From the IMG/VR virus record IMGVR_UViG_3300034954_001721: a stretch of 64,000 nt of DNA; one strand, given 5' to 3'. The notes under the pieces were generated by a model, which was not told the origin of the DNA, ran no database searches, and saw only the letters and a program-made list of their open reading frames with translations. A program made the position numbers and the translations under genes. The stretch is from a virus. This document shows positions 1-64,000 of this stretch, in pieces (within the stretch, counting starts at the first letter, position 1; each line of letters begins with the position of its first letter).

Positions 1-71
1 TTGCAGAAGGTTGTAAGAAAGTGTTTATTGAGCAGTTTCCAACTTGTGCAGAAGCCCTTGAGTGGGTCTAA
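1..71 (+). CDS. thyX: 3' end of thymidylate synthase (ThyX-type), truncated by window edge
   Basis: Frame from nt 3 reads AEGCKKVFIEQFPTCAEALEWV*, resembling the C-terminus of cyanophage ThyX; usual position upstream of the phoH cluster. Confidence 0.6.
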   Translation, partial: AEGCKKVFIEQFPTCAEALEWV

Positions 72-74
72 ATA
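68..74 (+). promoter_or_regulatory. T4-type late promoter (CTAAATA)
   Basis: NTAAATA motif about 20 nt upstream of ATG 95; the same motif precedes many structural genes in the window. Confidence 0.55.
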
Positions 75-94
75 AAATACATTGAAATTTGATT

Positions 95-343
95 ATGGCA
101 ACGTATCCTGTTATTCATAAGGAAACTGGAGAGCAAAAACAAGTTAGTATGAGTGTTCACGATTGGACACAATGGTGTGAAGACAATCCCGAATGGCAAC
201 GAGATTGGTCAGATCCATCTACCTGTCCTGCTTCAGCTGAAGTTGGGGAATGGAAGGATAAACTTCGTAAGTCTTATCCAGGGTGGAATGATGTTCTTGG
301 AAAAGCATCTAAAGCACCTGGTTCAACTGTAAAGAAAATTTAA
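95..343 (+). CDS. Conserved T4-like cyanophage hypothetical protein
   Basis: ORF MATYPVIHKETGEQK...; ATG at 95 preferred over TTG 89; typical gene between thyX and phoH. Confidence 0.8.
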   Translation: MATYPVIHKETGEQKQVSMSVHDWTQWCEDNPEWQRDWSDPSTCPASAEVGEWKDKLRKSYPGWNDVLGKASKAPGSTVKKI

Positions 344-345
344 AT

Positions 346-1110
346 ATGGCAAGAAGGAAAAGAGCATCTGCAAAAGATGAACAACCAATTGGAGTTGGTC
401 TTACTGCAAAGCAGATGAAGAGAAAAAAACCACTAAGTCAAGAGTATTTGGTTGATATTGATCCATTATCTGATAATCAAAAACAACTCTTTGATTCATA
501 TAATGAAGGAAAGCATATTGTTGCATATGGTTGTGCAGGCACCGGTAAAACCTTTATTACCCTCTACAATGCTCTTCGTGATGTTCTGAGTGAAAATACT
601 CCATATGAGCGCATTTACCTTGTACGCTCTCTTGTAGCAACTAGAGAGATTGGTTTTCTTCCAGGTTCACATGAAGACAAGGCAGACATTTACCAAATTC
701 CTTATAAGAATATGGTGAAATATATGTTCCAGATGCCTAGTGATGCAGACTTTGAAATGCTGTATGGAAACTTAAAATCTCAGGAATCTATCAAGTTCTG
801 GTCTACTTCATTTTTGCGTGGAACAACTCTTGATAATGCGATTGTTATTGTGGACGAGTTCCAGAATCTAAACTTTCATGAACTTGATAGTATTATTACC
901 CGTGTTGGTGAGAATACTAAGATCTGTTTCTGTGGAGATGCACGTCAATCTGATTTGCAGAAAGATAAGGAAAAGAATGGTATTGTTGATTTTCTCAACA
1001 TCTTGCGTAAAATGGAATCATTTGATATAATTGAGTTTGATGTTGACGATATTGTTCGTTCTGGACTCGTCAAAGAATATATTATTGCAAAAATGGAATC
1101 TGGTTTTTGA
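346..1110 (+). CDS. phoH: PhoH-like ATPase
   Basis: Walker A GCAGTGKT, IGFLPG, FLRGTT, IVDEFQN, GDARQSD and DIVRSGLV motifs. Confidence 0.95.
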   Translation: MARRKRASAKDEQPIGVGLTAKQMKRKKPLSQEYLVDIDPLSDNQKQLFDSYNEGKHIVAYGCAGTGKTFITLYNALRDVLSENTPYERIYLVRSLVATREIGFLPGSHEDKADIYQIPYKNMVKYMFQMPSDADFEMLYGNLKSQESIKFWSTSFLRGTTLDNAIVIVDEFQNLNFHELDSIITRVGENTKICFCGDARQSDLQKDKEKNGIVDFLNILRKMESFDIIEFDVDDIVRSGLVKEYIIAKMESGF

Positions 1111-1790
1111 TGTTTAATTATGTTGATGTAAGTCTCCCTCAACTTGAGAGGGAGACAATTGATGGGGTGAGATACTACTCTGTTCCCGATGAAGAAGAAC
1201 TCCTCCGACTGGTCTCCATTACTTCGGTGACCAGTCATTTTAATAAGGAGATTTTTATTAAATGGAGGAAAAGAGTTGGTAATGAAGAAGCAGATCGTAT
1301 CACGAAAAAAGCAACTAGTCGCGGTACGGATATGCACACTCTTACCGAACATTATCTCAAGAATGAGAATCTTCCAAAGGTTCAACCTATCTCTGATTTT
1401 CTGTTCAAGATTTCTAAAGAGAACCTAAATCGTATAAATAACATACACGCCCTTGAGGGTTCGCTATATAGTAAGCAATTAGGAATTGCTGGAACAGTAG
1501 ATTGTATCGCTGAATATGACGGCGAGTTAGCAATAATCGACTTCAAGACTTCAAAAAAACCAAAACCCCGAGAGTGGATTGACCACTACTTTGTACAGTG
1601 CATGGCATATGGTTGTATGCTGTATGAATTGACTGGTATTTCAGTCAAAAAACTTGTAATTATCATGGCATGTGAAAATGGAGAATGCGTCGTCTATGAA
1701 GAGCGAGACAAATCAAAGTACATCAAACTTCTCACAGAATACATTGGAAAGTTTGTTAGAGATAAACTGGAACTCTATGGAACCAAATAA
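1110..1790 (+). CDS. PD-(D/E)XK exonuclease (RecB/Cas4-like)
   Basis: RGTDMH, AGTVDCIAEYDGELAIIDFKTS and QCMAY motifs; core position after phoH. Confidence 0.9.
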   Translation: MFNYVDVSLPQLERETIDGVRYYSVPDEEELLRLVSITSVTSHFNKEIFIKWRKRVGNEEADRITKKATSRGTDMHTLTEHYLKNENLPKVQPISDFLFKISKENLNRINNIHALEGSLYSKQLGIAGTVDCIAEYDGELAIIDFKTSKKPKPREWIDHYFVQCMAYGCMLYELTGISVKKLVIIMACENGECVVYEERDKSKYIKLLTEYIGKFVRDKLELYGTK

Positions 1791-2037
1791 AGAACTAGAA
1801 AAAGCAATCGAGAGTAAATTTTTGACCCCCTCAAAATTTGCCTTAGAAATTGAAAAAATTGTTGCTGAAGAAAAATTTAACTATATTGATGCTATTTGTC
1901 ATTATTGTGAAATCAATGAACTTGAGGTAGACTCTATATCTAAGTTAGTATCTAAACCACTAAAAGAAAAACTGAAGTGGGATGCTACGAGACTTAATTT
2001 TATGAAACGAACTTCGAGAGCAAAATTGCCTTTATGA
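1777..2037 (+). CDS. g33: Late transcription co-activator gp33
   Basis: FALEIEKIVAEEKFNYIDAICHYCE...SKPLKEKLKWDA; start moved to ATG 1777; synteny with g59 and g32. Confidence 0.85.
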   Translation: MEPNKELEKAIESKFLTPSKFALEIEKIVAEEKFNYIDAICHYCEINELEVDSISKLVSKPLKEKLKWDATRLNFMKRTSRAKLPL

Positions 2038-2636
2038 AAGTGACTCCATTTGATACCTACCAACATTATTTGTCACTCAAAAATCATTTTACAAATCCAA
2101 AATACGACTTCTTCAAGTATGGTGCGAAGACCCGTGCTAGTGTGACCTCTTTTAACAAGAGGAAAGACAAGTATTGGTTTGAGAAAACCTCTCGCAAATA
2201 CTCTGATGAAGAGGTTGTTGATTTTTTGGTGTCAAATTTTTCTTCCGCCGATAACCCACAAAATCTATGGATTGGAGAAATTATCAATTCTGGCGAAAGG
2301 ACTTACGCCGAATGGAAAAAACGGAGACAGAGTTCGACTTACTTGTTCAAAGAACAAAGCAACGGGTTGTTCTTGGAGAACGAATTCTCGAAACTGTTCG
2401 ATTGTTCCAAAGGTCATCCTATCCTTCTGAAGGAGTATCTAAGCGGGAGATTATCTCTAGAAAACTTCGTCATCTACGACAAAATTTTCCATTTTTCTAA
2501 AAACTTTGATAAAAAACTGCTGGATCCTGTGTGGGAAACCGTAAGTTTGAAAATAAAGAAATATGAACCCTTCATAAATATTGACGTATTCAACTACAAA
2601 AGAATTCTAAAGGAGATTATTAGTAATGGCTCTTGA
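2034..2636 (+). CDS. g59: Helicase loader gp59
   Basis: YLSLKNHFTNPKYDFFKY...FNKRKDKYWFEK motif; synteny. Confidence 0.9.
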   Translation: MKVTPFDTYQHYLSLKNHFTNPKYDFFKYGAKTRASVTSFNKRKDKYWFEKTSRKYSDEEVVDFLVSNFSSADNPQNLWIGEIINSGERTYAEWKKRRQSSTYLFKEQSNGLFLENEFSKLFDCSKGHPILLKEYLSGRLSLENFVIYDKIFHFSKNFDKKLLDPVWETVSLKIKKYEPFINIDVFNYKRILKEIISNGS

Positions 2637-2826
2637 CAATAAAACTGTTCTTGAAAATCTTATTAATCAGCGAACAGAACTTATCACACAGATTGAAACG
2701 TCCCGTGCAACTGTATTGAGGCTTGACGGTGCTATTGACGTGCTTCAGCAACTTATTGAATCTGCTGAAAAGACTGAAGAGACTGAAGAAGTCGCAGAAA
2801 CTGAAGTAGTAGCAGAGAATGAGTGA
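2626..2826 (+). CDS. Hypothetical coiled-coil protein
   Basis: ORF overlapping both neighbours; LDGAIDVL segment, acidic tail. Confidence 0.7.
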   Translation: MALDNKTVLENLINQRTELITQIETSRATVLRLDGAIDVLQQLIESAEKTEETEEVAETEVVAENE

Positions 2827-3151
2827 TTTTTTTGATTCTGAAATTATTCAAGATGAATTAAAAGAAATCAATGAGTTGCAAGAGAGAATCTATGGTTCTC
2901 TCTTTAATTTTAATTCTATGTCCAACGAAGACAGATTAAAACATGTTGAAATACTGTCAAACTTGCTAGAAAAGCAAAAAGTGATGTATACTAGGTTATC
3001 TCTTTCGGAAGATCCTAAAGCGGTTGAAATGAAAGAGAACCTTCGCAAGTCAGTCGTAATGATGGGTTTTCCACCTGAGACCGACATGAGTATGCTATTC
3101 AATAGTATGAGTGCGACCATCGAGGCATTGAAAAATTACATTGACTCTTGA
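2819..3151 (+). CDS. DUF1825-like protein
   Basis: FFDSEIIQDEL...LLEKQKVMYTRLSLSEDPKA; usual gene upstream of g32 in cyanophages. Confidence 0.75.
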   Translation: MSDFFDSEIIQDELKEINELQERIYGSLFNFNSMSNEDRLKHVEILSNLLEKQKVMYTRLSLSEDPKAVEMKENLRKSVVMMGFPPETDMSMLFNSMSATIEALKNYIDS

Positions 3152-3169
3152 TGGTTTCTTTGTTATAAT
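3141..3169 (+). promoter_or_regulatory. Sigma70-type promoter for g32
   Basis: TTGACT-17 nt-TATAAT. Confidence 0.8.
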
Positions 3170-3214
3170 ATCCAAGCAAATCCAACAAATCCAAACTAAT
3201 CCGAGGTAATCTAA

Positions 3215-4150
3215 ATGTCTTTCGCAGACCTTAAAAAGCAATCCAAACTGGGCTCCCTGACTCAAAAACTGGTCAAGGAAGTTGAAAAGATGAACAACAA
3301 CGGTGGCGGTTCCGCCGATGACCGTTTCTGGAAACTGGAGTGTGATAAGAGCGGCAATGGTTATGCCGTCATCCGTTTCCTTCCTGCTCCTAACGGAGAA
3401 GATCTTCCCTTCGTCAAACTGTACTCTCATGCCTTCCAAGGTCCTGGCGGTTGGTACATTGAAAACTCTCTGACCACTCTGGGTCAGAAAGATCCTGTGT
3501 CTGAGTACAACTCTATGCTGTGGAACAACGGCACTGATGCAGGCAAAGATGCTGCTCGTAAGCAGAAGCGTAAACTGACTTACATCAGCAACATCTATGT
3601 TGTGAAGGATCCTGCTAACCCTCAAAATGAAGGTCGTGTGATGCTGTACAAGTACGGTAAGAAAATCTTTGACAAGATCACTGCCGCAATGCAACCCGAG
3701 TTCGAGGACGAGGAAGCAATCGATCCGTTTGACTTCTGGCAGGGTGCCAACTTCAAACTGAAGGCAAAGAACGTTGCTGGTTACCGTAACTATGACTCTT
3801 CTGAGTTTGCACGTCAAGATGCACTTCTAGAAGATGATGACGCTATGGAAGCAATCTGGAAGAAGCAGTCTTCTCTGTCTGAGTTCACTGCTGCTGACCA
3901 GTTCAAGGACTACGACGCACTGAAAAAGCGTCTGGACTATGTGCTGGGTAACAAAGGCACTCCTCGCTTCCACGACGAAGAGACTGTTATGGAAGAAGAA
4001 CAGTTCCGTCGTGAGAACCGTGGTGCTACTCCTGCAGTGACTTCTACCCCTGGTGACTTTAATGCAGAAGACATCATTGCTCCTAGTTCCGCTTCAACCG
4101 TTGAAGAGGATGACACTCTGGCATACTTTGCTCGTCTTGCCGAAGAGTGA
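3215..4150 (+). CDS. g32: Single-stranded DNA-binding protein gp32
   Basis: DDRFWKL...GNGYAVIRFLPAP, YGKKIFDKI, GANFKLK, acidic C-terminal tail; GAGG RBS. Confidence 0.97.
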   Translation: MSFADLKKQSKLGSLTQKLVKEVEKMNNNGGGSADDRFWKLECDKSGNGYAVIRFLPAPNGEDLPFVKLYSHAFQGPGGWYIENSLTTLGQKDPVSEYNSMLWNNGTDAGKDAARKQKRKLTYISNIYVVKDPANPQNEGRVMLYKYGKKIFDKITAAMQPEFEDEEAIDPFDFWQGANFKLKAKNVAGYRNYDSSEFARQDALLEDDDAMEAIWKKQSSLSEFTAADQFKDYDALKKRLDYVLGNKGTPRFHDEETVMEEEQFRRENRGATPAVTSTPGDFNAEDIIAPSSASTVEEDDTLAYFARLAEE

Positions 4151-4218
4151 AGTCTGATTACACAACATACCGTGTAACTAAATCCGATGCCGCAGATTTA
4201 CTTCTGCGGTTTCATTAT
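4147..4218 (+). pseudogene. Remnant 5' end of the Mom-like gene
   Basis: GTG overlapping the g32 stop reads MKSDYTTYRVTKSDAADLLLRFHY, 14/24 identical to the N-terminus of 4624..5241; frame runs on to TAA at 4308. Confidence 0.75.
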
Positions 4219-4225
4219 TTTTTTT
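4189..4225 (+). terminator. Rho-independent terminator after g32
   Basis: GCCGCAGA-TTTACT-TCTGCGGT hairpin followed by a T-rich tract. Confidence 0.7.
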
Positions 4226-4228
4226 ATT

Positions 4229-4627
4229 ATGAAAAATCCTTGGAAAGCACTTGTTCAAAAAGCAAAAACTGCTGCCCGTCCTGGACAAGAAAAGAAAAAT
4301 GGAATTAAAAGAACAGAACCATTAGATGTTACTATTGATGAACAGTATCTTATTCATCAATTTACTAGACAAAAAGGCATGTGTTACTGGACGGATTTTC
4401 CTATTGACCCACAGGGTATTTTTATAAGTCCCAATCCTCTTGCTCCCAGTTTAGAGAGATTAGATGAATCCCTTGGATATGTTCCAGGGAATGTTGTTAT
4501 TGCTTTAAGACTTTTTAATCTTGGTAGACAGCGTTGTCCAGAGTCTATGTTCAAAGAACAAGTACAATTGTTAAAAAATCATTTTTCTGGTGTTGATACT
4601 AGAAATGCGTTAGAAAAAATGTTATGA
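4229..4627 (+). CDS. HNH/His-Me-finger-like putative free-standing homing endonuclease
   Basis: GMCYWTDFPI...APSLERLDESLGYVPGNVVIALRLFNLGR matches the SLDRID..GY..GNV....N pattern; ATG 4229 preferred. Confidence 0.7.
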   Translation: MKNPWKALVQKAKTAARPGQEKKNGIKRTEPLDVTIDEQYLIHQFTRQKGMCYWTDFPIDPQGIFISPNPLAPSLERLDESLGYVPGNVVIALRLFNLGRQRCPESMFKEQVQLLKNHFSGVDTRNALEKML

Positions 4628-5241
4628 AATTAGATTTTTATATAGACCGTGTAACCAAATCACAATCAGCAGAACTACTTTTAAAATATCACTATCTAAA
4701 GGATATTTCTAAAGATTTCAAATCTGGATACAATTATGGTCTTTATGAAAATAATGATTTTAGTCCACTCAATATCGGTGGCATCAAGGGAGTCTGTATC
4801 TTTACGGGTCTCCCCGTTCCAGAAATAGCACAAGGAGCATTCGGTCTAGACCGAAATGAACAAGAAGGTCTCTTTGAACTTTCACGACTTTGTATTCACC
4901 CTGACACACAACAAACAGAATATAATATTACTTCCTGGTTCGTATCCAGATGTATCAAACAGTTACGCAGAGAGACTAAAGTTAGGGCAATCATTTCTTA
5001 CGCTGATAGCGACTTTCATGGTGGTACAATCTATCGAGCTTGTAACTTTAAATATTGTGGGCTTACAGATGCTAAAAAAGACTTCTATTATGCAGACGGT
5101 ACCAAGCACTCACGCGGCAAAATGAAAGGTGTTGAGGGAGAATGGAAATATCGATCCCGTAAACACCGATATGTAATGGTATTTGATAAAAAATTAGATC
5201 TCTTATGGACCGATGAGTCTAGTGTTGTCAGTCTTAATTAA
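4624..5241 (+). CDS. Mom-like GNAT-fold DNA modification protein
   Basis: HYL, ELSRLC, ISYADSDFHGGTIYRACNF and KHRY motifs typical of Mu Mom-like proteins. Confidence 0.8.
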   Translation: MKLDFYIDRVTKSQSAELLLKYHYLKDISKDFKSGYNYGLYENNDFSPLNIGGIKGVCIFTGLPVPEIAQGAFGLDRNEQEGLFELSRLCIHPDTQQTEYNITSWFVSRCIKQLRRETKVRAIISYADSDFHGGTIYRACNFKYCGLTDAKKDFYYADGTKHSRGKMKGVEGEWKYRSRKHRYVMVFDKKLDLLWTDESSVVSLN

Positions 5242-5910
5242 TCTTTCATTGATAAACTGAGAACTTTCACTATAGTTCATAATAGTTCTTATTTCACTCA
5301 AATATTGTCCCAAGTATTTTGATTTTAATAAGAATATCTTTCTCTTCTTTTCATTTTGAATTGTTTCATAAACAAAGTTTGAAATACCAATTACTGGATT
5401 GATGTCACCTGTTCCTGTGTACTTAGTATTTTCATATGCACCTGTTGCAACATAACTATTACCTGTGATAGTAGCATCATAGGGTGCAGGAATAGAAAAA
5501 TCTTGGTCAACTCTCTGACCAGGAGGAAGAATTAACCGACCCTTGGAGTCTTTTACTTCGAGGGTTTCATAATGATGAATATCATTTAATTTTGTACCAT
5601 ATTTGTTTTCTGCATAAACGTAGAGATCTTTATTGGAGAGTGGCCATTGGTCTCTAATGTTTGTTATACCTGCAGTTAATACAACAACCCAGTCCAATTC
5701 AGAGGAACCATAAAATGTTTCTGCAATCGTGTCTGGTCGTTGACCTTGAAGAATAGTATACTTAGAATATAAAGTTGTTTTATCTTGAATAGAATCTCTA
5801 ACCTTTACTCTACGGAAAAGATTTTTGATAGCAACATATTCTTTTGAAGAAATTTTATGTTGAAGATTTGACTGATATGCAATATCAGGTAGTTCTCTAA
5901 AATAAGACAT
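5203..5910 (-). CDS. g53: Baseplate wedge protein gp53
   Basis: MSYFRELPDI, RPDTIAETFYGSSELDWVV (LysM-like), QWPLS, IHHYET. Confidence 0.9.
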   Translation of the reverse strand: MSYFRELPDIAYQSNLQHKISSKEYVAIKNLFRRVKVRDSIQDKTTLYSKYTILQGQRPDTIAETFYGSSELDWVVVLTAGITNIRDQWPLSNKDLYVYAENKYGTKLNDIHHYETLEVKDSKGRLILPPGQRVDQDFSIPAPYDATITGNSYVATGAYENTKYTGTGDINPVIGISNFVYETIQNEKKRKIFLLKSKYLGQYLSEIRTIMNYSESSQFINERLIKTDNTRLIGP

Positions 5911-7022
5911 CAGTAACCTACTCCTGTACCAGCTGCGAGTGCTGTATCACCTTCTACTTCATAATCATCAGCATAAATTGGATTGATTTCTTTAAATGTA
6001 AATTGCATGGTCATATGAACTGGTGTTCCATCATCATATGTTGCATAAGTATTTGACCCAGTATAATTAACTGACATATCTGTTACTACGCCAGTTTTCA
6101 TTTTGTTCAAGAATGGATGTGGATCTGTACCAGACATATATCTCAATTTAAATAGTTTGGGAGATTTAATAAAGATCGCAGGATTCTCTCCTTTTCTTGG
6201 CATCATTCCTCGTTTAATTGTTCGTATTATTAGTGCAACTTCATTTGCTTCATCAGGATTTCTAGGTGCAAAATCAAAGGCAAATGGGAAAGACCTTAGA
6301 GTGACATTATTGAAGAGTAACTCTAAATTTGATTGTAGAATTTGACCACTTGCTCTGGTGATAATTGATTGTGGATTTACATTAGCACCTAATTGATTGA
6401 TTGCTACTGACGATAATCCATCTTTTAATGCCCTTATTTCATTAGGACCAACTCCCAGTCCTTTTAAATCTTTAAATACTTCAGTTACATCTTCAGTACC
6501 AAAGGGTCTTATCTGACCAGTCTTAGCGTCGGGTACAATAGCACCTGCAGCCTTAAGACCAGCGACTTGTAAAGGATTTAAAGAATCTTCAGCATATCCA
6601 ACAGACATAGCGTCAGAGATACTTTGTGGCATCGGCAGATATATCTGCTGAAGATTGGTCATCAATTTTTTCTCTTCTTCAGTACCTTCTAGAATCTTTT
6701 CTATTTTATCCGCTTTGTTTCCTAGTCCAGAAAGCAAATCTGTTAACTTTTGACCCTTAGTATCTTTATCAGTCAGTCCATAAATGTCTTGATTACTTTC
6801 ATAATCAAATATTGACATTGACAAATAATCTGCAGTTGCGTCAAGTCTTTGCTTTGGATATCTCAACACTAAAGGGTCATTATTCGTACCCTGAGTACCA
6901 GCATCTGGAGTAGTTGCAGTTTGATTTGATTGTCCGGCAAGAATTTCGGCAGCACTGAATCCATTAAATGAAAGTGGATTTGTAAATGAATCTGCTATTA
7001 ATGCACTATAGTCGTCTTCCAT
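5910..7022 (-). CDS. g48: Baseplate tail-tube cap gp48
   Basis: LRYP, IYLPMP, ELLFNNVTLRSFPFAFDFAPRNPDEA, VNYT...FKE. Confidence 0.85.
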   Translation of the reverse strand: MEDDYSALIADSFTNPLSFNGFSAAEILAGQSNQTATTPDAGTQGTNNDPLVLRYPKQRLDATADYLSMSIFDYESNQDIYGLTDKDTKGQKLTDLLSGLGNKADKIEKILEGTEEEKKLMTNLQQIYLPMPQSISDAMSVGYAEDSLNPLQVAGLKAAGAIVPDAKTGQIRPFGTEDVTEVFKDLKGLGVGPNEIRALKDGLSSVAINQLGANVNPQSIITRASGQILQSNLELLFNNVTLRSFPFAFDFAPRNPDEANEVALIIRTIKRGMMPRKGENPAIFIKSPKLFKLRYMSGTDPHPFLNKMKTGVVTDMSVNYTGSNTYATYDDGTPVHMTMQFTFKEINPIYADDYEVEGDTALAAGTGVGY

Positions 7023-7042
7023 TATGGACGGTACTTTTTAAG

Positions 7043-7049
7043 TATTTAG
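7043..7049 (-). promoter_or_regulatory. Late promoter for g48-g53
   Basis: CTAAATA on the minus strand about 20 nt upstream of the g48 start. Confidence 0.6.
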
Positions 7050-7585
7050 CTACTCATTGCAAAATCTGCTAAAGGAAGCATAAGAACATCCCTTAACTCA
7101 GATGGGTAGATTTCATAAATGCCATCAGTCACTACTTCATTAGCAAGATATCGTCTTACTGACTGACCTTTACCTAACCAATGATAATTTTCTGCAATCC
7201 AACCATCTTCTAGTGGTGTACGCATCTGAACTACAGGATTTTTATCATATCTTATACCAGGTGTGATTGCACGATAGCGATAAACATATAACTTACCAGG
7301 TATTGGTGCATCTGCTTTATCCAATACTTTTATCAGTTCGTTGATTACAATATCTGGGTCTCTGACACCCGTCACATTGTTTGTTACTACACGAATTCTA
7401 TTTCTGTTCGTGTCAGTATCAGTTGGTCTATTTTTAGCAGGTCTTGGGTCTCTACGTATCCCATCATCATATACATTAGAACCAACTTCAATATTAAGAT
7501 CGCTACTAGAAGTTACCTCACCAGTTTCGTAAATATAAAAATATTTGCTTCCAATTTTACCACCAGACTTAATGGTTCGTGCCAT
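7046..7585 (-). CDS. g2: DNA end protector gp2-like protein
   Basis: IPGKLYVYRY...YDKNPVV...NYHWL...RRY; position between g4 and g48. Confidence 0.6.
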   Translation of the reverse strand: MARTIKSGGKIGSKYFYIYETGEVTSSSDLNIEVGSNVYDDGIRRDPRPAKNRPTDTDTNRNRIRVVTNNVTGVRDPDIVINELIKVLDKADAPIPGKLYVYRYRAITPGIRYDKNPVVQMRTPLEDGWIAENYHWLGKGQSVRRYLANEVVTDGIYEIYPSELRDVLMLPLADFAMSS

Positions 7586-8022
7586 TACTTGATACCTAAT
7601 TCTTTTTCAGTTAATACTTTGAACTCCCACATTCTATCTTCACAAAATTCTCTCGCTGCTTTCCACTTCGCTTGATTCTTAGCGTATTCGTATGCCTCGT
7701 TAAGATACTTCTTTGTTTGTCTTTTTGGTTTTGATGGAGGAGAACATTGTTTTAGTGGTTTAATTTCAATCAGTGATCGTTTGATTCTACCACCAACGTC
7801 TTTATACTTAATGTAGAAGTCTGGGAAGTATCTATGAATTCTATTATCAACAGGTGAACGATATGGGAGAACAATCTCTTCACTACCCCACTCTAATATA
7901 TTTTCGTTATTATCACAGTAAACCATGAACTTTCGTTCCCATAAGGAACGATAAACAATATTGGTTGGGTCACCCTTATATTTCTTGGGATGTGATGGTG
8001 AATATTTTCCCTTGTATGACAT
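7585..8022 (-). CDS. g4: Head completion nuclease gp4
   Basis: YKGDPTNIVYRSLWERKFM, HRYFPDF, IEIKP, NQAKWKAA. Confidence 0.95.
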   Translation of the reverse strand: MSYKGKYSPSHPKKYKGDPTNIVYRSLWERKFMVYCDNNENILEWGSEEIVLPYRSPVDNRIHRYFPDFYIKYKDVGGRIKRSLIEIKPLKQCSPPSKPKRQTKKYLNEAYEYAKNQAKWKAAREFCEDRMWEFKVLTEKELGIK

Positions 8023-8056
8023 CTAAATAACTAATAATCTCATATAAGATATTTAG
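8023..8056. promoter_or_regulatory. Divergent pair of late promoters
   Basis: CTAAATA at 8023-8029 (+) and TATTTAG at 8050-8056 (CTAAATA on -) between divergent g4 and the 8058 ORF. Confidence 0.65.
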
Positions 8057-8057
8057 A

Positions 8058-8930
8058 GTGCCTAGACCGTTTCCCAAAAAGATATCGCAGATAAAACCTC
8101 TTATATCAAACGTAGCACTTACATCAAACTATTTGGTACAGTTTGGTGGATTTACTCCAAAGTTAATGACATATCTCAAACAAAGAGGTATGGATAGTAG
8201 ATTTCTTGGAGAAGAAATTGGTCTTCTTTGTTCTAGAGGATCTTTACCTGGAAGTAGTTTTGCTACAGCAGATATTATAGGAAATTTTCAAGGTGTCACC
8301 GAGAGGATGATACACACAAGACAATTTGTCCAGATGGATTTGGACTTTTATGTTGATAATGAGTATCGTGCATTAAAGTTTCTTGAACATTGGATGGAAT
8401 TTGCTTCTAGTGGTTCCACTACTGGTCTTGATGCTCAAGATCCAGTAAAGAGAGGTTATTATTTTAGAATGAGATATCCTGATGAATATAAATGTGATTA
8501 TACTAAAATTGTAAAATTTGAAAAGGATTACAAGAGATATATTGAGTATAGATTTATTGGATTGTTCCCAATATCATTGAATGCCACTACAGTTTCATAT
8601 GAAGGATCGCAGATACTAAAAGCAACTGCATCATTTAACTATGAACGTTATATTGCAGGACAATCATATTCTATCAATTACGCTACTGGGACAGATAATA
8701 ATAAAGAAGGAGCGACTACTGGAAATCCAGGTAATGCTGGAGATTATGCTTCCACAGTTTTAGATACTGGAATCACATTACCTGCTGACGGAAGTTTTAA
8801 TAATCTTGCAGGTCTTTTCAATAATAGTTCTAGTGCTAGTGCATTTAATATATCTAATAGTTCGATATTGAACAGTCAATTTGATAGTAGTCCCAGTGTG
8901 TATGATTCAACATTTGAAATCAACATTTGA
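8058..8930 (+). CDS. Tail tube / tube initiator protein (gp54/gp19-like)
   Basis: LLCSRGSLPG, FYVD...FLEHWME, FPISLNATTVSY...ASFNYERY. Confidence 0.7.
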   Translation: MPRPFPKKISQIKPLISNVALTSNYLVQFGGFTPKLMTYLKQRGMDSRFLGEEIGLLCSRGSLPGSSFATADIIGNFQGVTERMIHTRQFVQMDLDFYVDNEYRALKFLEHWMEFASSGSTTGLDAQDPVKRGYYFRMRYPDEYKCDYTKIVKFEKDYKRYIEYRFIGLFPISLNATTVSYEGSQILKATASFNYERYIAGQSYSINYATGTDNNKEGATTGNPGNAGDYASTVLDTGITLPADGSFNNLAGLFNNSSSASAFNISNSSILNSQFDSSPSVYDSTFEINI

Positions 8931-8979
8931 ATTCTTCTGATTCCCATCTAAATAATTTCACTGATGTGCAAGGATTGTA

Positions 8980-9696
8980 ATGCCTTTACCAAAAATTAAT
9001 ACACCAACTTATGAGTTGGTGATTCCTTCAACTGGAAAAAAAGTTAAGTATAGACCTTTTCTAGTCAAGGAAGAAAAGATTCTTATTATGGCAATGGAAA
9101 GTGAAGATACTGTACAAATAACTAATGCCGTTAAAGATGTAATTAAAAGTTGCATTAGCACCCGTGGTGTTAAAGTTGAAGAACTTGCAACATTTGATAT
9201 TGAATATTTGTTCCTCAATATTCGTGGTAAATCTGTAGGTGAAGAGGTTGAAGTTCTTGTAACTTGTCCTGATGATGGTGTAACAAAAGTTCCAACAACG
9301 ATTGCACTTGATGATATTATGATTCAAGTTGATGAAAATCATTCTCGTGATATTAGATTAGATGAGAATCTAACTTTGAGAATGAAGTATCCATCAATGG
9401 ATCAGTTTGTGAAAACTAACTTTGCAATGTCCGATATTAATGTAGATGATACCTTTGAAATTATTGGTTCATGTATTGAACAAATTTATAATGAAGAGGA
9501 ATCTTGGTCTGCAAAAGACTGTACCAAGAAAGAGATTCGTGACTTTCTTGAGCAACTTAGTTCTAAGCAATTCAAAGAAGTTGAAGATTTCTTTGTAACC
9601 ATGCCAAAGTTGTCTCATACTATTAAGGTAAAAAATCCTAACACTGAAGTTGAAAATGATATCTTATTGGAAGGGTTAGCATCTTTTTTCGCATAA
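8980..9696 (+). CDS. g26: Baseplate hub assembly protein gp26
   Basis: MPLPKINTPTYEL...YRPFLVKEEKIL, DIEYLFLNIRGKSVGE; late promoter CTAAATA at 8948-8954. Confidence 0.9.
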   Translation: MPLPKINTPTYELVIPSTGKKVKYRPFLVKEEKILIMAMESEDTVQITNAVKDVIKSCISTRGVKVEELATFDIEYLFLNIRGKSVGEEVEVLVTCPDDGVTKVPTTIALDDIMIQVDENHSRDIRLDENLTLRMKYPSMDQFVKTNFAMSDINVDDTFEIIGSCIEQIYNEEESWSAKDCTKKEIRDFLEQLSSKQFKEVEDFFVTMPKLSHTIKVKNPNTEVENDILLEGLASFFA

Positions 9697-9698
9697 GT

Positions 9699-9878
9699 AT
9701 GGCTCATACTGACCTTGAGTCATACTTCCGAATTAATTTTGCCTTGATGCATCATCATAAATACTCTTTGACAGAGTTAGAAAATATGATACCTTGGGAG
9801 AAAGAAATTTATCTTACTTTCCTCCAACAGTATATTGAAGAAGAAAACCTGAAGGCACAACAACAGCAGAATGGTTAA
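9699..9878 (+). CDS. g51: Baseplate hub assembly catalyst gp51 (59 aa, absent from ORF track)
   Basis: Hand translation MAHTDLESYFRINFALMHHHKYSLTELENMIPWEKEIYLTFLQQYIEEENLKAQQQQNG*. Confidence 0.85.
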   Translation: MAHTDLESYFRINFALMHHHKYSLTELENMIPWEKEIYLTFLQQYIEEENLKAQQQQNG

Positions 9879-11319
9879 TTCAGCACTAATAGGAAGAAGA
9901 ACAACAATATCTGCTGCTGCATTTACTGGTAGGGCAGTTGCTCCTGGTGCTGTTGCACAACCAGATCCTACTACAACTGCATTAATTAATAAGAATTCAT
10001 TACAGTTAGGTGTTGTATCCAATCAAATACAAAATTTGACTGCCCAAGTGAATTCTTTGTCGGGTTCTATGACTGTGATTGCTAATAGTTTAGCAACATC
10101 TCAAGCATTAGAAAGAAGAAAGGAACAGCAAGAATTATTACTTGAGAGAAGATTAGCAGAACAACAACTGAGAGAAGGTAAAGAGTCTGCAATTGAGAAA
10201 AAAATACAAACAAAAACAATTGCACCTGCAGAGAGATTATCAGGCAGAGCACAAATTACTTTAGGAAGACTTGGTAACTTCTTCTTTACATTATTAGGTG
10301 GATGGTTAGCAATAAATGCAATAAAAGTATTAAATGCTCTCAGTGATGGAAACGAAAAAGAATTAAGAAGATTACAAGATAGTATTGTATCCAATCTAGT
10401 TAAGATTGGATCTGTAATGCTAGCAGGTAAAGCAGCATTAGCATTACTCACTTTAAGATTTAAAGCTTTTGCTCTTCTTGCTGGTGGTGCTGCTATAGCA
10501 AATTATTTCTCAGATCCAATTGCACAGTTTATCAATACAGTAATTGAAGCTGCAAAGCAGGGTCTTCCAGGATTATTCAATTTATTTAAGGGAGCTCCTA
10601 TAGATGATCCAACAACACCCCCTTCTAAATTAAATTTACCAGATACTCCAAATGGCAATGAAAATAATGGTAATAATCAGCAAGAACCACCTGATGAAGG
10701 ACCTCCACCAATAGAAGGTCTTGATCCAACGACGCCACCAGATAATCTAAATGGAACTGGTGGTCCATCTTTAGATCCAAATATACAACCAATTACTCCT
10801 GTAATGGGTAGACAACCCATGTCAGCAGGTCAACTGGCAGGCAATGAGGAAGGAGCACCAATAGATCCAGATGTACCAGCGGAGTATGGTGAAACTGAGA
10901 TGAATGTTAATGTAGAACCAGCAAATGTTCCTATTGAAGGTGACCCCTCTGCCGGATTAGAACCTGGTCAGATTACACAAGGTGACACTACATTATCGGA
11001 TATGGGATATAGTGTCGGTGAGATACAAAGATTTGTAGACCAGGAGAAATATATTGGTAGAACAGGACAACTTCCTGCAAATATGTTTACTCCTATAAGT
11101 AGAGATGATTCTGTTGCAAGAACTATAGCACAATCAACTGAACCAGGTGTAACGGTTGTCCCCATACCTATAGAACAGGCGCAAGCACAAGAAACACAAC
11201 CAATTGAGACTCCTGCTGCTCAGGGTGCCATTTCTGGTGTTCCAAATATACCAACTGCAAATAAAGATAACATTTATCTGCTTGGTGCATATTCTAACTT
11301 TAACGTGGTACCTAGCTAA
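9871..11319 (+). CDS. Tail protein, tape-measure-like (coiled coil, hydrophobic helices, Pro-rich C-half)
   Basis: Position after g51; long helical N-terminus with hydrophobic stretches. Confidence 0.55.
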   Translation: MVNSALIGRRTTISAAAFTGRAVAPGAVAQPDPTTTALINKNSLQLGVVSNQIQNLTAQVNSLSGSMTVIANSLATSQALERRKEQQELLLERRLAEQQLREGKESAIEKKIQTKTIAPAERLSGRAQITLGRLGNFFFTLLGGWLAINAIKVLNALSDGNEKELRRLQDSIVSNLVKIGSVMLAGKAALALLTLRFKAFALLAGGAAIANYFSDPIAQFINTVIEAAKQGLPGLFNLFKGAPIDDPTTPPSKLNLPDTPNGNENNGNNQQEPPDEGPPPIEGLDPTTPPDNLNGTGGPSLDPNIQPITPVMGRQPMSAGQLAGNEEGAPIDPDVPAEYGETEMNVNVEPANVPIEGDPSAGLEPGQITQGDTTLSDMGYSVGEIQRFVDQEKYIGRTGQLPANMFTPISRDDSVARTIAQSTEPGVTVVPIPIEQAQAQETQPIETPAAQGAISGVPNIPTANKDNIYLLGAYSNFNVVPS

Positions 11320-13247
11320 TGTTAGCACAACAATCACTATTTAAAAGCGGCACTAGTATTACCAACATTCAGAAGTCTTTGAACAGTTTTGGTGTTGGAC
11401 TCAGAAAAGCTAATAATACATCTTCAGTAATCATACGTGGACTTGTAGAAGGAAATAGGGAAAAAGAAAAAGCAATTAGATCAAGACTAGGTGTATTTGA
11501 AAAGAGAAGAGAAGCAGTAAGAAGAAGAGAAAGGGAAGATATAATTGAAGCAGGAAAAGTTCAGTCATTAGGAATAGGTTCTGCAACACAAAAAGCTGTT
11601 ACATCAAGCACTCAAGGATTCTTAGGAAGAGTCATGAAGTTTGTTGGAACTATTTTTGTTGGATGGTTACTTACAAATCTTCCGAAAATTATTAAAGGTG
11701 CGGAAGAACTAATCACTAAGATGACAGTTGTTTATAATACTCTTCGTGGTTGGGTTGATAACACGACAAATTTCTTTAAAAACTTTAATCTTTCACTTGA
11801 TGGTCTTTATGGGCGCATTTTTAACCCACGAGAGGATGATGTTAGACAACAAGAAAATCAATTTAACTCTGCCAATTCTGATGTTGAAAATGCAGTCAAT
11901 AGTATGTTTTTGGATTTGCAGAAGGGAATAACAAACTTGAGAGATTTTGATTTACTTGCTATTATGAGAAGCATGTTTGTTTCTAATAATAACAATAACA
12001 ATAATAATCGTAGTACTTCTGGTGATGCTGCTACGGCAGGAAAATATGGACCAATCTTAAATTTAATTGGAAGTGCTGAGGGTGGATATACTTCTATTGC
12101 ACCAAACGATAAGAATGATAATCTAACAAATATGACGATTGCTGAAGCAGCAAATGCAAAGGGTGAAAATGGTGGCACTGGTGCAATTGGCAAATATCAA
12201 TTAACAAATCCCATTCAGCAAGCAGTTAATGCTGGATTGGATCCAGAAAAAGATTTATTTAATGAAGAGAATCAAGATTTAATTGCAATATCTTTGATTA
12301 AGGGTAGAGGAATAACTGCCGATATGATTATAAATGATCCTATTAGGGCAGCAAGTCTTCTTGCAATGGAATTTGCTGGTATTCCAGTATTAGCAGATCA
12401 ACAAGGATACGTGCAGTCTGTTCAGAGGGGTCAAAGTTATTATAGAGGATTCAATGGCAATAAAGCTACTATTGCACCAGAAGACGTTGAAGCAGCATTC
12501 AAACAGTTTGGGCAAACAGGAAAACTAGATTTAAGTAAAAGATTTACTAAAGGAGAAGATGTAAGTGCATTAGGTGCTCCAGCAACAATCACATCAATTA
12601 AAGGTGCTTTTGAAAACTTTAGAACAAAACCTCATGGTGGTCTTGATATTGGATGTGCTGCTGGTCTTTATATTGCATTAAGAGCTGATTGTGAAGTTGT
12701 TGGGACAAAGGATGATCCTGGATATGGTCTTGTTATTGACGTATGGGTGCCTTCGGTTGGTGTTCAACTTAGATTTGCACATAATAGTTCAATCATTATC
12801 AAGTCTGGTGCTATTCCAGCAGGAACTTCTTTTGCTGTTACTGGTAGCACTGGCAAGTCTACAGGACCACATATTCACTTGGAGGCATCAACAGAAAAAG
12901 GTTCTACAAACTACGGTGGCAATACATCACCAGATCCATACGTTGGATTAATTATGCTTTCTGCTGCTCAAATTGATAGAAAACCAGGACAAATACCAGA
13001 TCTTAGTGGTCGCGGTGGTCCTTCTTTAGAGGGAATAGGTATGAATGATATTGGTAGTACGGTTGCAACTTCCAGAAATAAAGGTTCTGTCATCCCTGTA
13101 CCAATTCCTGTGGGAGGACAGCAATCTCAATCGCCTGCAGTAGTAATGTCTGGTGGTGGAGGTAATGGTGGAACAAAAACTGTTGTCGTAAATGAGTTAA
13201 ATAGTTTCATCACAAATAATCTTCTTAGAGAGTTAGAATATACATAA
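11319..13247 (+). CDS. Tail-associated protein with lysozyme-like and M23 peptidase domains
   Basis: SAEGGY...AIGKYQL...EFAGIP (lambda-lysozyme-like); HGGLD, FAH, STGPHIHLE (M23 zinc motifs); coiled-coil N-terminus. Confidence 0.8.
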   Translation: MLAQQSLFKSGTSITNIQKSLNSFGVGLRKANNTSSVIIRGLVEGNREKEKAIRSRLGVFEKRREAVRRREREDIIEAGKVQSLGIGSATQKAVTSSTQGFLGRVMKFVGTIFVGWLLTNLPKIIKGAEELITKMTVVYNTLRGWVDNTTNFFKNFNLSLDGLYGRIFNPREDDVRQQENQFNSANSDVENAVNSMFLDLQKGITNLRDFDLLAIMRSMFVSNNNNNNNNRSTSGDAATAGKYGPILNLIGSAEGGYTSIAPNDKNDNLTNMTIAEAANAKGENGGTGAIGKYQLTNPIQQAVNAGLDPEKDLFNEENQDLIAISLIKGRGITADMIINDPIRAASLLAMEFAGIPVLADQQGYVQSVQRGQSYYRGFNGNKATIAPEDVEAAFKQFGQTGKLDLSKRFTKGEDVSALGAPATITSIKGAFENFRTKPHGGLDIGCAAGLYIALRADCEVVGTKDDPGYGLVIDVWVPSVGVQLRFAHNSSIIIKSGAIPAGTSFAVTGSTGKSTGPHIHLEASTEKGSTNYGGNTSPDPYVGLIMLSAAQIDRKPGQIPDLSGRGGPSLEGIGMNDIGSTVATSRNKGSVIPVPIPVGGQQSQSPAVVMSGGGGNGGTKTVVVNELNSFITNNLLRELEYT

Positions 13248-14566
13248 TGCCAAGTAAAAAAGCGTCAGATCCATCAGAATACATAGAAGTACTCATTGAA
13301 TCTAACGATAAATCCCAGAGTGCTGATTTAAGACTTGGTGTCCAGTCTATAAATTATTATGAAGACATTTTTTCACCAACGATTACAGCAAAGATTATTG
13401 TTACCACTACTGGTAATGCCTTTGATGGTAAAGGAATTTATCAAGGACTTCCATTAAGAGGTGGAGAAAGAGTATCTCTCAATATTAAAGGTAATGCAGA
13501 AAGTCCTGGATTAAACTTTTCAAAAAATACTGATGATTATTTGTATGTCTCAAGTATAACAAATATTATCAGTGAACCTCAAGTTGAGACATTTGTTCTT
13601 AATCTTTGTTCTAGAGAAGCGATTACAAATGAAACGACAAGAGTAGTAAAGAAATATCCATCTTCTTCACCAATATCTGGTTCTGTAGAATCAATTTTGA
13701 CGGAACTTATTCAAACAAGAAAACCAATTGATTCTGACCAGACTTCTAATAAGTATGGTTTCATTGGAAATATGAGAAAACCTTTCACCGTACTTACTTG
13801 GTTAGCATCCAAGGCAGCACCAGAATCTGGTATTGCTGGTTATGTGTTCTATCAAACTCAAGACGGATACAAATTTAAATCTCTTGATAAATTAATTACT
13901 CAGGAACCAAAAGATAGATTCTATTATACAACAGTTACCGATGGTAATGCACACGTTGGGTCTGTATTTGGTGAAGATAAAATTATAATGGCATATGTTA
14001 CTAATAGAAATCAAAATATGCTTGAAAAATTAAGACTGGGTTCTTATTGTTCTCATCGTGCATATTTTGATCCACTTACATTTAGAGTAACTCCACCAGA
14101 GAAAAGAAGATTTACTATTGACGATTATGGTAAAGTAAAAAATCTGGGCAAAAAATTGAAATTGCCAAAGATTAGTGAGACCTCTGATAAGACTTTAGGA
14201 GAAATTCCAACAAGGATGATTACTGGTATTTTAGATAGAGGAACTATTGAAAAAGATGTGAAAAAAGATTTGAATGCAGACCCACTTGAAAATCAATCAC
14301 AATCATTACTTAGATATAATAGTCTATTCACACAGACCTTAACAATTACTATTCCTTCAAATACTAATTTGAGGGCAGGTGATATTATTGAATGTTCTTT
14401 TCCAGTTACTTCAACAAAAAAAGAAAAAGAATTTGACCAGGAGCAAAGTGGTCTATATATGATTAAAGAGTTATGCCATCAATTCAATGCAGAGGGGTCA
14501 TATACCTCTGCAAAGTTGATTAGAGATACATTTGGTCAATACGGAACAAATAACAAAGAGAACTGA
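13247..14566 (+). CDS. Baseplate hub protein (gp27-like)
   Basis: YYEDIFSP, LPLRGGE, FYQTQDGYKFKSLD, LRAGDII, SGLYMI..LCH; precedes g5. Confidence 0.65.
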   Translation: MPSKKASDPSEYIEVLIESNDKSQSADLRLGVQSINYYEDIFSPTITAKIIVTTTGNAFDGKGIYQGLPLRGGERVSLNIKGNAESPGLNFSKNTDDYLYVSSITNIISEPQVETFVLNLCSREAITNETTRVVKKYPSSSPISGSVESILTELIQTRKPIDSDQTSNKYGFIGNMRKPFTVLTWLASKAAPESGIAGYVFYQTQDGYKFKSLDKLITQEPKDRFYYTTVTDGNAHVGSVFGEDKIIMAYVTNRNQNMLEKLRLGSYCSHRAYFDPLTFRVTPPEKRRFTIDDYGKVKNLGKKLKLPKISETSDKTLGEIPTRMITGILDRGTIEKDVKKDLNADPLENQSQSLLRYNSLFTQTLTITIPSNTNLRAGDIIECSFPVTSTKKEKEFDQEQSGLYMIKELCHQFNAEGSYTSAKLIRDTFGQYGTNNKEN

Positions 14567-17142
14567 TGTTAGAGGAGTCATTACTAAAAACTAATTTTAT
14601 TGGTAGAGACGGATTCCGATGGTGGATTGGACAGACTGCTCCTGCTTCTGCACAAGGTAATCAAGCAAATGGTGGCGGATGGGGAAATCGTTTCAAAGTT
14701 CGTATTTTTGGTTATCATCCATATACTACTGTTGAACTTCCTGATGAAGATTTGCCTTGGGCGATTGCAATTCTTGGTTGTACTGATGGTTCTGGTGCTT
14801 CAAATAGAGCTACGTCTGTAAAGATTGCACCTGGTGATACTGTATTTGGTTTCTTCCTTGATGGTGATGATGCACAGCAACCTGCAATTCTTGGTGTTTT
14901 TGGTAGAACAGACCAGGTTCCATCATCAACGTACAAGAATCCATTTGAACCGTTCACTGGATTTACAGGCAGAATCAAACCTGCAGCTGGTGGAGTTATT
15001 GTACCAAATCAAGCAAACGAACAGACCACAACAGCACAAAAAGCACCACGTTCAGTTGATAAACAAACTGCCGATAAACTGAATAAACAGGCAGAAAGTT
15101 CTACTCAAACTGATGAAGTTCTTGCGGCAGAAGACGCCGCTTTAGCAGAAGCACAAGCAAAAGAAAAGGCAGCAACTACAAAAGAAGTTTCTTCAAGTCG
15201 TGCTATTGGTAAAAAAGTTACTGCTGCAAATGCTAATGAAGATAGTGCTGTTGCAAGAATAAAGAATGATGTTGATAATTTTACTAAGAGTGTAGCAGAA
15301 ATTACAGGAAGCATTCAAGGTGCTGTTAATGGTGCAAATGAATTTGTAGGAAAAAAGAAGCAACAATTATTTGAATTAATTGATACTCAAACTGCCAATA
15401 TTCAGAAGGGCAGTGCTCGTATGATTCAAGATATAACTACAAATTTATCGAATGTTCTTGTACCAACTCTAAATTTTGGTCTTCAAGCATTATATGATTC
15501 TGTATATGCAGTAGTTTTTGCTGCAACAGGAAGCGATCCAGCGGCAGATACTGCAGGAATAATTGCACAAGCAACACTCATTGGTCCAGTAAAGGAAATT
15601 TCGGATGCAATACCTTGTATTGCTAATAAAGTTATAGCAGGTATTGGAGATGTAATTAAAGGAGTTCTTCAGAGTGTTGCTGATAATGTTACAAATTTTG
15701 TTTCATGTATTGGAGACCAGGTTGTTGGTGCTTTAATGAATCACATTATCGGTGGTGTGACAAGTTTCCTTGGACCTTTGATGGCAGGTGTCGATAAAAT
15801 TCTAATGGGATTTGACATCGGTACTTGGTTAGGTGGAACGGGTAGTGCAATCTTAGGTATTGCACAAGAACTTGGATGTAATCAGATTGCACCAGAATTT
15901 GACCTTGCATCAGATGAGTGGGTAATTGGAAAAGGATTTAGTGATGAGGATGGTGTTCCTGTAGATGAAATTTTAAATACTGCAAATGAAGCGTTAGCGG
16001 TTGCTCAGGATTTATCTGCGCTGCCAATTGATTTGGTTCAAGATATTGCTTCCATCACTGGATCATTAGGATATTTTGATTTTATGAATCCAAGTGTATC
16101 AACACCAGGATTTGAAAGTCCTCTGAGTAAGTGTTACGCAGGACCACCAGAACTTGGTGGATGTGGTGGCACAAAAGTTAAAATTTTTGGTGGTGGAATC
16201 AAAGGTGTTGGTGGCATTGCAAATGCAATTGTTCAGGTTGCTCAAGGTGGACAAGGACTTACAGGTAGTGTGATTGGTGTAGATCTTGTTAATGGTGGTG
16301 GTGGATATACTTTCCCACCATTTGTTGAACTTGTTGATGAATGTGGTGAAGGTTATGGTGCCACAGCAAGATCAGTTATTGATTATGATCCAGATTCTCC
16401 TACCTATCAACAAATAACTGACATTTACATTGTTACTGAGGGTGAAAATTATACACCAGATAAAAATATTCCAGTTGACGATGACTTTATTCTTGATGAT
16501 GAAAAAGGACCCATTATTATTGATGGTGGAGAAAATTATGAAGATGAGGATATAATTACTGATAGTGCTGGAAACGAATATGATATTAAGATTGACAATA
16601 CTGGCGCAATAACTAAGATTGCTCCCAGAATCAATAATGAATATCCTAGTTTTACTGAATCACTTGAATATACAGTTAACACTATTACTGGAAGTGGTGC
16701 CAAGATAGCACCTAGAATTAAGAAGAGACCTATCACACCTCAAGGTCAAGTTAAACAGGTCATTGATTGTATTTCTAAGGATGATGATTTTGTTGGATAT
16801 GTCAATGGTGAAAAATATTATGGACCATTCCATGTACATCCAACAAATGGAAGAAAAATGGTGGGTGCTACACACGTATCTACACCTCATCAATACATTT
16901 ATGATTCTCCAGAAGAAAGTCTTGGTTCTCCACAACAAATAGTTAGTACAACTACTCAAATACAACAGGTAACTGGAGGAGGTACTCCTACAACTACATC
17001 TAGTACCACCCCTACAACACCTAGCACTAGTGATGGTGAAACTCAAACTCCCTCAGCACCAGTACCAACTCCTACACCAACTCCTACACCACCACCAACA
17101 CCTCCCCCATCTTCACCTCCATCCGGTGGTGGCGGATACTAA
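14566..17142 (+). CDS. g5: Baseplate central spike gp5 (N-terminal OB domain) with long extension
   Basis: FRWWIGQ...RFKVRIFGYH...LPWA...VFGFFLDG..AQQPAILG. Confidence 0.85.
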   Translation: MLEESLLKTNFIGRDGFRWWIGQTAPASAQGNQANGGGWGNRFKVRIFGYHPYTTVELPDEDLPWAIAILGCTDGSGASNRATSVKIAPGDTVFGFFLDGDDAQQPAILGVFGRTDQVPSSTYKNPFEPFTGFTGRIKPAAGGVIVPNQANEQTTTAQKAPRSVDKQTADKLNKQAESSTQTDEVLAAEDAALAEAQAKEKAATTKEVSSSRAIGKKVTAANANEDSAVARIKNDVDNFTKSVAEITGSIQGAVNGANEFVGKKKQQLFELIDTQTANIQKGSARMIQDITTNLSNVLVPTLNFGLQALYDSVYAVVFAATGSDPAADTAGIIAQATLIGPVKEISDAIPCIANKVIAGIGDVIKGVLQSVADNVTNFVSCIGDQVVGALMNHIIGGVTSFLGPLMAGVDKILMGFDIGTWLGGTGSAILGIAQELGCNQIAPEFDLASDEWVIGKGFSDEDGVPVDEILNTANEALAVAQDLSALPIDLVQDIASITGSLGYFDFMNPSVSTPGFESPLSKCYAGPPELGGCGGTKVKIFGGGIKGVGGIANAIVQVAQGGQGLTGSVIGVDLVNGGGGYTFPPFVELVDECGEGYGATARSVIDYDPDSPTYQQITDIYIVTEGENYTPDKNIPVDDDFILDDEKGPIIIDGGENYEDEDIITDSAGNEYDIKIDNTGAITKIAPRINNEYPSFTESLEYTVNTITGSGAKIAPRIKKRPITPQGQVKQVIDCISKDDDFVGYVNGEKYYGPFHVHPTNGRKMVGATHVSTPHQYIYDSPEESLGSPQQIVSTTTQIQQVTGGGTPTTTSSTTPTTPSTSDGETQTPSAPVPTPTPTPTPPPTPPPSSPPSGGGGY

Positions 17143-17164
17143 ATATTATTAGGAGGTTCTAGAA

Positions 17165-17767
17165 ATGTCAAATAATTGGGAAGGTAGACAATATATCAAT
17201 CTTGGTCCTAAATTCAGGATTGAAGCTGCAAATCCCCAGACGGGATTTAATGGTGAATCAGTTTATGATATTTACGGCAATAATAATCAAGGTGATGTTT
17301 CCTTGATGGGAATGACCGAGGGTGGAGTATTTCGTCTCTATAATGATAGAACCATTGAGATTATTGGAGGTCAAAATACTGAAAGAGGTGGTGTAGATAT
17401 TTGCATTACTGGTATGAAAGGTAGTGTTCTTATTACTGCCATGGAAAATGGTGATGTCAGAATCCTTGGCAATAACATTGTTATGGAATCTAAGACAGAT
17501 ATTACATTCAAAGCGGGAGCTAATGTGCTCTTTGATGTTGGTGATAAATTTGATATTAAAGCAAAAGAGGCATATTGTGAAGCACCACATTCTTATGGAC
17601 CTAAGTGTATCGCAACAGAAACTAATCTAAAGACTTTCTTGAATCAAGTATATGCTGGTCTTGATGCAGAAAGTATTGCTATTGCCGCGTCTGCTGGTGC
17701 TGGTGGAGTTGGTTCTGCTGCCGCAGTTGCTATTGCAAAAAAAGCTATTGGAGAACTTAAAGCATGA
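17165..17767 (+). CDS. gp5 C-terminal beta-helix-like spike protein
   Basis: Beta-strand repeats (GDVRILGNNIVMESKTDITFKAG); late promoter CTAAATA at 17139-17145. Confidence 0.5.
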   Translation: MSNNWEGRQYINLGPKFRIEAANPQTGFNGESVYDIYGNNNQGDVSLMGMTEGGVFRLYNDRTIEIIGGQNTERGGVDICITGMKGSVLITAMENGDVRILGNNIVMESKTDITFKAGANVLFDVGDKFDIKAKEAYCEAPHSYGPKCIATETNLKTFLNQVYAGLDAESIAIAASAGAGGVGSAAAVAIAKKAIGELKA

Positions 17768-20700
17768 GTTTATTCAATAATAAAACTAGTTTTGAGCATA
17801 CTTTTGCCGCTAAAGTATATTTTTATAAGGATATTGATGTAAGTGGTAGTGCAACGTTTGATAAAGATGTAACAATTGGTGGAGACTTAAACGTTTCGGG
17901 TGATTCATCTTTTGCTGGTAATGTAACTATTGAAGAAAATCTAACTGTTAAAGGTTTTTTAGATTTTGAAAATCTTTTAGTAAGAAATAGTTTTGATGTT
18001 GGTGTAGGTGGAACTGTATTTACTGCTGATGCTAGTACGGAAAGAGTTGGTATAGGAACAACGGCACCAGTAGAAAAATTTCAACTACTAAGTGGAAATA
18101 ATACTATTGTAGTCACTGATCAGGGAGTAGTTGGTATAGGAACAACGACACCTGTTGATTTTACTGATGATGGTTCATTAAAACTTGATATTGACGGAAG
18201 TGTTTCTATCGCCAAAGATCTTTTAGTAAAAAGAAGTTTTGATGTTGGTGTAGGTGGAACATTATTCACAGCAGACACTAGAACGGATAAAGTTGGTATA
18301 GGAACAACCGCACCCCTAGAAAAAGTTCAGATTCTTTCTGGAGATGACAGTATCGTAATTACTGATCAAGGAGTAGTTGGTGTTGGAACAACAGTTCCGG
18401 CAAATTTTAATAATGATGGATCAATAAAATTAGATATTAATGGAAGTATTTCTATTCAGAAAGAAATTTATGACTCTAGAAATCTAAAAGGTCTTTCTGG
18501 TAATTTCTTAAGTAAAGATGAAAATGGTATAACTTGGGTACCATTTGAACCTGCGTTCCAAGAAGGTATTTTCCTACAGGATGAAGGTGTCTTTGTACCA
18601 ACTCCAGGACAAGGGGGTCAAGTTGGTGCTGGACAATCCTTCTCAATTCTAAATTTTGTCCAATTAAATAGTCTTGGAAAAGGAACTGATACACTTGTTC
18701 CAACTGCTAGACATCCACAGACAGTTACTGGACTTGCAACCATATTTACCAATGATCTTTGGGGATTTAATGGTTCTGGAGATGATGCACCAATTTATAG
18801 GGATACTAGAGTTGGAATCAAACAAAATAATCCACAGTTTGATCTAGATATAAACGGAACGTTAAATGTTGATGGTGCTACAACACTTAATGACACTCTC
18901 GATGTTGATGGTGCTACAACACTTAATGACACTCTCGATGTTGATCTTGCTACTACTCTTAATAGCACTCTTGATGTTGATGGTGCTACCACTCTTAATA
19001 GCACTCTTGATGTTGATGGAGTATCAACATTTAATGATGAAACAGACGCCACTAGCACTACAAATGCATCAGTTCAAATTGATGGTGGCGTTGGAATAGT
19101 TAAGAAACTTTTTATCGGTGGAGATACCAAAGTAGAATCTGAAACTGATGCAACTGCATCTGATGCTACGGCAGCATTACAGGTGGTTGGTGGTGCTGCC
19201 ATCGGCAAGAAACTTTTTGTTGGTAACGAAACTAAAGTAGAATCTGAAACTGATGCAACTGCATCTGATGCTACGGCAGCATTACAGGTGGTTGGTGGTG
19301 CTGCAATTGGTAAGAAACTTTTTGTTGGTCAAGAAACTAAGTTAGAAAATACATTAGAACTTGAGAATGCAATAATTGATATAAATCAACAAACTGGAGT
19401 TAATGGGAAAGATTATCGTTTAGCATCTGTCGGTGCTGGTGTATCTTGGAGACCATCAGGTGTTGAAACAAAGAAAACTATTTGGGTTTCAAAAAGTGGT
19501 GATGATTCTAACAGTGGGTTATTAGAGGGTGATGCTAAAGCAACAGTTGGTGCTGCAGCGACGGTTGCTCTACCTGGAGATACAATTAAGATTCGTCCTG
19601 GAAGATATGTTGAGAATAATCCAGTTGGTCTTCAAAGAGATGTATCAATTACTGGAGAGGATTTAAGACTTGTTACTATTGAACCACAAAATACAAATTT
19701 AGATGTTTTCTGGGTCAGAAGAGGATGTCTGATTGAGAATTTAAATTTTGCTGGTGACAATATTTTTGTTGACCATAGTGGTGCAGGTGCAGTTGCATTC
19801 CCGATAACTGGAGTGACAGCAAATAGTGGATATACTGCTGCTGGTCCAGCAGACGAAGGTCCTACAAAACGTTGGAGATCTCCATACGTTAGAAACTGTA
19901 CCAATTTTATGACCGGAAGTATTGGTATGAGAATTAATGGTGATGATGCAATAGCGAATTTTACAGGAACAGTAATTCCTGGAGCAGACTTAAAATCAAT
20001 GGTCTGTGATTCCTTTACTCAGTATAATGAAGCGGGGATTGGTGTATCTCTGACTAACAATGCATATGCTCAGTTGGTTTCTATCTTTACAATTAATAAT
20101 GATATTGCAATCTACGCCGATACTGGAGCACAATGCGATCTTACAAACTCCAACTCATCATTTGGTAATTTTGGATTAGTTGCTGTTGGTCTTGGCGCAA
20201 CACAATTTACTGGTAAAGTAAATGCGGATATTGTTCCTGGAGATAATTCTGATGTAGTTGTTGGTAAGGGAGTTACTGATTCAAGTGATATAGTTAGAAG
20301 ACCATTTGATGGGCAAGCATTATATTTTAAAATTAACTTAGCAAACTATCCAGATGTTCCTGCAGCAGAACAAGCAACTGGAAGAATAACAGCACCACTT
20401 CAAGAACTTTCAAGCATTGAAGTTATTGGTTCTCCTGGAGGATTTTCTGCTGCAGTTCCACCAACAGTTACTATTAGGGATAATGATGGAACTCTTGAAC
20501 CAAAGGGACCACAGGGTATTATTGCAGAAGCAAGTGCAACTATTGATGAAAATGGAATTTTAACTGAAATTGATGTTATTAATTCTGGAAGAAACTATCT
20601 TCCTACACAAAATATTGTAGTAGATATTGATGGTAATACTGCACTTGCAAATGCAGTTATGGAACCAATTTATTTCACAATCTCCGAAGCAACTGAACCT

Positions 20701-21066
20701 ATCATTAATACTGGAATAACTACAATGACTTTTAATGAATTTGTTCCTTATGAACTATTTGAGGATGACCCTTTTACCCTGCAAAGAATTAGTCGTATTC
20801 TAACCAGCTCACATTCTTTTGAATACGTTGGTTCAGGTACCAGTATAAATACATCACTACCTTTCCAAGGTGCTATTCCAATAAAAGAGAATGAGGTTGT
20901 TGTTAGTAAAGGAGCACAAATTCCATTTACTTCAACAGATCAAAAAGGAAACTTTGATATCGGTGCAGGAATTCAGGTCGATCAAACCACATCCACAGTT
21001 AGAGGAAGAGACTTTAGTAAAGCAATACAGGCAGAGGTTACACCACTTATACTTGCGTTGAGATAA
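17764..21066 (+). CDS. Virion fibre/structural protein with parallel beta-helix domain
   Basis: VGIGTT repeats, LDVDGATTL repeats, WVSKSGDDSNSG, SPYVRNCT, SHSFEYVGSG. Confidence 0.8.
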   Translation: MSLFNNKTSFEHTFAAKVYFYKDIDVSGSATFDKDVTIGGDLNVSGDSSFAGNVTIEENLTVKGFLDFENLLVRNSFDVGVGGTVFTADASTERVGIGTTAPVEKFQLLSGNNTIVVTDQGVVGIGTTTPVDFTDDGSLKLDIDGSVSIAKDLLVKRSFDVGVGGTLFTADTRTDKVGIGTTAPLEKVQILSGDDSIVITDQGVVGVGTTVPANFNNDGSIKLDINGSISIQKEIYDSRNLKGLSGNFLSKDENGITWVPFEPAFQEGIFLQDEGVFVPTPGQGGQVGAGQSFSILNFVQLNSLGKGTDTLVPTARHPQTVTGLATIFTNDLWGFNGSGDDAPIYRDTRVGIKQNNPQFDLDINGTLNVDGATTLNDTLDVDGATTLNDTLDVDLATTLNSTLDVDGATTLNSTLDVDGVSTFNDETDATSTTNASVQIDGGVGIVKKLFIGGDTKVESETDATASDATAALQVVGGAAIGKKLFVGNETKVESETDATASDATAALQVVGGAAIGKKLFVGQETKLENTLELENAIIDINQQTGVNGKDYRLASVGAGVSWRPSGVETKKTIWVSKSGDDSNSGLLEGDAKATVGAAATVALPGDTIKIRPGRYVENNPVGLQRDVSITGEDLRLVTIEPQNTNLDVFWVRRGCLIENLNFAGDNIFVDHSGAGAVAFPITGVTANSGYTAAGPADEGPTKRWRSPYVRNCTNFMTGSIGMRINGDDAIANFTGTVIPGADLKSMVCDSFTQYNEAGIGVSLTNNAYAQLVSIFTINNDIAIYADTGAQCDLTNSNSSFGNFGLVAVGLGATQFTGKVNADIVPGDNSDVVVGKGVTDSSDIVRRPFDGQALYFKINLANYPDVPAAEQATGRITAPLQELSSIEVIGSPGGFSAAVPPTVTIRDNDGTLEPKGPQGIIAEASATIDENGILTEIDVINSGRNYLPTQNIVVDIDGNTALANAVMEPIYFTISEATEPIINTGITTMTFNEFVPYELFEDDPFTLQRISRILTSSHSFEYVGSGTSINTSLPFQGAIPIKENEVVVSKGAQIPFTSTDQKGNFDIGAGIQVDQTTSTVRGRDFSKAIQAEVTPLILALR
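18865..19020 (+). repeat. Coding tandem repeat, 36-bp unit (DVDGATTLNDTL), about 4.3 copies
   Basis: GATGTTGATGGTGCTACAACACTTAATGACACTCTC-like units at 18865, 18901, 18937, 18973, 19009. Confidence 0.9.
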
Positions 21067-21067
21067 T

Positions 21068-22057
21068 ATGGCAGTTGCACCACTTAATAAGTTTATCACG
21101 ATTGCTGTTCCAGTTTCTCCTGGGGAGCAGACAGTTTATACTGCACCTACAGGAGTTTCTTCAATTATCTTATATGCTTCAGTATCTAATGTTGGGGTAA
21201 ATACATACCCAACAATGACTTTTACGCATAGAAGAGAAAGTCAAGCATCTAAGACAAAGGGTAATACTAGAAATATTAGAGTTATAAAGAATGGTGAAAT
21301 TCCACCTAACGATGCTTTAGTGATAATTGATGGCAGACTAGTTCTTCAAAGAGATGCAAGAATAAAAGATTCCGTTATTATCAATGGAGTTCAATCAGGA
21401 GTAACGACAATTACAAATGTAGATTACGATAATTCATCAGGTATTGCTACTGTAACAACAATAAACAATCATGGATTTAATGTTAATGATGAAGTAACAC
21501 TGAGCAATATTGTCTTTGATTGCGGGTCATATAATTCAGGTATAACTACAAGTGTTTTTCCAGAACCACAAAGAAGTTTTATCGTTGATAGTATTGTAAA
21601 TAATGTAGGAACATCAAAAACATTTACTATTGATGCAGGTATAGTTAATGGTATTCCTCACACATATGTACCTGCTCAACACCAATTTGTAAGTGCAACA
21701 TCAAATGCTATTACAAATACTACAGGCACACCCGCTACAATGAATCCTCCAACAGCAGTAACTTATGATGGTGCTACAGGAGTTTTAACATTAACAATCG
21801 CTGGACATGGACTATCAAATGGAAATACGATAAGTATAGCAGATAATTCTTTATCATTTAGGTGTAGTATGGATAGATACTTAAGCGTGCATACATACCC
21901 TAGAACAACAGATCCTGCTTCTGGTCAGAATCTGACTGTAACAAAAATAGATAATGATAAGTTTACTGTAAATGTCGGTGTCTCTCCAAGTGGAGGTAAT
22001 GTGGCTCCACTACAAATGGAATTAATTATGAGTATCTTAGAGAATAGCACTACGTAA
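21068..22057 (+). CDS. Virion structural protein
   Basis: MAVAPLNKF... ORF in the late operon with HGF/HGL beta-sandwich repeats. Confidence 0.7.
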   Translation: MAVAPLNKFITIAVPVSPGEQTVYTAPTGVSSIILYASVSNVGVNTYPTMTFTHRRESQASKTKGNTRNIRVIKNGEIPPNDALVIIDGRLVLQRDARIKDSVIINGVQSGVTTITNVDYDNSSGIATVTTINNHGFNVNDEVTLSNIVFDCGSYNSGITTSVFPEPQRSFIVDSIVNNVGTSKTFTIDAGIVNGIPHTYVPAQHQFVSATSNAITNTTGTPATMNPPTAVTYDGATGVLTLTIAGHGLSNGNTISIADNSLSFRCSMDRYLSVHTYPRTTDPASGQNLTVTKIDNDKFTVNVGVSPSGGNVAPLQMELIMSILENSTT

Positions 22058-22063
22058 TAATAA

Positions 22064-25000
22064 ATGTCTAGATATATCTCAGGTCGCTATAAAAAAACTC
22101 CCCAATCGGGATTAACTACCGATAGATATAGATATTTGTCTCCAGGTGATTCTGAACCAAATTTAGGTAATCCTCCTCCTGGAGGTACTCCTAATATTCC
22201 TGCTGGAGAACAATATCAAATAATATCTATTATTGGTGATGATAATCAAATAAATCGATATTGGATTCCTGTTCAGGGAGGTATTATTCCTGGATCAATT
22301 AGTGTATTTGAAGAAAGTGAACTTGTTGGTACTGCTAGTAGTATTACACAACTTGATTTTATTGGTAATTCTATAACTGCTGTAGCAGATCCTTATATTG
22401 AAGGTGTTAGTGTAGGTACTCTTGCAACAATAACAGTTGCACCTCCTGGAAATAATAATTCAGTATTATTCAAAAGTAGTGATGATTTTGCCACAGATAC
22501 TAGATTTACTTTTAATGATGGATTATTTGCTGCTGGTGATAGAATAACTGTAGGAACGGGAGGAACATTTGTAACAACAGACTTAAACGGTTTTGTTGGT
22601 ATTTCAACTATAGATCCAACTCAGAGATTACATCTTGATGGAAATTTTAGAATCACAGGAACAATTTATGATTCTAATAATCAACCTGGTAGTACGGGAG
22701 ATTTAATAGTAAAAACTGCAACTGGTGGTCTTTTGTGGGTTACACCACAATCAGTAATTTCTGGTGCCGGTGGAACTATAGGTCAAATTCAGTTTCATAA
22801 TACTGCTGGTCTTGTAGACGGAGCAGAAAAGTTTTATTATGATTTTAATAATGATCGTGTTGGTATCGGAAGCACAATACCGACACAATTATTGGATGTT
22901 CTTGGAGTATCTACCTTTAGTGGTGGTGTCAATATTGATACTTTAACCGTAACCCAAAATTCAACATTTGAAAAGAATTTAGATGTTGATCAAAAATTAA
23001 CAGTAGATGGTTTAGCGGATTTAGATGAACTCAAAGTTACAGGAATTGCAACTTTTGATAATATAATTGAAGCTAAAAAAGATTTAGATGTAGATGGTCA
23101 TACGGAACTTGATAATTTAGGTGTATCTGGTATAGCAACTTTTAGTAGTGAATTACAAGTTGACGCTACAGGAAACTTAAATGTACTTGGACCCTCTGTT
23201 GGTGTTGCAGTAACACTTGCCGGTAATGCTGGTATCACAACAACTGGAGGAGACCTTTATGTTGGTGGTGATTTATACATCAAAGATGATTTAACCTTTG
23301 ATAATTTAACAGCAAACACTGGTACTTTTAATACCTCTTTAGATATTCAAGGAATTACAACAACTGATACGTTAAAAGTAGGGACAAATCCAACGGTCAG
23401 CATCACATCAATACTTGATGAAGATGACATGTCATCTGATAGTGCCACCGCACTTGCCACTCAGCAATCAATTAAGGCATATGTAGATAATCAAATTACC
23501 GCTCAAGATTTAGACTTTGCGGGAGATAGTGGAAATGGTTCCGTTGATCTTGATAGTGAGACGTTTAAAATTGAAGGAACCACAAATGAAATTGTAACTG
23601 TAGGTAATGGAACTACTTTAACAATTGGTTTACCTGATGATGTTACTGTTTCTGGAAATCTTACAGTAAATGGTAATACAACACTTGGTAATGATGTAAA
23701 TTCTGATACTGTATCTTTTGGTTCTCGTGTAATTAGTGATATTAATCCTAAAACTAATAATGGTGTGAATTTAGGATCTGCTAATCTAAGATGGAATAAT
23801 GTTTATGCAACTACGTTTAATGGTGCTTTCCAAGGAACTGCTGATATTGCTAAGAAGTTAGAAACTCCTAGAGAAATTTCTTTTGGAACTGATGTTGTTG
23901 CGGTAGGAAAAACTTTTGATGGAACTCAAAATGTAGGATTCGCACTTACATTAACAACTACTGGTGTCGAACAAGGAACTTATGGTTCTTCAACTCAAGT
24001 TGGTATTGTTACTGTTGACACTAAAGGTAGAATAACAGCAGCATCTAATGTTGATATTAACTTTGCTGATGCTAGTGTTGATATTGCTAACAAATTAAAA
24101 ACACCTAGAACATTTACTTTAGGTGAAGGTACCAATGATGATATTGTTGCAGTAGGAAAAACTTTTGATGGAACTGAAAATGTAGGATTTGCACTCACCC
24201 TAAAGGACGTTGGTCCTGGTGCAGGAGATTATGGTGGAGATAATAAATTAGTATCCTTAACATTAGATGATAAAGGTAGAGTTACTGGAGTTACAAGTAC
24301 TAATATTAATTTTGGCAATGCTAATGTTGCAACTGCCGATTCATTAACTAATTCTAGAAATATTGAGGCAACAGGTGATATTACATGGAATGTTGACTTC
24401 AAAGGTCATGAAGATGTAACTGCAGCAGCAACACTGGCAGATACTGCTGTATCAGCAGGTGATTATGGATCTGGAACTCAAGTTGGAACATTTTCTGTTG
24501 ACAGTAAAGGAAGATTAACAGCAGCATCTAATGTTGATATTAACTTTGCTGATGCTAGTGTCGGTTTTGCAACTATTGCTGGATACGCACATACTGCAGG
24601 TATAGCAACTATTGCTGGATACGCACATACTGCAGGTATAGCAACTGTTGCAGAATATGCAGATAATGCAGGTATAGCAACTAACTTAAAAGGTGGTGGT
24701 GCGTATCAAATTCCTTATCAAAGTGATGTTGATACAACACAATTTATTGCCAATGGAAGTGTAACTGGTCAATTACTTCAGTATAATCAAGGTTCAGCAC
24801 CATCTTGGGTGAGTGCAACGGACTTAACTGCAGGAGTAGCAAATAGTCTTTCAGGTGGTGCAGCAGGAAGCATACCATATCAAACTGGTCCAGGAGTAAC
24901 CACATTCCTTGGAGAACCTGATGCAGATAATAGGGTTCTCACTTACAACAATACTAGTGAAGCACCAGAATGGAAAGATATATCCACTTTTGCTGGGGTT

Positions 25001-28000
25001 GGATATACAATAGAAGCGGCAGATGATGGTGACAATGCTAAAATTGTGCTGACTGACGGTGGAACAGGAATTTCTTCCATCAAAGTTACTGCTGGTTCTA
25101 ATATTACTATTGACCCTGCAGATTCGACTGGATTTACTATTTCTGCTGTTAATGGTGCTGGAGTTGGTATTGCTGCTAGTGCTAGTGATATATTAAATGC
25201 AGTTGATGGTAATATTGGTGGTATTGATGCTGGTGCCGATAAGATTGTTTTCTATGATGATAGTGAAAACAAGTTAACTTACTTGACTGCAGGAAGTGGA
25301 TTAACGATAGATAATACTACTATTAGTGTAGATAGTGACGCAGGTAAAACTTACGATTTAACTGTTGAACAAACTGCTGGTAATAATGATGATCCTGCAA
25401 TTAGATTAAGTGATGGAACTACCAATGATGATATTACAATCACTGGTGGTTCTAATATTACAGTTACAAGAAACTCTGGTACACAACTTACCATTGATGC
25501 TGTTGCTGGTGCTGGAATTGGTATTGCCGTTAGTGCTAGTGATGTATTAAAAGTTGATACTGCTCAAATTGATGCTGTTGATGCTGGTGCCGATAAAATT
25601 GTTTTTTACGATGATAGTGAAGAGAAGTTAACTTACTTAACTTTAGGAAATGGATTAACGATTACCGATGATACATTAAATGCATCAAGTAATTCTCAAT
25701 ATGCTGAGGTTGCTGGATATGCACATACTGCAGGTATATCGACATACACATCAGAATGGATATTAGGTGCTAATGGAATTAATCATTATACATTCACTGG
25801 TCCAGGTTTAATTGGTGCAGAGAATGATCCAAAAATCTATCTGGTTAGAGGTCAGCAGTACAAGTTTACCAATAATATGAATGCTCATCCTTTTAGGATT
25901 CAGAGCACTGCAAATGGATCTGCTGGAACACAATATAATGATGGAATTGTTAATAATGATATACAGAATGGTACTTTAACTTGGAATGTTCAGTTTGATG
26001 CTCCTCCTACATTATATTATCAGTGTACTTCTCATCCAAATATGGGTGGTGAAATTGTTATTTTAGAATCTGGTAGTGGAGATACAAACACAACGTATGA
26101 TTTAGAAACGGAAGCAGACGGTACTGATATAAAAATAAAACTGGTAGGTAGTGATAATAATACTGGTATTGTTACTATTACTGCAGGAAATAATATTACT
26201 CTTACCGACAACGGTGATAGTTTTACCATTGATGCTGCAAATAGTGGATCGGGTACATTAACAGATATTGATGTAAAACTATATTCGGATAATAATACGC
26301 CAAGAACAGAGTATGGATGCAGTAATCCAATTGATGTAACAATTACTGCTGGAATTGCAACGATTGGAATTGGAACTACAAGTAATGCATACGGAAAGCG
26401 TTATGTAGGAACCACAGAACCAACTGTAGATGTTTGTGATGGTGATATTTGGTATGATACTAGTGCTGGTAGTGGATCTAATTTTAGTTCAGATCCTGTA
26501 GGAACTATTGTTGCTTGGGCTGGTTCAGTTGCAAGTATTCCTAATGGATATCAACTTTGTGATGGTACTTCAGTACAATCATTAGCACTTCAAGATATTG
26601 TAGGACCTAATGTTCCTGACTTAAGAGATAGATTTATTATTGGTGCTACTGATGGAGGTGATAATACATATCCTGGTATTGGTATTGGTTCTACTGGTGG
26701 TGCTGCTACTCATACATTAACAGTTGATGAGATGCCATCTCATAATCATCCATTTAGTAATGGTGATTATTATTGGATAGGAGATAGCAGTGCAAGTCCA
26801 GATTTTAGTTGGAATACTGGTTCAGTTTACGAGGTATCAACTTCTTCTTCAATATCATCTCAAGGTGGTGGACAAGCACATAATAACCTCCCACCATATT
26901 ATGCTCTCTGCTATATTATCAAGCATAGTGCAACTGATAGTGGCAATGTCGGCATTAGTAGCGATAAAATTACAGAAGGAAACACAGAAGCAGAAGTCGT
27001 TGATACTGGAACTGATGGGCACTTTAAGGTTACAACTGAGGGTACAGAAAGATTCCGTATTGGATCTAATGGACAAATTGGTCTTGGTGGTGCTAACTAT
27101 GGAACTCCTGGTCAGGTATTAACTTCTGGTGGTGCTGGTGCAGGTGTTACTTGGGCAGACCAAACTAGTGGTGCTAGTGGTAGTGGAACTTTAACAGATA
27201 TTGATGTAAAACAATATGCGGATAATAATACGCCAAGAACAGAATATGGGTGTAGTAATCCGATTGAAGTGACAATTTCTGCCGGAATTGCTACAATAGG
27301 AATTGGGTCTACGAGTAATGCATTTGGAAAACGTTATATAGGATCCACAGAACCAACAGTAGATGTTTGTGATGGTGATATTTGGTATGATACTAATACT
27401 ACTGGTGGTGCTGGTTCTAGTAGTTCTGGTGGTGGTTCTTTAGTAAAACATGGAACAGTAACAATCGATACACCATCTTCAATAACGGAAGCAGCATTTA
27501 CTAATATTCCATCTACTGCCAAGAAAATCACCGTATCTCTGTATAGGTTTGGTTACAATACTCTAGATGGTACTAGTGATGATATTATTATGGAGGTTGG
27601 TGATAGTAGTGGATATGCTAACAGTGGATATCAATCAGCTTTTGATAGTGTAGATGTTGCTGGTAATCTAGGTGGAAATCAACTAACTACTGCTTATGGA
27701 CTTGCTGATGATACAAGTATTTCTTATGACTATAACATTACTATAGAATTAGTAAATGTAACTGGAAACAGTTGGACTATTTCACATCAAGGTGGAGATA
27801 GTACTGATAAATCAATCCATGGTGGTGGTAGTATAACACTATCAAACGCACTTGATAAACTAAGAATAAAAACTCAAAATGGTCGATATCTTTCCCCCGG
27901 TGGACCCCAGGGGAACCAGAATGGATATGTAACTGTTCATTATGAGACCGAAGGTAGTGGTGGTGGTTCTAGTAGTTCTGGTGGTAGTTCTTTAGTAAAA

Positions 28001-28681
28001 CTTGGAACAGTAGATGCCACTTCTAGTACTGCAGCAGCATTTACCAATATTCCGTCTACTGCCAAGAAAATCACAGTATCTATACATAGAGCCAATTTTA
28101 ATGGAACTAGTAATATTGGCTTCCTTAATATGGAAGTTGGTGATAGTAGTGGATATATTCAGTCTGGATATGAATCAAGTTATGAACTTCGAGACCAGAC
28201 ATCAGATGCATCAAGAACTACTTATTTTTATGGTTTGGGTTCTCATATTAATGATACCGATGATTACTCTTACAATATAGAATTAGTAAATATAACTGGA
28301 AATAAGTGGACTATTTCTCATGTAGGTCATAGCAACCAATCAACTGGGCAAATTTCTCATGGTGCTGGTAGTATACAATTAACGAATGCTCTTGATAAAC
28401 TTAGAATACAAACTTATACACCTGGTGGTTCGGGATACACAGCACAAACTTTTGATTCTGGAGAGGTAACCGTTTATTATGAGACCGAAGGTGGTGGTAG
28501 TAGTTCTAGTGGTGGTTCTGAGGGTACTGATGCTGGTCAAGGATTCTTCGAAAATGATACCACCTTAAATAGTTCCAAGACATTACCTGCAAACAAAAAC
28601 GTTGGTATATTTGGTCCATACACCATTGGAAATAATGTTACTTTGACTGTCCCAACAGGAACAACATTCACTGTCGTATAA
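22064..28681 (+). CDS. Giant modular tail fibre (2205 aa) with tail-collar domain
   Basis: VDSKGRITAAS repeats, plastocyanin-like YYQCTSHPNMGG module, collar PVGTIVAWAG...LCDG...PDLRDRFIIGA...NLPPYYALCYIIK, duplicated modules. Confidence 0.85.
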   Translation: MSRYISGRYKKTPQSGLTTDRYRYLSPGDSEPNLGNPPPGGTPNIPAGEQYQIISIIGDDNQINRYWIPVQGGIIPGSISVFEESELVGTASSITQLDFIGNSITAVADPYIEGVSVGTLATITVAPPGNNNSVLFKSSDDFATDTRFTFNDGLFAAGDRITVGTGGTFVTTDLNGFVGISTIDPTQRLHLDGNFRITGTIYDSNNQPGSTGDLIVKTATGGLLWVTPQSVISGAGGTIGQIQFHNTAGLVDGAEKFYYDFNNDRVGIGSTIPTQLLDVLGVSTFSGGVNIDTLTVTQNSTFEKNLDVDQKLTVDGLADLDELKVTGIATFDNIIEAKKDLDVDGHTELDNLGVSGIATFSSELQVDATGNLNVLGPSVGVAVTLAGNAGITTTGGDLYVGGDLYIKDDLTFDNLTANTGTFNTSLDIQGITTTDTLKVGTNPTVSITSILDEDDMSSDSATALATQQSIKAYVDNQITAQDLDFAGDSGNGSVDLDSETFKIEGTTNEIVTVGNGTTLTIGLPDDVTVSGNLTVNGNTTLGNDVNSDTVSFGSRVISDINPKTNNGVNLGSANLRWNNVYATTFNGAFQGTADIAKKLETPREISFGTDVVAVGKTFDGTQNVGFALTLTTTGVEQGTYGSSTQVGIVTVDTKGRITAASNVDINFADASVDIANKLKTPRTFTLGEGTNDDIVAVGKTFDGTENVGFALTLKDVGPGAGDYGGDNKLVSLTLDDKGRVTGVTSTNINFGNANVATADSLTNSRNIEATGDITWNVDFKGHEDVTAAATLADTAVSAGDYGSGTQVGTFSVDSKGRLTAASNVDINFADASVGFATIAGYAHTAGIATIAGYAHTAGIATVAEYADNAGIATNLKGGGAYQIPYQSDVDTTQFIANGSVTGQLLQYNQGSAPSWVSATDLTAGVANSLSGGAAGSIPYQTGPGVTTFLGEPDADNRVLTYNNTSEAPEWKDISTFAGVGYTIEAADDGDNAKIVLTDGGTGISSIKVTAGSNITIDPADSTGFTISAVNGAGVGIAASASDILNAVDGNIGGIDAGADKIVFYDDSENKLTYLTAGSGLTIDNTTISVDSDAGKTYDLTVEQTAGNNDDPAIRLSDGTTNDDITITGGSNITVTRNSGTQLTIDAVAGAGIGIAVSASDVLKVDTAQIDAVDAGADKIVFYDDSEEKLTYLTLGNGLTITDDTLNASSNSQYAEVAGYAHTAGISTYTSEWILGANGINHYTFTGPGLIGAENDPKIYLVRGQQYKFTNNMNAHPFRIQSTANGSAGTQYNDGIVNNDIQNGTLTWNVQFDAPPTLYYQCTSHPNMGGEIVILESGSGDTNTTYDLETEADGTDIKIKLVGSDNNTGIVTITAGNNITLTDNGDSFTIDAANSGSGTLTDIDVKLYSDNNTPRTEYGCSNPIDVTITAGIATIGIGTTSNAYGKRYVGTTEPTVDVCDGDIWYDTSAGSGSNFSSDPVGTIVAWAGSVASIPNGYQLCDGTSVQSLALQDIVGPNVPDLRDRFIIGATDGGDNTYPGIGIGSTGGAATHTLTVDEMPSHNHPFSNGDYYWIGDSSASPDFSWNTGSVYEVSTSSSISSQGGGQAHNNLPPYYALCYIIKHSATDSGNVGISSDKITEGNTEAEVVDTGTDGHFKVTTEGTERFRIGSNGQIGLGGANYGTPGQVLTSGGAGAGVTWADQTSGASGSGTLTDIDVKQYADNNTPRTEYGCSNPIEVTISAGIATIGIGSTSNAFGKRYIGSTEPTVDVCDGDIWYDTNTTGGAGSSSSGGGSLVKHGTVTIDTPSSITEAAFTNIPSTAKKITVSLYRFGYNTLDGTSDDIIMEVGDSSGYANSGYQSAFDSVDVAGNLGGNQLTTAYGLADDTSISYDYNITIELVNVTGNSWTISHQGGDSTDKSIHGGGSITLSNALDKLRIKTQNGRYLSPGGPQGNQNGYVTVHYETEGSGGGSSSSGGSSLVKLGTVDATSSTAAAFTNIPSTAKKITVSIHRANFNGTSNIGFLNMEVGDSSGYIQSGYESSYELRDQTSDASRTTYFYGLGSHINDTDDYSYNIELVNITGNKWTISHVGHSNQSTGQISHGAGSIQLTNALDKLRIQTYTPGGSGYTAQTFDSGEVTVYYETEGGGSSSSGGSEGTDAGQGFFENDTTLNSSKTLPANKNVGIFGPYTIGNNVTLTVPTGTTFTVV
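24569..24682 (+). repeat. Coding tandem repeat, 36-bp unit (ATIAGYAHTAGI), about 3 copies
   Basis: GCAACTATTGCTGGATACGCACATACTGCAGGTATA twice exactly, third copy diverged. Confidence 0.9.
26243..27394 (+). repeat. Internal duplication of a 73-aa module (26243-26461 and 27176-27394)
   Basis: SGSGTLTDIDVK.Y.DNNTPRTEYGCSNPI...DVCDGDIWYDT occurs twice, 933 nt apart. Confidence 0.9.
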
Positions 28682-28690
28682 GGAGGTAAT

Positions 28691-29200
28691 ATGGGAACTC
28701 TTAATGTATCAAACATAAACGCTACAGGAAATCTCAATCTTGGTGGTTCTTGGACTGATGCTCCTCCCGGAACTATTATTAAGGTTAGTTATGGTGAAGG
28801 TACAACACAAATGGCAACTACAGCAGCACAAACTTACTATACTATTCATAGTGTAAATCACACTGCTCTTGCTACAAATAGTAAATATTTTTTAACAGCA
28901 TATTGTCATGCTTGGGATGCAAGTGATAGCAGTCGCGCTAATCTTGGATTTTCTGTAACAATTGGGGGAGTTGAAACACGTATTCAAGGTGTTGATGGTG
29001 GTAGTGGTGATTCTTGGGGAACTAATGCTTATCCAGGTGCTAATCTTAATAGGTCTACTGTATATACATCAACTGCTGCTGCTGGAACTGTATTGACGTT
29101 TAATCTCATGGGTGCTGGTTGGGATACTAATGATACAAGATTCAATTATACTGGATATGGTCATATATCAACTCTGACCATAATGGAAATTGAAACATAA
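28691..29200 (+). CDS. Tail fibre tip / receptor-binding protein 1
   Basis: MGTLNVSNI N-terminus, GTIIKV, C-terminal STLTIMEI; paralog of 29592 and 30434. Confidence 0.65.
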   Translation: MGTLNVSNINATGNLNLGGSWTDAPPGTIIKVSYGEGTTQMATTAAQTYYTIHSVNHTALATNSKYFLTAYCHAWDASDSSRANLGFSVTIGGVETRIQGVDGGSGDSWGTNAYPGANLNRSTVYTSTAAAGTVLTFNLMGAGWDTNDTRFNYTGYGHISTLTIMEIET

Positions 29201-29224
29201 ATAAAAATAAAAATAAAAATCATT

Positions 29225-29590
29225 ATGAAGTACGATATTCCATCAGCATTACAAGTACTTACACCAGGAGCAGAATGGGTGCTTCGTGGTGATTCGTATT
29301 CTGGTTTGGAGTGGATTGATGGTCACGGACAAGATAAACCAACTCAAGCAGCAATTACTGCTAAAATCACAGAATTAGATAATGCAGAAGCAATGAAACT
29401 TCTGCGAGAAGAGAGAGATAGAAGAATTGCAAAGACTGATTGGAGAGCATCATCAGACCTTACACTTTCTTCAGAGTGGTCTACTTATAGGCAAGCACTT
29501 CGTGACCTTCCTTCTACAGCAACTCCAACCTTAGATGCTAGTTATAACTTAGATCTTACTTCTGTTACTTGGCCTACTGAACCTTCTTGA
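29225..29590 (+). CDS. Tail fibre assembly chaperone
   Basis: LREERDRRIAKTDW...W.TYRQALRDLP...WPTEP. Confidence 0.85.
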   Translation: MKYDIPSALQVLTPGAEWVLRGDSYSGLEWIDGHGQDKPTQAAITAKITELDNAEAMKLLREERDRRIAKTDWRASSDLTLSSEWSTYRQALRDLPSTATPTLDASYNLDLTSVTWPTEPS

Positions 29591-29591
29591 T

Positions 29592-30122
29592 ATGACTTCG
29601 CAAATTAGAGTAGATAGTATTGTACCAACAACTGGTGTACCTACTGGTGGTGGAGGAGGTATTGTTCAAGTAGTATCAAATACAAAGACTGATACTGCAA
29701 GTGTTAGTGGACTTACTTTTGGAGATGTGGGATTATCAGCAACCATTACCCCTAAATCCTCTAGTAATAAAATTTTAATATTAGTACAAGCAAATATTGG
29801 TTCTAGTGTTGGATATAGTATGAAGGCCAGATTGATGAGAGATAGTACTGCTATCCATATTGGTGATGCTGATGGTAACCGACCACGAGCAACTACAGAA
29901 GTCAGTCAAACTTATGGGAACACAATCACCTACAATGCCGACCAGGCAAATATGATATTCTTGGATTCTCCGGCAACCACATCACAAGTTACATATAAAA
30001 TACAAATGGCATCATATAGTAGTTATATAGTTTATATAAATCGAAATGGTGCCGACTTGGATACATCAAGTTATGATGCTAGCACAGCTTCTTCAATAAC
30101 ATTAATGGAGGTATCGGCATGA
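29592..30122 (+). CDS. Tail fibre tip / receptor-binding protein 2
   Basis: MTSQIRVDSI, GIVQVV, SATITPKSSSNKILI, LDSPATTSQVTYKIQ, SSITLMEV. Confidence 0.7.
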   Translation: MTSQIRVDSIVPTTGVPTGGGGGIVQVVSNTKTDTASVSGLTFGDVGLSATITPKSSSNKILILVQANIGSSVGYSMKARLMRDSTAIHIGDADGNRPRATTEVSQTYGNTITYNADQANMIFLDSPATTSQVTYKIQMASYSSYIVYINRNGADLDTSSYDASTASSITLMEVSA

Positions 30123-30412
30123 GTTATAATCACGAAGCAATATATCAAGTTCATACAAATGCCGTCAGGATTGATGATAGTCTTGGTGCATTTGATGCTG
30201 AGGGAAATAAAATATCTATAGATATTGATGCAGTTAATGCAGCTGCTGCAGAGATAGATGCTGCAAGAATTGTTGCTTATAAAAAAATGAGAAGGCATCA
30301 AGATTATATAAATGAATCAGATCCTCTATTCTTTAAGTATCAAAGAGGTGAAATTGAGAAATCTGTGTGGGAAGCAAAGGTAGCAGAAATAAAAAGTAGA
30401 ACTTATTCATAA
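30119..30412 (+). CDS. Putative fibre assembly chaperone
   Basis: RHQDYINESDPLFFKYQRGE....W...VAEIK.R motif; follows a tip gene. Confidence 0.65.
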   Translation: MSYNHEAIYQVHTNAVRIDDSLGAFDAEGNKISIDIDAVNAAAAEIDAARIVAYKKMRRHQDYINESDPLFFKYQRGEIEKSVWEAKVAEIKSRTYS

Positions 30413-30433
30413 GGTAAAGGAGCATTCGGCATA

Positions 30434-30988
30434 ATGAGTACAATCAAGGTAGATAGAATAGAACCACAAGATGGTTTACAGAGCAATGCTATGGGAGGTA
30501 TTGTTCAGGTTGTGCGTGCTGTTCATACCGGAACAGTAAGCGCAAGCACATCAACTTATGTAAGCACTGGTCTACAGGCATCCATCACACCTAGATCAGC
30601 ATCCAATAAAATTATGGTTTCATTTGAACATTCAATATATCATACCACTCAAAATGCTGATGTATATACACTTCATGGTATAAGAATAAAAAGAGGTACT
30701 CAAGTAATTTACACACCAGTAACTTCTAATAGTGGTAATAGTACTAGTTCTGGTCCATATGATTTTGGTCTTTATCATTCACATACTACTGTTTCCGACA
30801 ATTATTATCATAGATCTAGGGTAGAATATTTGGATAGTCCAGGTACAACTGGTACTTTAACATATTCAACAGAACTCTCTTGTTTTGGTGGTCAAGGTGT
30901 TGTATATTCAAATTATGTTGATCCAACCCCTGGTGTTACAGCATCGGCACCACAATCTTGGATGACTCTTGTTGAAATTACAGCATAA
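30434..30988 (+). CDS. Tail fibre tip / receptor-binding protein 3
   Basis: MSTIKVDRI, GIVQVV, ASITPRSASNKIMV, LDSPGTTGTLTY, SWMTLVEI. Confidence 0.7.
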   Translation: MSTIKVDRIEPQDGLQSNAMGGIVQVVRAVHTGTVSASTSTYVSTGLQASITPRSASNKIMVSFEHSIYHTTQNADVYTLHGIRIKRGTQVIYTPVTSNSGNSTSSGPYDFGLYHSHTTVSDNYYHRSRVEYLDSPGTTGTLTYSTELSCFGGQGVVYSNYVDPTPGVTASAPQSWMTLVEITA

Positions 30989-31016
30989 CAATAAATACAG
31001 GAAAGAATAATATAAG

Positions 31017-34000
31017 ATGGGCATAAAAGTACGGCATAATGGACAATGGGTAGAATTCACACCTCCTAGTAGTGGTGGTGTTGGTGTTGGTACTACAGAT
31101 AGGATTTCTGAAGGAAATTCAAAAGCAGAAATAATTGATACTGCAACTGAATCTAAATTCACTGTAGAAATTGATGCTGCGGAAAAATTTTCTGTTGATA
31201 TTGGTGGTCCAAAAATACATAGACAAGATAATTCTATTGAAGGTGGGTCTATAGTATTCAATAGAGCAGCAGATGATGTTGCTGCTTTTGAACTTGATGT
31301 TTATGGATCATCAAGTTCTGATTCGGGTAGATTTAGAATTGTAGATTCTACTGGTGGTGTAGAAAGATTTGCGATCGGACCTTCTGGACAAATTGGTCTT
31401 AGTGGTGCTAACTATGGAACCTCTGGTCAAGTATTAACTTCTAATGGTTCATCTAGTGCTCCTACATGGCAGACTGTTTCTGGTGGTTCTGGTGGTGGAG
31501 GAGAACCTGTAGGTACTATTATTGCTTGGTCTGGAACAGTAGCAACTATTCCAACTGGATATCAACTCTGCGATGGTTCTGCAGCATCAACATCAGAACT
31601 TCAAGCAATCACTGGTCCTAATGTACCTGATTTAACAAACAGATTCATTATTGGTGCCGATGCTGATGCTACAATTAATAGTGTCGTACTCCCAACAACA
31701 TCAATAACTGGTTCTGCAACAACAACTGGTGGAAGTAAGGATGCTGTTGTTGTTTCACACACTCATTCATATAATGATAGGTCAAATTCACAAGGAAATC
31801 CCAATAGTGTAACCGGAGGTCCTAGTGCGATTAATGACGGAGTGTTACCATCTACAACAGGAAATGCATCGGGAGGAGTAGTTGGAACCAATAAAAACCT
31901 TCCACCATATTATGCTCTCTGCTATATCATCAAGCACAGTGCAACAAGTGGTTCTGGTTCTAGTGGTGGTGGAATTGAATTATTATCACCAAAAACGGCA
32001 ACTGGAACATCAGTAGAATTTACTGATATTCCTGCAGGTGCAAAAGAAATTACATTAATGCTCAGTGAGGTTGGAATCTCAGATGATACTAATCATCTGT
32101 TAGTACAATTGGGAACAAGTTCTGGTTGGATTAACACTGGATATTATGCTTCTTCTGAAGCGGAAAATGGGACTACTGATGTTTCTGCTAGTGATGGATT
32201 CCCAATTCATAATGTCAATGATACAGATTCTGCCGGTAACCGTTTTACTGGTTCCATGATTATCAATCTGTTTAAAACAAGTCCATCTAAGACTTATACT
32301 CAGATTGGACAATTTAAAAGATACAATAATTCTAACGATTGCGAAGATTGTAGTAGTGCATGTCAAACTTATGGTAATTTAGATTCAATCAGTAATAATG
32401 CTGAAATAACCAGAATAAGAGTGCTTGCTAACCATACTGGTAGTGGTCAAAGCTTTACAAATGGTGAAATTAATATTTCATATAAGACTAGTGGTGTTGG
32501 TTCCACTAATAAAATAACTCAAGGAAATACATCAGCAGAAGTTGTAGACACAGGTTCTGATGGTCACTTTAAAGTTACAACAGAGGGTACAGAAAGACTC
32601 CGTATAAAGTCTGACGGTTTTGTTAGTGTTAAAGATAGTAGTGTAAACGACTTTCTTGTAATTCAACCCACACAAGTATTTGAATGGTATACACCTAGTG
32701 GTTACACCAGACAATTGAGTTCTCAGATTGGGACTCAAATTACCAGCGGCATTGTACCCAATAATGCAACAAGAAATACAGATGCTTTAGTTTATGATTA
32801 TTGTTGGGATAATTATGATATTTTTGATTTAGATGGTGATGGTATAGTTTCATATACAGACGCATTATTATTCTTTAGATATTACGCTAATACTGCTGAT
32901 TCTTCACTAATTGGCACTCAAACGAATGTATGGTCATCAAGAGCAACTAGAAATGACCATACATCAATTAGACAGTTTATGTCGAAATATGATAGTATAG
33001 AAAATACTAATACATCTTATAGTGCAGCATCAAAAAGTATATCAGGAGTTACTACTTCTACATCCACTAAGGTATTAGGTATTGGTGCTTCTGTTAGTGG
33101 AACGGATATTCCTGCAGGATCATTTATTGAATCTATTCAAGTTGGTGCAATAACAATAAATCAAAATCCAACAGGCACTCAAACAAATGCAACAATCACT
33201 ATTGGAAATGGTGCCCATGATATTGATGGAGATGGTACGTTCAATCAGTTTAGTGATGGACTTATTCTCCTGAGAATTTTTTCTGGATCATCATCACCAT
33301 CAGCTGATACACCTGAAGATTATGAATCATATGATTTCAATAATGATTCATTTTTAAATCCTGATGATGGTGGTGTAGCACAGTTTAGAATTTTAAGACA
33401 AGGCGTTGGTATTGGAACAACACAACCTGATAATAGGTTGCAAGTAGGTACAGGTAATAGTTCTTTTAATGTTACTGATTTAGGTTTGGTTGGTATTGGA
33501 ACTGATAACCCAATATATAAATTGGACGTTCTTGGGACTAACGTACTTGCAAATATAAAAAGTACAAATAATAACTACGTCCTTCAATTTGCTGGAAATA
33601 ACTGTCCATATGATGTATATGTAGGAACAGATAATGCAAATAATTTCCTTTTTGCTAATGAAAATAATGATGGAACATTTTCAGAAAGACTTCGTATTGG
33701 ATCTGCTGGACAAATTGGTCTTAGTGGAGCAAATTATGGAACGCCAGGTCAAGTATTAACTTCTGGTGGTTCTAGCGCAAATGTTACTTGGACTACTCCT
33801 TCCTCTGGTGGACTGTCACAATTAAAGGTCAGACAATTTACTAGTAACACTACATATACTCCAACTAGTGGTGCTACACATTTTATTGTTTATGCAACTG
33901 GAGGTGGTGGAGGTTCTGGTGGTGGTACACCTACTGGTGGTGCAGGTGGTGGGGGCACTGCTATCCGTGCATATAATTCTACACAAATGGGCAGCAGTGC

Positions 34001-34412
34001 CTCTATAACGATAGGTGGTGGAGGTTCTGGTGGTAGTGCTAGTAGTAGTGATTGGAATCTCAATAATGGTAGTCATGGTGGAGATACCACATTCAATCCT
34101 GGTGGCACTGGTACTACAATAACAGGTGGTGGTGGAAGAAGATCAACTGCTACTGGTGGTGGTGCAGGAGGAACTGCAACAAATGGACAGTCCAATTTGA
34201 CTGGAATGAGTGGAGCTAGTACACGAGTTATTGGTGGGTTGAATAGCGAATCTACTCCTGCTGCTGGAGGATCATCACACTTTCAACATAGAGGTCATGG
34301 GGGTGATGGTGCATATGGATATTCGGCTGATAATCAAGATGATGTTTCGTATTCTGCAGGTTCTGGAAATTCTGGAACTGCCGGTATAGTTATTGTTTAT
34401 GAATATGGTTAA
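31017..34412 (+). CDS. Modular tail fibre with collar domain, dockerin/EF-hand-like motifs and Gly-rich tip
   Basis: Collar motifs shared with 22064; DLDGDG and DIDGDG motifs; GGGGSGG...GIVIVYEY C-terminus; late promoter ATAAATA at 30991. Confidence 0.8.
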   Translation: MGIKVRHNGQWVEFTPPSSGGVGVGTTDRISEGNSKAEIIDTATESKFTVEIDAAEKFSVDIGGPKIHRQDNSIEGGSIVFNRAADDVAAFELDVYGSSSSDSGRFRIVDSTGGVERFAIGPSGQIGLSGANYGTSGQVLTSNGSSSAPTWQTVSGGSGGGGEPVGTIIAWSGTVATIPTGYQLCDGSAASTSELQAITGPNVPDLTNRFIIGADADATINSVVLPTTSITGSATTTGGSKDAVVVSHTHSYNDRSNSQGNPNSVTGGPSAINDGVLPSTTGNASGGVVGTNKNLPPYYALCYIIKHSATSGSGSSGGGIELLSPKTATGTSVEFTDIPAGAKEITLMLSEVGISDDTNHLLVQLGTSSGWINTGYYASSEAENGTTDVSASDGFPIHNVNDTDSAGNRFTGSMIINLFKTSPSKTYTQIGQFKRYNNSNDCEDCSSACQTYGNLDSISNNAEITRIRVLANHTGSGQSFTNGEINISYKTSGVGSTNKITQGNTSAEVVDTGSDGHFKVTTEGTERLRIKSDGFVSVKDSSVNDFLVIQPTQVFEWYTPSGYTRQLSSQIGTQITSGIVPNNATRNTDALVYDYCWDNYDIFDLDGDGIVSYTDALLFFRYYANTADSSLIGTQTNVWSSRATRNDHTSIRQFMSKYDSIENTNTSYSAASKSISGVTTSTSTKVLGIGASVSGTDIPAGSFIESIQVGAITINQNPTGTQTNATITIGNGAHDIDGDGTFNQFSDGLILLRIFSGSSSPSADTPEDYESYDFNNDSFLNPDDGGVAQFRILRQGVGIGTTQPDNRLQVGTGNSSFNVTDLGLVGIGTDNPIYKLDVLGTNVLANIKSTNNNYVLQFAGNNCPYDVYVGTDNANNFLFANENNDGTFSERLRIGSAGQIGLSGANYGTPGQVLTSGGSSANVTWTTPSSGGLSQLKVRQFTSNTTYTPTSGATHFIVYATGGGGGSGGGTPTGGAGGGGTAIRAYNSTQMGSSASITIGGGGSGGSASSSDWNLNNGSHGGDTTFNPGGTGTTITGGGGRRSTATGGGAGGTATNGQSNLTGMSGASTRVIGGLNSESTPAAGGSSHFQHRGHGGDGAYGYSADNQDDVSYSAGSGNSGTAGIVIVYEYG

Positions 34413-34426
34413 AGGAGGTAATTAAA

Positions 34427-34792
34427 ATGGCAAATTATGCAATTATAGAAAATCAAACAATTACTAATGTAGTAGAATGGGATGGAGATACTAACAACTG
34501 GTCTCCTCCAGATGGTTCTATCGCAATTCTTTTAGATACTACTAACATAGGAATAGGAGATAGTTATGTCGGAGGAAATTTTGTAAAGACAGATATTTAC
34601 ACAACTGCTGAACGTTGGCAGGGTCTAAGAAATATGAGAAATGGGCTTTTAGCAGAAACTGATTGGTCACAATTAGGAGACATTCCTGTAGGAATTAAGA
34701 GTTCATATCAAAAATATAGACAAGAACTACGCGATTTACCTGCAAATATATCAGAACCTCGTAATGTCACATGGCCAGAGCATCCAGAATAA
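34427..34792 (+). CDS. Tail fibre assembly chaperone
   Basis: MANYAIIEN..., LRNMRNGLLAETDW...YRQELRDLP...WPEHP. Confidence 0.85.
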   Translation: MANYAIIENQTITNVVEWDGDTNNWSPPDGSIAILLDTTNIGIGDSYVGGNFVKTDIYTTAERWQGLRNMRNGLLAETDWSQLGDIPVGIKSSYQKYRQELRDLPANISEPRNVTWPEHPE

Positions 34793-35358
34793 AAGTAACA
34801 GCATCTCTGCAAAAACAATTAGAAGATAATATAAACTTTGATGAAATAAATTATTTTGTTAGAAGAGATGGAGAAGGTGAATCTAAATTTTTTCCTGAAT
34901 GGGAGAATGAAATTTCCGAAGAAAAATTAATTTCGATTAAATCAAAGAATCTTATTCTTGACACTTCAGGTAATAAAAATTTAGTCCATTTTCCAAGAAA
35001 ACATGCTATTAGAATAAAACCGATAATAAAATCATTGTTTCCAAATAGGAAGATAAGAACAAGTGGATTTTTTTATTATCCTAAGACTGGATATATGGGA
35101 TGGCATACAAATTGTAGTACACCATCTGATACACTTTATGTTACATATTCAACAGGTGTTTCATTTTTTAGATATTATGATGGGGAGAAAGTTGTAACAG
35201 ATTATGATGATTGTGGATTTACTATTAGAAAGTTTAAAAATAGAGCACAAAAACCATATTTCTGGCACTGTGTAGGAAGTGATTGTGATAGATTTAGTTT
35301 TGGTTTTCGATTATTCGGTGGTTGTGAAGAAGGGAGTCTAGAAACTCCTCCCTCTTAA
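34771..35358 (+). CDS. Putative 2OG-Fe(II)/cupin-fold oxygenase
   Basis: GYMGWHTN...FWHCVGS..DRFSFGF; start uncertain. Confidence 0.55.
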   Translation: MARASRIKVTASLQKQLEDNINFDEINYFVRRDGEGESKFFPEWENEISEEKLISIKSKNLILDTSGNKNLVHFPRKHAIRIKPIIKSLFPNRKIRTSGFFYYPKTGYMGWHTNCSTPSDTLYVTYSTGVSFFRYYDGEKVVTDYDDCGFTIRKFKNRAQKPYFWHCVGSDCDRFSFGFRLFGGCEEGSLETPPS

Positions 35359-35674
35359 TTACGTAAAATAAACTTTCATATATGTTATTATTTTTCATTT
35401 TTACTATTCTGTGATTTCCATCTATCAATCTATATTTTAAATTGAGTGGATTTTCACATTCACAAACTATTCCTGGAAATGATGTATCACATTTTTCATA
35501 TCTTTTTTGATTGGAAATTCCTTTATATGCAATTTCTGAGTGCTTTATTGTTGTCAAACGTTCATCAAAGAGAAAAGGTTTCAAATAAAATAAATCAATT
35601 ACACAATTATTACCATTGATACTCCAATCTCCACAAAATTTGCTATTTGTACAAACATGAAATCCTTTTAACAT
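35294..35674 (-). CDS. ParB/Srx-like domain protein
   Basis: DTSFPGIV...YRLIDGNHRIVK motif. Confidence 0.6.
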   Translation of the reverse strand: MLKGFHVCTNSKFCGDWSINGNNCVIDLFYLKPFLFDERLTTIKHSEIAYKGISNQKRYEKCDTSFPGIVCECENPLNLKYRLIDGNHRIVKMKNNNIYESLFYVIKREEFLDSLLHNHRIIENQN

Positions 35675-35721
35675 TACACTTTCGCTTGTATACTTAAATA
35701 AATATAAGAAAAAAAATTATA

Positions 35722-36633
35722 ATGGGAACTAAAATTAGAGTTGATGGTGAATGGGTTGATTTAGAAATTAACAGCACAGTTTCTCCTGATGGTCTTGATG
35801 GATCTTGGACAACTACCAGTAAACAGCATGATACGTATTATACTAATGGAGCATCATTAATCTATGTAAGTGCAATTTTTAGGGTTAAGACAATTGGTAA
35901 TGATAGTAATGGCGTAACAGCAGGTAGTAGTGCTTGGGTATATGTATCTGACCCAGGTGAAACTGGAACAAATCTTTCAAACTATACTAATATATCTAGA
36001 GTGAGAGATAATGGAACAGCAGATGCAGAAAATCTTTATCTAAATGTAAGATTTTTTGTTCCACCATCATGTAAGTATATTGTAAAACTGTATAATAGCA
36101 GTTTATCTGATTGGGGTAATAATAGTAGAATTTCCACACTTTCTTGGAATGAATTTGGTATTAATTTGAAAACTCCAGATCATAATTTTACTTCATTAGA
36201 TTCTAATAGTAATAATTTTCAGCGTTGTGGTAAAGCACCCTCAACAGCTATAATCAATGCTTCCAATTCTGTGACGAATGGATGGTCAGATTTTATGGAG
36301 GAGTTTGCAGTATGGCATGAACCTGGAAATGTTGGAACACTTAGTCAAGCATATTCAACAACATATACAATAAATATCACAAAAGCAGGTGATTATACAT
36401 TAGAATATGGTATAGATGATTTTGGAAGCATAACTTTTGATGGAACACAAGTTGCATCAGCTGTTGAAGCTGATGCAACATGGACAAATGATCCACCTAG
36501 CTCTGTTACATTATCAAATGTAAGTATTGGGTCGCATACATTAGTTGTAACCGTAACTAATAGTCCAAATTCAAATGCTTGGGATACCAATCCTGCAGGC
36601 ATTGCATGGAGACTTAAACCTTTTGGAACCTAA
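35722..36633 (+). CDS. Putative accessory receptor-binding protein (RDNG-family domain plus PA14-like beta-sandwich)
   Basis: Paralog of the next two ORFs; C-terminal YTLEYGIDDFGSITFDG...NPAGIAW; late promoter ATAAATA at 35698. Confidence 0.6.
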   Translation: MGTKIRVDGEWVDLEINSTVSPDGLDGSWTTTSKQHDTYYTNGASLIYVSAIFRVKTIGNDSNGVTAGSSAWVYVSDPGETGTNLSNYTNISRVRDNGTADAENLYLNVRFFVPPSCKYIVKLYNSSLSDWGNNSRISTLSWNEFGINLKTPDHNFTSLDSNSNNFQRCGKAPSTAIINASNSVTNGWSDFMEEFAVWHEPGNVGTLSQAYSTTYTINITKAGDYTLEYGIDDFGSITFDGTQVASAVEADATWTNDPPSSVTLSNVSIGSHTLVVTVTNSPNSNAWDTNPAGIAWRLKPFGT

Positions 36634-36642
36634 AGAAATAAA

Positions 36643-37122
36643 ATGCCAATAAGAGTTAGAGAAGGAAACACTTGGAAATTAGTTGCAAATCCTACAGGAA
36701 TTTCTGATACTGTAACGGGTAGTTATGAGTATTATGGACCTGGTGAAACGACCGAAAAAGTTGCTAATACATCATATACAAATAATACAACCAAACTTAT
36801 TCATGTTAGTGCCACAATAGGTATAGATAGAAATGCATCAATTGGTAGTGGCAATAATGCAAAGGAACTTATTGCAGGAAGTTACATTCTTGCATCAATA
36901 ACTTCTCCACAAAATGTAACTACTGAAGTTGCTAACATTAGAGATAACGGTAGTATAAACACACAATATTTGTTTTTAAATCCACAATTTTTTGTACCTG
37001 TTGGATATAGTTACATAATTAAATTGTATGATTCTGATGATAATCATTGGTCAGATAATACAACTTATCCAAACGCTGTAGAAACATTTGCTTGGTCAGA
37101 ATTTAAATTTCAATTACAATAA
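36643..37122 (+). CDS. Putative accessory receptor-binding protein (RDNG-family paralog)
   Basis: YTNNT.KLI.VSA...RDNG...FFVP....YII...W.EF shared with neighbours. Confidence 0.6.
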   Translation: MPIRVREGNTWKLVANPTGISDTVTGSYEYYGPGETTEKVANTSYTNNTTKLIHVSATIGIDRNASIGSGNNAKELIAGSYILASITSPQNVTTEVANIRDNGSINTQYLFLNPQFFVPVGYSYIIKLYDSDDNHWSDNTTYPNAVETFAWSEFKFQLQ

Positions 37123-37598
37123 TGGCAGTACATCTTAGAAAAAATGGAGTCTGGACTAATATCACTTTTGATATTACACCATTTGCTGTTGGCGGAACCT
37201 GGAGTGATGAAACAAGTAATAGACTTTATAGAGATACTAGTGATACTGACATAGAACAGGCAAAAAGAATATACACAAATAATACAGGTAAATTAATTCT
37301 TGTTCGTGCCGTACCGGGGATAGACAGAGTTGCTAGAGGTTTGTCTACTAATGATATTTCTGGATCTTATGCGATTGCATATGTAGATGACGTGGAAGTT
37401 GCTAGATTTAGAGATAATGGAACAAATTCAGCAGATAAACTTAGAATTGAACTTCAGTTCTTTGTTCCAAATTATAGTGAATATTATATAAAAGTTTTTA
37501 AGAAAAATCATAACCAGAGTCAGACTTGGCAGGGTGATGACTCCAATGGTAACACGTATGTTGAAACAATTGAGTGGTTTGAATTTACATTTCAGTAA
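37122..37598 (+). CDS. Putative accessory receptor-binding protein (RDNG-family paralog)
   Basis: Same motif series: YTNNTGKLI, RDNGT, FFVP, W.EF. Confidence 0.6.
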   Translation: MAVHLRKNGVWTNITFDITPFAVGGTWSDETSNRLYRDTSDTDIEQAKRIYTNNTGKLILVRAVPGIDRVARGLSTNDISGSYAIAYVDDVEVARFRDNGTNSADKLRIELQFFVPNYSEYYIKVFKKNHNQSQTWQGDDSNGNTYVETIEWFEFTFQ

Positions 37599-37603
37599 CA
37601 CCC

Positions 37604-37632
37604 TTGACTACCCACCTCAAATACGTTATAAT
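37604..37632 (+). promoter_or_regulatory. Sigma70-type early promoter
   Basis: TTGACT-17 nt-TATAAT. Confidence 0.85.
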
Positions 37633-37655
37633 ATCTGGGTAGTCAAGACAAGCAC

Positions 37656-37853
37656 ATGAACGAAACTTATGTTGCTGGCGTCGTCATTGATGTCTGTACT
37701 CGTTCTTTTCTCCTCTTCAGCGATGCAGGAGATGAAAAAATGGTAAAATGTGAAACTGCTGAGCAGTTTATGAATGTGCTAGAAGTTTGCACTTCTCATC
37801 TTAATGATGATCAGATTGAATATGCAAATTTAACAGTAGCAGGAGAGATTTGA
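37656..37853 (+). CDS. Conserved cyanophage hypothetical protein
   Basis: ORF directly after the promoter; VVIDVCTRSFLLFSD. Confidence 0.75.
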   Translation: MNETYVAGVVIDVCTRSFLLFSDAGDEKMVKCETAEQFMNVLEVCTSHLNDDQIEYANLTVAGEI

Positions 37854-38026
37854 TGGAAGTATTTACAATTGAGGAATGGGAAAAAAACTTTGATGAACTC
37901 TTCGCAAGAGTTGAAAATGGAGAAACAATAGGTATAGTCAAAGAAGATGGACAGGCAGCAGTAATGATGCCTGCCGATGATGAAATTGTGCGAATATACA
38001 CAGAGCAAAATAACGAAGCTCAGTAA
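37853..38026 (+). CDS. Phd/YefM-like antitoxin-fold protein (57 aa, absent from ORF track)
   Basis: Hand translation MEVFTIEEWEKNFDELFARVENGETIGIVKEDGQAAVMMPADDEIVRIYTEQNNEAQ*; TGATG coupling. Confidence 0.6.
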   Translation: MEVFTIEEWEKNFDELFARVENGETIGIVKEDGQAAVMMPADDEIVRIYTEQNNEAQ

Positions 38027-38037
38027 TTTCATCATCT

Positions 38038-38109
38038 GGGACTATCGCATATTGGTTAATGCCCACTGCTTATAACGGTGTGAACTGGGTTCAATTCCCA
38101 GTAGTCCTA
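38038..38109 (+). tRNA. tRNA-Ile(UAU)
   Basis: GGGACTA/TAGTCCT acceptor stem, CACTG-CTTATAA-CGGTG anticodon arm, GTTCAAT T loop; no encoded CCA. Confidence 0.9.
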
Positions 38110-38112
38110 TTT

Positions 38113-38185
38113 GCTTCCTTAGCAATCTGGTGAATGCAGCAAACTCATAATTTGCCTAAGGAGAGTTCGATCCTCTCAGGAAGCA
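38113..38185 (+). tRNA. tRNA with CAU anticodon (elongator Met or Ile2)
   Basis: GCTTCCT/AGGAAGC acceptor stem, GCAAA-CTCATAA-TTTGC, GTTCGAT; lacks initiator hallmarks. Confidence 0.88.
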
Positions 38186-38190
38186 CCTAA

Positions 38191-38275
38191 GCGAGTGTGG
38201 CGGAATCGGTAGACGCACCAGACTTAAAATCTGTTGGGAGTTAATCCCGTGGGGGTTCAAGTCCCCCCACTCGCA
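38191..38275 (+). tRNA. tRNA-Leu(UAA)
   Basis: GCGAGTG/CACTCGC acceptor stem, CAGA-CTTAAAA-TCTG, long variable arm, GTTCAAG. Confidence 0.92.
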
Positions 38276-38299
38276 CTAAATACCTAAAAAAGAAGTATC

Positions 38300-38611
38300 A
38301 TGAAGAACACTTTTGAAGTTGGTTCATCTTTTGTGTGGTACAACGACGAGAAAATTGTTGTAAAGATGTACTTCTTGAATGATATCCCTTTTACTTTTGA
38401 TGAGATGCCAGATGGTCATCTATGGGACCAGGATTTAGTTAGAGAAGCAAACGGAAATAGAAGTTTTGAAGTAGAGGACGTTTATAGAGGTTCTAATTAT
38501 CTTATCATGGAAGGATGCCATCCTTGCTTTGACAATATTGATATTTCTAACCCCGAAGTATTACCAGATGACCTTCTGTCATATTTTGATGAAGAAGATT
38601 TAAGGGGATAA
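38300..38611 (+). CDS. Conserved cyanophage hypothetical protein
   Basis: IVVKMYFLNDIPFTFDE...YLIMEGCHP; late promoter CTAAATA at 38276. Confidence 0.75.
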   Translation: MKNTFEVGSSFVWYNDEKIVVKMYFLNDIPFTFDEMPDGHLWDQDLVREANGNRSFEVEDVYRGSNYLIMEGCHPCFDNIDISNPEVLPDDLLSYFDEEDLRG

Positions 38612-38646
38612 ATAAAACATAGAAATACAATGGTTGTCAGAATAAG

Positions 38647-41600
38647 ATGCCACTCAATAAGTTAGAGAATTTTATCAAGAATACAGAAGGTCGTATTCTT
38701 TATGTAAATCCGAATGACCTTGATGCTACTGATGGTATCGAGAATGCGGGTAACTCCTTAACAAAACCCTTTAAAACTATTCAAAGGGCACTAATTGAAT
38801 CCGCAAGATTTTCATATTTAAGGGGCGATAATAATGATATAACTGAAAAAACCACAATTCTTTTATATCCTGGGGAACACCTAATTGATAATAGACCTGG
38901 ATATGCAATTAAAAGTGTTGGTGGCACCCCTACAACTGTATCTCCCAGTGGAGCAGAATCTTTTGCTGGTAGTGAATTAACACTAACACTAGATTCTAAT
39001 TTTGATTTAACACAAGAAAATAATATTCTTCACAAGTTTAATAGTATTAATGGTGGTATTATTATACCTCGTGGTACCTCTATTGTTGGTCTTGACTTAA
39101 GAAAGACTAAGATTAGACCAAAGTATGTTCCAAACCCAACGGATGAAACTGTAAAATCCAGTGCTATTTTTAGAATTACTGGTGCCTGCTATTTCTGGCA
39201 ATTCTCTATCTTTGATGGAGATGAGAGCGGAACTGTATATACCGATCCTGTTGATTTTTCTTCTAATAATCGTTCAAAACCAACATTCTCTCACCATAAA
39301 CTCACTTGCTTTGAGTATGCTGATGGTGTCAATCTTCCAACTGGTTATGATCTGACAGATCTTGATATGTATTACGCTAAGTTGAGTAATGCATATAACA
39401 AAGCAGCTGGCAATAAAGATATTGATCAAAAATATCCAACACAACCAAATTCGTTTGCAAAACAAAGACCTGAATGGGAAATTGTTGGCGCATTTGCTGC
39501 TGACCCAATTACTATTTCGTCTATCATTTCTGGAGATGGTGCAACTCCTGGTAGTGTGGTTACTGTTACTACATCAATTCCGCATGGATTCAGTGCTGGA
39601 ACACCCGTCAAAATTCGTGGAATCAATGTAAGTGATTATAATATTTCCACGAAAGTTACGAAAATTATAAGTGATAAAGTATTCACATATTCATTATCTA
39701 ATGTAAGAGCGAACTTACCTGCTGGTCCTGGTGCTGGTCTTGCACCAGGTGCAAATGCAACTGCCACTATTGAAACTGATACCGTAACTGGTGCATCACC
39801 ATATATCTTTAATATCTCCTTACGTTCTGTTTTTGGTATGCAGGGTATGCACGCCGATGGAAGCAAGGCAGATGGTTTCCGTTCAATGGTTGTTGCACAG
39901 TTTACTGCTGTATCTCTCCAAAAAGATGATCGGGCATTCGTTAAATATAATCCATCAAATCGGACTTTTGATAGTATCGGTATCACCAAAGTAACCGGTT
40001 CTAAACTTTCTTCAGAATCATCAGCAACTAACGATAAATTTGTTTATCACTTAGATTCTGATGCTGTTTATAGAGAAGGTTGGAAGACAACTCATATCAA
40101 GATGACCAACGATGCCGTTGTTCAGATTGTTTCAGTCTTTGCTATTGGATTCCACAAACACTTCGAAGCAGCAAGTGGTGGTGATGCATCCATTACCAAC
40201 TCTAACTCCAACTTTGGTCAATTCTCATTGGCAGCAGACGGATTCAAGCCAGATGCATTTGATAAGGATGATAAGGGTTATGTAACTTCCATTGTTGCAC
40301 CTAAAGCAATTACTGGTGGAGAAATTAATGTTGAATGGGTTCAGTTTGATGTTGATAAAATTAAGAGTACAGCAAATGAACATCTATATCTCTTAGGATA
40401 TACTAACGAAGATATTCCACCCCCAGTAATTTCTCAAGGTTACAGAATTGGTGCAAGAGAAGGTGAAAGAATTTATCTAGATGCTGATGGCAATAGTGCC
40501 AGAGTTTTGATGACTAATGGTCCTATTACTGCATCTAATACTCAAGTTGATGGAACTGATTCTTCAGTCAAGCGTTATGATAATGTAACTCTCCAAAATA
40601 ATACAGAGGGGACAGTTTACACTGTTGGTGCTCACAATTTACAGAATGGTGAATCAGTTAGAATCATTAGTGAAACTGGTGACTTACCAGAGGGTCTTGA
40701 AGAAAATGTGGTCTATTTTGCGGTCACAAACGCTAAAAATACAAATCTTGCCTCAACACAAATTCAACTTGCATCTTCAAGAACTAATGCAGAAGCATTA
40801 GATGAAGTTACTCTTGTAAATTATGGTGGAGAACAACTTAGAGTTGAAAGTAGGGTATCTGATAAGAAAGCAGGTGAACTTGGTCATCCACTCCAATTTG
40901 ATCCTAATGTGGGACAATGGTGTATTCATACTGATGCGGACAGTGCTTTAGAAGCATATATTAAAACACTACAAGTTCCTGATACAGAAATTTCTTATTT
41001 TAAGAGAATAGAGGATGAGAGAAGTCTGGATGAGAAACTTTACAAGATTCGTTATGTTGTTCCAAAGAATCTTATTAACGGAAGAGATCCTATTCCAGGA
41101 TTTGTTCTTCAAGACTCTAGTTCTACAAATGTAAGACAAGACTCCGACTTTAATGCTATTAGCATTGATACTAATGACTATGATTTCAATCGTAATGTTA
41201 GATTCATTAGTTCTTGTACTTTTGACTCTGGTACATCTACAATAGAAATCAGATCAGAGAAACCACATGGATTGAAAGTCAACGATAAGATTTTCGTTGA
41301 GAACGTAACCAGTACAACTAATACACCTGGTACAAAGAATATTGGTTATAATGGCACATTTACTGTTGAGACAGTAACTAACGATAAAGTATTTTCATTT
41401 GATAGCACTGATGTTTTTGGAACTTCTCATAATCCAGGAACAATTACAAATGATACTGATACTGCATCAAATCAACTTCCCAGATTTACAAGAAAAGATG
41501 TTAAGAAAAACTATTACATCTATCGTGTAGAGACAATCAAGAGTTATGTAAAAAATGTAGATGATGGCATTTATTATCTGTATGCGTTGAATGCTGATGC

Positions 41601-44496
41601 ATCATTGCCACAAGAATTTGTTAATGATAAGTACAGTCAGAATGTAACAAACCTCTATCCACAGTTAGATAGAGATAACTTTGAGGATAATCCACCAGCA
41701 GCAAAAACCTTTGCTAAGAGATTTCCTCTTGGTGATGTTGTAACTAATGACCTGAAGAGAAGTCTCACTAGAGAGAATACTGATATGTTCTTAGACACCT
41801 TTGGTGTCGGATTTAAAATTGGCAGTATAAGTGGAACAACACCCGCAGAGACTTTAACATTTGATAGACAACATGATTTAAATAAACTTGTAAAATATAA
41901 TAATCTTTCTGGTGGTAGTGGTCACGTTGATGGCACTTACAGAAATGTAAGATTGTTCAATGACAATTCTGCACCTGCCTCTGCTGTTTGGGATGGTGCA
42001 ACTGCTGATGTTACTGTTAGTAGTGGTGCAGTCACTGCTGCCTCTATTGTAGAAGGTGGTTCTGGATATACTAGTGGTGAAACATTATATTTTGATAGTA
42101 GTCATATTGGTGGTTCACCCAACGCAAACGTAACTACCAACATTGCTGGTATTTCAACAGCGGAGCATAACTACGTTCAAGTCACTGGTATTGGTACCAC
42201 TGCTGGTGGATATTTCCGTATTAATTCTACTATCAATAGCAAAACAGCAGTCTCTATTGCTAAGACTGCTGGTGACCCAATATCTGCTAAGGGTCAGATT
42301 GTACTGAATCTTGGTATTGCAATGAAAGTAACTCAGGTGAGTTACACTGCGGCAACAGGTATTACTAGATTTACTACCGCCGCAGGTGGTGCTGAAGTAA
42401 GGCATGGACTCTTAAAAGGAAATAGCTTTAGAATCCTTGATAATCAAAATAATAATCTTGGTGATTTTACAGTTTCTGCCAAAATTAATCGCCAAGTATT
42501 TGAGGCAAAAACTGATAAGGAACTTTCCACAACTGATTTCTTCTATATTCTAAAGCATGGCATGTCTGCCAACGATGCATCAGCAGATGCATCTGGTGAA
42601 AACTTTGGTGCTAGAAACCTTGTATTCTATGATAATGAGCAGATTCAAATTACAAGTGATATTACAACAGAAGAACAATTCCAAATTTATCGTCCATCTC
42701 CAGCACCATATCCATTAGAAGATGTTCCTGTGAGATTCCCACTTGGATGTTATATTCAAGTAGATAATGAAATCATGAGAATTAGGAGCAATGCTCTTTC
42801 TGGAACAGGTACTGATGAAATTCAAGTCATTCGTGGTGCAATGGGTACGCTCATTGAATCACATGCTGAAAATTCAGTAGTTAAGAAGATTAAATTGCTT
42901 CCTATTGAATTCCATAGACCATCTATTCTTCGTGCTTCTGGTCATACGTTTGAATATCTTGGTTATGGACCTGGTAACTACTCAACGGGTCTGCCACAGG
43001 TTCAAGTCAAGACCTTGACTGAAGATGAAGAGTTCTTATCACAATCTCAAGAAACATCTTGTGGTACTGTTCTCTACACTGGTATGGACAGTGACGGTGA
43101 CTTCTATATTGGAAACACCAAGTATTCTTCACAGTCTGGTGAACAGACTGTATTTGATGTTCCGGTTCCAACAATTACTGGTGAAGATCCAAACAGACTC
43201 AGTGTTGTCTTTGATGAAGTAATTGTTAAGGAAAGAATTCTGGTTGAAGGTGGTTCATCACAGCAAATCTTATCGCAGTTTGATGGTCCTGTAACCTTTA
43301 ATGCTGATACTAGATTTAATGCTCAACTGGTTATTAATGATAAGTTGAGAGTCACTGACACTGTTGACTTCAGAAGCTCTAATAATGCAACATCCTGTGA
43401 TGATTCTAATGCTGCTCTGAGAGTGAAGGGTGGTGTTGGTATTGGTTCAGATTTATATGTTTGTGGAAATACTGATATTGATGGAACACTAAATGTTCAA
43501 GAAGCTGCAACATTCCAGACAGGTATTGTTCCTGATACTGATGAAGGTGCATATCTTGGTACTAGTGCTTTACCATGGAGTGAAGCACATATTGATGAGA
43601 TTATAATTGGTTCAACTAATAACACAGTAACCACAGCAACTGGTAAGCTAGTTCTTGATTCTAATGGAGGAACAGTTGATATTAACGATCAACTAACAGT
43701 TTCTGGTATTACTACATTTGAAAGTAATCAAGATAACACAATTGGTGATGTAAACACTGGTGCCGTTCAATTAGACGGCGGTATGGGTATTGCTGGAAAT
43801 CTGTCAGTTGGTGGTAATCTTGATGTTGATGGTGATACAACACTTGATAAATTAACTGTTTCTTTAGATATCAATGCTAATGGAAATATTGTAGGTGATG
43901 ATGCAACTGATATTTCTGGTATAAATTCAGTAACTGCATCAAATTTTTACGGTCCTTTAACTGGAGATGTAACCGGTGACTTAACTGGTACTGCTTCTCA
44001 AATTAAGATAACTGACACTACCAATGCTGGCACATATTATCTAACTTTCGCTAGCAATCATGACACTGGTAATTATGATTTAAGAGCGAATGATCGCTAT
44101 TATGTAACTCCAGGTAGTAACGCAGCAGGATCAGAACTTAGAGTTAGAGGAGATATTATTGCATTTGCTGCTGCTGCTTCTGACGATAAACTAAAGACTA
44201 ACAAGATTAATATTACTGGTGCTCTTGATAAAGTAAATTCACTTACTGGATTTACTTTTGAATGGAATGAAGTTGGTAATAAAATTCTTGATTTGGGCGA
44301 TAATCCTGGAAGACAACTTGGTGTTTCTGCACAAGAAGTACAAAAAGTTCTTCCAGAGGCAGTTAAACCTATCGTCACCGATAGGGAAGAAGAATTCCTT
44401 TCGGTCAAGTATGAAAAACTTGTCCCACTTCTGATTGAAGCAGTTAAGGAACTCTCCGATAAAATTTCTGCTCTTGAAGATAGACTAAATAACTAG
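38647..44496 (+). CDS. Large virion fibre/tailspike protein with beta-helix domain and C-terminal intramolecular chaperone (peptidase S74-like)
   Basis: MPLNKLENFIKN.EGRILYV; SDDKLK...ALDKV..L.G.TF.W...YEKLVPLLIEAVKEL; late promoter at 38608. Confidence 0.85.
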   Translation: MPLNKLENFIKNTEGRILYVNPNDLDATDGIENAGNSLTKPFKTIQRALIESARFSYLRGDNNDITEKTTILLYPGEHLIDNRPGYAIKSVGGTPTTVSPSGAESFAGSELTLTLDSNFDLTQENNILHKFNSINGGIIIPRGTSIVGLDLRKTKIRPKYVPNPTDETVKSSAIFRITGACYFWQFSIFDGDESGTVYTDPVDFSSNNRSKPTFSHHKLTCFEYADGVNLPTGYDLTDLDMYYAKLSNAYNKAAGNKDIDQKYPTQPNSFAKQRPEWEIVGAFAADPITISSIISGDGATPGSVVTVTTSIPHGFSAGTPVKIRGINVSDYNISTKVTKIISDKVFTYSLSNVRANLPAGPGAGLAPGANATATIETDTVTGASPYIFNISLRSVFGMQGMHADGSKADGFRSMVVAQFTAVSLQKDDRAFVKYNPSNRTFDSIGITKVTGSKLSSESSATNDKFVYHLDSDAVYREGWKTTHIKMTNDAVVQIVSVFAIGFHKHFEAASGGDASITNSNSNFGQFSLAADGFKPDAFDKDDKGYVTSIVAPKAITGGEINVEWVQFDVDKIKSTANEHLYLLGYTNEDIPPPVISQGYRIGAREGERIYLDADGNSARVLMTNGPITASNTQVDGTDSSVKRYDNVTLQNNTEGTVYTVGAHNLQNGESVRIISETGDLPEGLEENVVYFAVTNAKNTNLASTQIQLASSRTNAEALDEVTLVNYGGEQLRVESRVSDKKAGELGHPLQFDPNVGQWCIHTDADSALEAYIKTLQVPDTEISYFKRIEDERSLDEKLYKIRYVVPKNLINGRDPIPGFVLQDSSSTNVRQDSDFNAISIDTNDYDFNRNVRFISSCTFDSGTSTIEIRSEKPHGLKVNDKIFVENVTSTTNTPGTKNIGYNGTFTVETVTNDKVFSFDSTDVFGTSHNPGTITNDTDTASNQLPRFTRKDVKKNYYIYRVETIKSYVKNVDDGIYYLYALNADASLPQEFVNDKYSQNVTNLYPQLDRDNFEDNPPAAKTFAKRFPLGDVVTNDLKRSLTRENTDMFLDTFGVGFKIGSISGTTPAETLTFDRQHDLNKLVKYNNLSGGSGHVDGTYRNVRLFNDNSAPASAVWDGATADVTVSSGAVTAASIVEGGSGYTSGETLYFDSSHIGGSPNANVTTNIAGISTAEHNYVQVTGIGTTAGGYFRINSTINSKTAVSIAKTAGDPISAKGQIVLNLGIAMKVTQVSYTAATGITRFTTAAGGAEVRHGLLKGNSFRILDNQNNNLGDFTVSAKINRQVFEAKTDKELSTTDFFYILKHGMSANDASADASGENFGARNLVFYDNEQIQITSDITTEEQFQIYRPSPAPYPLEDVPVRFPLGCYIQVDNEIMRIRSNALSGTGTDEIQVIRGAMGTLIESHAENSVVKKIKLLPIEFHRPSILRASGHTFEYLGYGPGNYSTGLPQVQVKTLTEDEEFLSQSQETSCGTVLYTGMDSDGDFYIGNTKYSSQSGEQTVFDVPVPTITGEDPNRLSVVFDEVIVKERILVEGGSSQQILSQFDGPVTFNADTRFNAQLVINDKLRVTDTVDFRSSNNATSCDDSNAALRVKGGVGIGSDLYVCGNTDIDGTLNVQEAATFQTGIVPDTDEGAYLGTSALPWSEAHIDEIIIGSTNNTVTTATGKLVLDSNGGTVDINDQLTVSGITTFESNQDNTIGDVNTGAVQLDGGMGIAGNLSVGGNLDVDGDTTLDKLTVSLDINANGNIVGDDATDISGINSVTASNFYGPLTGDVTGDLTGTASQIKITDTTNAGTYYLTFASNHDTGNYDLRANDRYYVTPGSNAAGSELRVRGDIIAFAAAASDDKLKTNKINITGALDKVNSLTGFTFEWNEVGNKILDLGDNPGRQLGVSAQEVQKVLPEAVKPIVTDREEEFLSVKYEKLVPLLIEAVKELSDKISALEDRLNN

Positions 44497-44513
44497 AAAA
44501 GCATCCCTAAGAG

Positions 44514-46589
44514 ATGGCGAATATCAGAAAGCAGTTTAATTTTCGTAATGGTGTTCAAGTTGATGATGATAATCTAAATGTAACTCCTACAGGTTTGGTC
44601 GGAATCGGTACAACGCTTCCGACAGAATCCTTACATGTAAATGGCAATGCCAAAATTGTTGGTTTTGCATCTTGCGGCACTATCTTCGTAGAAAGTTTAG
44701 AAGCAACTTCTGCTACCATTGAAACTATCAACTTAAATACCACCATAGGTTCTGTTGTTGGTGGTGGTGTCAGTATTGTTTCTGGTATTATCACAGGTGC
44801 TGATTCTGGTATTGTAACATACTTTGGTGATGGTGGAAACTTACTGAATCTTCCAACATCTCAATGGATAGATGTTGATTCTGGTGTTGGATATACTTCA
44901 ATCTATGCTGCGGGTAATGTAGGAGTTGGAACTATAGTTCCTGCATTTACCTTCCAAGTTGCTGGAAATCAAGATATTTCCGTTGAAGGATTTGCTGGTG
45001 GTGTGGGTATAAGTTCTGATGGTGATGTTCTGATTACTGGTGTTACCACATCAGGCAAATTTGCTGGTATCGGTTCAGACTTAACTTTATTAAACGCAAA
45101 TAATATTTCTTCTGGAACAATATCTGCTTCCAGACTTCCAGTTATTTCATCCAGCGCATTAGATTCTAATCAAAGTCTTGGTATAGTAACTGTAACTAAA
45201 CTTGATGCTGATAATGTCGTAGCAGATTCTGCACTAGTTTCTTTAGCATCTACATTCAGCAGTGGATTAACTGTAACTGGAGATCTTGTTGCTACTGCCA
45301 CCACAGCAAAAGGATTGGTTGATAGTCCTGGCATTGCAGTAACATCAATTAGTGCAACAGAAATTACCACAGATACTATTATAGCAGATTCTGTACTTGT
45401 TTCTTTAGCATCTACATTCAGCAATGGATTAACTGTAACTGGAAGTCTTGTTGCTACTGCTACTACAGCACAAAGTCTTACTACTGATTCTGATGTAGAT
45501 ATTGACGATCTTACAGTTGGTGTTGCAACTGTATCCACAAGACTTGTTGCTAATACTGATGTTGGAATTGGAACTACAGCACCACCGGATAAACTTTCAG
45601 TTTATGGTGGAAATGTAAAAGTTTATAATGAATCTAACACATCTACTATCTCTATTGGAAGTTCTGTAGACAATACTGGACATAATGGGCAACTTAGATA
45701 TGGAAATAATATTGGATTATTTGATTATAGCACAGAAGCATCATTTGACTTAATAAATCATGGTTATGGCAATTTTAATTATTACTTAGATGCTCAAGAA
45801 TCTGCTCCAATAGGGATTAAAACTGGAGATTTCCACTGGTTCCATAAAACATCTACTGAATTGATGACGCTTACCTATGATGGTAAATTAGGTATTGGTA
45901 ATACTCAACCAGAAGTAAGACTTCACGTTACTGGATCTTCTAAGTTTACAAATGACGCAACATTTGAGCAGAATTTAAATGTTGATGGAACTCTCTCTGC
46001 TTCGACATTTTCAATAGAATCTATTAATGTTACTAACATTGAGGCAACGGGCATTATTACTGCAAAAAAATTTAATGGAATTTTTGAAGCAAATAGTAAT
46101 AATTCTATAGATGGCGTTGATTCAGAGTTCATACATGTACAAGAAATATTAGCAGTAGGATCTGCTTCTACATCAAATCCAATAAGTTCTGGTAAACTTA
46201 TTATTGGTGATTCTGATGATAGAGTATTCGTTACTAACGGTGGTCAGATTGGTATCGGAACTACCAGTCTGAGGACAAATCCTGATAATTCAGATACTGA
46301 TGAACAGTTCACAATTGTTGCACTAGATCGAACTGCTGGACTGGGTGCGGTTGGTGTTGGAACAACAGCACTACAATCTCTTGTTGACTTCTCCTCAGTT
46401 GGTGTTGGTAGAACTGAAATTTTTACAGTAGAGCAATCAGATGTTGCAAAGATGAGATTTATGCTTCCACCAAAAATTAGTACTGATGAAAGAGCGGGAT
46501 TAACCACTGTTTCGGGTGCAACAATATATAATACAACGACAAATAAACTGCAAGTTTATACAGGAACTGCCTGGGAGAATTTACACTGA
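44514..46589 (+). CDS. Tail fibre-like protein
   Basis: MANIRKQFNFRNGVQVD, VGIGTT repeats, ends GATIYNTTTNKLQVYTGTAW; late promoter at 44485. Confidence 0.8.
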   Translation: MANIRKQFNFRNGVQVDDDNLNVTPTGLVGIGTTLPTESLHVNGNAKIVGFASCGTIFVESLEATSATIETINLNTTIGSVVGGGVSIVSGIITGADSGIVTYFGDGGNLLNLPTSQWIDVDSGVGYTSIYAAGNVGVGTIVPAFTFQVAGNQDISVEGFAGGVGISSDGDVLITGVTTSGKFAGIGSDLTLLNANNISSGTISASRLPVISSSALDSNQSLGIVTVTKLDADNVVADSALVSLASTFSSGLTVTGDLVATATTAKGLVDSPGIAVTSISATEITTDTIIADSVLVSLASTFSNGLTVTGSLVATATTAQSLTTDSDVDIDDLTVGVATVSTRLVANTDVGIGTTAPPDKLSVYGGNVKVYNESNTSTISIGSSVDNTGHNGQLRYGNNIGLFDYSTEASFDLINHGYGNFNYYLDAQESAPIGIKTGDFHWFHKTSTELMTLTYDGKLGIGNTQPEVRLHVTGSSKFTNDATFEQNLNVDGTLSASTFSIESINVTNIEATGIITAKKFNGIFEANSNNSIDGVDSEFIHVQEILAVGSASTSNPISSGKLIIGDSDDRVFVTNGGQIGIGTTSLRTNPDNSDTDEQFTIVALDRTAGLGAVGVGTTALQSLVDFSSVGVGRTEIFTVEQSDVAKMRFMLPPKISTDERAGLTTVSGATIYNTTTNKLQVYTGTAWENLH

Positions 46590-47650
46590 TGGCAATAAAA
46601 AATAGTAATCAAGGTTCTATTTCTTTTTCCGAAATAAAAAATGAGTTTGGTGATTCAAACGGCAGTACTGCTGGAGTTTCATTAGGCAATTATAGAGTCA
46701 GTGAATCTTATGGTGAAATGTCAAATATGCCATTAGATGAAGGTATGCCTCAATCTGGTGCTATTGGAATGTCAGACTTTTATGGCAAAAAACTGAATAT
46801 TGTCGTAAATTATTATAGTGGTGGTACAGAGCATTTACCAGAGAATGGAAAACAAAGATATCAAAAACAAGGACATCCTCAGTCAGAGTGTGTAGGTGAA
46901 TTCAAAGCTCCACCTCAACAAACTACTGGAAGTAAAGTATGGATTCATGTTAATAAAACTATAGGAAGTTCAGGTGCACAACAATCACAGGATGTTTGTG
47001 CATTTAAAACTGGTAACTGGCAAGGTAATACTGATTTAAGAGTTCATGTTGGGAATGAAGGATATATTAGAGGTAAAGGTGGAACTGGTGGAAGTGGCGG
47101 TGATGGTGGAAGTGAAACTGGACAAACGGGATCTCCGGGATCATCCGCGATTGGTATTCAATACTCCAACGGAACAACTATTTTAACTAGTGGTAATGGC
47201 GCAATCGCTGCTGGTGGTGGCGGTGGTGGTGGCGGTGGTGGTGCCGCACGACAAGAAGATAGAGGTAATGACCGCAAAGCGGGTGGAGGAGGTGGAGGAG
47301 GTGGTTTCGGACTACCTGTTGGTGATGGTGGAGAAGGTGGCACTGGTGATGGAAGATACGCTAGTGGCGGTGGGGGTCAGCAGGGAACGGTCACATCGCA
47401 GGGACAAGGAGCTGCTGGTGGTGGCGGTGGTGTTAATGATGGTGAGGCATACGCTGGTCATGGTGGAAGAGGCGGAGTAGCAGGCGCTGTTGGACAAACT
47501 GGCGGTGATGGTTCTGGTAATAAGCAAGAAGGTGAAGGTGGAGGTGGAGGTGCTGGTGGAAATTGGATAAGAACGGGTGGTAACAGTGTTCAAAGTCAAG
47601 GTTGGCAGGGACAATCACAAGGACAATATAGTTCTGGAACCGTAGCATAA
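46589..47650 (+). CDS. Glycine-rich fibre-tip adhesin (gp38-like architecture)
   Basis: ISFSEIKNEFG...SGAIGMSDFYG N-domain followed by polyglycine runs. Confidence 0.65.
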   Translation: MAIKNSNQGSISFSEIKNEFGDSNGSTAGVSLGNYRVSESYGEMSNMPLDEGMPQSGAIGMSDFYGKKLNIVVNYYSGGTEHLPENGKQRYQKQGHPQSECVGEFKAPPQQTTGSKVWIHVNKTIGSSGAQQSQDVCAFKTGNWQGNTDLRVHVGNEGYIRGKGGTGGSGGDGGSETGQTGSPGSSAIGIQYSNGTTILTSGNGAIAAGGGGGGGGGGAARQEDRGNDRKAGGGGGGGGFGLPVGDGGEGGTGDGRYASGGGGQQGTVTSQGQGAAGGGGGVNDGEAYAGHGGRGGVAGAVGQTGGDGSGNKQEGEGGGGGAGGNWIRTGGNSVQSQGWQGQSQGQYSSGTVA

Positions 47651-47674
47651 ATAATAAAAAATTGAATTTTTATT

Positions 47675-48256
47675 ATGCAACCCGATTTTATTCAAAGGTA
47701 TACTGACGTATACTCCATGGGGGAGTGTAAGAGAATAATAGATGAAATAGAATTTTTGCATAATATTGGACAACTTTCTAAAACTACAGACGAAGGTAGT
47801 CCACGTCACATTCAAGATCATCTGGTTTTTAACTTTGCAAATAATCTAGATTATTCTTTAGAAAATGGTTGTACTGTAACAAGTTTATTATTGAACAAAC
47901 TTGGTACATGTCTTCAACACTATCTGAAAATGTATAGTGTTTTAGATAGATCAAAATTCCTAGCATATGACTGCAAAGTCAAAAAAATATATCCAGGAAC
48001 AGGATTTCATAATTGGCACTATGAAAGTGGAGAATATTTTACTACTGGTAGAAAATTAGTAATGCAAGTTTATCTAAATGATGAATTTGAGGGAGGAGAA
48101 ACAGAGTTTTTATATTATAACAAAAGAGAAAGAGCAGAAACAGGTAGTGTTTTAATATTCCCATGCGAATTTACACACACTCATAGAGGAAATCCCCCTA
48201 TTGGTGGCACCAAATATCTTGCCACAACATGGGCATGGTTACAAAACGAAGAATGA
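47675..48256 (+). CDS. 2OG-Fe(II) oxygenase
   Basis: WHYE, YLNDEFEGGETEF, FTHTHRG, KY. Confidence 0.9.
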   Translation: MQPDFIQRYTDVYSMGECKRIIDEIEFLHNIGQLSKTTDEGSPRHIQDHLVFNFANNLDYSLENGCTVTSLLLNKLGTCLQHYLKMYSVLDRSKFLAYDCKVKKIYPGTGFHNWHYESGEYFTTGRKLVMQVYLNDEFEGGETEFLYYNKRERAETGSVLIFPCEFTHTHRGNPPIGGTKYLATTWAWLQNEE

Positions 48257-48915
48257 AATTGAGAAATTATCCTATGGAAACTGTAAATGTTGAAGCACAT
48301 TATAATCCATTTCCACACTTAATTATTCGTAATTTTTATAATCAAGAGGAGTTGGATTTAATTTGGGAAGAGTTAAAGTTTTATACAAAACCAGGAAAAT
48401 TACTTTCTGCTAAAGATTATTATGGAGTTCCTGACTATACAAATGCTAAAGCATTGCTTTTAGATGATATCTATCTTAATCATGAAGGAAAAGATAAACC
48501 AAACTATAGAAAATTATCAAATATTTTAACTGTCAATAGAAAAGTATTTGATCCAGATATTTTAAGTGTTCTTGAAACATTACATCCTTGTTGTGCTAGA
48601 GCATCCAAGTCAACGTGGGATGTTACAAAGGTTAGATATTATCATGACAGTGAGTACTATGATCCCCATACTGATATTAGTATGAATTTTTTAGCATTTT
48701 CCTATTTTTATAAAGAACCCAAGAAATATACAGGTGGTGAATTATATTTTCCAGAATATGATTATGAATTTGATTGTGAAAATAACTCAACAATAATCTT
48801 TCCAGGTTGGGTAAAACATGGTGTTAAAAAGGTAAGTATAGCAAATTCTGACTACTTTGAGGGTTATGGTCGTTATGCTATTACATCATTCTTCGGATTC
48901 GGAAAGCAGACTTGA
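48253..48915 (+). CDS. 2OG-Fe(II) oxygenase (prolyl-hydroxylase-like)
   Basis: PHTD, YTGGELYF, IIFPGWVKHGV, RY; ATG 48253 overlaps the upstream stop. Confidence 0.9.
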   Translation: MKLRNYPMETVNVEAHYNPFPHLIIRNFYNQEELDLIWEELKFYTKPGKLLSAKDYYGVPDYTNAKALLLDDIYLNHEGKDKPNYRKLSNILTVNRKVFDPDILSVLETLHPCCARASKSTWDVTKVRYYHDSEYYDPHTDISMNFLAFSYFYKEPKKYTGGELYFPEYDYEFDCENNSTIIFPGWVKHGVKKVSIANSDYFEGYGRYAITSFFGFGKQT

Positions 48916-48940
48916 CATAAAACTGAAATATCAGTAGAAT
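48912..48940 (+). promoter_or_regulatory. Sigma70-type promoter
   Basis: TTGACA-17 nt-TAGAAT upstream of ATG 48961. Confidence 0.75.
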
Positions 48941-48960
48941 ATCTTTGTTAAGGTTGATAG

Positions 48961-49578
48961 ATGAGAAGTATTGAGCTCTTTCCGGTAACATTATTCCAAA
49001 CACAAGTAGAAAATAATAATCTACTAAAGAGTATCTTGGTTAAAGATATTCTCAATAGTGTTGAGAATCTTGAGATACCTGAGACTTGGATTACCAATAA
49101 AATACTGACTTCTTTTACTGAAAAATCTAGTATTATTCAAGACAATAAATCTCTACTAGAAAAAACTTATCTAGATTCTATCACTGAGATTTTTGATAGA
49201 GAAGTAGAACTAGATATTAAAAATATATGGTATAATGTTTATCTAAATGGTGAATATCAAGAAGAACATGACCATCTAGGTGGGATATTCAATCAAACAC
49301 ATTTTTCTTTTATTCATTTTCTGTGTTATGACGAACGAGATCATAATCCACCAGAATTTAAAGATCCATTATCACAACTTCGTAATCTAAGTCTTGAACT
49401 AGATTCTAACAACTGGGGAGAAATTTACGTTCCAAAGATTCGTGAAGGAGATTTATTGATGTTTCCTTCTTATCTACAACATTCTGTTCCTGCTGGTAAG
49501 AAAACATCCTATCCTAGAATTACACTATCATTTAATATATCGGTAACCAGATATGGAGAAGACACTAGAAGTAATTGA
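48961..49578 (+). CDS. Putative 2OG-Fe(II) oxygenase (TIGR02466-like)
   Basis: WYNVY...QEEHDH, EGDLLMFPSYLQHSV, RITLSFN. Confidence 0.85.
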   Translation: MRSIELFPVTLFQTQVENNNLLKSILVKDILNSVENLEIPETWITNKILTSFTEKSSIIQDNKSLLEKTYLDSITEIFDREVELDIKNIWYNVYLNGEYQEEHDHLGGIFNQTHFSFIHFLCYDERDHNPPEFKDPLSQLRNLSLELDSNNWGEIYVPKIREGDLLMFPSYLQHSVPAGKKTSYPRITLSFNISVTRYGEDTRSN

Positions 49579-50080
49579 TGATTTCTTTATTCCTAATGAT
49601 TACTTGAATGTTGTTAAGTATTGTAGTGGTGCTGATTACTATTGGGGAGAAAGAGATGATAAGAAATTTATTCCAACAGGAATGGTTCATGAGATTTATG
49701 ATTATGAAGATACACCTGTAAAAGAAAGTAATCGGTGGATTTATGATTTATTCTTGGAAAATACAAATCATTTGTGTCCGAACTTAAAATTGTATCGGAT
49801 GTATGTCAACTCATTTGCACCAGGAGAAAATCCATATTTTCACACTGATAGTACAAATAGTGAAGATCTTACATTCTTATACTATGTACCAAGTGCAGAC
49901 TGGGACATCAATGATGGTGGAGAAACTCAATTCTACTATAAGGGTGACATGATTGGTGTGATGCCTGTGCCAAATCGGATGGTTTATTTTGATGCCACCA
50001 TCCTACACAGAGCAACGTCGTTTCGTGACCGATGGAGATGGACTGTAGCAATTAAATTCAGTAAGATGGACGGTTGGTAA
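49553..50080 (+). CDS. 2OG-Fe(II) oxygenase
   Basis: FHTD, GGETQF, PNRMVYFDATILHRA, R.TVA.K. Confidence 0.88.
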   Translation: MEKTLEVIDDFFIPNDYLNVVKYCSGADYYWGERDDKKFIPTGMVHEIYDYEDTPVKESNRWIYDLFLENTNHLCPNLKLYRMYVNSFAPGENPYFHTDSTNSEDLTFLYYVPSADWDINDGGETQFYYKGDMIGVMPVPNRMVYFDATILHRATSFRDRWRWTVAIKFSKMDGW

Positions 50081-50123
50081 ATTGGCACATGGGTCACGTT
50101 GACCCATCACACCATGCTATAAT
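50068..50123 (+). promoter_or_regulatory. Palindromic operator + hairpin + -10 box, copy 1
   Basis: GGACGGTT-GGTA-AATTGGCA; hairpin ATGGGTCA/TGACCCAT; TATAAT 30 nt after the motif. Confidence 0.7.
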
Positions 50124-50146
50124 TACGTCAAGTTCAAAAGGCAACC

Positions 50147-51307
50147 GTGACCATCACCCTTCGCCCCCATCAGCAAAATGCTCTGGAAGCGATGCAAAAG
50201 TACAACAAAGGTCAGGTTATCATCCCTACGGGTGGTGGCAAGACCATTTGTATGATTGAAGATGCAAAGCGTCAGATTGATGCTGATGGTTCTACCACGA
50301 TTGTTGTGGTTGCTCCTCGTATCCTGCTTGCAGAACAACTCTGCAAAGAATTTCTGGAATTGATTGATGATGCTGCCGTTTATCACGTTCACAGTGGTGA
50401 GACTGAACACTTTAGCAGCACAAAACCTGCATTGATTGCAAACTGGCATCGTCAAGCATATCGCAATCAACTTATCTTTACTACCTATCATTCTCTACAT
50501 AAAGTACAGGAGTCTGGTATCAATGTCGATTGTATCTACTTTGACGAAGCACACAATTCTGTGCAACGTAACTTTTTTCCTGCTACTGAGCACTTCAGTA
50601 ACACTGCTGACCGTTGCTACTTTTTTACTGCAACTCCAAAGCACTCTGTTACTATCTTCAAACCTGGGATGAATGATGGTGCGGTGTATGGGCAGGTTAT
50701 CTGCAATGTTCCTGCACCTAAGTTGGTTGAAGAAGGTTACATTCTTCCTCCCAAAGTTGTGATTCAGCAACTTCCTCAAGGTGATTTGAAACAGTCTGAT
50801 GACAAGAATTTGTTGGATACTATTGATGCAAACTCCCTCAATAAGATCCTGATTGCTGCACGTTCTACAAAGCAGATTGTGCGTATGGTATCACAAAGTG
50901 ATTTCTGCCACGAGTTGAAACAACGTGGTTACAACTGGATGTATATCACGTCAAAGACTGGTGCTGTCATCAACGGTGTCAAAGTTTCCCGTGAGGAGTT
51001 CTTCAAGACTCTGAATCAGTGGGGACAGGATGATACTCGTTTCGTAATTATGCACCATTCTATTCTCTCCGAGGGTATCAATGTCAAGGGTCTTGAAGCA
51101 GTTCTGTTTATGCGTAATATGGACTATATTGGTATCAGTCAGTCAATCGGTCGTGTAATCCGCCTTGGAAACTGTCACAAGACGTTTGGACTGGTCTGTG
51201 TGCCAGTGTATGATAAGGTTGGTATCGGCACCGCCAGGTCTGTTCAGGCGGTTGTTGATACTGTGTTCCAACAGGGTGAACCTGCTATTTCAGTTGTACG
51301 CCGATGA
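50147..51307 (+). CDS. SF2 DEAH helicase (type III restriction Res-like)
   Basis: LRPHQ, PTGGGKT, DEAH, TATP, LSEGINV, QSIGRVIR. Confidence 0.9.
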   Translation: MTITLRPHQQNALEAMQKYNKGQVIIPTGGGKTICMIEDAKRQIDADGSTTIVVVAPRILLAEQLCKEFLELIDDAAVYHVHSGETEHFSSTKPALIANWHRQAYRNQLIFTTYHSLHKVQESGINVDCIYFDEAHNSVQRNFFPATEHFSNTADRCYFFTATPKHSVTIFKPGMNDGAVYGQVICNVPAPKLVEEGYILPPKVVIQQLPQGDLKQSDDKNLLDTIDANSLNKILIAARSTKQIVRMVSQSDFCHELKQRGYNWMYITSKTGAVINGVKVSREEFFKTLNQWGQDDTRFVIMHHSILSEGINVKGLEAVLFMRNMDYIGISQSIGRVIRLGNCHKTFGLVCVPVYDKVGIGTARSVQAVVDTVFQQGEPAISVVRR

Positions 51308-51828
51308 TTGACTTCAACACATTTGAATTGGATCGTCTCTCCAAACTGTTAGAGACGCTTCAGGACTACACTGATAATAATCTACGCTTTCCTAAAGCAG
51401 GAGAACTTGTAGAGAAAGCATATGCTGAGTACAGTAATGGACTTCTCACTCGTGTCAATCTTCCTGGTGTTGATTTGATTGGTCCTGGCGGCACAACTTA
51501 TGAGTCAAAGGTCACTCAATTCAAGAACAAATCGCAGATTTCTGTGAGATCTTTGATTCTTAAAAATCGTCGTGCTGCTAAAGACTATGAAGATAAACTT
51601 GCTGATTACTTTATCATTACTGATGTGAAGAGAGGTAAAGCATGTTGCATCCCCTCCTCTGAACTTTATAATTTCAAAGATAATGGTGCGGTGATGACTG
51701 CAAGTGCCGATCCTGAAGTGTCTGACTTCTTTCTAACAGGTTTTAATTTTCTTGAAGGTCGCGAGCAGACACGGGATTACTTTAAGGAATCTGAAGATTT
51801 TGACCTGTCCTTCATCAGATCTCTCTGA
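51304..51828 (+). CDS. Putative PD-(D/E)XK restriction-endonuclease-like protein
   Basis: GELVE...GVDLIGPGGTTYESK catalytic-type spacing; ATGA coupling to the helicase. Confidence 0.5.
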   Translation: MIDFNTFELDRLSKLLETLQDYTDNNLRFPKAGELVEKAYAEYSNGLLTRVNLPGVDLIGPGGTTYESKVTQFKNKSQISVRSLILKNRRAAKDYEDKLADYFIITDVKRGKACCIPSSELYNFKDNGAVMTASADPEVSDFFLTGFNFLEGREQTRDYFKESEDFDLSFIRSL

Positions 51829-51865
51829 TCTCTGCTATAATTAAAACACCGAAAGGAAACCAACC

Positions 51866-52006
51866 ATGAAGTGCAAAGTCCAACTATTCAAAGCAGGCAC
51901 CTTGTTTGAAGAGGTTGTCATTGCTCGCGACTATCAGGATGCTAAAAATGTTGCCACTGCCCGTAATCCTGGTGCTCAAATTGTAAGCGTCACCGCTGTA
52001 TTTTGA
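51866..52006 (+). CDS. Small conserved cyanophage protein (46 aa, absent from ORF track)
   Basis: MKCKVQLFKAGTLFEEVVIARDYQDAKNVATARNPGAQIVSVTAVF*; TATAAT at 51836 and AAAGGA RBS. Confidence 0.75.
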   Translation: MKCKVQLFKAGTLFEEVVIARDYQDAKNVATARNPGAQIVSVTAVF

Positions 52007-52233
52007 TGGGATTTCTTAAACCTTTTATTCCATTTCCTACTATTCTTGATCCTAAACCCAAACATCCACTAGGTTATGTAACTAATGATGGACTCTGGGC
52101 TGCAATTCCTTGTGGAAAGAAGTTCGTCATTATACATAATGGCAGTCAAGTAGTAACTCTTAACACTTACAAACAATCCGTTGATTTTATCAACAACCAA
52201 AGGAAAACCATTAAAAAGAAGTCAAAAAAATGA
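52006..52233 (+). CDS. Hypothetical protein
   Basis: TGATG-coupled ORF; GYVTNDGLWAAIP. Confidence 0.7.
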   Translation: MGFLKPFIPFPTILDPKPKHPLGYVTNDGLWAAIPCGKKFVIIHNGSQVVTLNTYKQSVDFINNQRKTIKKKSKK

Positions 52234-52409
52234 CCGATAAACACGAAAAACGACGCGATGCACTTGGTCTCTTTTATGAGAGTGTTCTCAAACCAGATCA
52301 TCAACTTCGTCAATGTGCTCACAATCAAGAGTGTTTTAATGAGTTGATGGAATGGAGAGATGAAATTGTCAGATATTTGGATGAAAGAAGGAATCGGGAG
52401 TTTCACTAA
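52230..52409 (+). CDS. Hypothetical protein (59 aa, absent from ORF track)
   Basis: MTDKHEKRRDALGLFYESVLKPDHQLRQCAHNQECFNELMEWRDEIVRYLDERRNREFH*, coupled at both ends. Confidence 0.75.
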   Translation: MTDKHEKRRDALGLFYESVLKPDHQLRQCAHNQECFNELMEWRDEIVRYLDERRNREFH

Positions 52410-52654
52410 TGGATTCTCCTCACATAGTCCTATTTGGGACATTTGCGGTAGTAGCATACTTCATTCTAACAGATGAAAATGTTGCTGCCGCTTTCGTGTA
52501 TGTACTGAAGTTAGTATCTACTAACATTAGACGCCACTGGTGGTGGTTATTGAATAATCCTAAGAATCCTGTGGTAAAATACTTTATATACCGTCATTCT
52601 ATGCACTTGGCAAAAGAATTGGTGGAAGAAATAAATAAAGACAAAGAAACATAA
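52409..52654 (+). CDS. Hypothetical membrane protein
   Basis: Hydrophobic N-terminus; coupled ORF. Confidence 0.7.
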   Translation: MDSPHIVLFGTFAVVAYFILTDENVAAAFVYVLKLVSTNIRRHWWWLLNNPKNPVVKYFIYRHSMHLAKELVEEINKDKET

Positions 52655-52658
52655 ACAT

Positions 52659-52976
52659 ATGTTATCTACGCAATATCGTCTTCGGTTAGAGTTCATTTGC
52701 AAATGTATTGCTAACGGAGAAGAGGTAAAACTTGATGATATGATTTGGGCAGAAAAATTGTCTAAGGCAAATACTTCTGCTCGTGAAATGCTTAGAAAGG
52801 CACGTCGTGCCGCTGCTAATCCTGATATTCAGGAGGGAAGTATGGATGATTTTATGAATAAGATGGGATTAGGAGACCCCGACCCATCCAATCACAGAAC
52901 GGGGTTTGATGGTGCTGATGAAATCGTTGATTGGTTTCAACGTGATAAACCTGATGATTGGAGGCAACGTGACTGA
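52659..52976 (+). CDS. Conserved cyanophage hypothetical protein
   Basis: MLSTQYRLRLEFICKCIANGEEV...DDWRQRD; ATAAATA at 52631. Confidence 0.8.
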   Translation: MLSTQYRLRLEFICKCIANGEEVKLDDMIWAEKLSKANTSAREMLRKARRAAANPDIQEGSMDDFMNKMGLGDPDPSNHRTGFDGADEIVDWFQRDKPDDWRQRD

Positions 52977-53109
52977 AAAGCAAATTCCTTGGAGCAAATT
53001 ACATGAAATAGCAGACGCATTAGGTGGTAAATTAGTTCACATCACCTGTGTAGATCATACTGGTAAAGACTACAAAAGAATCGTCATCGAATACGAGGAG
53101 AAAAAGTAA
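52969..53109 (+). CDS. Hypothetical protein
   Basis: GTG start 52969 preferred; KRIVIEY C-terminus. Confidence 0.6.
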   Translation: MTEKQIPWSKLHEIADALGGKLVHITCVDHTGKDYKRIVIEYEEKK

Positions 53110-53342
53110 TGGATGCAGTAATTTATTCTAACGGCAACCAAGAGTGTGAACGCGCTAAGGTTCTTTTAGAAAAACTAAATTTTCAGATTCATGTGTATAA
53201 ATTAAATCAGCACTTTTCTGAAAGAGGTTTTGTTGAGGAGTTTGGTAAAGAAGCAGAATATCCACAAGTGAATGTTGGTTTTAGACACATTGGTGGATTG
53301 AAAGAAACATTGAACTATTTTAAGAACAATAATATATTATGA
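53109..53342 (+). CDS. Glutaredoxin-like protein (single Cys)
   Basis: QECERAK..L, YPQV, HIGGLKE glutaredoxin-fold motifs. Confidence 0.8.
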   Translation: MDAVIYSNGNQECERAKVLLEKLNFQIHVYKLNQHFSERGFVEEFGKEAEYPQVNVGFRHIGGLKETLNYFKNNNIL

Positions 53343-53548
53343 AATCCGTAATCCTTATTGGTTGCTTCACTCCGTTGGCATTGATTTGGATTTTTATGAA
53401 ACTTTCATTATGGATTTCAGCTGTCAACGACGAAAAGAATTATGTCAGAGCAGAATCCAAAAAACCACACGGACCATATGTGGAAAACCCATATGCAGAC
53501 GTTGATGAGGAGGAAGAAGAATTTACAAGTCGCACAGATTATCGATGA
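53339..53548 (+). CDS. Hypothetical membrane protein
   Basis: Hydrophobic N-terminus, acidic C-terminus. Confidence 0.6.
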   Translation: MKSVILIGCFTPLALIWIFMKLSLWISAVNDEKNYVRAESKKPHGPYVENPYADVDEEEEEFTSRTDYR

Positions 53549-53672
53549 TGCACTTTATCAGTATTATGTGATAGAACGCGGTGAAAAGGTTCCTAACTGG
53601 AGATACATAAAAGATGCTGATTGGTGGTTAGAATATCTTGATTCTTTGGGCATTGACAAACGTAATCCATAG
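53442..53672 (+). CDS. Hypothetical protein (true start probably downstream)
   Basis: AQIIDDALYQYY...VPNWRY.KD.DWW.EYL; fills the gap before the next promoter. Confidence 0.55.
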   Translation: MSEQNPKNHTDHMWKTHMQTLMRRKKNLQVAQIIDDALYQYYVIERGEKVPNWRYIKDADWWLEYLDSLGIDKRNP

Positions 53673-53681
53673 TGCTATAAT
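53653..53681 (+). promoter_or_regulatory. Sigma70-type promoter
   Basis: TTGACA-17 nt-TATAAT with extended TG. Confidence 0.85.
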
Positions 53682-53703
53682 ACCATCATAATAGACCTAC
53701 ATC

Positions 53704-53901
53704 ATGGACTACAAACCCTATTCACCAGAGTGGCATCGGAAAAGATACCTGAAAGAGGCGTTAGATAATTATTTTGATGATTGTGTTGAAAACGAAGTTA
53801 TCTATGGTGATATGATGGACATTCTTTCTGCAAGAATGTCTACTGCTGTAAATGAGGTAAATAAAGTATTGGACCTTAAGGATAAATTTAAGCTCTCTTA
53901 A
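53704..53901 (+). CDS. Hypothetical protein
   Basis: MDYKPYSPEWHRKRYLKEALD; directly after the promoter. Confidence 0.75.
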   Translation: MDYKPYSPEWHRKRYLKEALDNYFDDCVENEVIYGDMMDILSARMSTAVNEVNKVLDLKDKFKLS

Positions 53902-54173
53902 TGAATTTTATTCTAAGTATTCTCTTTGCCGTTACTTTGTGGGTGCAAGTTCCACAATGGGATGATGATTGGACTAACTGTGCCGTTGATGTCCCTGATA
54001 CATCTTGTCATTGGTATATCGTTAATGCAGACAACACCTTTGGTGAAGGATTTGACTGGGAAACAGCACCATGGTATTCTATAGAAGGTCTTCAAGATAT
54101 TGCAAATTTACATGACAATGTTATTGAATCTGGGCATCAATACACGATGAAAGCACTTCAAGATAGTGAATGA
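53901..54173 (+). CDS. Hypothetical protein with signal-peptide-like N-terminus
   Basis: MNFILSILFAVTLWVQVPQW...C...CHWY. Confidence 0.7.
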   Translation: MNFILSILFAVTLWVQVPQWDDDWTNCAVDVPDTSCHWYIVNADNTFGEGFDWETAPWYSIEGLQDIANLHDNVIESGHQYTMKALQDSE

Positions 54174-54727
54174 AAAAATTATTTGACACCCAGTTTTACA
54201 TTCATTTTAGAGCACCAAATGCTGATGAACTAATTTCTTTTCTTGATGAGAATAATGAAATCGACAATGATGTGTTTAAGTGGGGAAAAAATTGCATTGT
54301 TGATAGAATCCCATTAAGTTCAACTCCAGATGTAGTTGAACTTCTGACACCATCAATGATTAAACTTGCAAATGAGTTAAATCACAAAGGTAGTTTCTTT
54401 CTATTTGATCCGTGGATTAACGTCTATAATGAATACTCACATCAGGAAGTGCATGAACATGTTAGGAGTGATATGTCTGCCGTATTCTTTATGAATCATG
54501 GAGAAAATTTCTCTCAATTTTACTTTAGAGATAGATTTAGTTGTTTTTTAAGTTCAAATGTGAGAAAGGTGCTTAATTACAATGATACTCAGGTACTTAC
54601 TGACATTAGTGCTGGTGATATGATATTCTTCCCCAGTAACTTCTATCATGGTGTAAATCCCCATAAAAGTAAAGAGGTAAGAAAAACTTTATCATTCAAC
54701 TTTAATTTTGAATTTAATGACTCCTAA
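54170..54727 (+). CDS. Putative 2OG-Fe(II) oxygenase (TIGR02466-like)
   Basis: WINVY...QEVHEH, GDMIFFPSNFYHGV, RKTLSFN. Confidence 0.85.
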   Translation: MKKLFDTQFYIHFRAPNADELISFLDENNEIDNDVFKWGKNCIVDRIPLSSTPDVVELLTPSMIKLANELNHKGSFFLFDPWINVYNEYSHQEVHEHVRSDMSAVFFMNHGENFSQFYFRDRFSCFLSSNVRKVLNYNDTQVLTDISAGDMIFFPSNFYHGVNPHKSKEVRKTLSFNFNFEFNDS

Positions 54728-54932
54728 ACTAATTACTCCAGACGACCCTCAGTATTTTACACAATCGTCTGATGAAATCTATGATAGGCATAATTATAAG
54801 ATTGTGTCTAAATCTGGTGAATCTATTGTGATTGATAACTGGGAAACAGTTCAAATGACATGGTTTCAAAGAAGTGCATTTCTCTCACACATTGAAGTGC
54901 TAGATAAAAAGGAGACTAAAGGATTCAAATGA
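54717..54932 (+). CDS. Hypothetical protein
   Basis: YDRHNYKIV...W...IEVLD..KGF. Confidence 0.7.
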   Translation: MTPKLITPDDPQYFTQSSDEIYDRHNYKIVSKSGESIVIDNWETVQMTWFQRSAFLSHIEVLDKKETKGFK

Positions 54933-55399
54933 GTGTTCAGTTTCGTAAGCATCGGGTGTTTCGTGAGACTCCCGATGTTGTGTTCTATGACATTAGTGTA
55001 GATGATTCAAACGCATCTGATCTTGTGGTACATGAAGGACCAGCAGTATCACCACCAGATGATGTCATCGGTGCAAAACAGTTCTATATCCACCATCATC
55101 AAGTGGACCATAATCGTGTCCTCTCAGGTGAAAGAACTTTTGAACTTGTGAACTTTGATTGGAAGTTTCCCTACCATATTGTTCACATGAACCGTAAGAG
55201 TGGAGCACTGGTAGTTCCTATCGGAACATATCATCGTAGCATCTCAGGTGCCGATGGTTCTATTGTAATCAATCAAGCAGTTAGAGATGATGAATTTGAT
55301 CCAGACACAGAGTTTATCCCTGTAAGTGCTGGAAACAATCCCGAACTTTATCGGGTACTTGTCCACGAACAACCTGTAATTCATGACATTGGAGAGTAA
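54929..55399 (+). CDS. Cupin-fold protein
   Basis: FRETPDVVFYD, QFYIHHHQVDHNRV..G.R.F, LVVPIGTYHRS. Confidence 0.7.
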   Translation: MSVQFRKHRVFRETPDVVFYDISVDDSNASDLVVHEGPAVSPPDDVIGAKQFYIHHHQVDHNRVLSGERTFELVNFDWKFPYHIVHMNRKSGALVVPIGTYHRSISGADGSIVINQAVRDDEFDPDTEFIPVSAGNNPELYRVLVHEQPVIHDIGE

Positions 55400-55791
55400 T
55401 GCCGACAAAAAAGACCTCTACGAAGGCATCTGGGACAAATACTACAACTCCGAAAGCGAAGGCAAAGAGTTCAAAGACTACTTCTACGCGCCAGAAGAAT
55501 ACGGCACCTGGCAAACCCAAGGCAAAAACAACAACCAAAGCGAAGAAACCTTCATCAACACCTGTGAAGAAACCTTCGGTAAGAAAAACTGCCACGAAGA
55601 AACCTACATTCAAGAGGAAGGAACTTCCGATTGGTGAGTTGCACCCATTTTCAGCATTTCCTTTTAGATTAGAGTATCAAGATGGAAAAGACAAACGAGT
55701 CTGTCACTTCGAGTGTGAACAACACAGAGATAAACACATCGCCAGATATAAACTTAGAAGAGGAAGTTACGCCATCGACAACCTTACCTAA
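55399..55791 (+). CDS. Hypothetical protein with Lys/Thr-rich histone-H1-like N-terminus
   Basis: KKTSTKAS...KPKAKTTTKAKKP; C-domain FPFRLEY...CHFECEQH. Confidence 0.7.
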   Translation: MPTKKTSTKASGTNTTTPKAKAKSSKTTSTRQKNTAPGKPKAKTTTKAKKPSSTPVKKPSVRKTATKKPTFKRKELPIGELHPFSAFPFRLEYQDGKDKRVCHFECEQHRDKHIARYKLRRGSYAIDNLT

Positions 55792-55924
55792 AGATCCTAT
55801 CATCCCATCTCTTATGTTTCTTGGGGTGATACTTGCCACATTGAGTGTTATTGTGCTAGGATACTTCAAAGGTAACATGCACTTGCTTACCACACTTAAA
55901 AACGCTAGGGAGTTTTATTCATGA
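55682..55924 (+). CDS. Hypothetical membrane protein
   Basis: One transmembrane segment, then GYFKGNMHL; start uncertain. Confidence 0.6.
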   Translation: MEKTNESVTSSVNNTEINTSPDINLEEEVTPSTTLPKDPIIPSLMFLGVILATLSVIVLGYFKGNMHLLTTLKNAREFYS

Positions 55925-56091
55925 CTACCAGACAATTTGTATCCAATAAAGGTGATACTTGGGAGTGGGAAGAAACGCCAGAAGTTACTGCTGCTGTGGC
56001 ACAACTTCAAAAGACAATTAAACAAACCGAACGACAAATTGCAAACCTTAATCTGAAGCGACCTCATGAAAGACAAACCAATAACAGTTGA
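55921..56091 (+). CDS. Hypothetical protein (56 aa, absent from ORF track)
   Basis: MTTRQFVSNKGDTWEWEETPEV...; ATGA coupling. Confidence 0.65.
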   Translation: MTTRQFVSNKGDTWEWEETPEVTAAVAQLQKTIKQTERQIANLNLKRPHERQTNNS

Positions 56092-56371
56092 AGACTACGA
56101 AAAGTATGGTAAAGAGTTCTTTGACAAATACTTTTGGATTGCTAAAGAACTTGGTGACAATGCTAGAGCAGAAGACATTCTAAAAATTATGGAAAGTCTT
56201 GGTAGCGTTGTTATAAAAAAACGCTCTGAAGAAGAGGGTAAAATTGGACCTTTCGGATTCATTCGTGAATTGAATGATGATGGAGCACCTGTAATTGATT
56301 CTCCTGATGATGCGCCAGCGGGAACAGTTGCAATTAAAACTAACAGACAATGGGCTGCATATGAACTCTGA
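56066..56371 (+). CDS. Hypothetical protein
   Basis: FFDKYF.IAKELG..A.AEDILKIMESL...GPFGF. Confidence 0.7.
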   Translation: MKDKPITVEDYEKYGKEFFDKYFWIAKELGDNARAEDILKIMESLGSVVIKKRSEEEGKIGPFGFIRELNDDGAPVIDSPDDAPAGTVAIKTNRQWAAYEL

Positions 56372-56654
56372 GGCACAACGAAAACCACGATTGGAAGATT
56401 CTCTTGGTGGTACTATTGAGAAGGATATTCCTGATGATGTAGAATGGATTGATGATGCGTTTTACATCAAAAAAACACGTTTTGGATTACATACCAGTAT
56501 CTTAAAAAATCCATTGGGAGCACATTTTATTACTGCTCAAGAATATGAAGGATGTTTAATTATTTCACGTTGGCATCTGAAATGTTTGCAAGATGGCACA
56601 CTTCAAGATTATACTCGTGTTATCAATGATGGCGTCGTTAGTGGTAAGTTGTGA
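56361..56654 (+). CDS. Hypothetical protein
   Basis: WIDDAFYIKKTRFGL...VVSGKL; ATG 56361 preferred. Confidence 0.7.
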   Translation: MNSEAQRKPRLEDSLGGTIEKDIPDDVEWIDDAFYIKKTRFGLHTSILKNPLGAHFITAQEYEGCLIISRWHLKCLQDGTLQDYTRVINDGVVSGKL

Positions 56655-56920
56655 TTCGTAAGTTTCATATTTGGTTATGGGGTGTTGTGATGGAAATTGA
56701 GTATGCGTTGTATCCCTGGAAAACATCAACACCCCCATCCTGGGCAATAGAGAGATATAATCTTCCTGATCATTTTGATGATGAGTTAGATGAAATCATT
56801 TACAAGCAGTGGATTAAAGCACATGACGAAAAAATCAGTCGTTTGCAAACCGAGATGATTACTATTCAACGTGAGATATATAAACTTCGGGGTGAATTAG
56901 AACAATGTACGAAGAACTAA
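56651..56920 (+). CDS. Hypothetical protein
   Basis: GTGA-coupled ORF with coiled-coil C-terminus. Confidence 0.65.
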   Translation: MIRKFHIWLWGVVMEIEYALYPWKTSTPPSWAIERYNLPDHFDDELDEIIYKQWIKAHDEKISRLQTEMITIQREIYKLRGELEQCTKN

Positions 56921-57087
56921 ATTGTTTTGAAGAGGCACTGAAACACTTTGGCACTCGTGTTGAAGTTATCTGTGCTTTGGAGTTTTCAAACAGATTATCA
57001 TCTGAAGATGCTTATCGGATGATTAAAGAGGAACTTAAAGAAGTTAAAAAATGTCGTAAACAGTTTAAGAAAGATGGATGTAGATGA
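56905..57087 (+). CDS. Hypothetical protein
   Basis: MYEELNCFEEALKHFGTRVEVICALE...EDAY..IK. Confidence 0.7.
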   Translation: MYEELNCFEEALKHFGTRVEVICALEFSNRLSSEDAYRMIKEELKEVKKCRKQFKKDGCR

Positions 57088-57250
57088 TGGTTTGAAAATT
57101 ACTCAAAATGAAGATAAAACTTTCACTCTTGAATGGGATAAAGAAAATCCTAAATGGAGTTTCTTGAATAATTTGACAAGTAAAGAAATTACTGCTATTA
57201 TTGAAGAAGCAGTCCGAATGGATGTAAATGGACCTCTATCAGAAGGTTGA
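57074..57250 (+). CDS. Hypothetical protein (58 aa, absent from ORF track)
   Basis: MDVDDGLKITQNEDKTFTLEWDKENPKWSFLN...; contains a TTGACA-17 nt-TATTAT promoter at 57173-57201. Confidence 0.65.
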   Translation: MDVDDGLKITQNEDKTFTLEWDKENPKWSFLNNLTSKEITAIIEEAVRMDVNGPLSEG

Positions 57251-57479
57251 AAAAGTAATTAAAGAGCATATTGAAGAACATCAATTAGAAGTTCGTAAAG
57301 GTAAAAAACTTCTAAGTAAACTTGATATTGTTCGTTGCAATGCACCAACAGAAGATTATTCTTTTGACCTTACAGCAACTGGCGAAAAATTGCAACATTC
57401 ATCATATTACTATGATTATGATCGTAATGACCTAACTAGAACAAATCCTTTTGAAATCCCAGATTATACAGAACTTTAA
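57228..57479 (+). CDS. Hypothetical protein
   Basis: ORF after the 57173 promoter; YYYDYDRND. Confidence 0.65.
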   Translation: MDLYQKVEKVIKEHIEEHQLEVRKGKKLLSKLDIVRCNAPTEDYSFDLTATGEKLQHSSYYYDYDRNDLTRTNPFEIPDYTEL

Positions 57480-57706
57480 TGGCACTATCTAAGCAAACTC
57501 TAGATTATCTTTTAGAAGCAGAATCACATATGAGAGCAGCAATTAAATCTGCTGCTGTTAATGAGAAACCTTTAGTTGTTAAGCAACTTGCACAACTTTT
57601 ATTAGATATGGAGCAGTGTAAAAAGTTTGATGAAATTATGGATATGCTCGAAGATCGTGAAGATGGAAGTAGTGGAAAGTTTGGTCCATTTTTTACTGGT
57701 GATTGA
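57479..57706 (+). CDS. Hypothetical protein
   Basis: MALSKQTLDYLLEAESHMRAA...NEKP. Confidence 0.7.
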   Translation: MALSKQTLDYLLEAESHMRAAIKSAAVNEKPLVVKQLAQLLLDMEQCKKFDEIMDMLEDREDGSSGKFGPFFTGD

Positions 57707-57795
57707 GAATTGTAACGCAATCCCAAAGAAAATCTTAAGTTGCTAACTAATTTTACGCGGTAACGCTAAAATACATTAGTACAGGACAAGAACTC

Positions 57796-57990
57796 ATGAC
57801 TCTTCCTCAAAACGGTAAAAAACTTAGTAAAATTGAAGAGCAAAGCATGGAAATTGCCCTAAAAGAATCGGGAATCGTAGCAATTCATCCTGAAAGAATG
57901 GAAGCACTTGCCGATTTTATGGTTGAAAAGTTAAAGAATACACACGAAAACCCACGTCCTTGGCGTACTGGTGGCGCTTTAGAAGAATAA
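57796..57990 (+). CDS. Hypothetical protein
   Basis: AIHPERMEALAD motif; AGGA RBS. Confidence 0.65.
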   Translation: MTLPQNGKKLSKIEEQSMEIALKESGIVAIHPERMEALADFMVEKLKNTHENPRPWRTGGALEE

Positions 57991-58019
57991 ATAGTAACAT
58001 CGCTTTACAAAATATGCTA

Positions 58020-58247
58020 ATGGATAGCATCGAACAACATATCGCAAAGGATAAAGAAATCCTTCACGATCCTACAGTATCTCCACAAATGCGCCGCCAT
58101 ATTGAAGGCGAATTGCACGACTTAGAAGAGTATGTGGAGCATAATAAAGAAGAAATTGAGCAGGGTGACCATCACGATCCCACTGCACTTGAACTATATT
58201 GTGACCAGAACCCATCAGAACCCGAATGTCTGGTTTATGATGACTGA
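58020..58247 (+). CDS. cp12: CP12 Calvin-cycle regulator (auxiliary metabolic gene)
   Basis: C-terminal LELYCDQNPSEPECLVYDD signature; start ATG 58020 (or 58014); ATAAATA at 57987. Confidence 0.92.
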   Translation: MDSIEQHIAKDKEILHDPTVSPQMRRHIEGELHDLEEYVEHNKEEIEQGDHHDPTALELYCDQNPSEPECLVYDD

Positions 58248-58250
58248 GTG

Positions 58251-58307
58251 TGACAGTTGAATAAGTGGCACAAGGGGGGTTTGAGACCCCCCTTTTTCAT
58301 GTATATT
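58251..58307 (+). promoter_or_regulatory. Palindromic operator + terminator hairpin + -10 box, copy 2
   Basis: TGACAGTT-GAAT-AAGTGGCA; AAGGGGGGT/ACCCCCCTT hairpin plus T-run; TATATT 31 nt after the motif. Confidence 0.7.
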
Positions 58308-58313
58308 AGATGA

Positions 58314-58400
58314 GTGGAGGGGAGACCCGACACAACAACCACGAGAGGCAAACAGTAAGAGGGAGCGACAAACTGCTCTCCGCCTCTCTTACACTTTTTT
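58314..58400 (+). ncRNA. Candidate structured leader or small RNA
   Basis: GTG-GA-GGG-GAGA-CCC-GA-CAC hairpin, then GAGAGGC/GCCTCTC stem with an alternative terminator fold and T6. Confidence 0.45.
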
Positions 58401-58407
58401 CTTAATC

Positions 58408-58836
58408 ATGGGCACCCGTTCCCGCATCGGCATCCAACTTCAGGACAACAGCGTCCTGTCAGTCTACTGCCACTATGATGGTTATCCTGAGTTCAACGGT
58501 CGCGTTCTTCGGGATCACTACAACACCGTCGAAAAGGTAAAAGAACTGATTGACGGTGGTGATATGTCCTGCACCTGGACTAATGCAGGTTGGAACAATG
58601 AAACTCTGGAAGAATCTGGTCCTCTTCACTATACTTCGCGTGGTGAGTCTCTGGAGAGTAATGCACCACGATATGATGAAAGCATCTTTGATTTCCTTGA
58701 AAAGGAGAACAATGAAGAGTATGCTTACATTTGGACAGTCAATAACAAATGGGTCTGCACAAAGATGAACCAGTTTGAAGATGATAAGCAACCTGAAAAG
58801 GTTGAGATCCCTGCTGGTTCTATGAGTGATAAGTGA
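58408..58836 (+). CDS. Conserved phage early protein
   Basis: MGTRSRIG...SVYCHYDGYP...G..L...Y...EYAY. Confidence 0.8.
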   Translation: MGTRSRIGIQLQDNSVLSVYCHYDGYPEFNGRVLRDHYNTVEKVKELIDGGDMSCTWTNAGWNNETLEESGPLHYTSRGESLESNAPRYDESIFDFLEKENNEEYAYIWTVNNKWVCTKMNQFEDDKQPEKVEIPAGSMSDK

Positions 58837-59126
58837 TGAAAATTACTACTGAAGTTGTCGAACAGTTTATCCGCGAAGAGATTGCGGAACCAACAGTAGA
58901 CCGAACAGTCTATCGCAGTTGGTATAAGTATGCCAAGGAAACTGGTAAGTTTAATCTTACTAAAGGATACGCACCAGGATTTTGCAGACTTGCCAGATTG
59001 GCGGGGATGAGTATCAATGAGGAATTTGGATTTGATGTTATCAAAATGTTTTTTCCTGGAATCTGGCGGCACAATGAAATTGTGCAGTTCAGAGAATGGG
59101 ACAAAGACTTCACATCAACCACTTGA
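58833..59126 (+). CDS. Hypothetical protein
   Basis: Coupled ORF of 96-97 aa. Confidence 0.6.
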   Translation: MMKITTEVVEQFIREEIAEPTVDRTVYRSWYKYAKETGKFNLTKGYAPGFCRLARLAGMSINEEFGFDVIKMFFPGIWRHNEIVQFREWDKDFTSTT

Positions 59127-59174
59127 CAAACTGGCACACAGGGACGCTTAGGTGTCCTTCTATGCCCCTATAAT
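59117..59174 (+). promoter_or_regulatory. Palindromic operator + hairpin + -10 box, copy 3
   Basis: AACCACTT-GACA-AACTGGCA; GGGACGC/GTGTCCT hairpin; TATAAT 32 nt after the motif. Confidence 0.7.
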
Positions 59175-59195
59175 ACGTTCATTCGCAATCAACCA

Positions 59196-59636
59196 ATGAC
59201 TGCTTCATTTGCTGACTACTGCGCCACTGCTGACGCTCGCAAACAACTTATGCACAATGTAGAAGAATGGTCTGAAATGCTCTGTATTGCTCTTGAGCAT
59301 AACTATATCGATGAAGCAATTCGTCGTCAGAAGTTCTTTGCCACTAATAATAGTGAGAAAGAGTTTCATGAGAAGCAGATTGAAAAAATTCGCAATGGTG
59401 AGAAGTATAAGTTTGAAATGGAGACTGGTCGTAAGTATCATAAAATTGTTATGATTACTGATGGTGGAAACCGTTCTGTTCACTGCTTCGTTGATAAGAA
59501 GACTGGTGAAGTTTACAAGGCAGCATCATACAAGTCTCCTGCCAAAGGTGTACGCTTTGACTTGCGAATTATTGAACAGCGTGAGTGGGTTTATGAGCAT
59601 TGTGATTGGGCAGGTGGTTATCTTTACAAGAACTGA
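59196..59636 (+). CDS. Conserved phage early protein
   Basis: GRKYHKIV...SVHCFVDKKTGEVYKAASYKSPAKGVR. Confidence 0.8.
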   Translation: MTASFADYCATADARKQLMHNVEEWSEMLCIALEHNYIDEAIRRQKFFATNNSEKEFHEKQIEKIRNGEKYKFEMETGRKYHKIVMITDGGNRSVHCFVDKKTGEVYKAASYKSPAKGVRFDLRIIEQREWVYEHCDWAGGYLYKN

Positions 59637-59643
59637 GGGTTAA

Positions 59644-60252
59644 ATGGAAGTAAAATACCATGAGGAAAGAATACCATTTGTTGTCATAGATGGATTCTAT
59701 GATAAGGATGAGCAGTCTGAAATCATGGTAGAACTTGATTATCTTTGCACTGAAAGGAGGTTAATTCCTCCTTTCAAAGATAAGTCTGGAGCAAAAGAAG
59801 AAAATAAAAATATAAAAAATGTTGGTTGTTTGTATCTTGAGGATTTTTATAGAAAGAGACAACACTCCAGTATATTAACAATATCTGATAGATTATTTTC
59901 AGATGGTTATTCTATAATTCATAATCATCCACATTGGTATTTTAATCTGGATTCAATCAACAATCATCATACGCACATTTTATATTATGAAGACACTAAT
60001 GAATATCCTGCCCATCAAGATACATGTAGATTTACTGTAGTAACTTATTTTTATAGAGAACCTAAAAAGTTTGAAGGTGGAGATTTACAATTCACAGATC
60101 ATCAGATTCAAGTTGAATGTGTGAATAATCGTATCATTGTATTTCCGTCTATGCTGAATCATCGGTCAACACCTGTTAAAATGTTGGAGAACGACACCCA
60201 AACCAAAAATGGAAAGTTCTGCATTACTCACTTCCTTGAACATACATCTTGA
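59644..60252 (+). CDS. 2OG-Fe(II) oxygenase
   Basis: AHQD, FYREPKKFEGGDL, IVFPSMLNH; paralog of 48253. Confidence 0.88.
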   Translation: MEVKYHEERIPFVVIDGFYDKDEQSEIMVELDYLCTERRLIPPFKDKSGAKEENKNIKNVGCLYLEDFYRKRQHSSILTISDRLFSDGYSIIHNHPHWYFNLDSINNHHTHILYYEDTNEYPAHQDTCRFTVVTYFYREPKKFEGGDLQFTDHQIQVECVNNRIIVFPSMLNHRSTPVKMLENDTQTKNGKFCITHFLEHTS

Positions 60253-60310
60253 CTTCTAAAGAAAAACTCTTATTTGTTTCATCATTCATTTGGTTTCTCC
60301 ACTGGGGCAC

Positions 60311-60787
60311 ATGTCTAACATTTACCATTCTGGATACGGTTATTCTAAAATCCTCTGTGAGGATGTTACCTCTTGGTTTCTGAATAACTTCCTTCCACGC
60401 CACAAAATCTCTGTTGATATTATTCACAAGGGATTGAAACGTGAGCAAGTTGTTGGTTATTGTGATGTCGTGGGTAAGACTTATCGCCCACGTCACTTTT
60501 TGATTGAACTTCAATCAGATATGGACAAGGAAACTTATACTAAGACTCTTCTGCATGAATTGGTTCACCTGAGACAGTGGGTCCGTGGTTCCCTGCATTT
60601 TAAGAGTGGAAAATTGTGTTATTCACAAAAACCTGTGGAAAATTGGGACTATGAGCATCAACCACATGAAATTGAGGCACGAGAGGAAGAAGAAAGGTTA
60701 TATGATTGGTGGATGACTGATAATTTTGGTGTGCCAGTCGAGAAAGTGTCCCATGAGTTCACCAACCGTCTGTGTCCTGCTGTATGA
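60311..60787 (+). CDS. Zincin-type metallopeptidase
   Basis: TLLHELVHLRQ (HExxH) and QPHEIEA; ATG 60311. Confidence 0.8.
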   Translation: MSNIYHSGYGYSKILCEDVTSWFLNNFLPRHKISVDIIHKGLKREQVVGYCDVVGKTYRPRHFLIELQSDMDKETYTKTLLHELVHLRQWVRGSLHFKSGKLCYSQKPVENWDYEHQPHEIEAREEEERLYDWWMTDNFGVPVEKVSHEFTNRLCPAV

Positions 60788-60788
60788 T
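60732..60788 (+). promoter_or_regulatory. Palindromic operator + -10 box, copy 4
   Basis: TGCCAGTC-GAGA-AAGTGTCC; TATGAT 31 nt after the motif. Confidence 0.65.
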
Positions 60789-60811
60789 TACGGAGTAATC
60801 AACAGAGACCA

Positions 60812-60979
60812 ATGATCACCAACAAAGCATACATGCTCAGGATCATGAAAAACTGCGAATACGCAGACACTCTCACCCGTGAAGAAAAGTTTCAAGTCTT
60901 CTGCAATGTGTGTGACAACATGCTCAAAGAAGGTAGAATGACCAAAGCAACCCACAAGCGTTTCACGGAAATCTGGTGA
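60812..60979 (+). CDS. Small early protein (55 aa, absent from ORF track)
   Basis: MITNKAYMLRIMKNCEYADTLTREEKFQVFCNVCDNMLKEGRMTKATHKRFTEIW*. Confidence 0.7.
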   Translation: MITNKAYMLRIMKNCEYADTLTREEKFQVFCNVCDNMLKEGRMTKATHKRFTEIW

Positions 60980-61572
60980 TGAAACTGTCAACCAATCAAG
61001 TCTACGCTAGGTTGAAAACTACTGACTTCAGTGGTTTTCAGAAACCTGGCAAAAATAAGGGTGAACGTGGTCAACTTCTGGAGACTGCGCTGGGTGTTGC
61101 TAACAGCAGCAATCTGACCGATCTTAGTGATGGTGAGATTAAATCTTTCACTGTTGGTGAGAGTATTGCCGTCACGATGTTGAATCATTGTCTTCCAGAT
61201 ATTATTGACAATTCGTTGGAGTTTGAAGAGAGTAAAGTTGGATTGAAACTTGCACAAACTGTTTATGTTGGTTTCAGTCGTGATAATGAGTATATGGGTG
61301 TGAAAATTGTGAATGAAGAACTTGACTCACTTCATTATCAACAACTGGCAGAAGATTACGGATATATTTCTGCACAAATTAAGAGCGCATATGTGAATGG
61401 TGGCACACTTCATACTATCAACGGACCCAATAAAGTTCTGCAAATTCGTACTAAAGCAGGAAAGGATAGGTATGGTAACTATAAACCACTGTGCTATAAT
61501 GGAGTTGAGTTGAAGGATAAGTATATGGCATTTTACTTAACACCAAGTTTCGGAAAAGAGGTTCTCAAATGA
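60979..61572 (+). CDS. MutH/Sau3AI-family endonuclease
   Basis: KNKGERGQLLETALG...TDLSDGEIKS, LQIRTK, AFYLTPSF match MutH/Sau3AI motif order. Confidence 0.75.
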   Translation: MKLSTNQVYARLKTTDFSGFQKPGKNKGERGQLLETALGVANSSNLTDLSDGEIKSFTVGESIAVTMLNHCLPDIIDNSLEFEESKVGLKLAQTVYVGFSRDNEYMGVKIVNEELDSLHYQQLAEDYGYISAQIKSAYVNGGTLHTINGPNKVLQIRTKAGKDRYGNYKPLCYNGVELKDKYMAFYLTPSFGKEVLK

Positions 61573-62081
61573 GTGTAACTGCACTTCAAGCGTTGACTGC
61601 AAACACAGGTAATCGTAAAGATACCTGGAATACACCTGTTGAATTTGTTGGTGATGTTGTTAAGTTCTTCGGCGGTTCTGTTGACCTTGACCCCTGTTCG
61701 GATGATGCAGATAATGGTAACGTACCTGCGAAGAAAGTTTATACTGAAGAAACAAATGGTTTAGCACACGAATGGATTGCTGATAGTGTTTTTATGAATC
61801 ACCCATATTCTAATAGTAAGGAATGGGTGCCATATGCTGCACAGCAGTATGAATGTGGAAATGCAAAAGAAATGGTTCTTCTCATTAAGTTGGATGTTTC
61901 TACGAAATGGTGGAACTCTGTAGCAAAATATCCGTGGATTGCTGTAAACAAAAGATTGCGTTTTGGTGCTGCTGCGAGTGCTGCACCATTTCAGTCTGCC
62001 ATCATCTACCTAGGAAAAGACAAAGAGCGATTTAAGGAGATTTTCGGCAAGTATGGGCATATGTATGTGCCAGTAGCCTAA
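61569..62081 (+). CDS. Phage N6-adenine DNA methyltransferase (phage Dam-like)
   Basis: DTWNTP, DLDPCS, NGLAHEW, VFMNHPYS (NPPY variant), RLRF. Confidence 0.85.
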   Translation: MSVTALQALTANTGNRKDTWNTPVEFVGDVVKFFGGSVDLDPCSDDADNGNVPAKKVYTEETNGLAHEWIADSVFMNHPYSNSKEWVPYAAQQYECGNAKEMVLLIKLDVSTKWWNSVAKYPWIAVNKRLRFGAAASAAPFQSAIIYLGKDKERFKEIFGKYGHMYVPVA

Positions 62082-62125
62082 CTGTCCACTACAGCGTCCC
62101 CTGGTGGGGTTTCTACGATTATACT
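62068..62125 (+). promoter_or_regulatory. Palindromic operator + hairpin + -10 box, copy 5
   Basis: TGCCAGTA-GCCT-AACTGTCC; CCCC/GGGG stem; TATACT 32 nt after the motif. Confidence 0.7.
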
Positions 62126-62147
62126 GACTTCAGTTCAAACAAAGGCA

Positions 62148-62360
62148 ATGATTCGCCGCCACGCCACTGCTGAAGACTTCCAAAACTGGGAGAACAAGGC
62201 AAAGTCAATGACCGTTGCTGAACTGATGTATGTTGCAAAGGAGTGCCGTGAGGTTGCTTCCTTGTGGCGTGGCGTGGATGGCATGGTAGAGGGATTCTAC
62301 GATGACCAGGCATCCACTTACGGAACTGTCCTCCGCCGTCGCCAACTGGCGGCAATCTGA
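62148..62360 (+). CDS. Hypothetical early protein
   Basis: ORF directly after cassette copy 5. Confidence 0.7.
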   Translation: MIRRHATAEDFQNWENKAKSMTVAELMYVAKECREVASLWRGVDGMVEGFYDDQASTYGTVLRRRQLAAI

Positions 62361-62368
62361 CCTATAGT
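62312..62368 (+). promoter_or_regulatory. Palindromic operator + hairpin + -10 box, copy 6 (inside upstream CDS)
   Basis: ATCCACTT-ACGG-AACTGTCC; GTCGCC/GGCGGC hairpin; TATAGT 31 nt after the motif. Confidence 0.65.
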
Positions 62369-62389
62369 AACTTCAGTTCAAACAAACCA

Positions 62390-62584
62390 ATGACCAACCT
62401 TTACTACGTTGCCTGTCCTGCTCTCGGTGAGAGTGAGGAGATGACCGATCTGGATCGTGCAATGGACATTTGTTACTCTATGCACGAAGAATCCGACTCT
62501 TATGCTTACATTCGTGATATTCACGGTAACATCGTCGGTGAATACGGTGATGTTATGGAAGCAGTCGATTCCTGCCTGATTTGA
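62390..62584 (+). CDS. Hypothetical early protein
   Basis: ORF after cassette copy 6; acidic. Confidence 0.7.
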   Translation: MTNLYYVACPALGESEEMTDLDRAMDICYSMHEESDSYAYIRDIHGNIVGEYGDVMEAVDSCLI

Positions 62585-62619
62585 TTCACTTTTTCTTGTA
62601 ACTTCATCCCATTCTTATC

Positions 62620-62883
62620 ATGAATTCCAAGCAACTTGACCAGTTCAAACTTAACTACGCTGAGATGATTGTTGAGGGTATGGATATGGATACGCTAATC
62701 ACATTTGCTGTTGAGAGTATTGAACAAAACATTAAGGATTGGGATGAAGATGATGTGAAGGAGGAGATTCTGGAGTATTATGGTGAAGAAACCCTGATGG
62801 ATTTGATGCCTGAGTCACCACAACCAATGACAGATATTGGTGCTCTGGAAGCAACTGCAAACGATTATGGAGTGGGCAAATGA
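62620..62883 (+). CDS. Hypothetical acidic protein
   Basis: YAEMIVEGMDMDTL motif. Confidence 0.7.
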   Translation: MNSKQLDQFKLNYAEMIVEGMDMDTLITFAVESIEQNIKDWDEDDVKEEILEYYGEETLMDLMPESPQPMTDIGALEATANDYGVGK

Positions 62884-63080
62884 AGTTTCGTGTTACTGAA
62901 ATTGACTTTGATTTTGATGATAGCATCGGTGAGTTTCCTGTAATAGAAAAACAGGAGATTATTGATGAGGTTCTGTCAACAACTTGGGATGCTGATGATA
63001 GTGAAGATCTTGTAGAAGAGATTACTGCATCTACAGGTTGGTGCGTTAATTCTATTGATTACATCCACATTCTTTCCTGA
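62880..63080 (+). CDS. Hypothetical acidic protein
   Basis: F.VTEIDFDFDD...WDADD.EDLVEEIT..TGWC. Confidence 0.7.
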   Translation: MKFRVTEIDFDFDDSIGEFPVIEKQEIIDEVLSTTWDADDSEDLVEEITASTGWCVNSIDYIHILS

Positions 63081-63081
63081 T

Positions 63082-63975
63082 ATGAAAAATCTCCACTTGC
63101 AACATCCTGAAGATTCTATTCTCACGGGTGACCTTTCTGTCCTTGATTGGTTCTCTGAACCAGCACATGTTTCTGTGAAGATGGATGGATGCCCTGCGAT
63201 TGTGTGGGGAACTGATCCTGCGACTGGTACATTCTTTGTTGGTACAAAAGCAGTATTCAACAAGAGAAAGATTCGTATTGCACACTCTCATGAAGAGATT
63301 GACGTGCATTATGAAGGTGAAGTAAGGGATATTCTGCACGATTGTTTTGATTGTTTGCCACGCACTGATAAGATCATTCAAGGTGATTTTATTGGTTATG
63401 GTGGAGATGACACATATAAACCTAACACAATCAAGTATGTGTTCCCAGAGATTGTGCGTGAAAGTATTATTATGGTTCCGCACACTTTGTATGAAGCAAA
63501 CGATGATTTGCGTGATAGTTGGTCATTGCCACTGGTTGAACAGTTGAAGTCAACTAAGGATGTATTGTTCGTACAACCTGATGCGTGGTGTGAAGATGAT
63601 TCGTTTGAAGATATTATCAACTTTGCAAGGCAAATGTCACAAATGTGTGAGTTTGTAAGTGATAGTAAAGCACGACAGATTGAGAAGGTCATTAACACTT
63701 TCGTAAAAATCGGTGCCGAACTGGACGCGGAGGCACTTGCCATCGCTGCCGACTGTGACGTGAACTTGATGCGTTTTTGGAAACTTGTATGGACGATTAA
63801 GATGGACAAATTGTCACTTTGTGCCAATGATGGTCCTTTTGCTTATCTTGGTAAGAAGTATATTGTTGCTGAAGGTTATGTTTTGTCTAATGAATATGGT
63901 TCTTACAAATTAGTGAACCGTCAGCAGTTCTCACAATATAATTTTAAGCATGGACGGTTTGCAAACCGTCCCTGA
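63082..63975 (+). CDS. DUF6267-like protein (KxDG nucleotidyltransferase/ligase-like motif)
   Basis: MKNLHLQHPED, SVKMDGCPAIVWG, QGDF, EGYV, KLVNRQQFS. Confidence 0.7.
   Translation: MKNLHLQHPEDSILTGDLSVLDWFSEPAHVSVKMDGCPAIVWGTDPATGTFFVGTKAVFNKRKIRIAHSHEEIDVHYEGEVRDILHDCFDCLPRTDKIIQGDFIGYGGDDTYKPNTIKYVFPEIVRESIIMVPHTLYEANDDLRDSWSLPLVEQLKSTKDVLFVQPDAWCEDDSFEDIINFARQMSQMCEFVSDSKARQIEKVINTFVKIGAELDAEALAIAADCDVNLMRFWKLVWTIKMDKLSLCANDGPFAYLGKKYIVAEGYVLSNEYGSYKLVNRQQFSQYNFKHGRFANRP
63952..63971. promoter_or_regulatory. Palindromic operator, copy 7 (perfect 20-bp palindrome)
   Basis: GGACGGTTTGCAAACCGTCC; the expected -10 box would lie just beyond the window end. Confidence 0.65.
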
Positions 63976-64000
63976 CGACCACTGGGGCAGCATTGCCTGC

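What the first reader, a model, noticed from the sequence alone, without database searches (positions are those of the whole stretch)
26402..37165. Plug-and-socket branched fibre system: split GDIWYDT / K(V/I)R.(N/D)G.W domain
Seen: the 2205-aa fibre has two copies of Y(V/I)G(T/S)TEPTVDVCDGDIWYDT (26402-26461, 27335-27394), each followed directly by a Gly/Ser linker. Known: in phage fibres this motif usually continues into a K(V/I)Y.G..W beta-hairpin; a related intact version ends the 44514 protein (GATIYNTTTNKLQVYTGTAW). Seen: that missing half forms the extreme N-terminus of four separate downstream ORFs, MGIKVRHNGQWVE (31017), MGTKIRVDGEWVD (35722), MPIRVREGNTWKL (36643) and MAVHLRKNGVWTN (37122), although the body of 31017 is unrelated to the other three. 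Inference: these N-terminal hairpins dock into the half-domains by strand complementation, so the main fibre would be a scaffold with two sockets and four interchangeable branches, widening host range combinatorially without recombinases or a DGR.
Basis: partly seen in the sequence, partly recalled or inferred. Interest (0 to 1): 0.8.

Follow-up and report, generated by a model that had tools for sequence, protein, structure and literature searches.

The report
Split-domain plug-and-socket joints in cyanophage fibres
In this T4-like cyanophage and many marine relatives, a small four-stranded fibre domain is cut in two, with one half on a scaffold fibre and the other at the very start of the next fibre or receptor-binding proteins, so the parts most likely snap together by completing the fold; this is predicted from sequence, not shown by experiment.

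Summary
The 2205-aa fibre (22064-28681) carries two 72-aa modules ending CDGDIWYDT plus a Gly/Ser linker. Four downstream ORFs begin with M-x-(I/V)-(K/R/H)-(V/I/L)-R-x-x-G/N-x-W.

Comparative data support the docking idea:
- The module supplies strands 1-2 of a widespread four-stranded unit, and the N-terminal hairpin supplies strands 3-4.
- In relatives the fibre stops right after GDIWYDT and the next gene starts with the hairpin (8 distinct pairs).
- 4-5 protein clusters have both halves fused.
- 25 of 135 clusters carry a plug and a socket in one protein.
- 63-66 of 71 socket loci have a plug ORF downstream.
- A plug-only DNA pattern finds almost only socket contigs.
- Complete genomes (P-SSM2, one 210-kb IMG/VR genome) hold exactly one of each.
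- AlphaFold2 folds a natural fused form as one four-stranded sheet (pLDDT 82-94).

Not shown: physical binding, oligomeric state, whether the two internal sockets really branch, how four plugs share two sockets, and any host-range effect.

Beta-hairpin fold completion between phage adhesion proteins has a solved precedent (Tuc2009 BppU-BppA). This scan noted split-domain fibre joints with other folds on other genomes. This domain pair was noted only on this genome, and I found no paper describing it.

The parts
22064..28681 (+). Scaffold fibre, 2205 aa. It follows the baseplate genes and shares its N-terminus with P-SSM2 PSSM2_023 and the AG-345-L05 fibre.
   Evidence: PHROG 677 'baseplate wedge tail fiber protein connector', E 1e-26.
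26246..26461 (+). Socket domain 1 (aa 1395-1466). Its last 22 aa (26396-26461) are strands 1-2 of the four-stranded unit and end CDGDIWYDT.
   Evidence: The free-unit HMM matches only positions 6-30 of 46.
26462..26905 (+). Gly/Ser linker, then a collar-like / gp10_C-like domain linked in cis to socket 1.
   Evidence: Pfam Collar 22.4 bits (cut-off 24) and Gp10_C 23.2 bits (cut-off 27). PHROG 8469.
27179..27394 (+). Socket domain 2 (aa 1706-1777), 84% identical to socket 1.
27395..28453 (+). Gly/Ser linker, then two tandem head-like repeats of about 150 aa linked in cis to socket 2.
   Evidence: Read from the translation. The same head type follows sockets in other clusters. No Pfam family.
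31017..31058 (+). Plug 1 (MGIKVRHNGQWVEF), the N-terminal hairpin of the 1131-aa fibre at 31017-34412.
   Evidence: Best completer of the unit among 91 window ORF N-termini (+6.8 bits).
31017..34412 (+). Plug-bearing fibre with collar-like, dockerin-like and glycine-rich domains. A fibre-assembly chaperone-like gene follows at 34427-34792.
35722..36633 (+). Plug 2 (MGTKIRVDGEWVDL, 35722-35763) on a 303-aa protein. Its first half is a paralogue of the two ORFs that follow.
   Evidence: Rank 2 of 91. Homologue with a plug in L006.
36643..37122 (+). Plug 3 (MPIRVREGNTWKLV, 36643-36684) on a 159-aa TNF/C1q-like jelly-roll head.
   Evidence: M1 and W11 invariant, R6 nearly so, in 29 homologues. AlphaFold2 pLDDT 86.5 with hairpin at residues 3-14. 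Foldseek hits CD40L, RANKL, TNF, C1q and lambda gpJ, E 2e-4, TM 0.40-0.46.
37122..37598 (+). Plug 4 (MAVHLRKNGVWTNI, 37122-37163) on a 158-aa paralogue. This is the most divergent plug.
46515..46586 (+). Uninterrupted version of the unit (both halves in one chain) at the C-terminus of the 691-aa tail protein at 44514-46589.

Best explanation
**Proposed mechanism**
- The 72-aa 'socket' module ends with strands 1 and 2 ((K/R)(Y/F)(V/I)Q ... P ... CDGDIWYDT) of a small four-stranded beta unit. As an intact repeat, this unit is common in phage fibre-like proteins.
- Strands 3 and 4 are missing from the scaffold fibre. They form the first 14 residues (M-x-(I/V/L)-K-(V/I)-R-x-x-G-x-W-(V/I)-x-(V/I)) of the proteins encoded just downstream.
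- These proteins attach to the scaffold by beta-hairpin fold completion. The joint replaces a peptide bond.

**Oligomeric state (inferred)**
- The same plug heads collagen triple helices, Collar-domain fibres and TNF/C1q-like heads.
- The partners are therefore probably trimers, and the joint is probably three such units around a threefold axis.

**Reading for this phage**
- Both sockets are internal. Each continues through a Gly/Ser linker into its own cis domain.
- A docked plug protein would thus form a side branch.
- The 1131-aa fibre and the three TNF-like heads are the candidate branches.

**Shown versus inferred**
- Shown: the sequence complementarity, the fusions, the synteny and the genome counts.
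- Inferred: binding itself, trimeric geometry, branching at internal sockets, and how four plugs share two sockets.
For: 1. **Terminal pairs.** In 8 distinct loci the fibre ORF stops 3-5 residues after GD(I/V)WY, and the next ORF, 4-65 nt away, begins with the plug.
2. **Natural fusions.** P0155/L032, P0119, P0085 and P0095 (and P0115) have the socket followed within 3-12 residues by (I/L)K(I/L)(R/Y)..G.W. The fused locus L032 has no plug ORF downstream.
3. **Structure model.** AlphaFold2 of fused P0119:81-187 gives strands 52-55, 69-72, 76-81 and 84-87, with pLDDT 82-94 over residues 50-90.
4. **HMM of the intact unit.** An HMM of 39 intact repeats matches the window sockets only over positions 6-30 of 46 (E about 1e-8). 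Appending the 31017 or 35722 N-terminus gives the two best scores among 91 window ORF N-termini.
5. **Synteny.** Of 71 evaluable socket loci, 63 have a plug ORF downstream by regex (66 with the variants read). In 42 it is the very next ORF.
6. **Reverse search.** A plug-only DNA pattern hits 18 IMG/VR contigs. Fourteen are socket contigs, one more has a terminal socket, and one is a short window-like contig.
7. **Whole genomes.** P-SSM2 (252 kb) has one socket (PSSM2_024, internal) and one plug (PSSM2_027). The 210-kb genome G002 has one of each, 1.6 kb apart. S-SKS1 has one terminal socket with the plug-variant gene next to it.
8. **Plug and socket in one protein.** 25 of 135 cluster representatives begin with a plug and also carry a socket. 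P0119 has a plug, a socket and a cis hairpin.
9. **Same plug on unrelated bodies.** It precedes Collagen, Collar, TNF-like and unassigned bodies.
10. **Two matched classes.** WYDT sockets pair with K(V/I)R plugs, and WYQ(V/I) sockets pair with FIKKSDGN(F/Y)Y plugs.
11. **Solved precedent.** Hairpin fold completion between phage adhesion proteins is seen in Tuc2009 BppU-BppA (PMC4742702).
Against: - No experiment or solved structure shows the contact.
- The two elements could co-occur because both belong to one inherited fibre module. Most counts are not corrected for relatedness.
- One complete genome (G003, 213 kb) has a socket but no plug by the pattern used, and no plug ORF in the 3.5 kb downstream.
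- The window has four plugs for two sockets, so occupancy rules are unknown.
- The plugs of 36643 and 37122 deviate (R or H at position 4). They do not stand out in the chimera scoring: 36643 ranks about 11, and 37122 is outside the top 12.
- Position-wise covariation between socket and adjacent plug was not significant after dereplication (Fisher p = 0.10).
- The N-terminal 50 aa of the socket domain is modelled with only moderate confidence (pLDDT 52-73). No coordinates were available to inspect strand pairing directly.
Confidence: 0.65

Rival explanations
1. Only terminal sockets are true docking sites. The two internal sockets of this fibre would be relics of gene fusions, in which a Gly/Ser linker replaced the non-covalent joint. 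The four plug ORFs would attach elsewhere, or to sockets encoded outside the window.
For: - In terminal pairs the layout is socket-stop, then M-plug-linker-Collar. In this fibre it is socket-linker-Collar, as if the plug had been deleted on fusion.
- There are four plugs but only two sockets in the 64-kb window, and the rest of the genome is not held.
- G003 has an internal socket and no detected plug.
Against: - P-SSM2 and G002 each have only one socket genome-wide. It is internal, and each genome still has exactly one plug ORF.
- Most of the 63 loci with a plug ORF have internal sockets.
- GDIWYDT is as conserved in internal sockets as in terminal ones.
Confidence: 0.15
2. The N-terminal hairpin is a general anchor for another site, such as the baseplate or another fibre domain, and the socket module is a self-sufficient spacer. 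On this reading they co-occur only because both belong to the same inherited cyanophage fibre gene cluster.
For: - Synteny counts are not corrected for relatedness.
- No position-wise covariation was found.
- No structural match identifies the socket fold.
Against: - Fused forms place the hairpin directly after GDIWYDT, and AlphaFold2 folds them confidently as one sheet.
- Sockets at the extreme C-terminus are followed within 4-65 nt by plug genes.
- The socket matches only the first half of the intact repeat.
- S-SKS1, a Synechococcus phage of another genus (Llyrvirus, outside Kyanoviridae), has the same arrangement with a matched variant pair.
Confidence: 0.12
3. Both elements are homotypic trimerisation nuclei. 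Three socket halves would pack with each other, and three plug hairpins with each other. Any joint between them would then be stacking rather than sheet completion.
For: - Plugs sit directly before collagen repeats, which need a trimerisation nucleus.
- The weak, non-significant structural neighbours include collagen XV/XVIII trimerisation domains.
Against: - In fused forms and in the intact repeat family, the four strands form one unit within a single chain.
- This reading does not explain why plug genes track socket genes so closely.
Confidence: 0.05

Closest known systems
Lactococcus phage Tuc2009 BppU-BppA joint (crystal structure; PMC4742702)
   Same: A beta-hairpin from one baseplate or adhesion protein completes a beta-sheet of another, giving a composite domain that attaches an accessory receptor-binding module.
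   Different: - In Tuc2009 the hairpin is a C-terminal extension of the hub protein, and the completed fold is an Ig/titin-like sandwich.
- Here the hairpin is the N-terminus of the distal protein, and the unit is a four-stranded GD.W.D repeat.
- Here the pair recurs on many unrelated cargo proteins and as plug-plus-socket proteins.
- No sequence relationship was tested.
Donor-strand complementation/exchange in chaperone-usher pili (Fim, Pap, Caf1)
   Same: An N-terminal extension of the next subunit supplies the missing strand(s) of the previous subunit's incomplete fold, chaining subunits non-covalently.
   Different: - Pili use an Ig-like fold lacking one strand, a single donor strand, a periplasmic chaperone and an usher.
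- Here two strands are donated to a four-stranded unit, in cytoplasmic phage assembly, with no chaperone-usher genes.
- The resemblance is in mechanism only, and rests on established knowledge rather than a test here.
T4 gp10 and gp10-like adaptor domains of branched receptor-binding complexes (CBA120 tailspikes, G7C gp63.1/gp66)
   Same: A baseplate-proximal scaffold offers attachment sites for the N-termini of further fibres or spikes, giving branched adhesins. The scaffold here lies after the baseplate genes and has a weak Gp10_C match.
   Different: - gp10-like sites are whole folded domains that bind partner N-terminal domains, not halves of one split domain.
- The Gp10_C match is below Pfam's cut-off (23.2 against 27).
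- The comparison with CBA120 and G7C rests on my own knowledge and was not checked in papers here.
Intact GD(L/I)W(F/Y)D...YRW.G..W four-stranded repeats of phage fibre-like proteins (no Pfam family found)
   Same: The order and signature of strands 1-4 are the same. The window sockets align to the first half, and the plugs resemble the second half.
   Different: In those proteins the unit is continuous and often tandemly repeated. Here it is split between two polypeptides, and the plug's turn is one residue shorter.

Membership tests
Four-stranded GD.W.D repeat unit (unnamed; HMM built here from 39 intact copies) | Strand 1 (K/T)(Y/F).Q, Pro-containing loop, strand 2 GD(L/I)W(F/Y)D(T/S) | tested here: met
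   Both window sockets match HMM positions 6-30, i-E 9e-9 and 5e-8.
Four-stranded GD.W.D repeat unit (unnamed; HMM built here from 39 intact copies) | Strands 3-4, (K).(Y)(R)(W/Y).G..W, in the same chain | tested here: not met
   The match stops at HMM position 30 and a Gly/Ser linker follows. The missing half is found at four ORF N-termini.
Phage Tail Collar domain (PF07484) | Score at or above Pfam's gathering cut-off (24 bits) | tested here: inconclusive
   P0001 aa 1480-1525 scores 22.4 bits and P0002 aa 166-211 scores 22.5 bits, just below the cut-off. Plug ORFs of relatives score 73-113 bits.
T4 Gp10 C-terminal domain (PF21939) | Score at or above the gathering cut-off (27 bits) | tested here: not met
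   23.2 bits over aa 1522-1614. It is a lead only.
TNF/C1q-like jelly-roll head (fold level) for the 36643 protein | Ten-strand jelly roll superposable on TNF-family or C1q heads | tested here: inconclusive
   Model pLDDT 86.5. Foldseek hits CD40L, RANKL, TNF and C1q at E 2e-4 to 3e-3 with probability 1.00, but TM is only 0.40-0.46. Trimer formation was not tested.
Chaperone-usher donor-strand complementation | Ig-like pilin fold lacking its last strand; single-strand N-terminal extension; chaperone and usher genes | tested here: not met
   The unit has four strands and the donor is a two-strand hairpin. The neighbouring genes are phage fibre and fibre-assembly genes. It works alike but is not a member.
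Tuc2009-type hairpin completion joint | A hairpin of one protein hydrogen-bonded into a sheet of the partner in a solved or confidently modelled complex | not testable with these tools
   Only a natural single-chain fusion could be modelled confidently. No coordinates or complex model with support are available.

The most novel reading that the evidence does not exclude
Marine cyanophages would share a general assembly grammar for their adhesins. Short N-terminal plugs and half-domain sockets, in at least two matched classes (WYDT with K(V/I)R; WYQ(V/I) with FIKKSDGN(F/Y)Y), would let unrelated collagen stalks, Collar fibres and TNF-like heads be chained through plug-plus-socket adaptors and branched at internal sockets. 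A single scaffold fibre would then carry a tree of receptor-binding modules. When plugs outnumber sockets, as here (4 against 2), individual virions would differ in which branches they carry.
Probability: 0.3. Interest if true: 0.85.

Novelty: new variant of a known kind. Interest (0 to 1): 0.7.

Why it matters
- The tail fibres of T4-like cyanophages are large, mosaic and almost wholly unannotated, although these phages infect Prochlorococcus and Synechococcus.
- A 14-residue tag and a 72-residue module would say which proteins hang on which. That gives a rule for reading these gene clusters and assigns about a dozen 'hypothetical' gene types to the adhesin.
- The rule would explain how receptor-binding modules are exchanged as whole genes.
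- It is directly testable in cultured phages. P-SSM2 has one socket (PSSM2_024) and one plug (PSSM2_027). S-SKS1 has a terminal pair.
- It adds a natural, compact, non-covalent protein-joining pair to the known examples of fold completion.

Tried and rejected
- **Complex prediction.** Complex prediction with the window socket (alignment A3) and plug (alignment A5), one chain each: best score 0.16 against a mark of 0.32. This is no verdict and counts neither for nor against binding. That row was left out.
- **Fold searches.** Foldseek and VIA-align of the fused-form model against the PDB gave nothing significant (best E 1.6; best Z 3.2), so the fold stays unassigned.
- **Sequence families.** Pfam and PDB sequence searches with the socket, the intact repeat and the P0006 C-terminus gave no family.
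- **Named phages.** megablast of the region and tblastn of the 36643 protein against GenBank phages found nothing. tblastn of the socket found only S-SKS1 and AG-345-L05.
- **Plug-based locus search.** The search for related loci with the full plug alignment failed for lack of a conserved stretch. A narrower alignment confirmed only 5 loci.
- **Own genome.** No whole genome is held for the window. The nearest record is a 28-kb fragment with neither element.
- **Covariation.** Socket strand-2 I/V against plug position-4 K/Y gave Fisher p = 0.10 after dereplication, so this is not evidence.
- **Virion proteomics.** The supplements of PMC3037559 could not be mapped to socket or plug proteins.
- **Chance.** A chance explanation is rejected. 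The motif is unique in the window, and the plug regex never matches minus-strand ORF starts.
Full report
**Setting**

The window is the structural module of a T4-like cyanomyovirus. Baseplate genes are followed by a run of plus-strand fibre genes. The nearest named relatives of the fibre N-terminus are Prochlorococcus phages P-SSM2 and P-SSM5 and the single-cell virus AG-345-L05, a member of Kyanoviridae. No whole genome is held for the window.

**Observation**

- The 2205-aa ORF at 22064-28681 contains the quoted motif at exactly the stated coordinates.
- The motif occurs nowhere else in six frames.
- The duplicated block is a 72-aa module (aa 1395-1466 and 1706-1777, 84% identical). It has two conserved Cys and a nearly invariant tail: SNA(Y/F)G.(R/K)(Y/F)(V/I)...P....CDGDIWYDT.
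- Each copy is followed by a Gly/Ser linker and then a cis domain. The first is collar-like or gp10_C-like, just under Pfam cut-offs. The second is two tandem head-like repeats of about 150 aa.
- The four N-termini are as described.
- The 35722, 36643 and 37122 proteins are paralogues.
- The 44514 protein ends with an uninterrupted unit.

**What the two elements are**

- An intact repeat with the signature (K/T).(Y/F).Q...P......GD(L/I)W(F/Y)D(S/T)..(G/N).K.YR(W/Y).G..W is common in large fibre-like proteins, often in tandem.
- An HMM of 39 such units matches the window sockets over positions 6-30 of 46 and then stops. The socket therefore ends with the first two strands of this unit.
- I appended residues 2-17 of every window ORF to the socket half and rescored. 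The 31017 and 35722 N-termini ranked first and second of 91. The 36643 N-terminus ranked about eleventh, and 37122 lower.
- AlphaFold2 on a natural protein carrying both halves in one chain (P0119:81-187, 68-row alignment) gives four consecutive strands: KYVQ, DIWY, LKIRHG and VWVD. The pLDDT is 82-94 over residues 50-90. The N-terminal part of the module is less certain.
- No solved structure or Pfam family matches.

**Comparative evidence for docking in trans**

A socket profile finds 96 stretches in IMG/VR and 173 cluster representatives among 1.84 billion proteins. Three things can follow GD.WY.

- Most often there is a short Gly/Ser/Thr/Asp linker and another domain.
- In 8 distinct loci and 10 cluster representatives there is a stop codon after 2-5 residues. 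In those 8 loci the next ORF, 4-65 nt downstream, starts with the plug.
- In 4-5 clusters the hairpin follows in cis. The fused locus L032 has no plug gene in the 3.2 kb downstream.

Further counts:

- Of 71 loci with enough downstream sequence, 63 have a plug ORF by regex. Reading the rest adds variants (MGIKYR.., MKVRTSNSW.., MAIKVRVGSQW..). In 42 loci the plug ORF is the very next ORF.
- The reverse test is independent of the socket. A degenerate DNA pattern for the plug start hits only 18 contigs in IMG/VR. Fourteen are socket contigs, one more carries a terminal socket, and one is a short copy of this window's region.
- In complete genomes the counts are one to one. P-SSM2 has its socket in PSSM2_024 and its plug in PSSM2_027. 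A 210-kb IMG/VR genome has its one socket and one plug 1.6 kb apart. S-SKS1 has a terminal socket and a variant plug in the next gene.
- One complete genome has a socket and no detected plug.

**Modularity**

- The same 14 residues (M1 and W11 invariant, R6 and G9 nearly so) precede collagen triple-helix proteins, Collar-domain fibres, TNF/C1q-like heads and unassigned bodies.
- Twenty-five of 135 socket-bearing clusters also begin with a plug, including an 83-aa protein that is little more than plug plus socket. A plug close to its own socket might close it in cis.
- P0119 argues against cis closure as the general rule. It has an N-terminal plug, a socket and a cis hairpin, so its plug is free for another partner.
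- Two matched classes appear at terminal pairs: WYDT with K(V/I)R..G.W, and WYQ(V/I) with FIKKSDGN(F/Y)Y.
- A finer covariation test was not significant.

**Mechanism**

The best reading is fold completion. The distal protein's N-terminal hairpin adds strands 3-4 to the scaffold's strands 1-2.

Collagen and TNF-like cargo are trimeric by nature (established knowledge), and the plug lies 3-6 residues before the first collagen triplet. The joint is therefore probably threefold.

In terminal pairs this gives an end-to-end joint. In this phage, P-SSM2 and most loci, the socket continues in cis, so a docked partner would branch off. P-SSM2 and G002 each have only an internal socket yet still exactly one plug gene, which argues that internal sockets are used.

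Still open:

- How four plugs share two socket positions.
- Whether occupancy is alternative.
- Any effect on host range.

The 36643 model shows the N-terminal hairpin (residues 3-14, pLDDT 64-75) ahead of a confident jelly roll.

**Comparison with known systems**

- Hairpin completion between phage adhesion proteins is solved for Tuc2009 BppU-BppA (PMC4742702).
- Donor-strand complementation in pili, and gp10-like adaptors of branched tailspike complexes, work alike. These comparisons rest on my own knowledge.
- This system differs in fold, in polarity (the N-terminus of the distal protein is the donor), and in being a reusable tag-and-module pair across many cargo types.
- Full-text searches for the motifs, and for strand complementation in tail fibres, found no description.
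- Earlier notes of this scan describe split-domain fibre joints with FN3 and Calx-beta folds on other genomes. This domain pair was noted only on this genome.

**Verdict**

The docking interpretation is well supported by comparative genomics and one structure model, but not demonstrated. Branching and combinatorial use are plausible inferences. I class it as a new variant of a known kind, of clear interest to phage structural biology and cyanophage ecology.

Noticed in passing
window 28511-30988: The scaffold fibre ends with a conserved element of about 55 aa (F(F)(E/Q)N.T.L...PA..N.G.FGPYTI.N.VTLTVP). In relatives this element follows the socket directly. Three downstream ORFs (28691, 29592, 30434) share a different N-terminal tag (M(G/S)T(L/I).V..I), seen as MSTLKVNTIQ in other loci. 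They are interleaved with fibre-assembly chaperone-like ORFs: 29225 has PHROG 'tail fiber assembly' matches, and 30119 matches only PHROGs of unknown function. This may be a second attachment system on the same fibre.
   Followed up: partly
window 25811-26218 (aa 1250-1385 of the 2205-aa fibre): A segment has a His ... Cys-x2-His-x2-Met pattern (HPFRIQ ... YYQCTSHPNMGG), like a type-1 copper site. It gives a weak Pfam match to plastocyanin/azurin (PF00127, E 0.026, 15.4 bits, below the 21.2 cut-off). This may be a cupredoxin-like domain inside a tail fibre.
   Followed up: partly
window 32784-33326 (aa 590-770 of the 1131-aa fibre): Dockerin-type calcium-binding repeats (D.DGDG...L..R). Pfam Dockerin_1 scores 24.3 bits, above its 22.9 cut-off, E 3.5e-5.
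   Followed up: partly
L105 (P-SSM2) 8776, 10592, 13116; L038 5569, 6452: A third recurrent N-terminal tag in these fibre clusters is M..(N/D)FP(N/A)(N/S)P..(N/G)(D/Q).(H/Y)T..N(G)..W.W(D/N)G..W. It looks like a complete GD.W.D-type unit placed at the very N-terminus.
   Followed up: no
L032 596-4951: The relative with the cis-closed socket ends in an intramolecular-chaperone-like C-terminus (..YYSDERLKD..GVYY..). Its region between the fibre and the conserved MPLNKLENF gene lacks plug genes.
   Followed up: no
window 34427-34792: A tail-fibre assembly chaperone-like gene (PHROG 8716/4912, E 4e-17) lies directly after the 1131-aa plug-bearing fibre. This fits that protein being a folded receptor-binding fibre.
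   Followed up: partly
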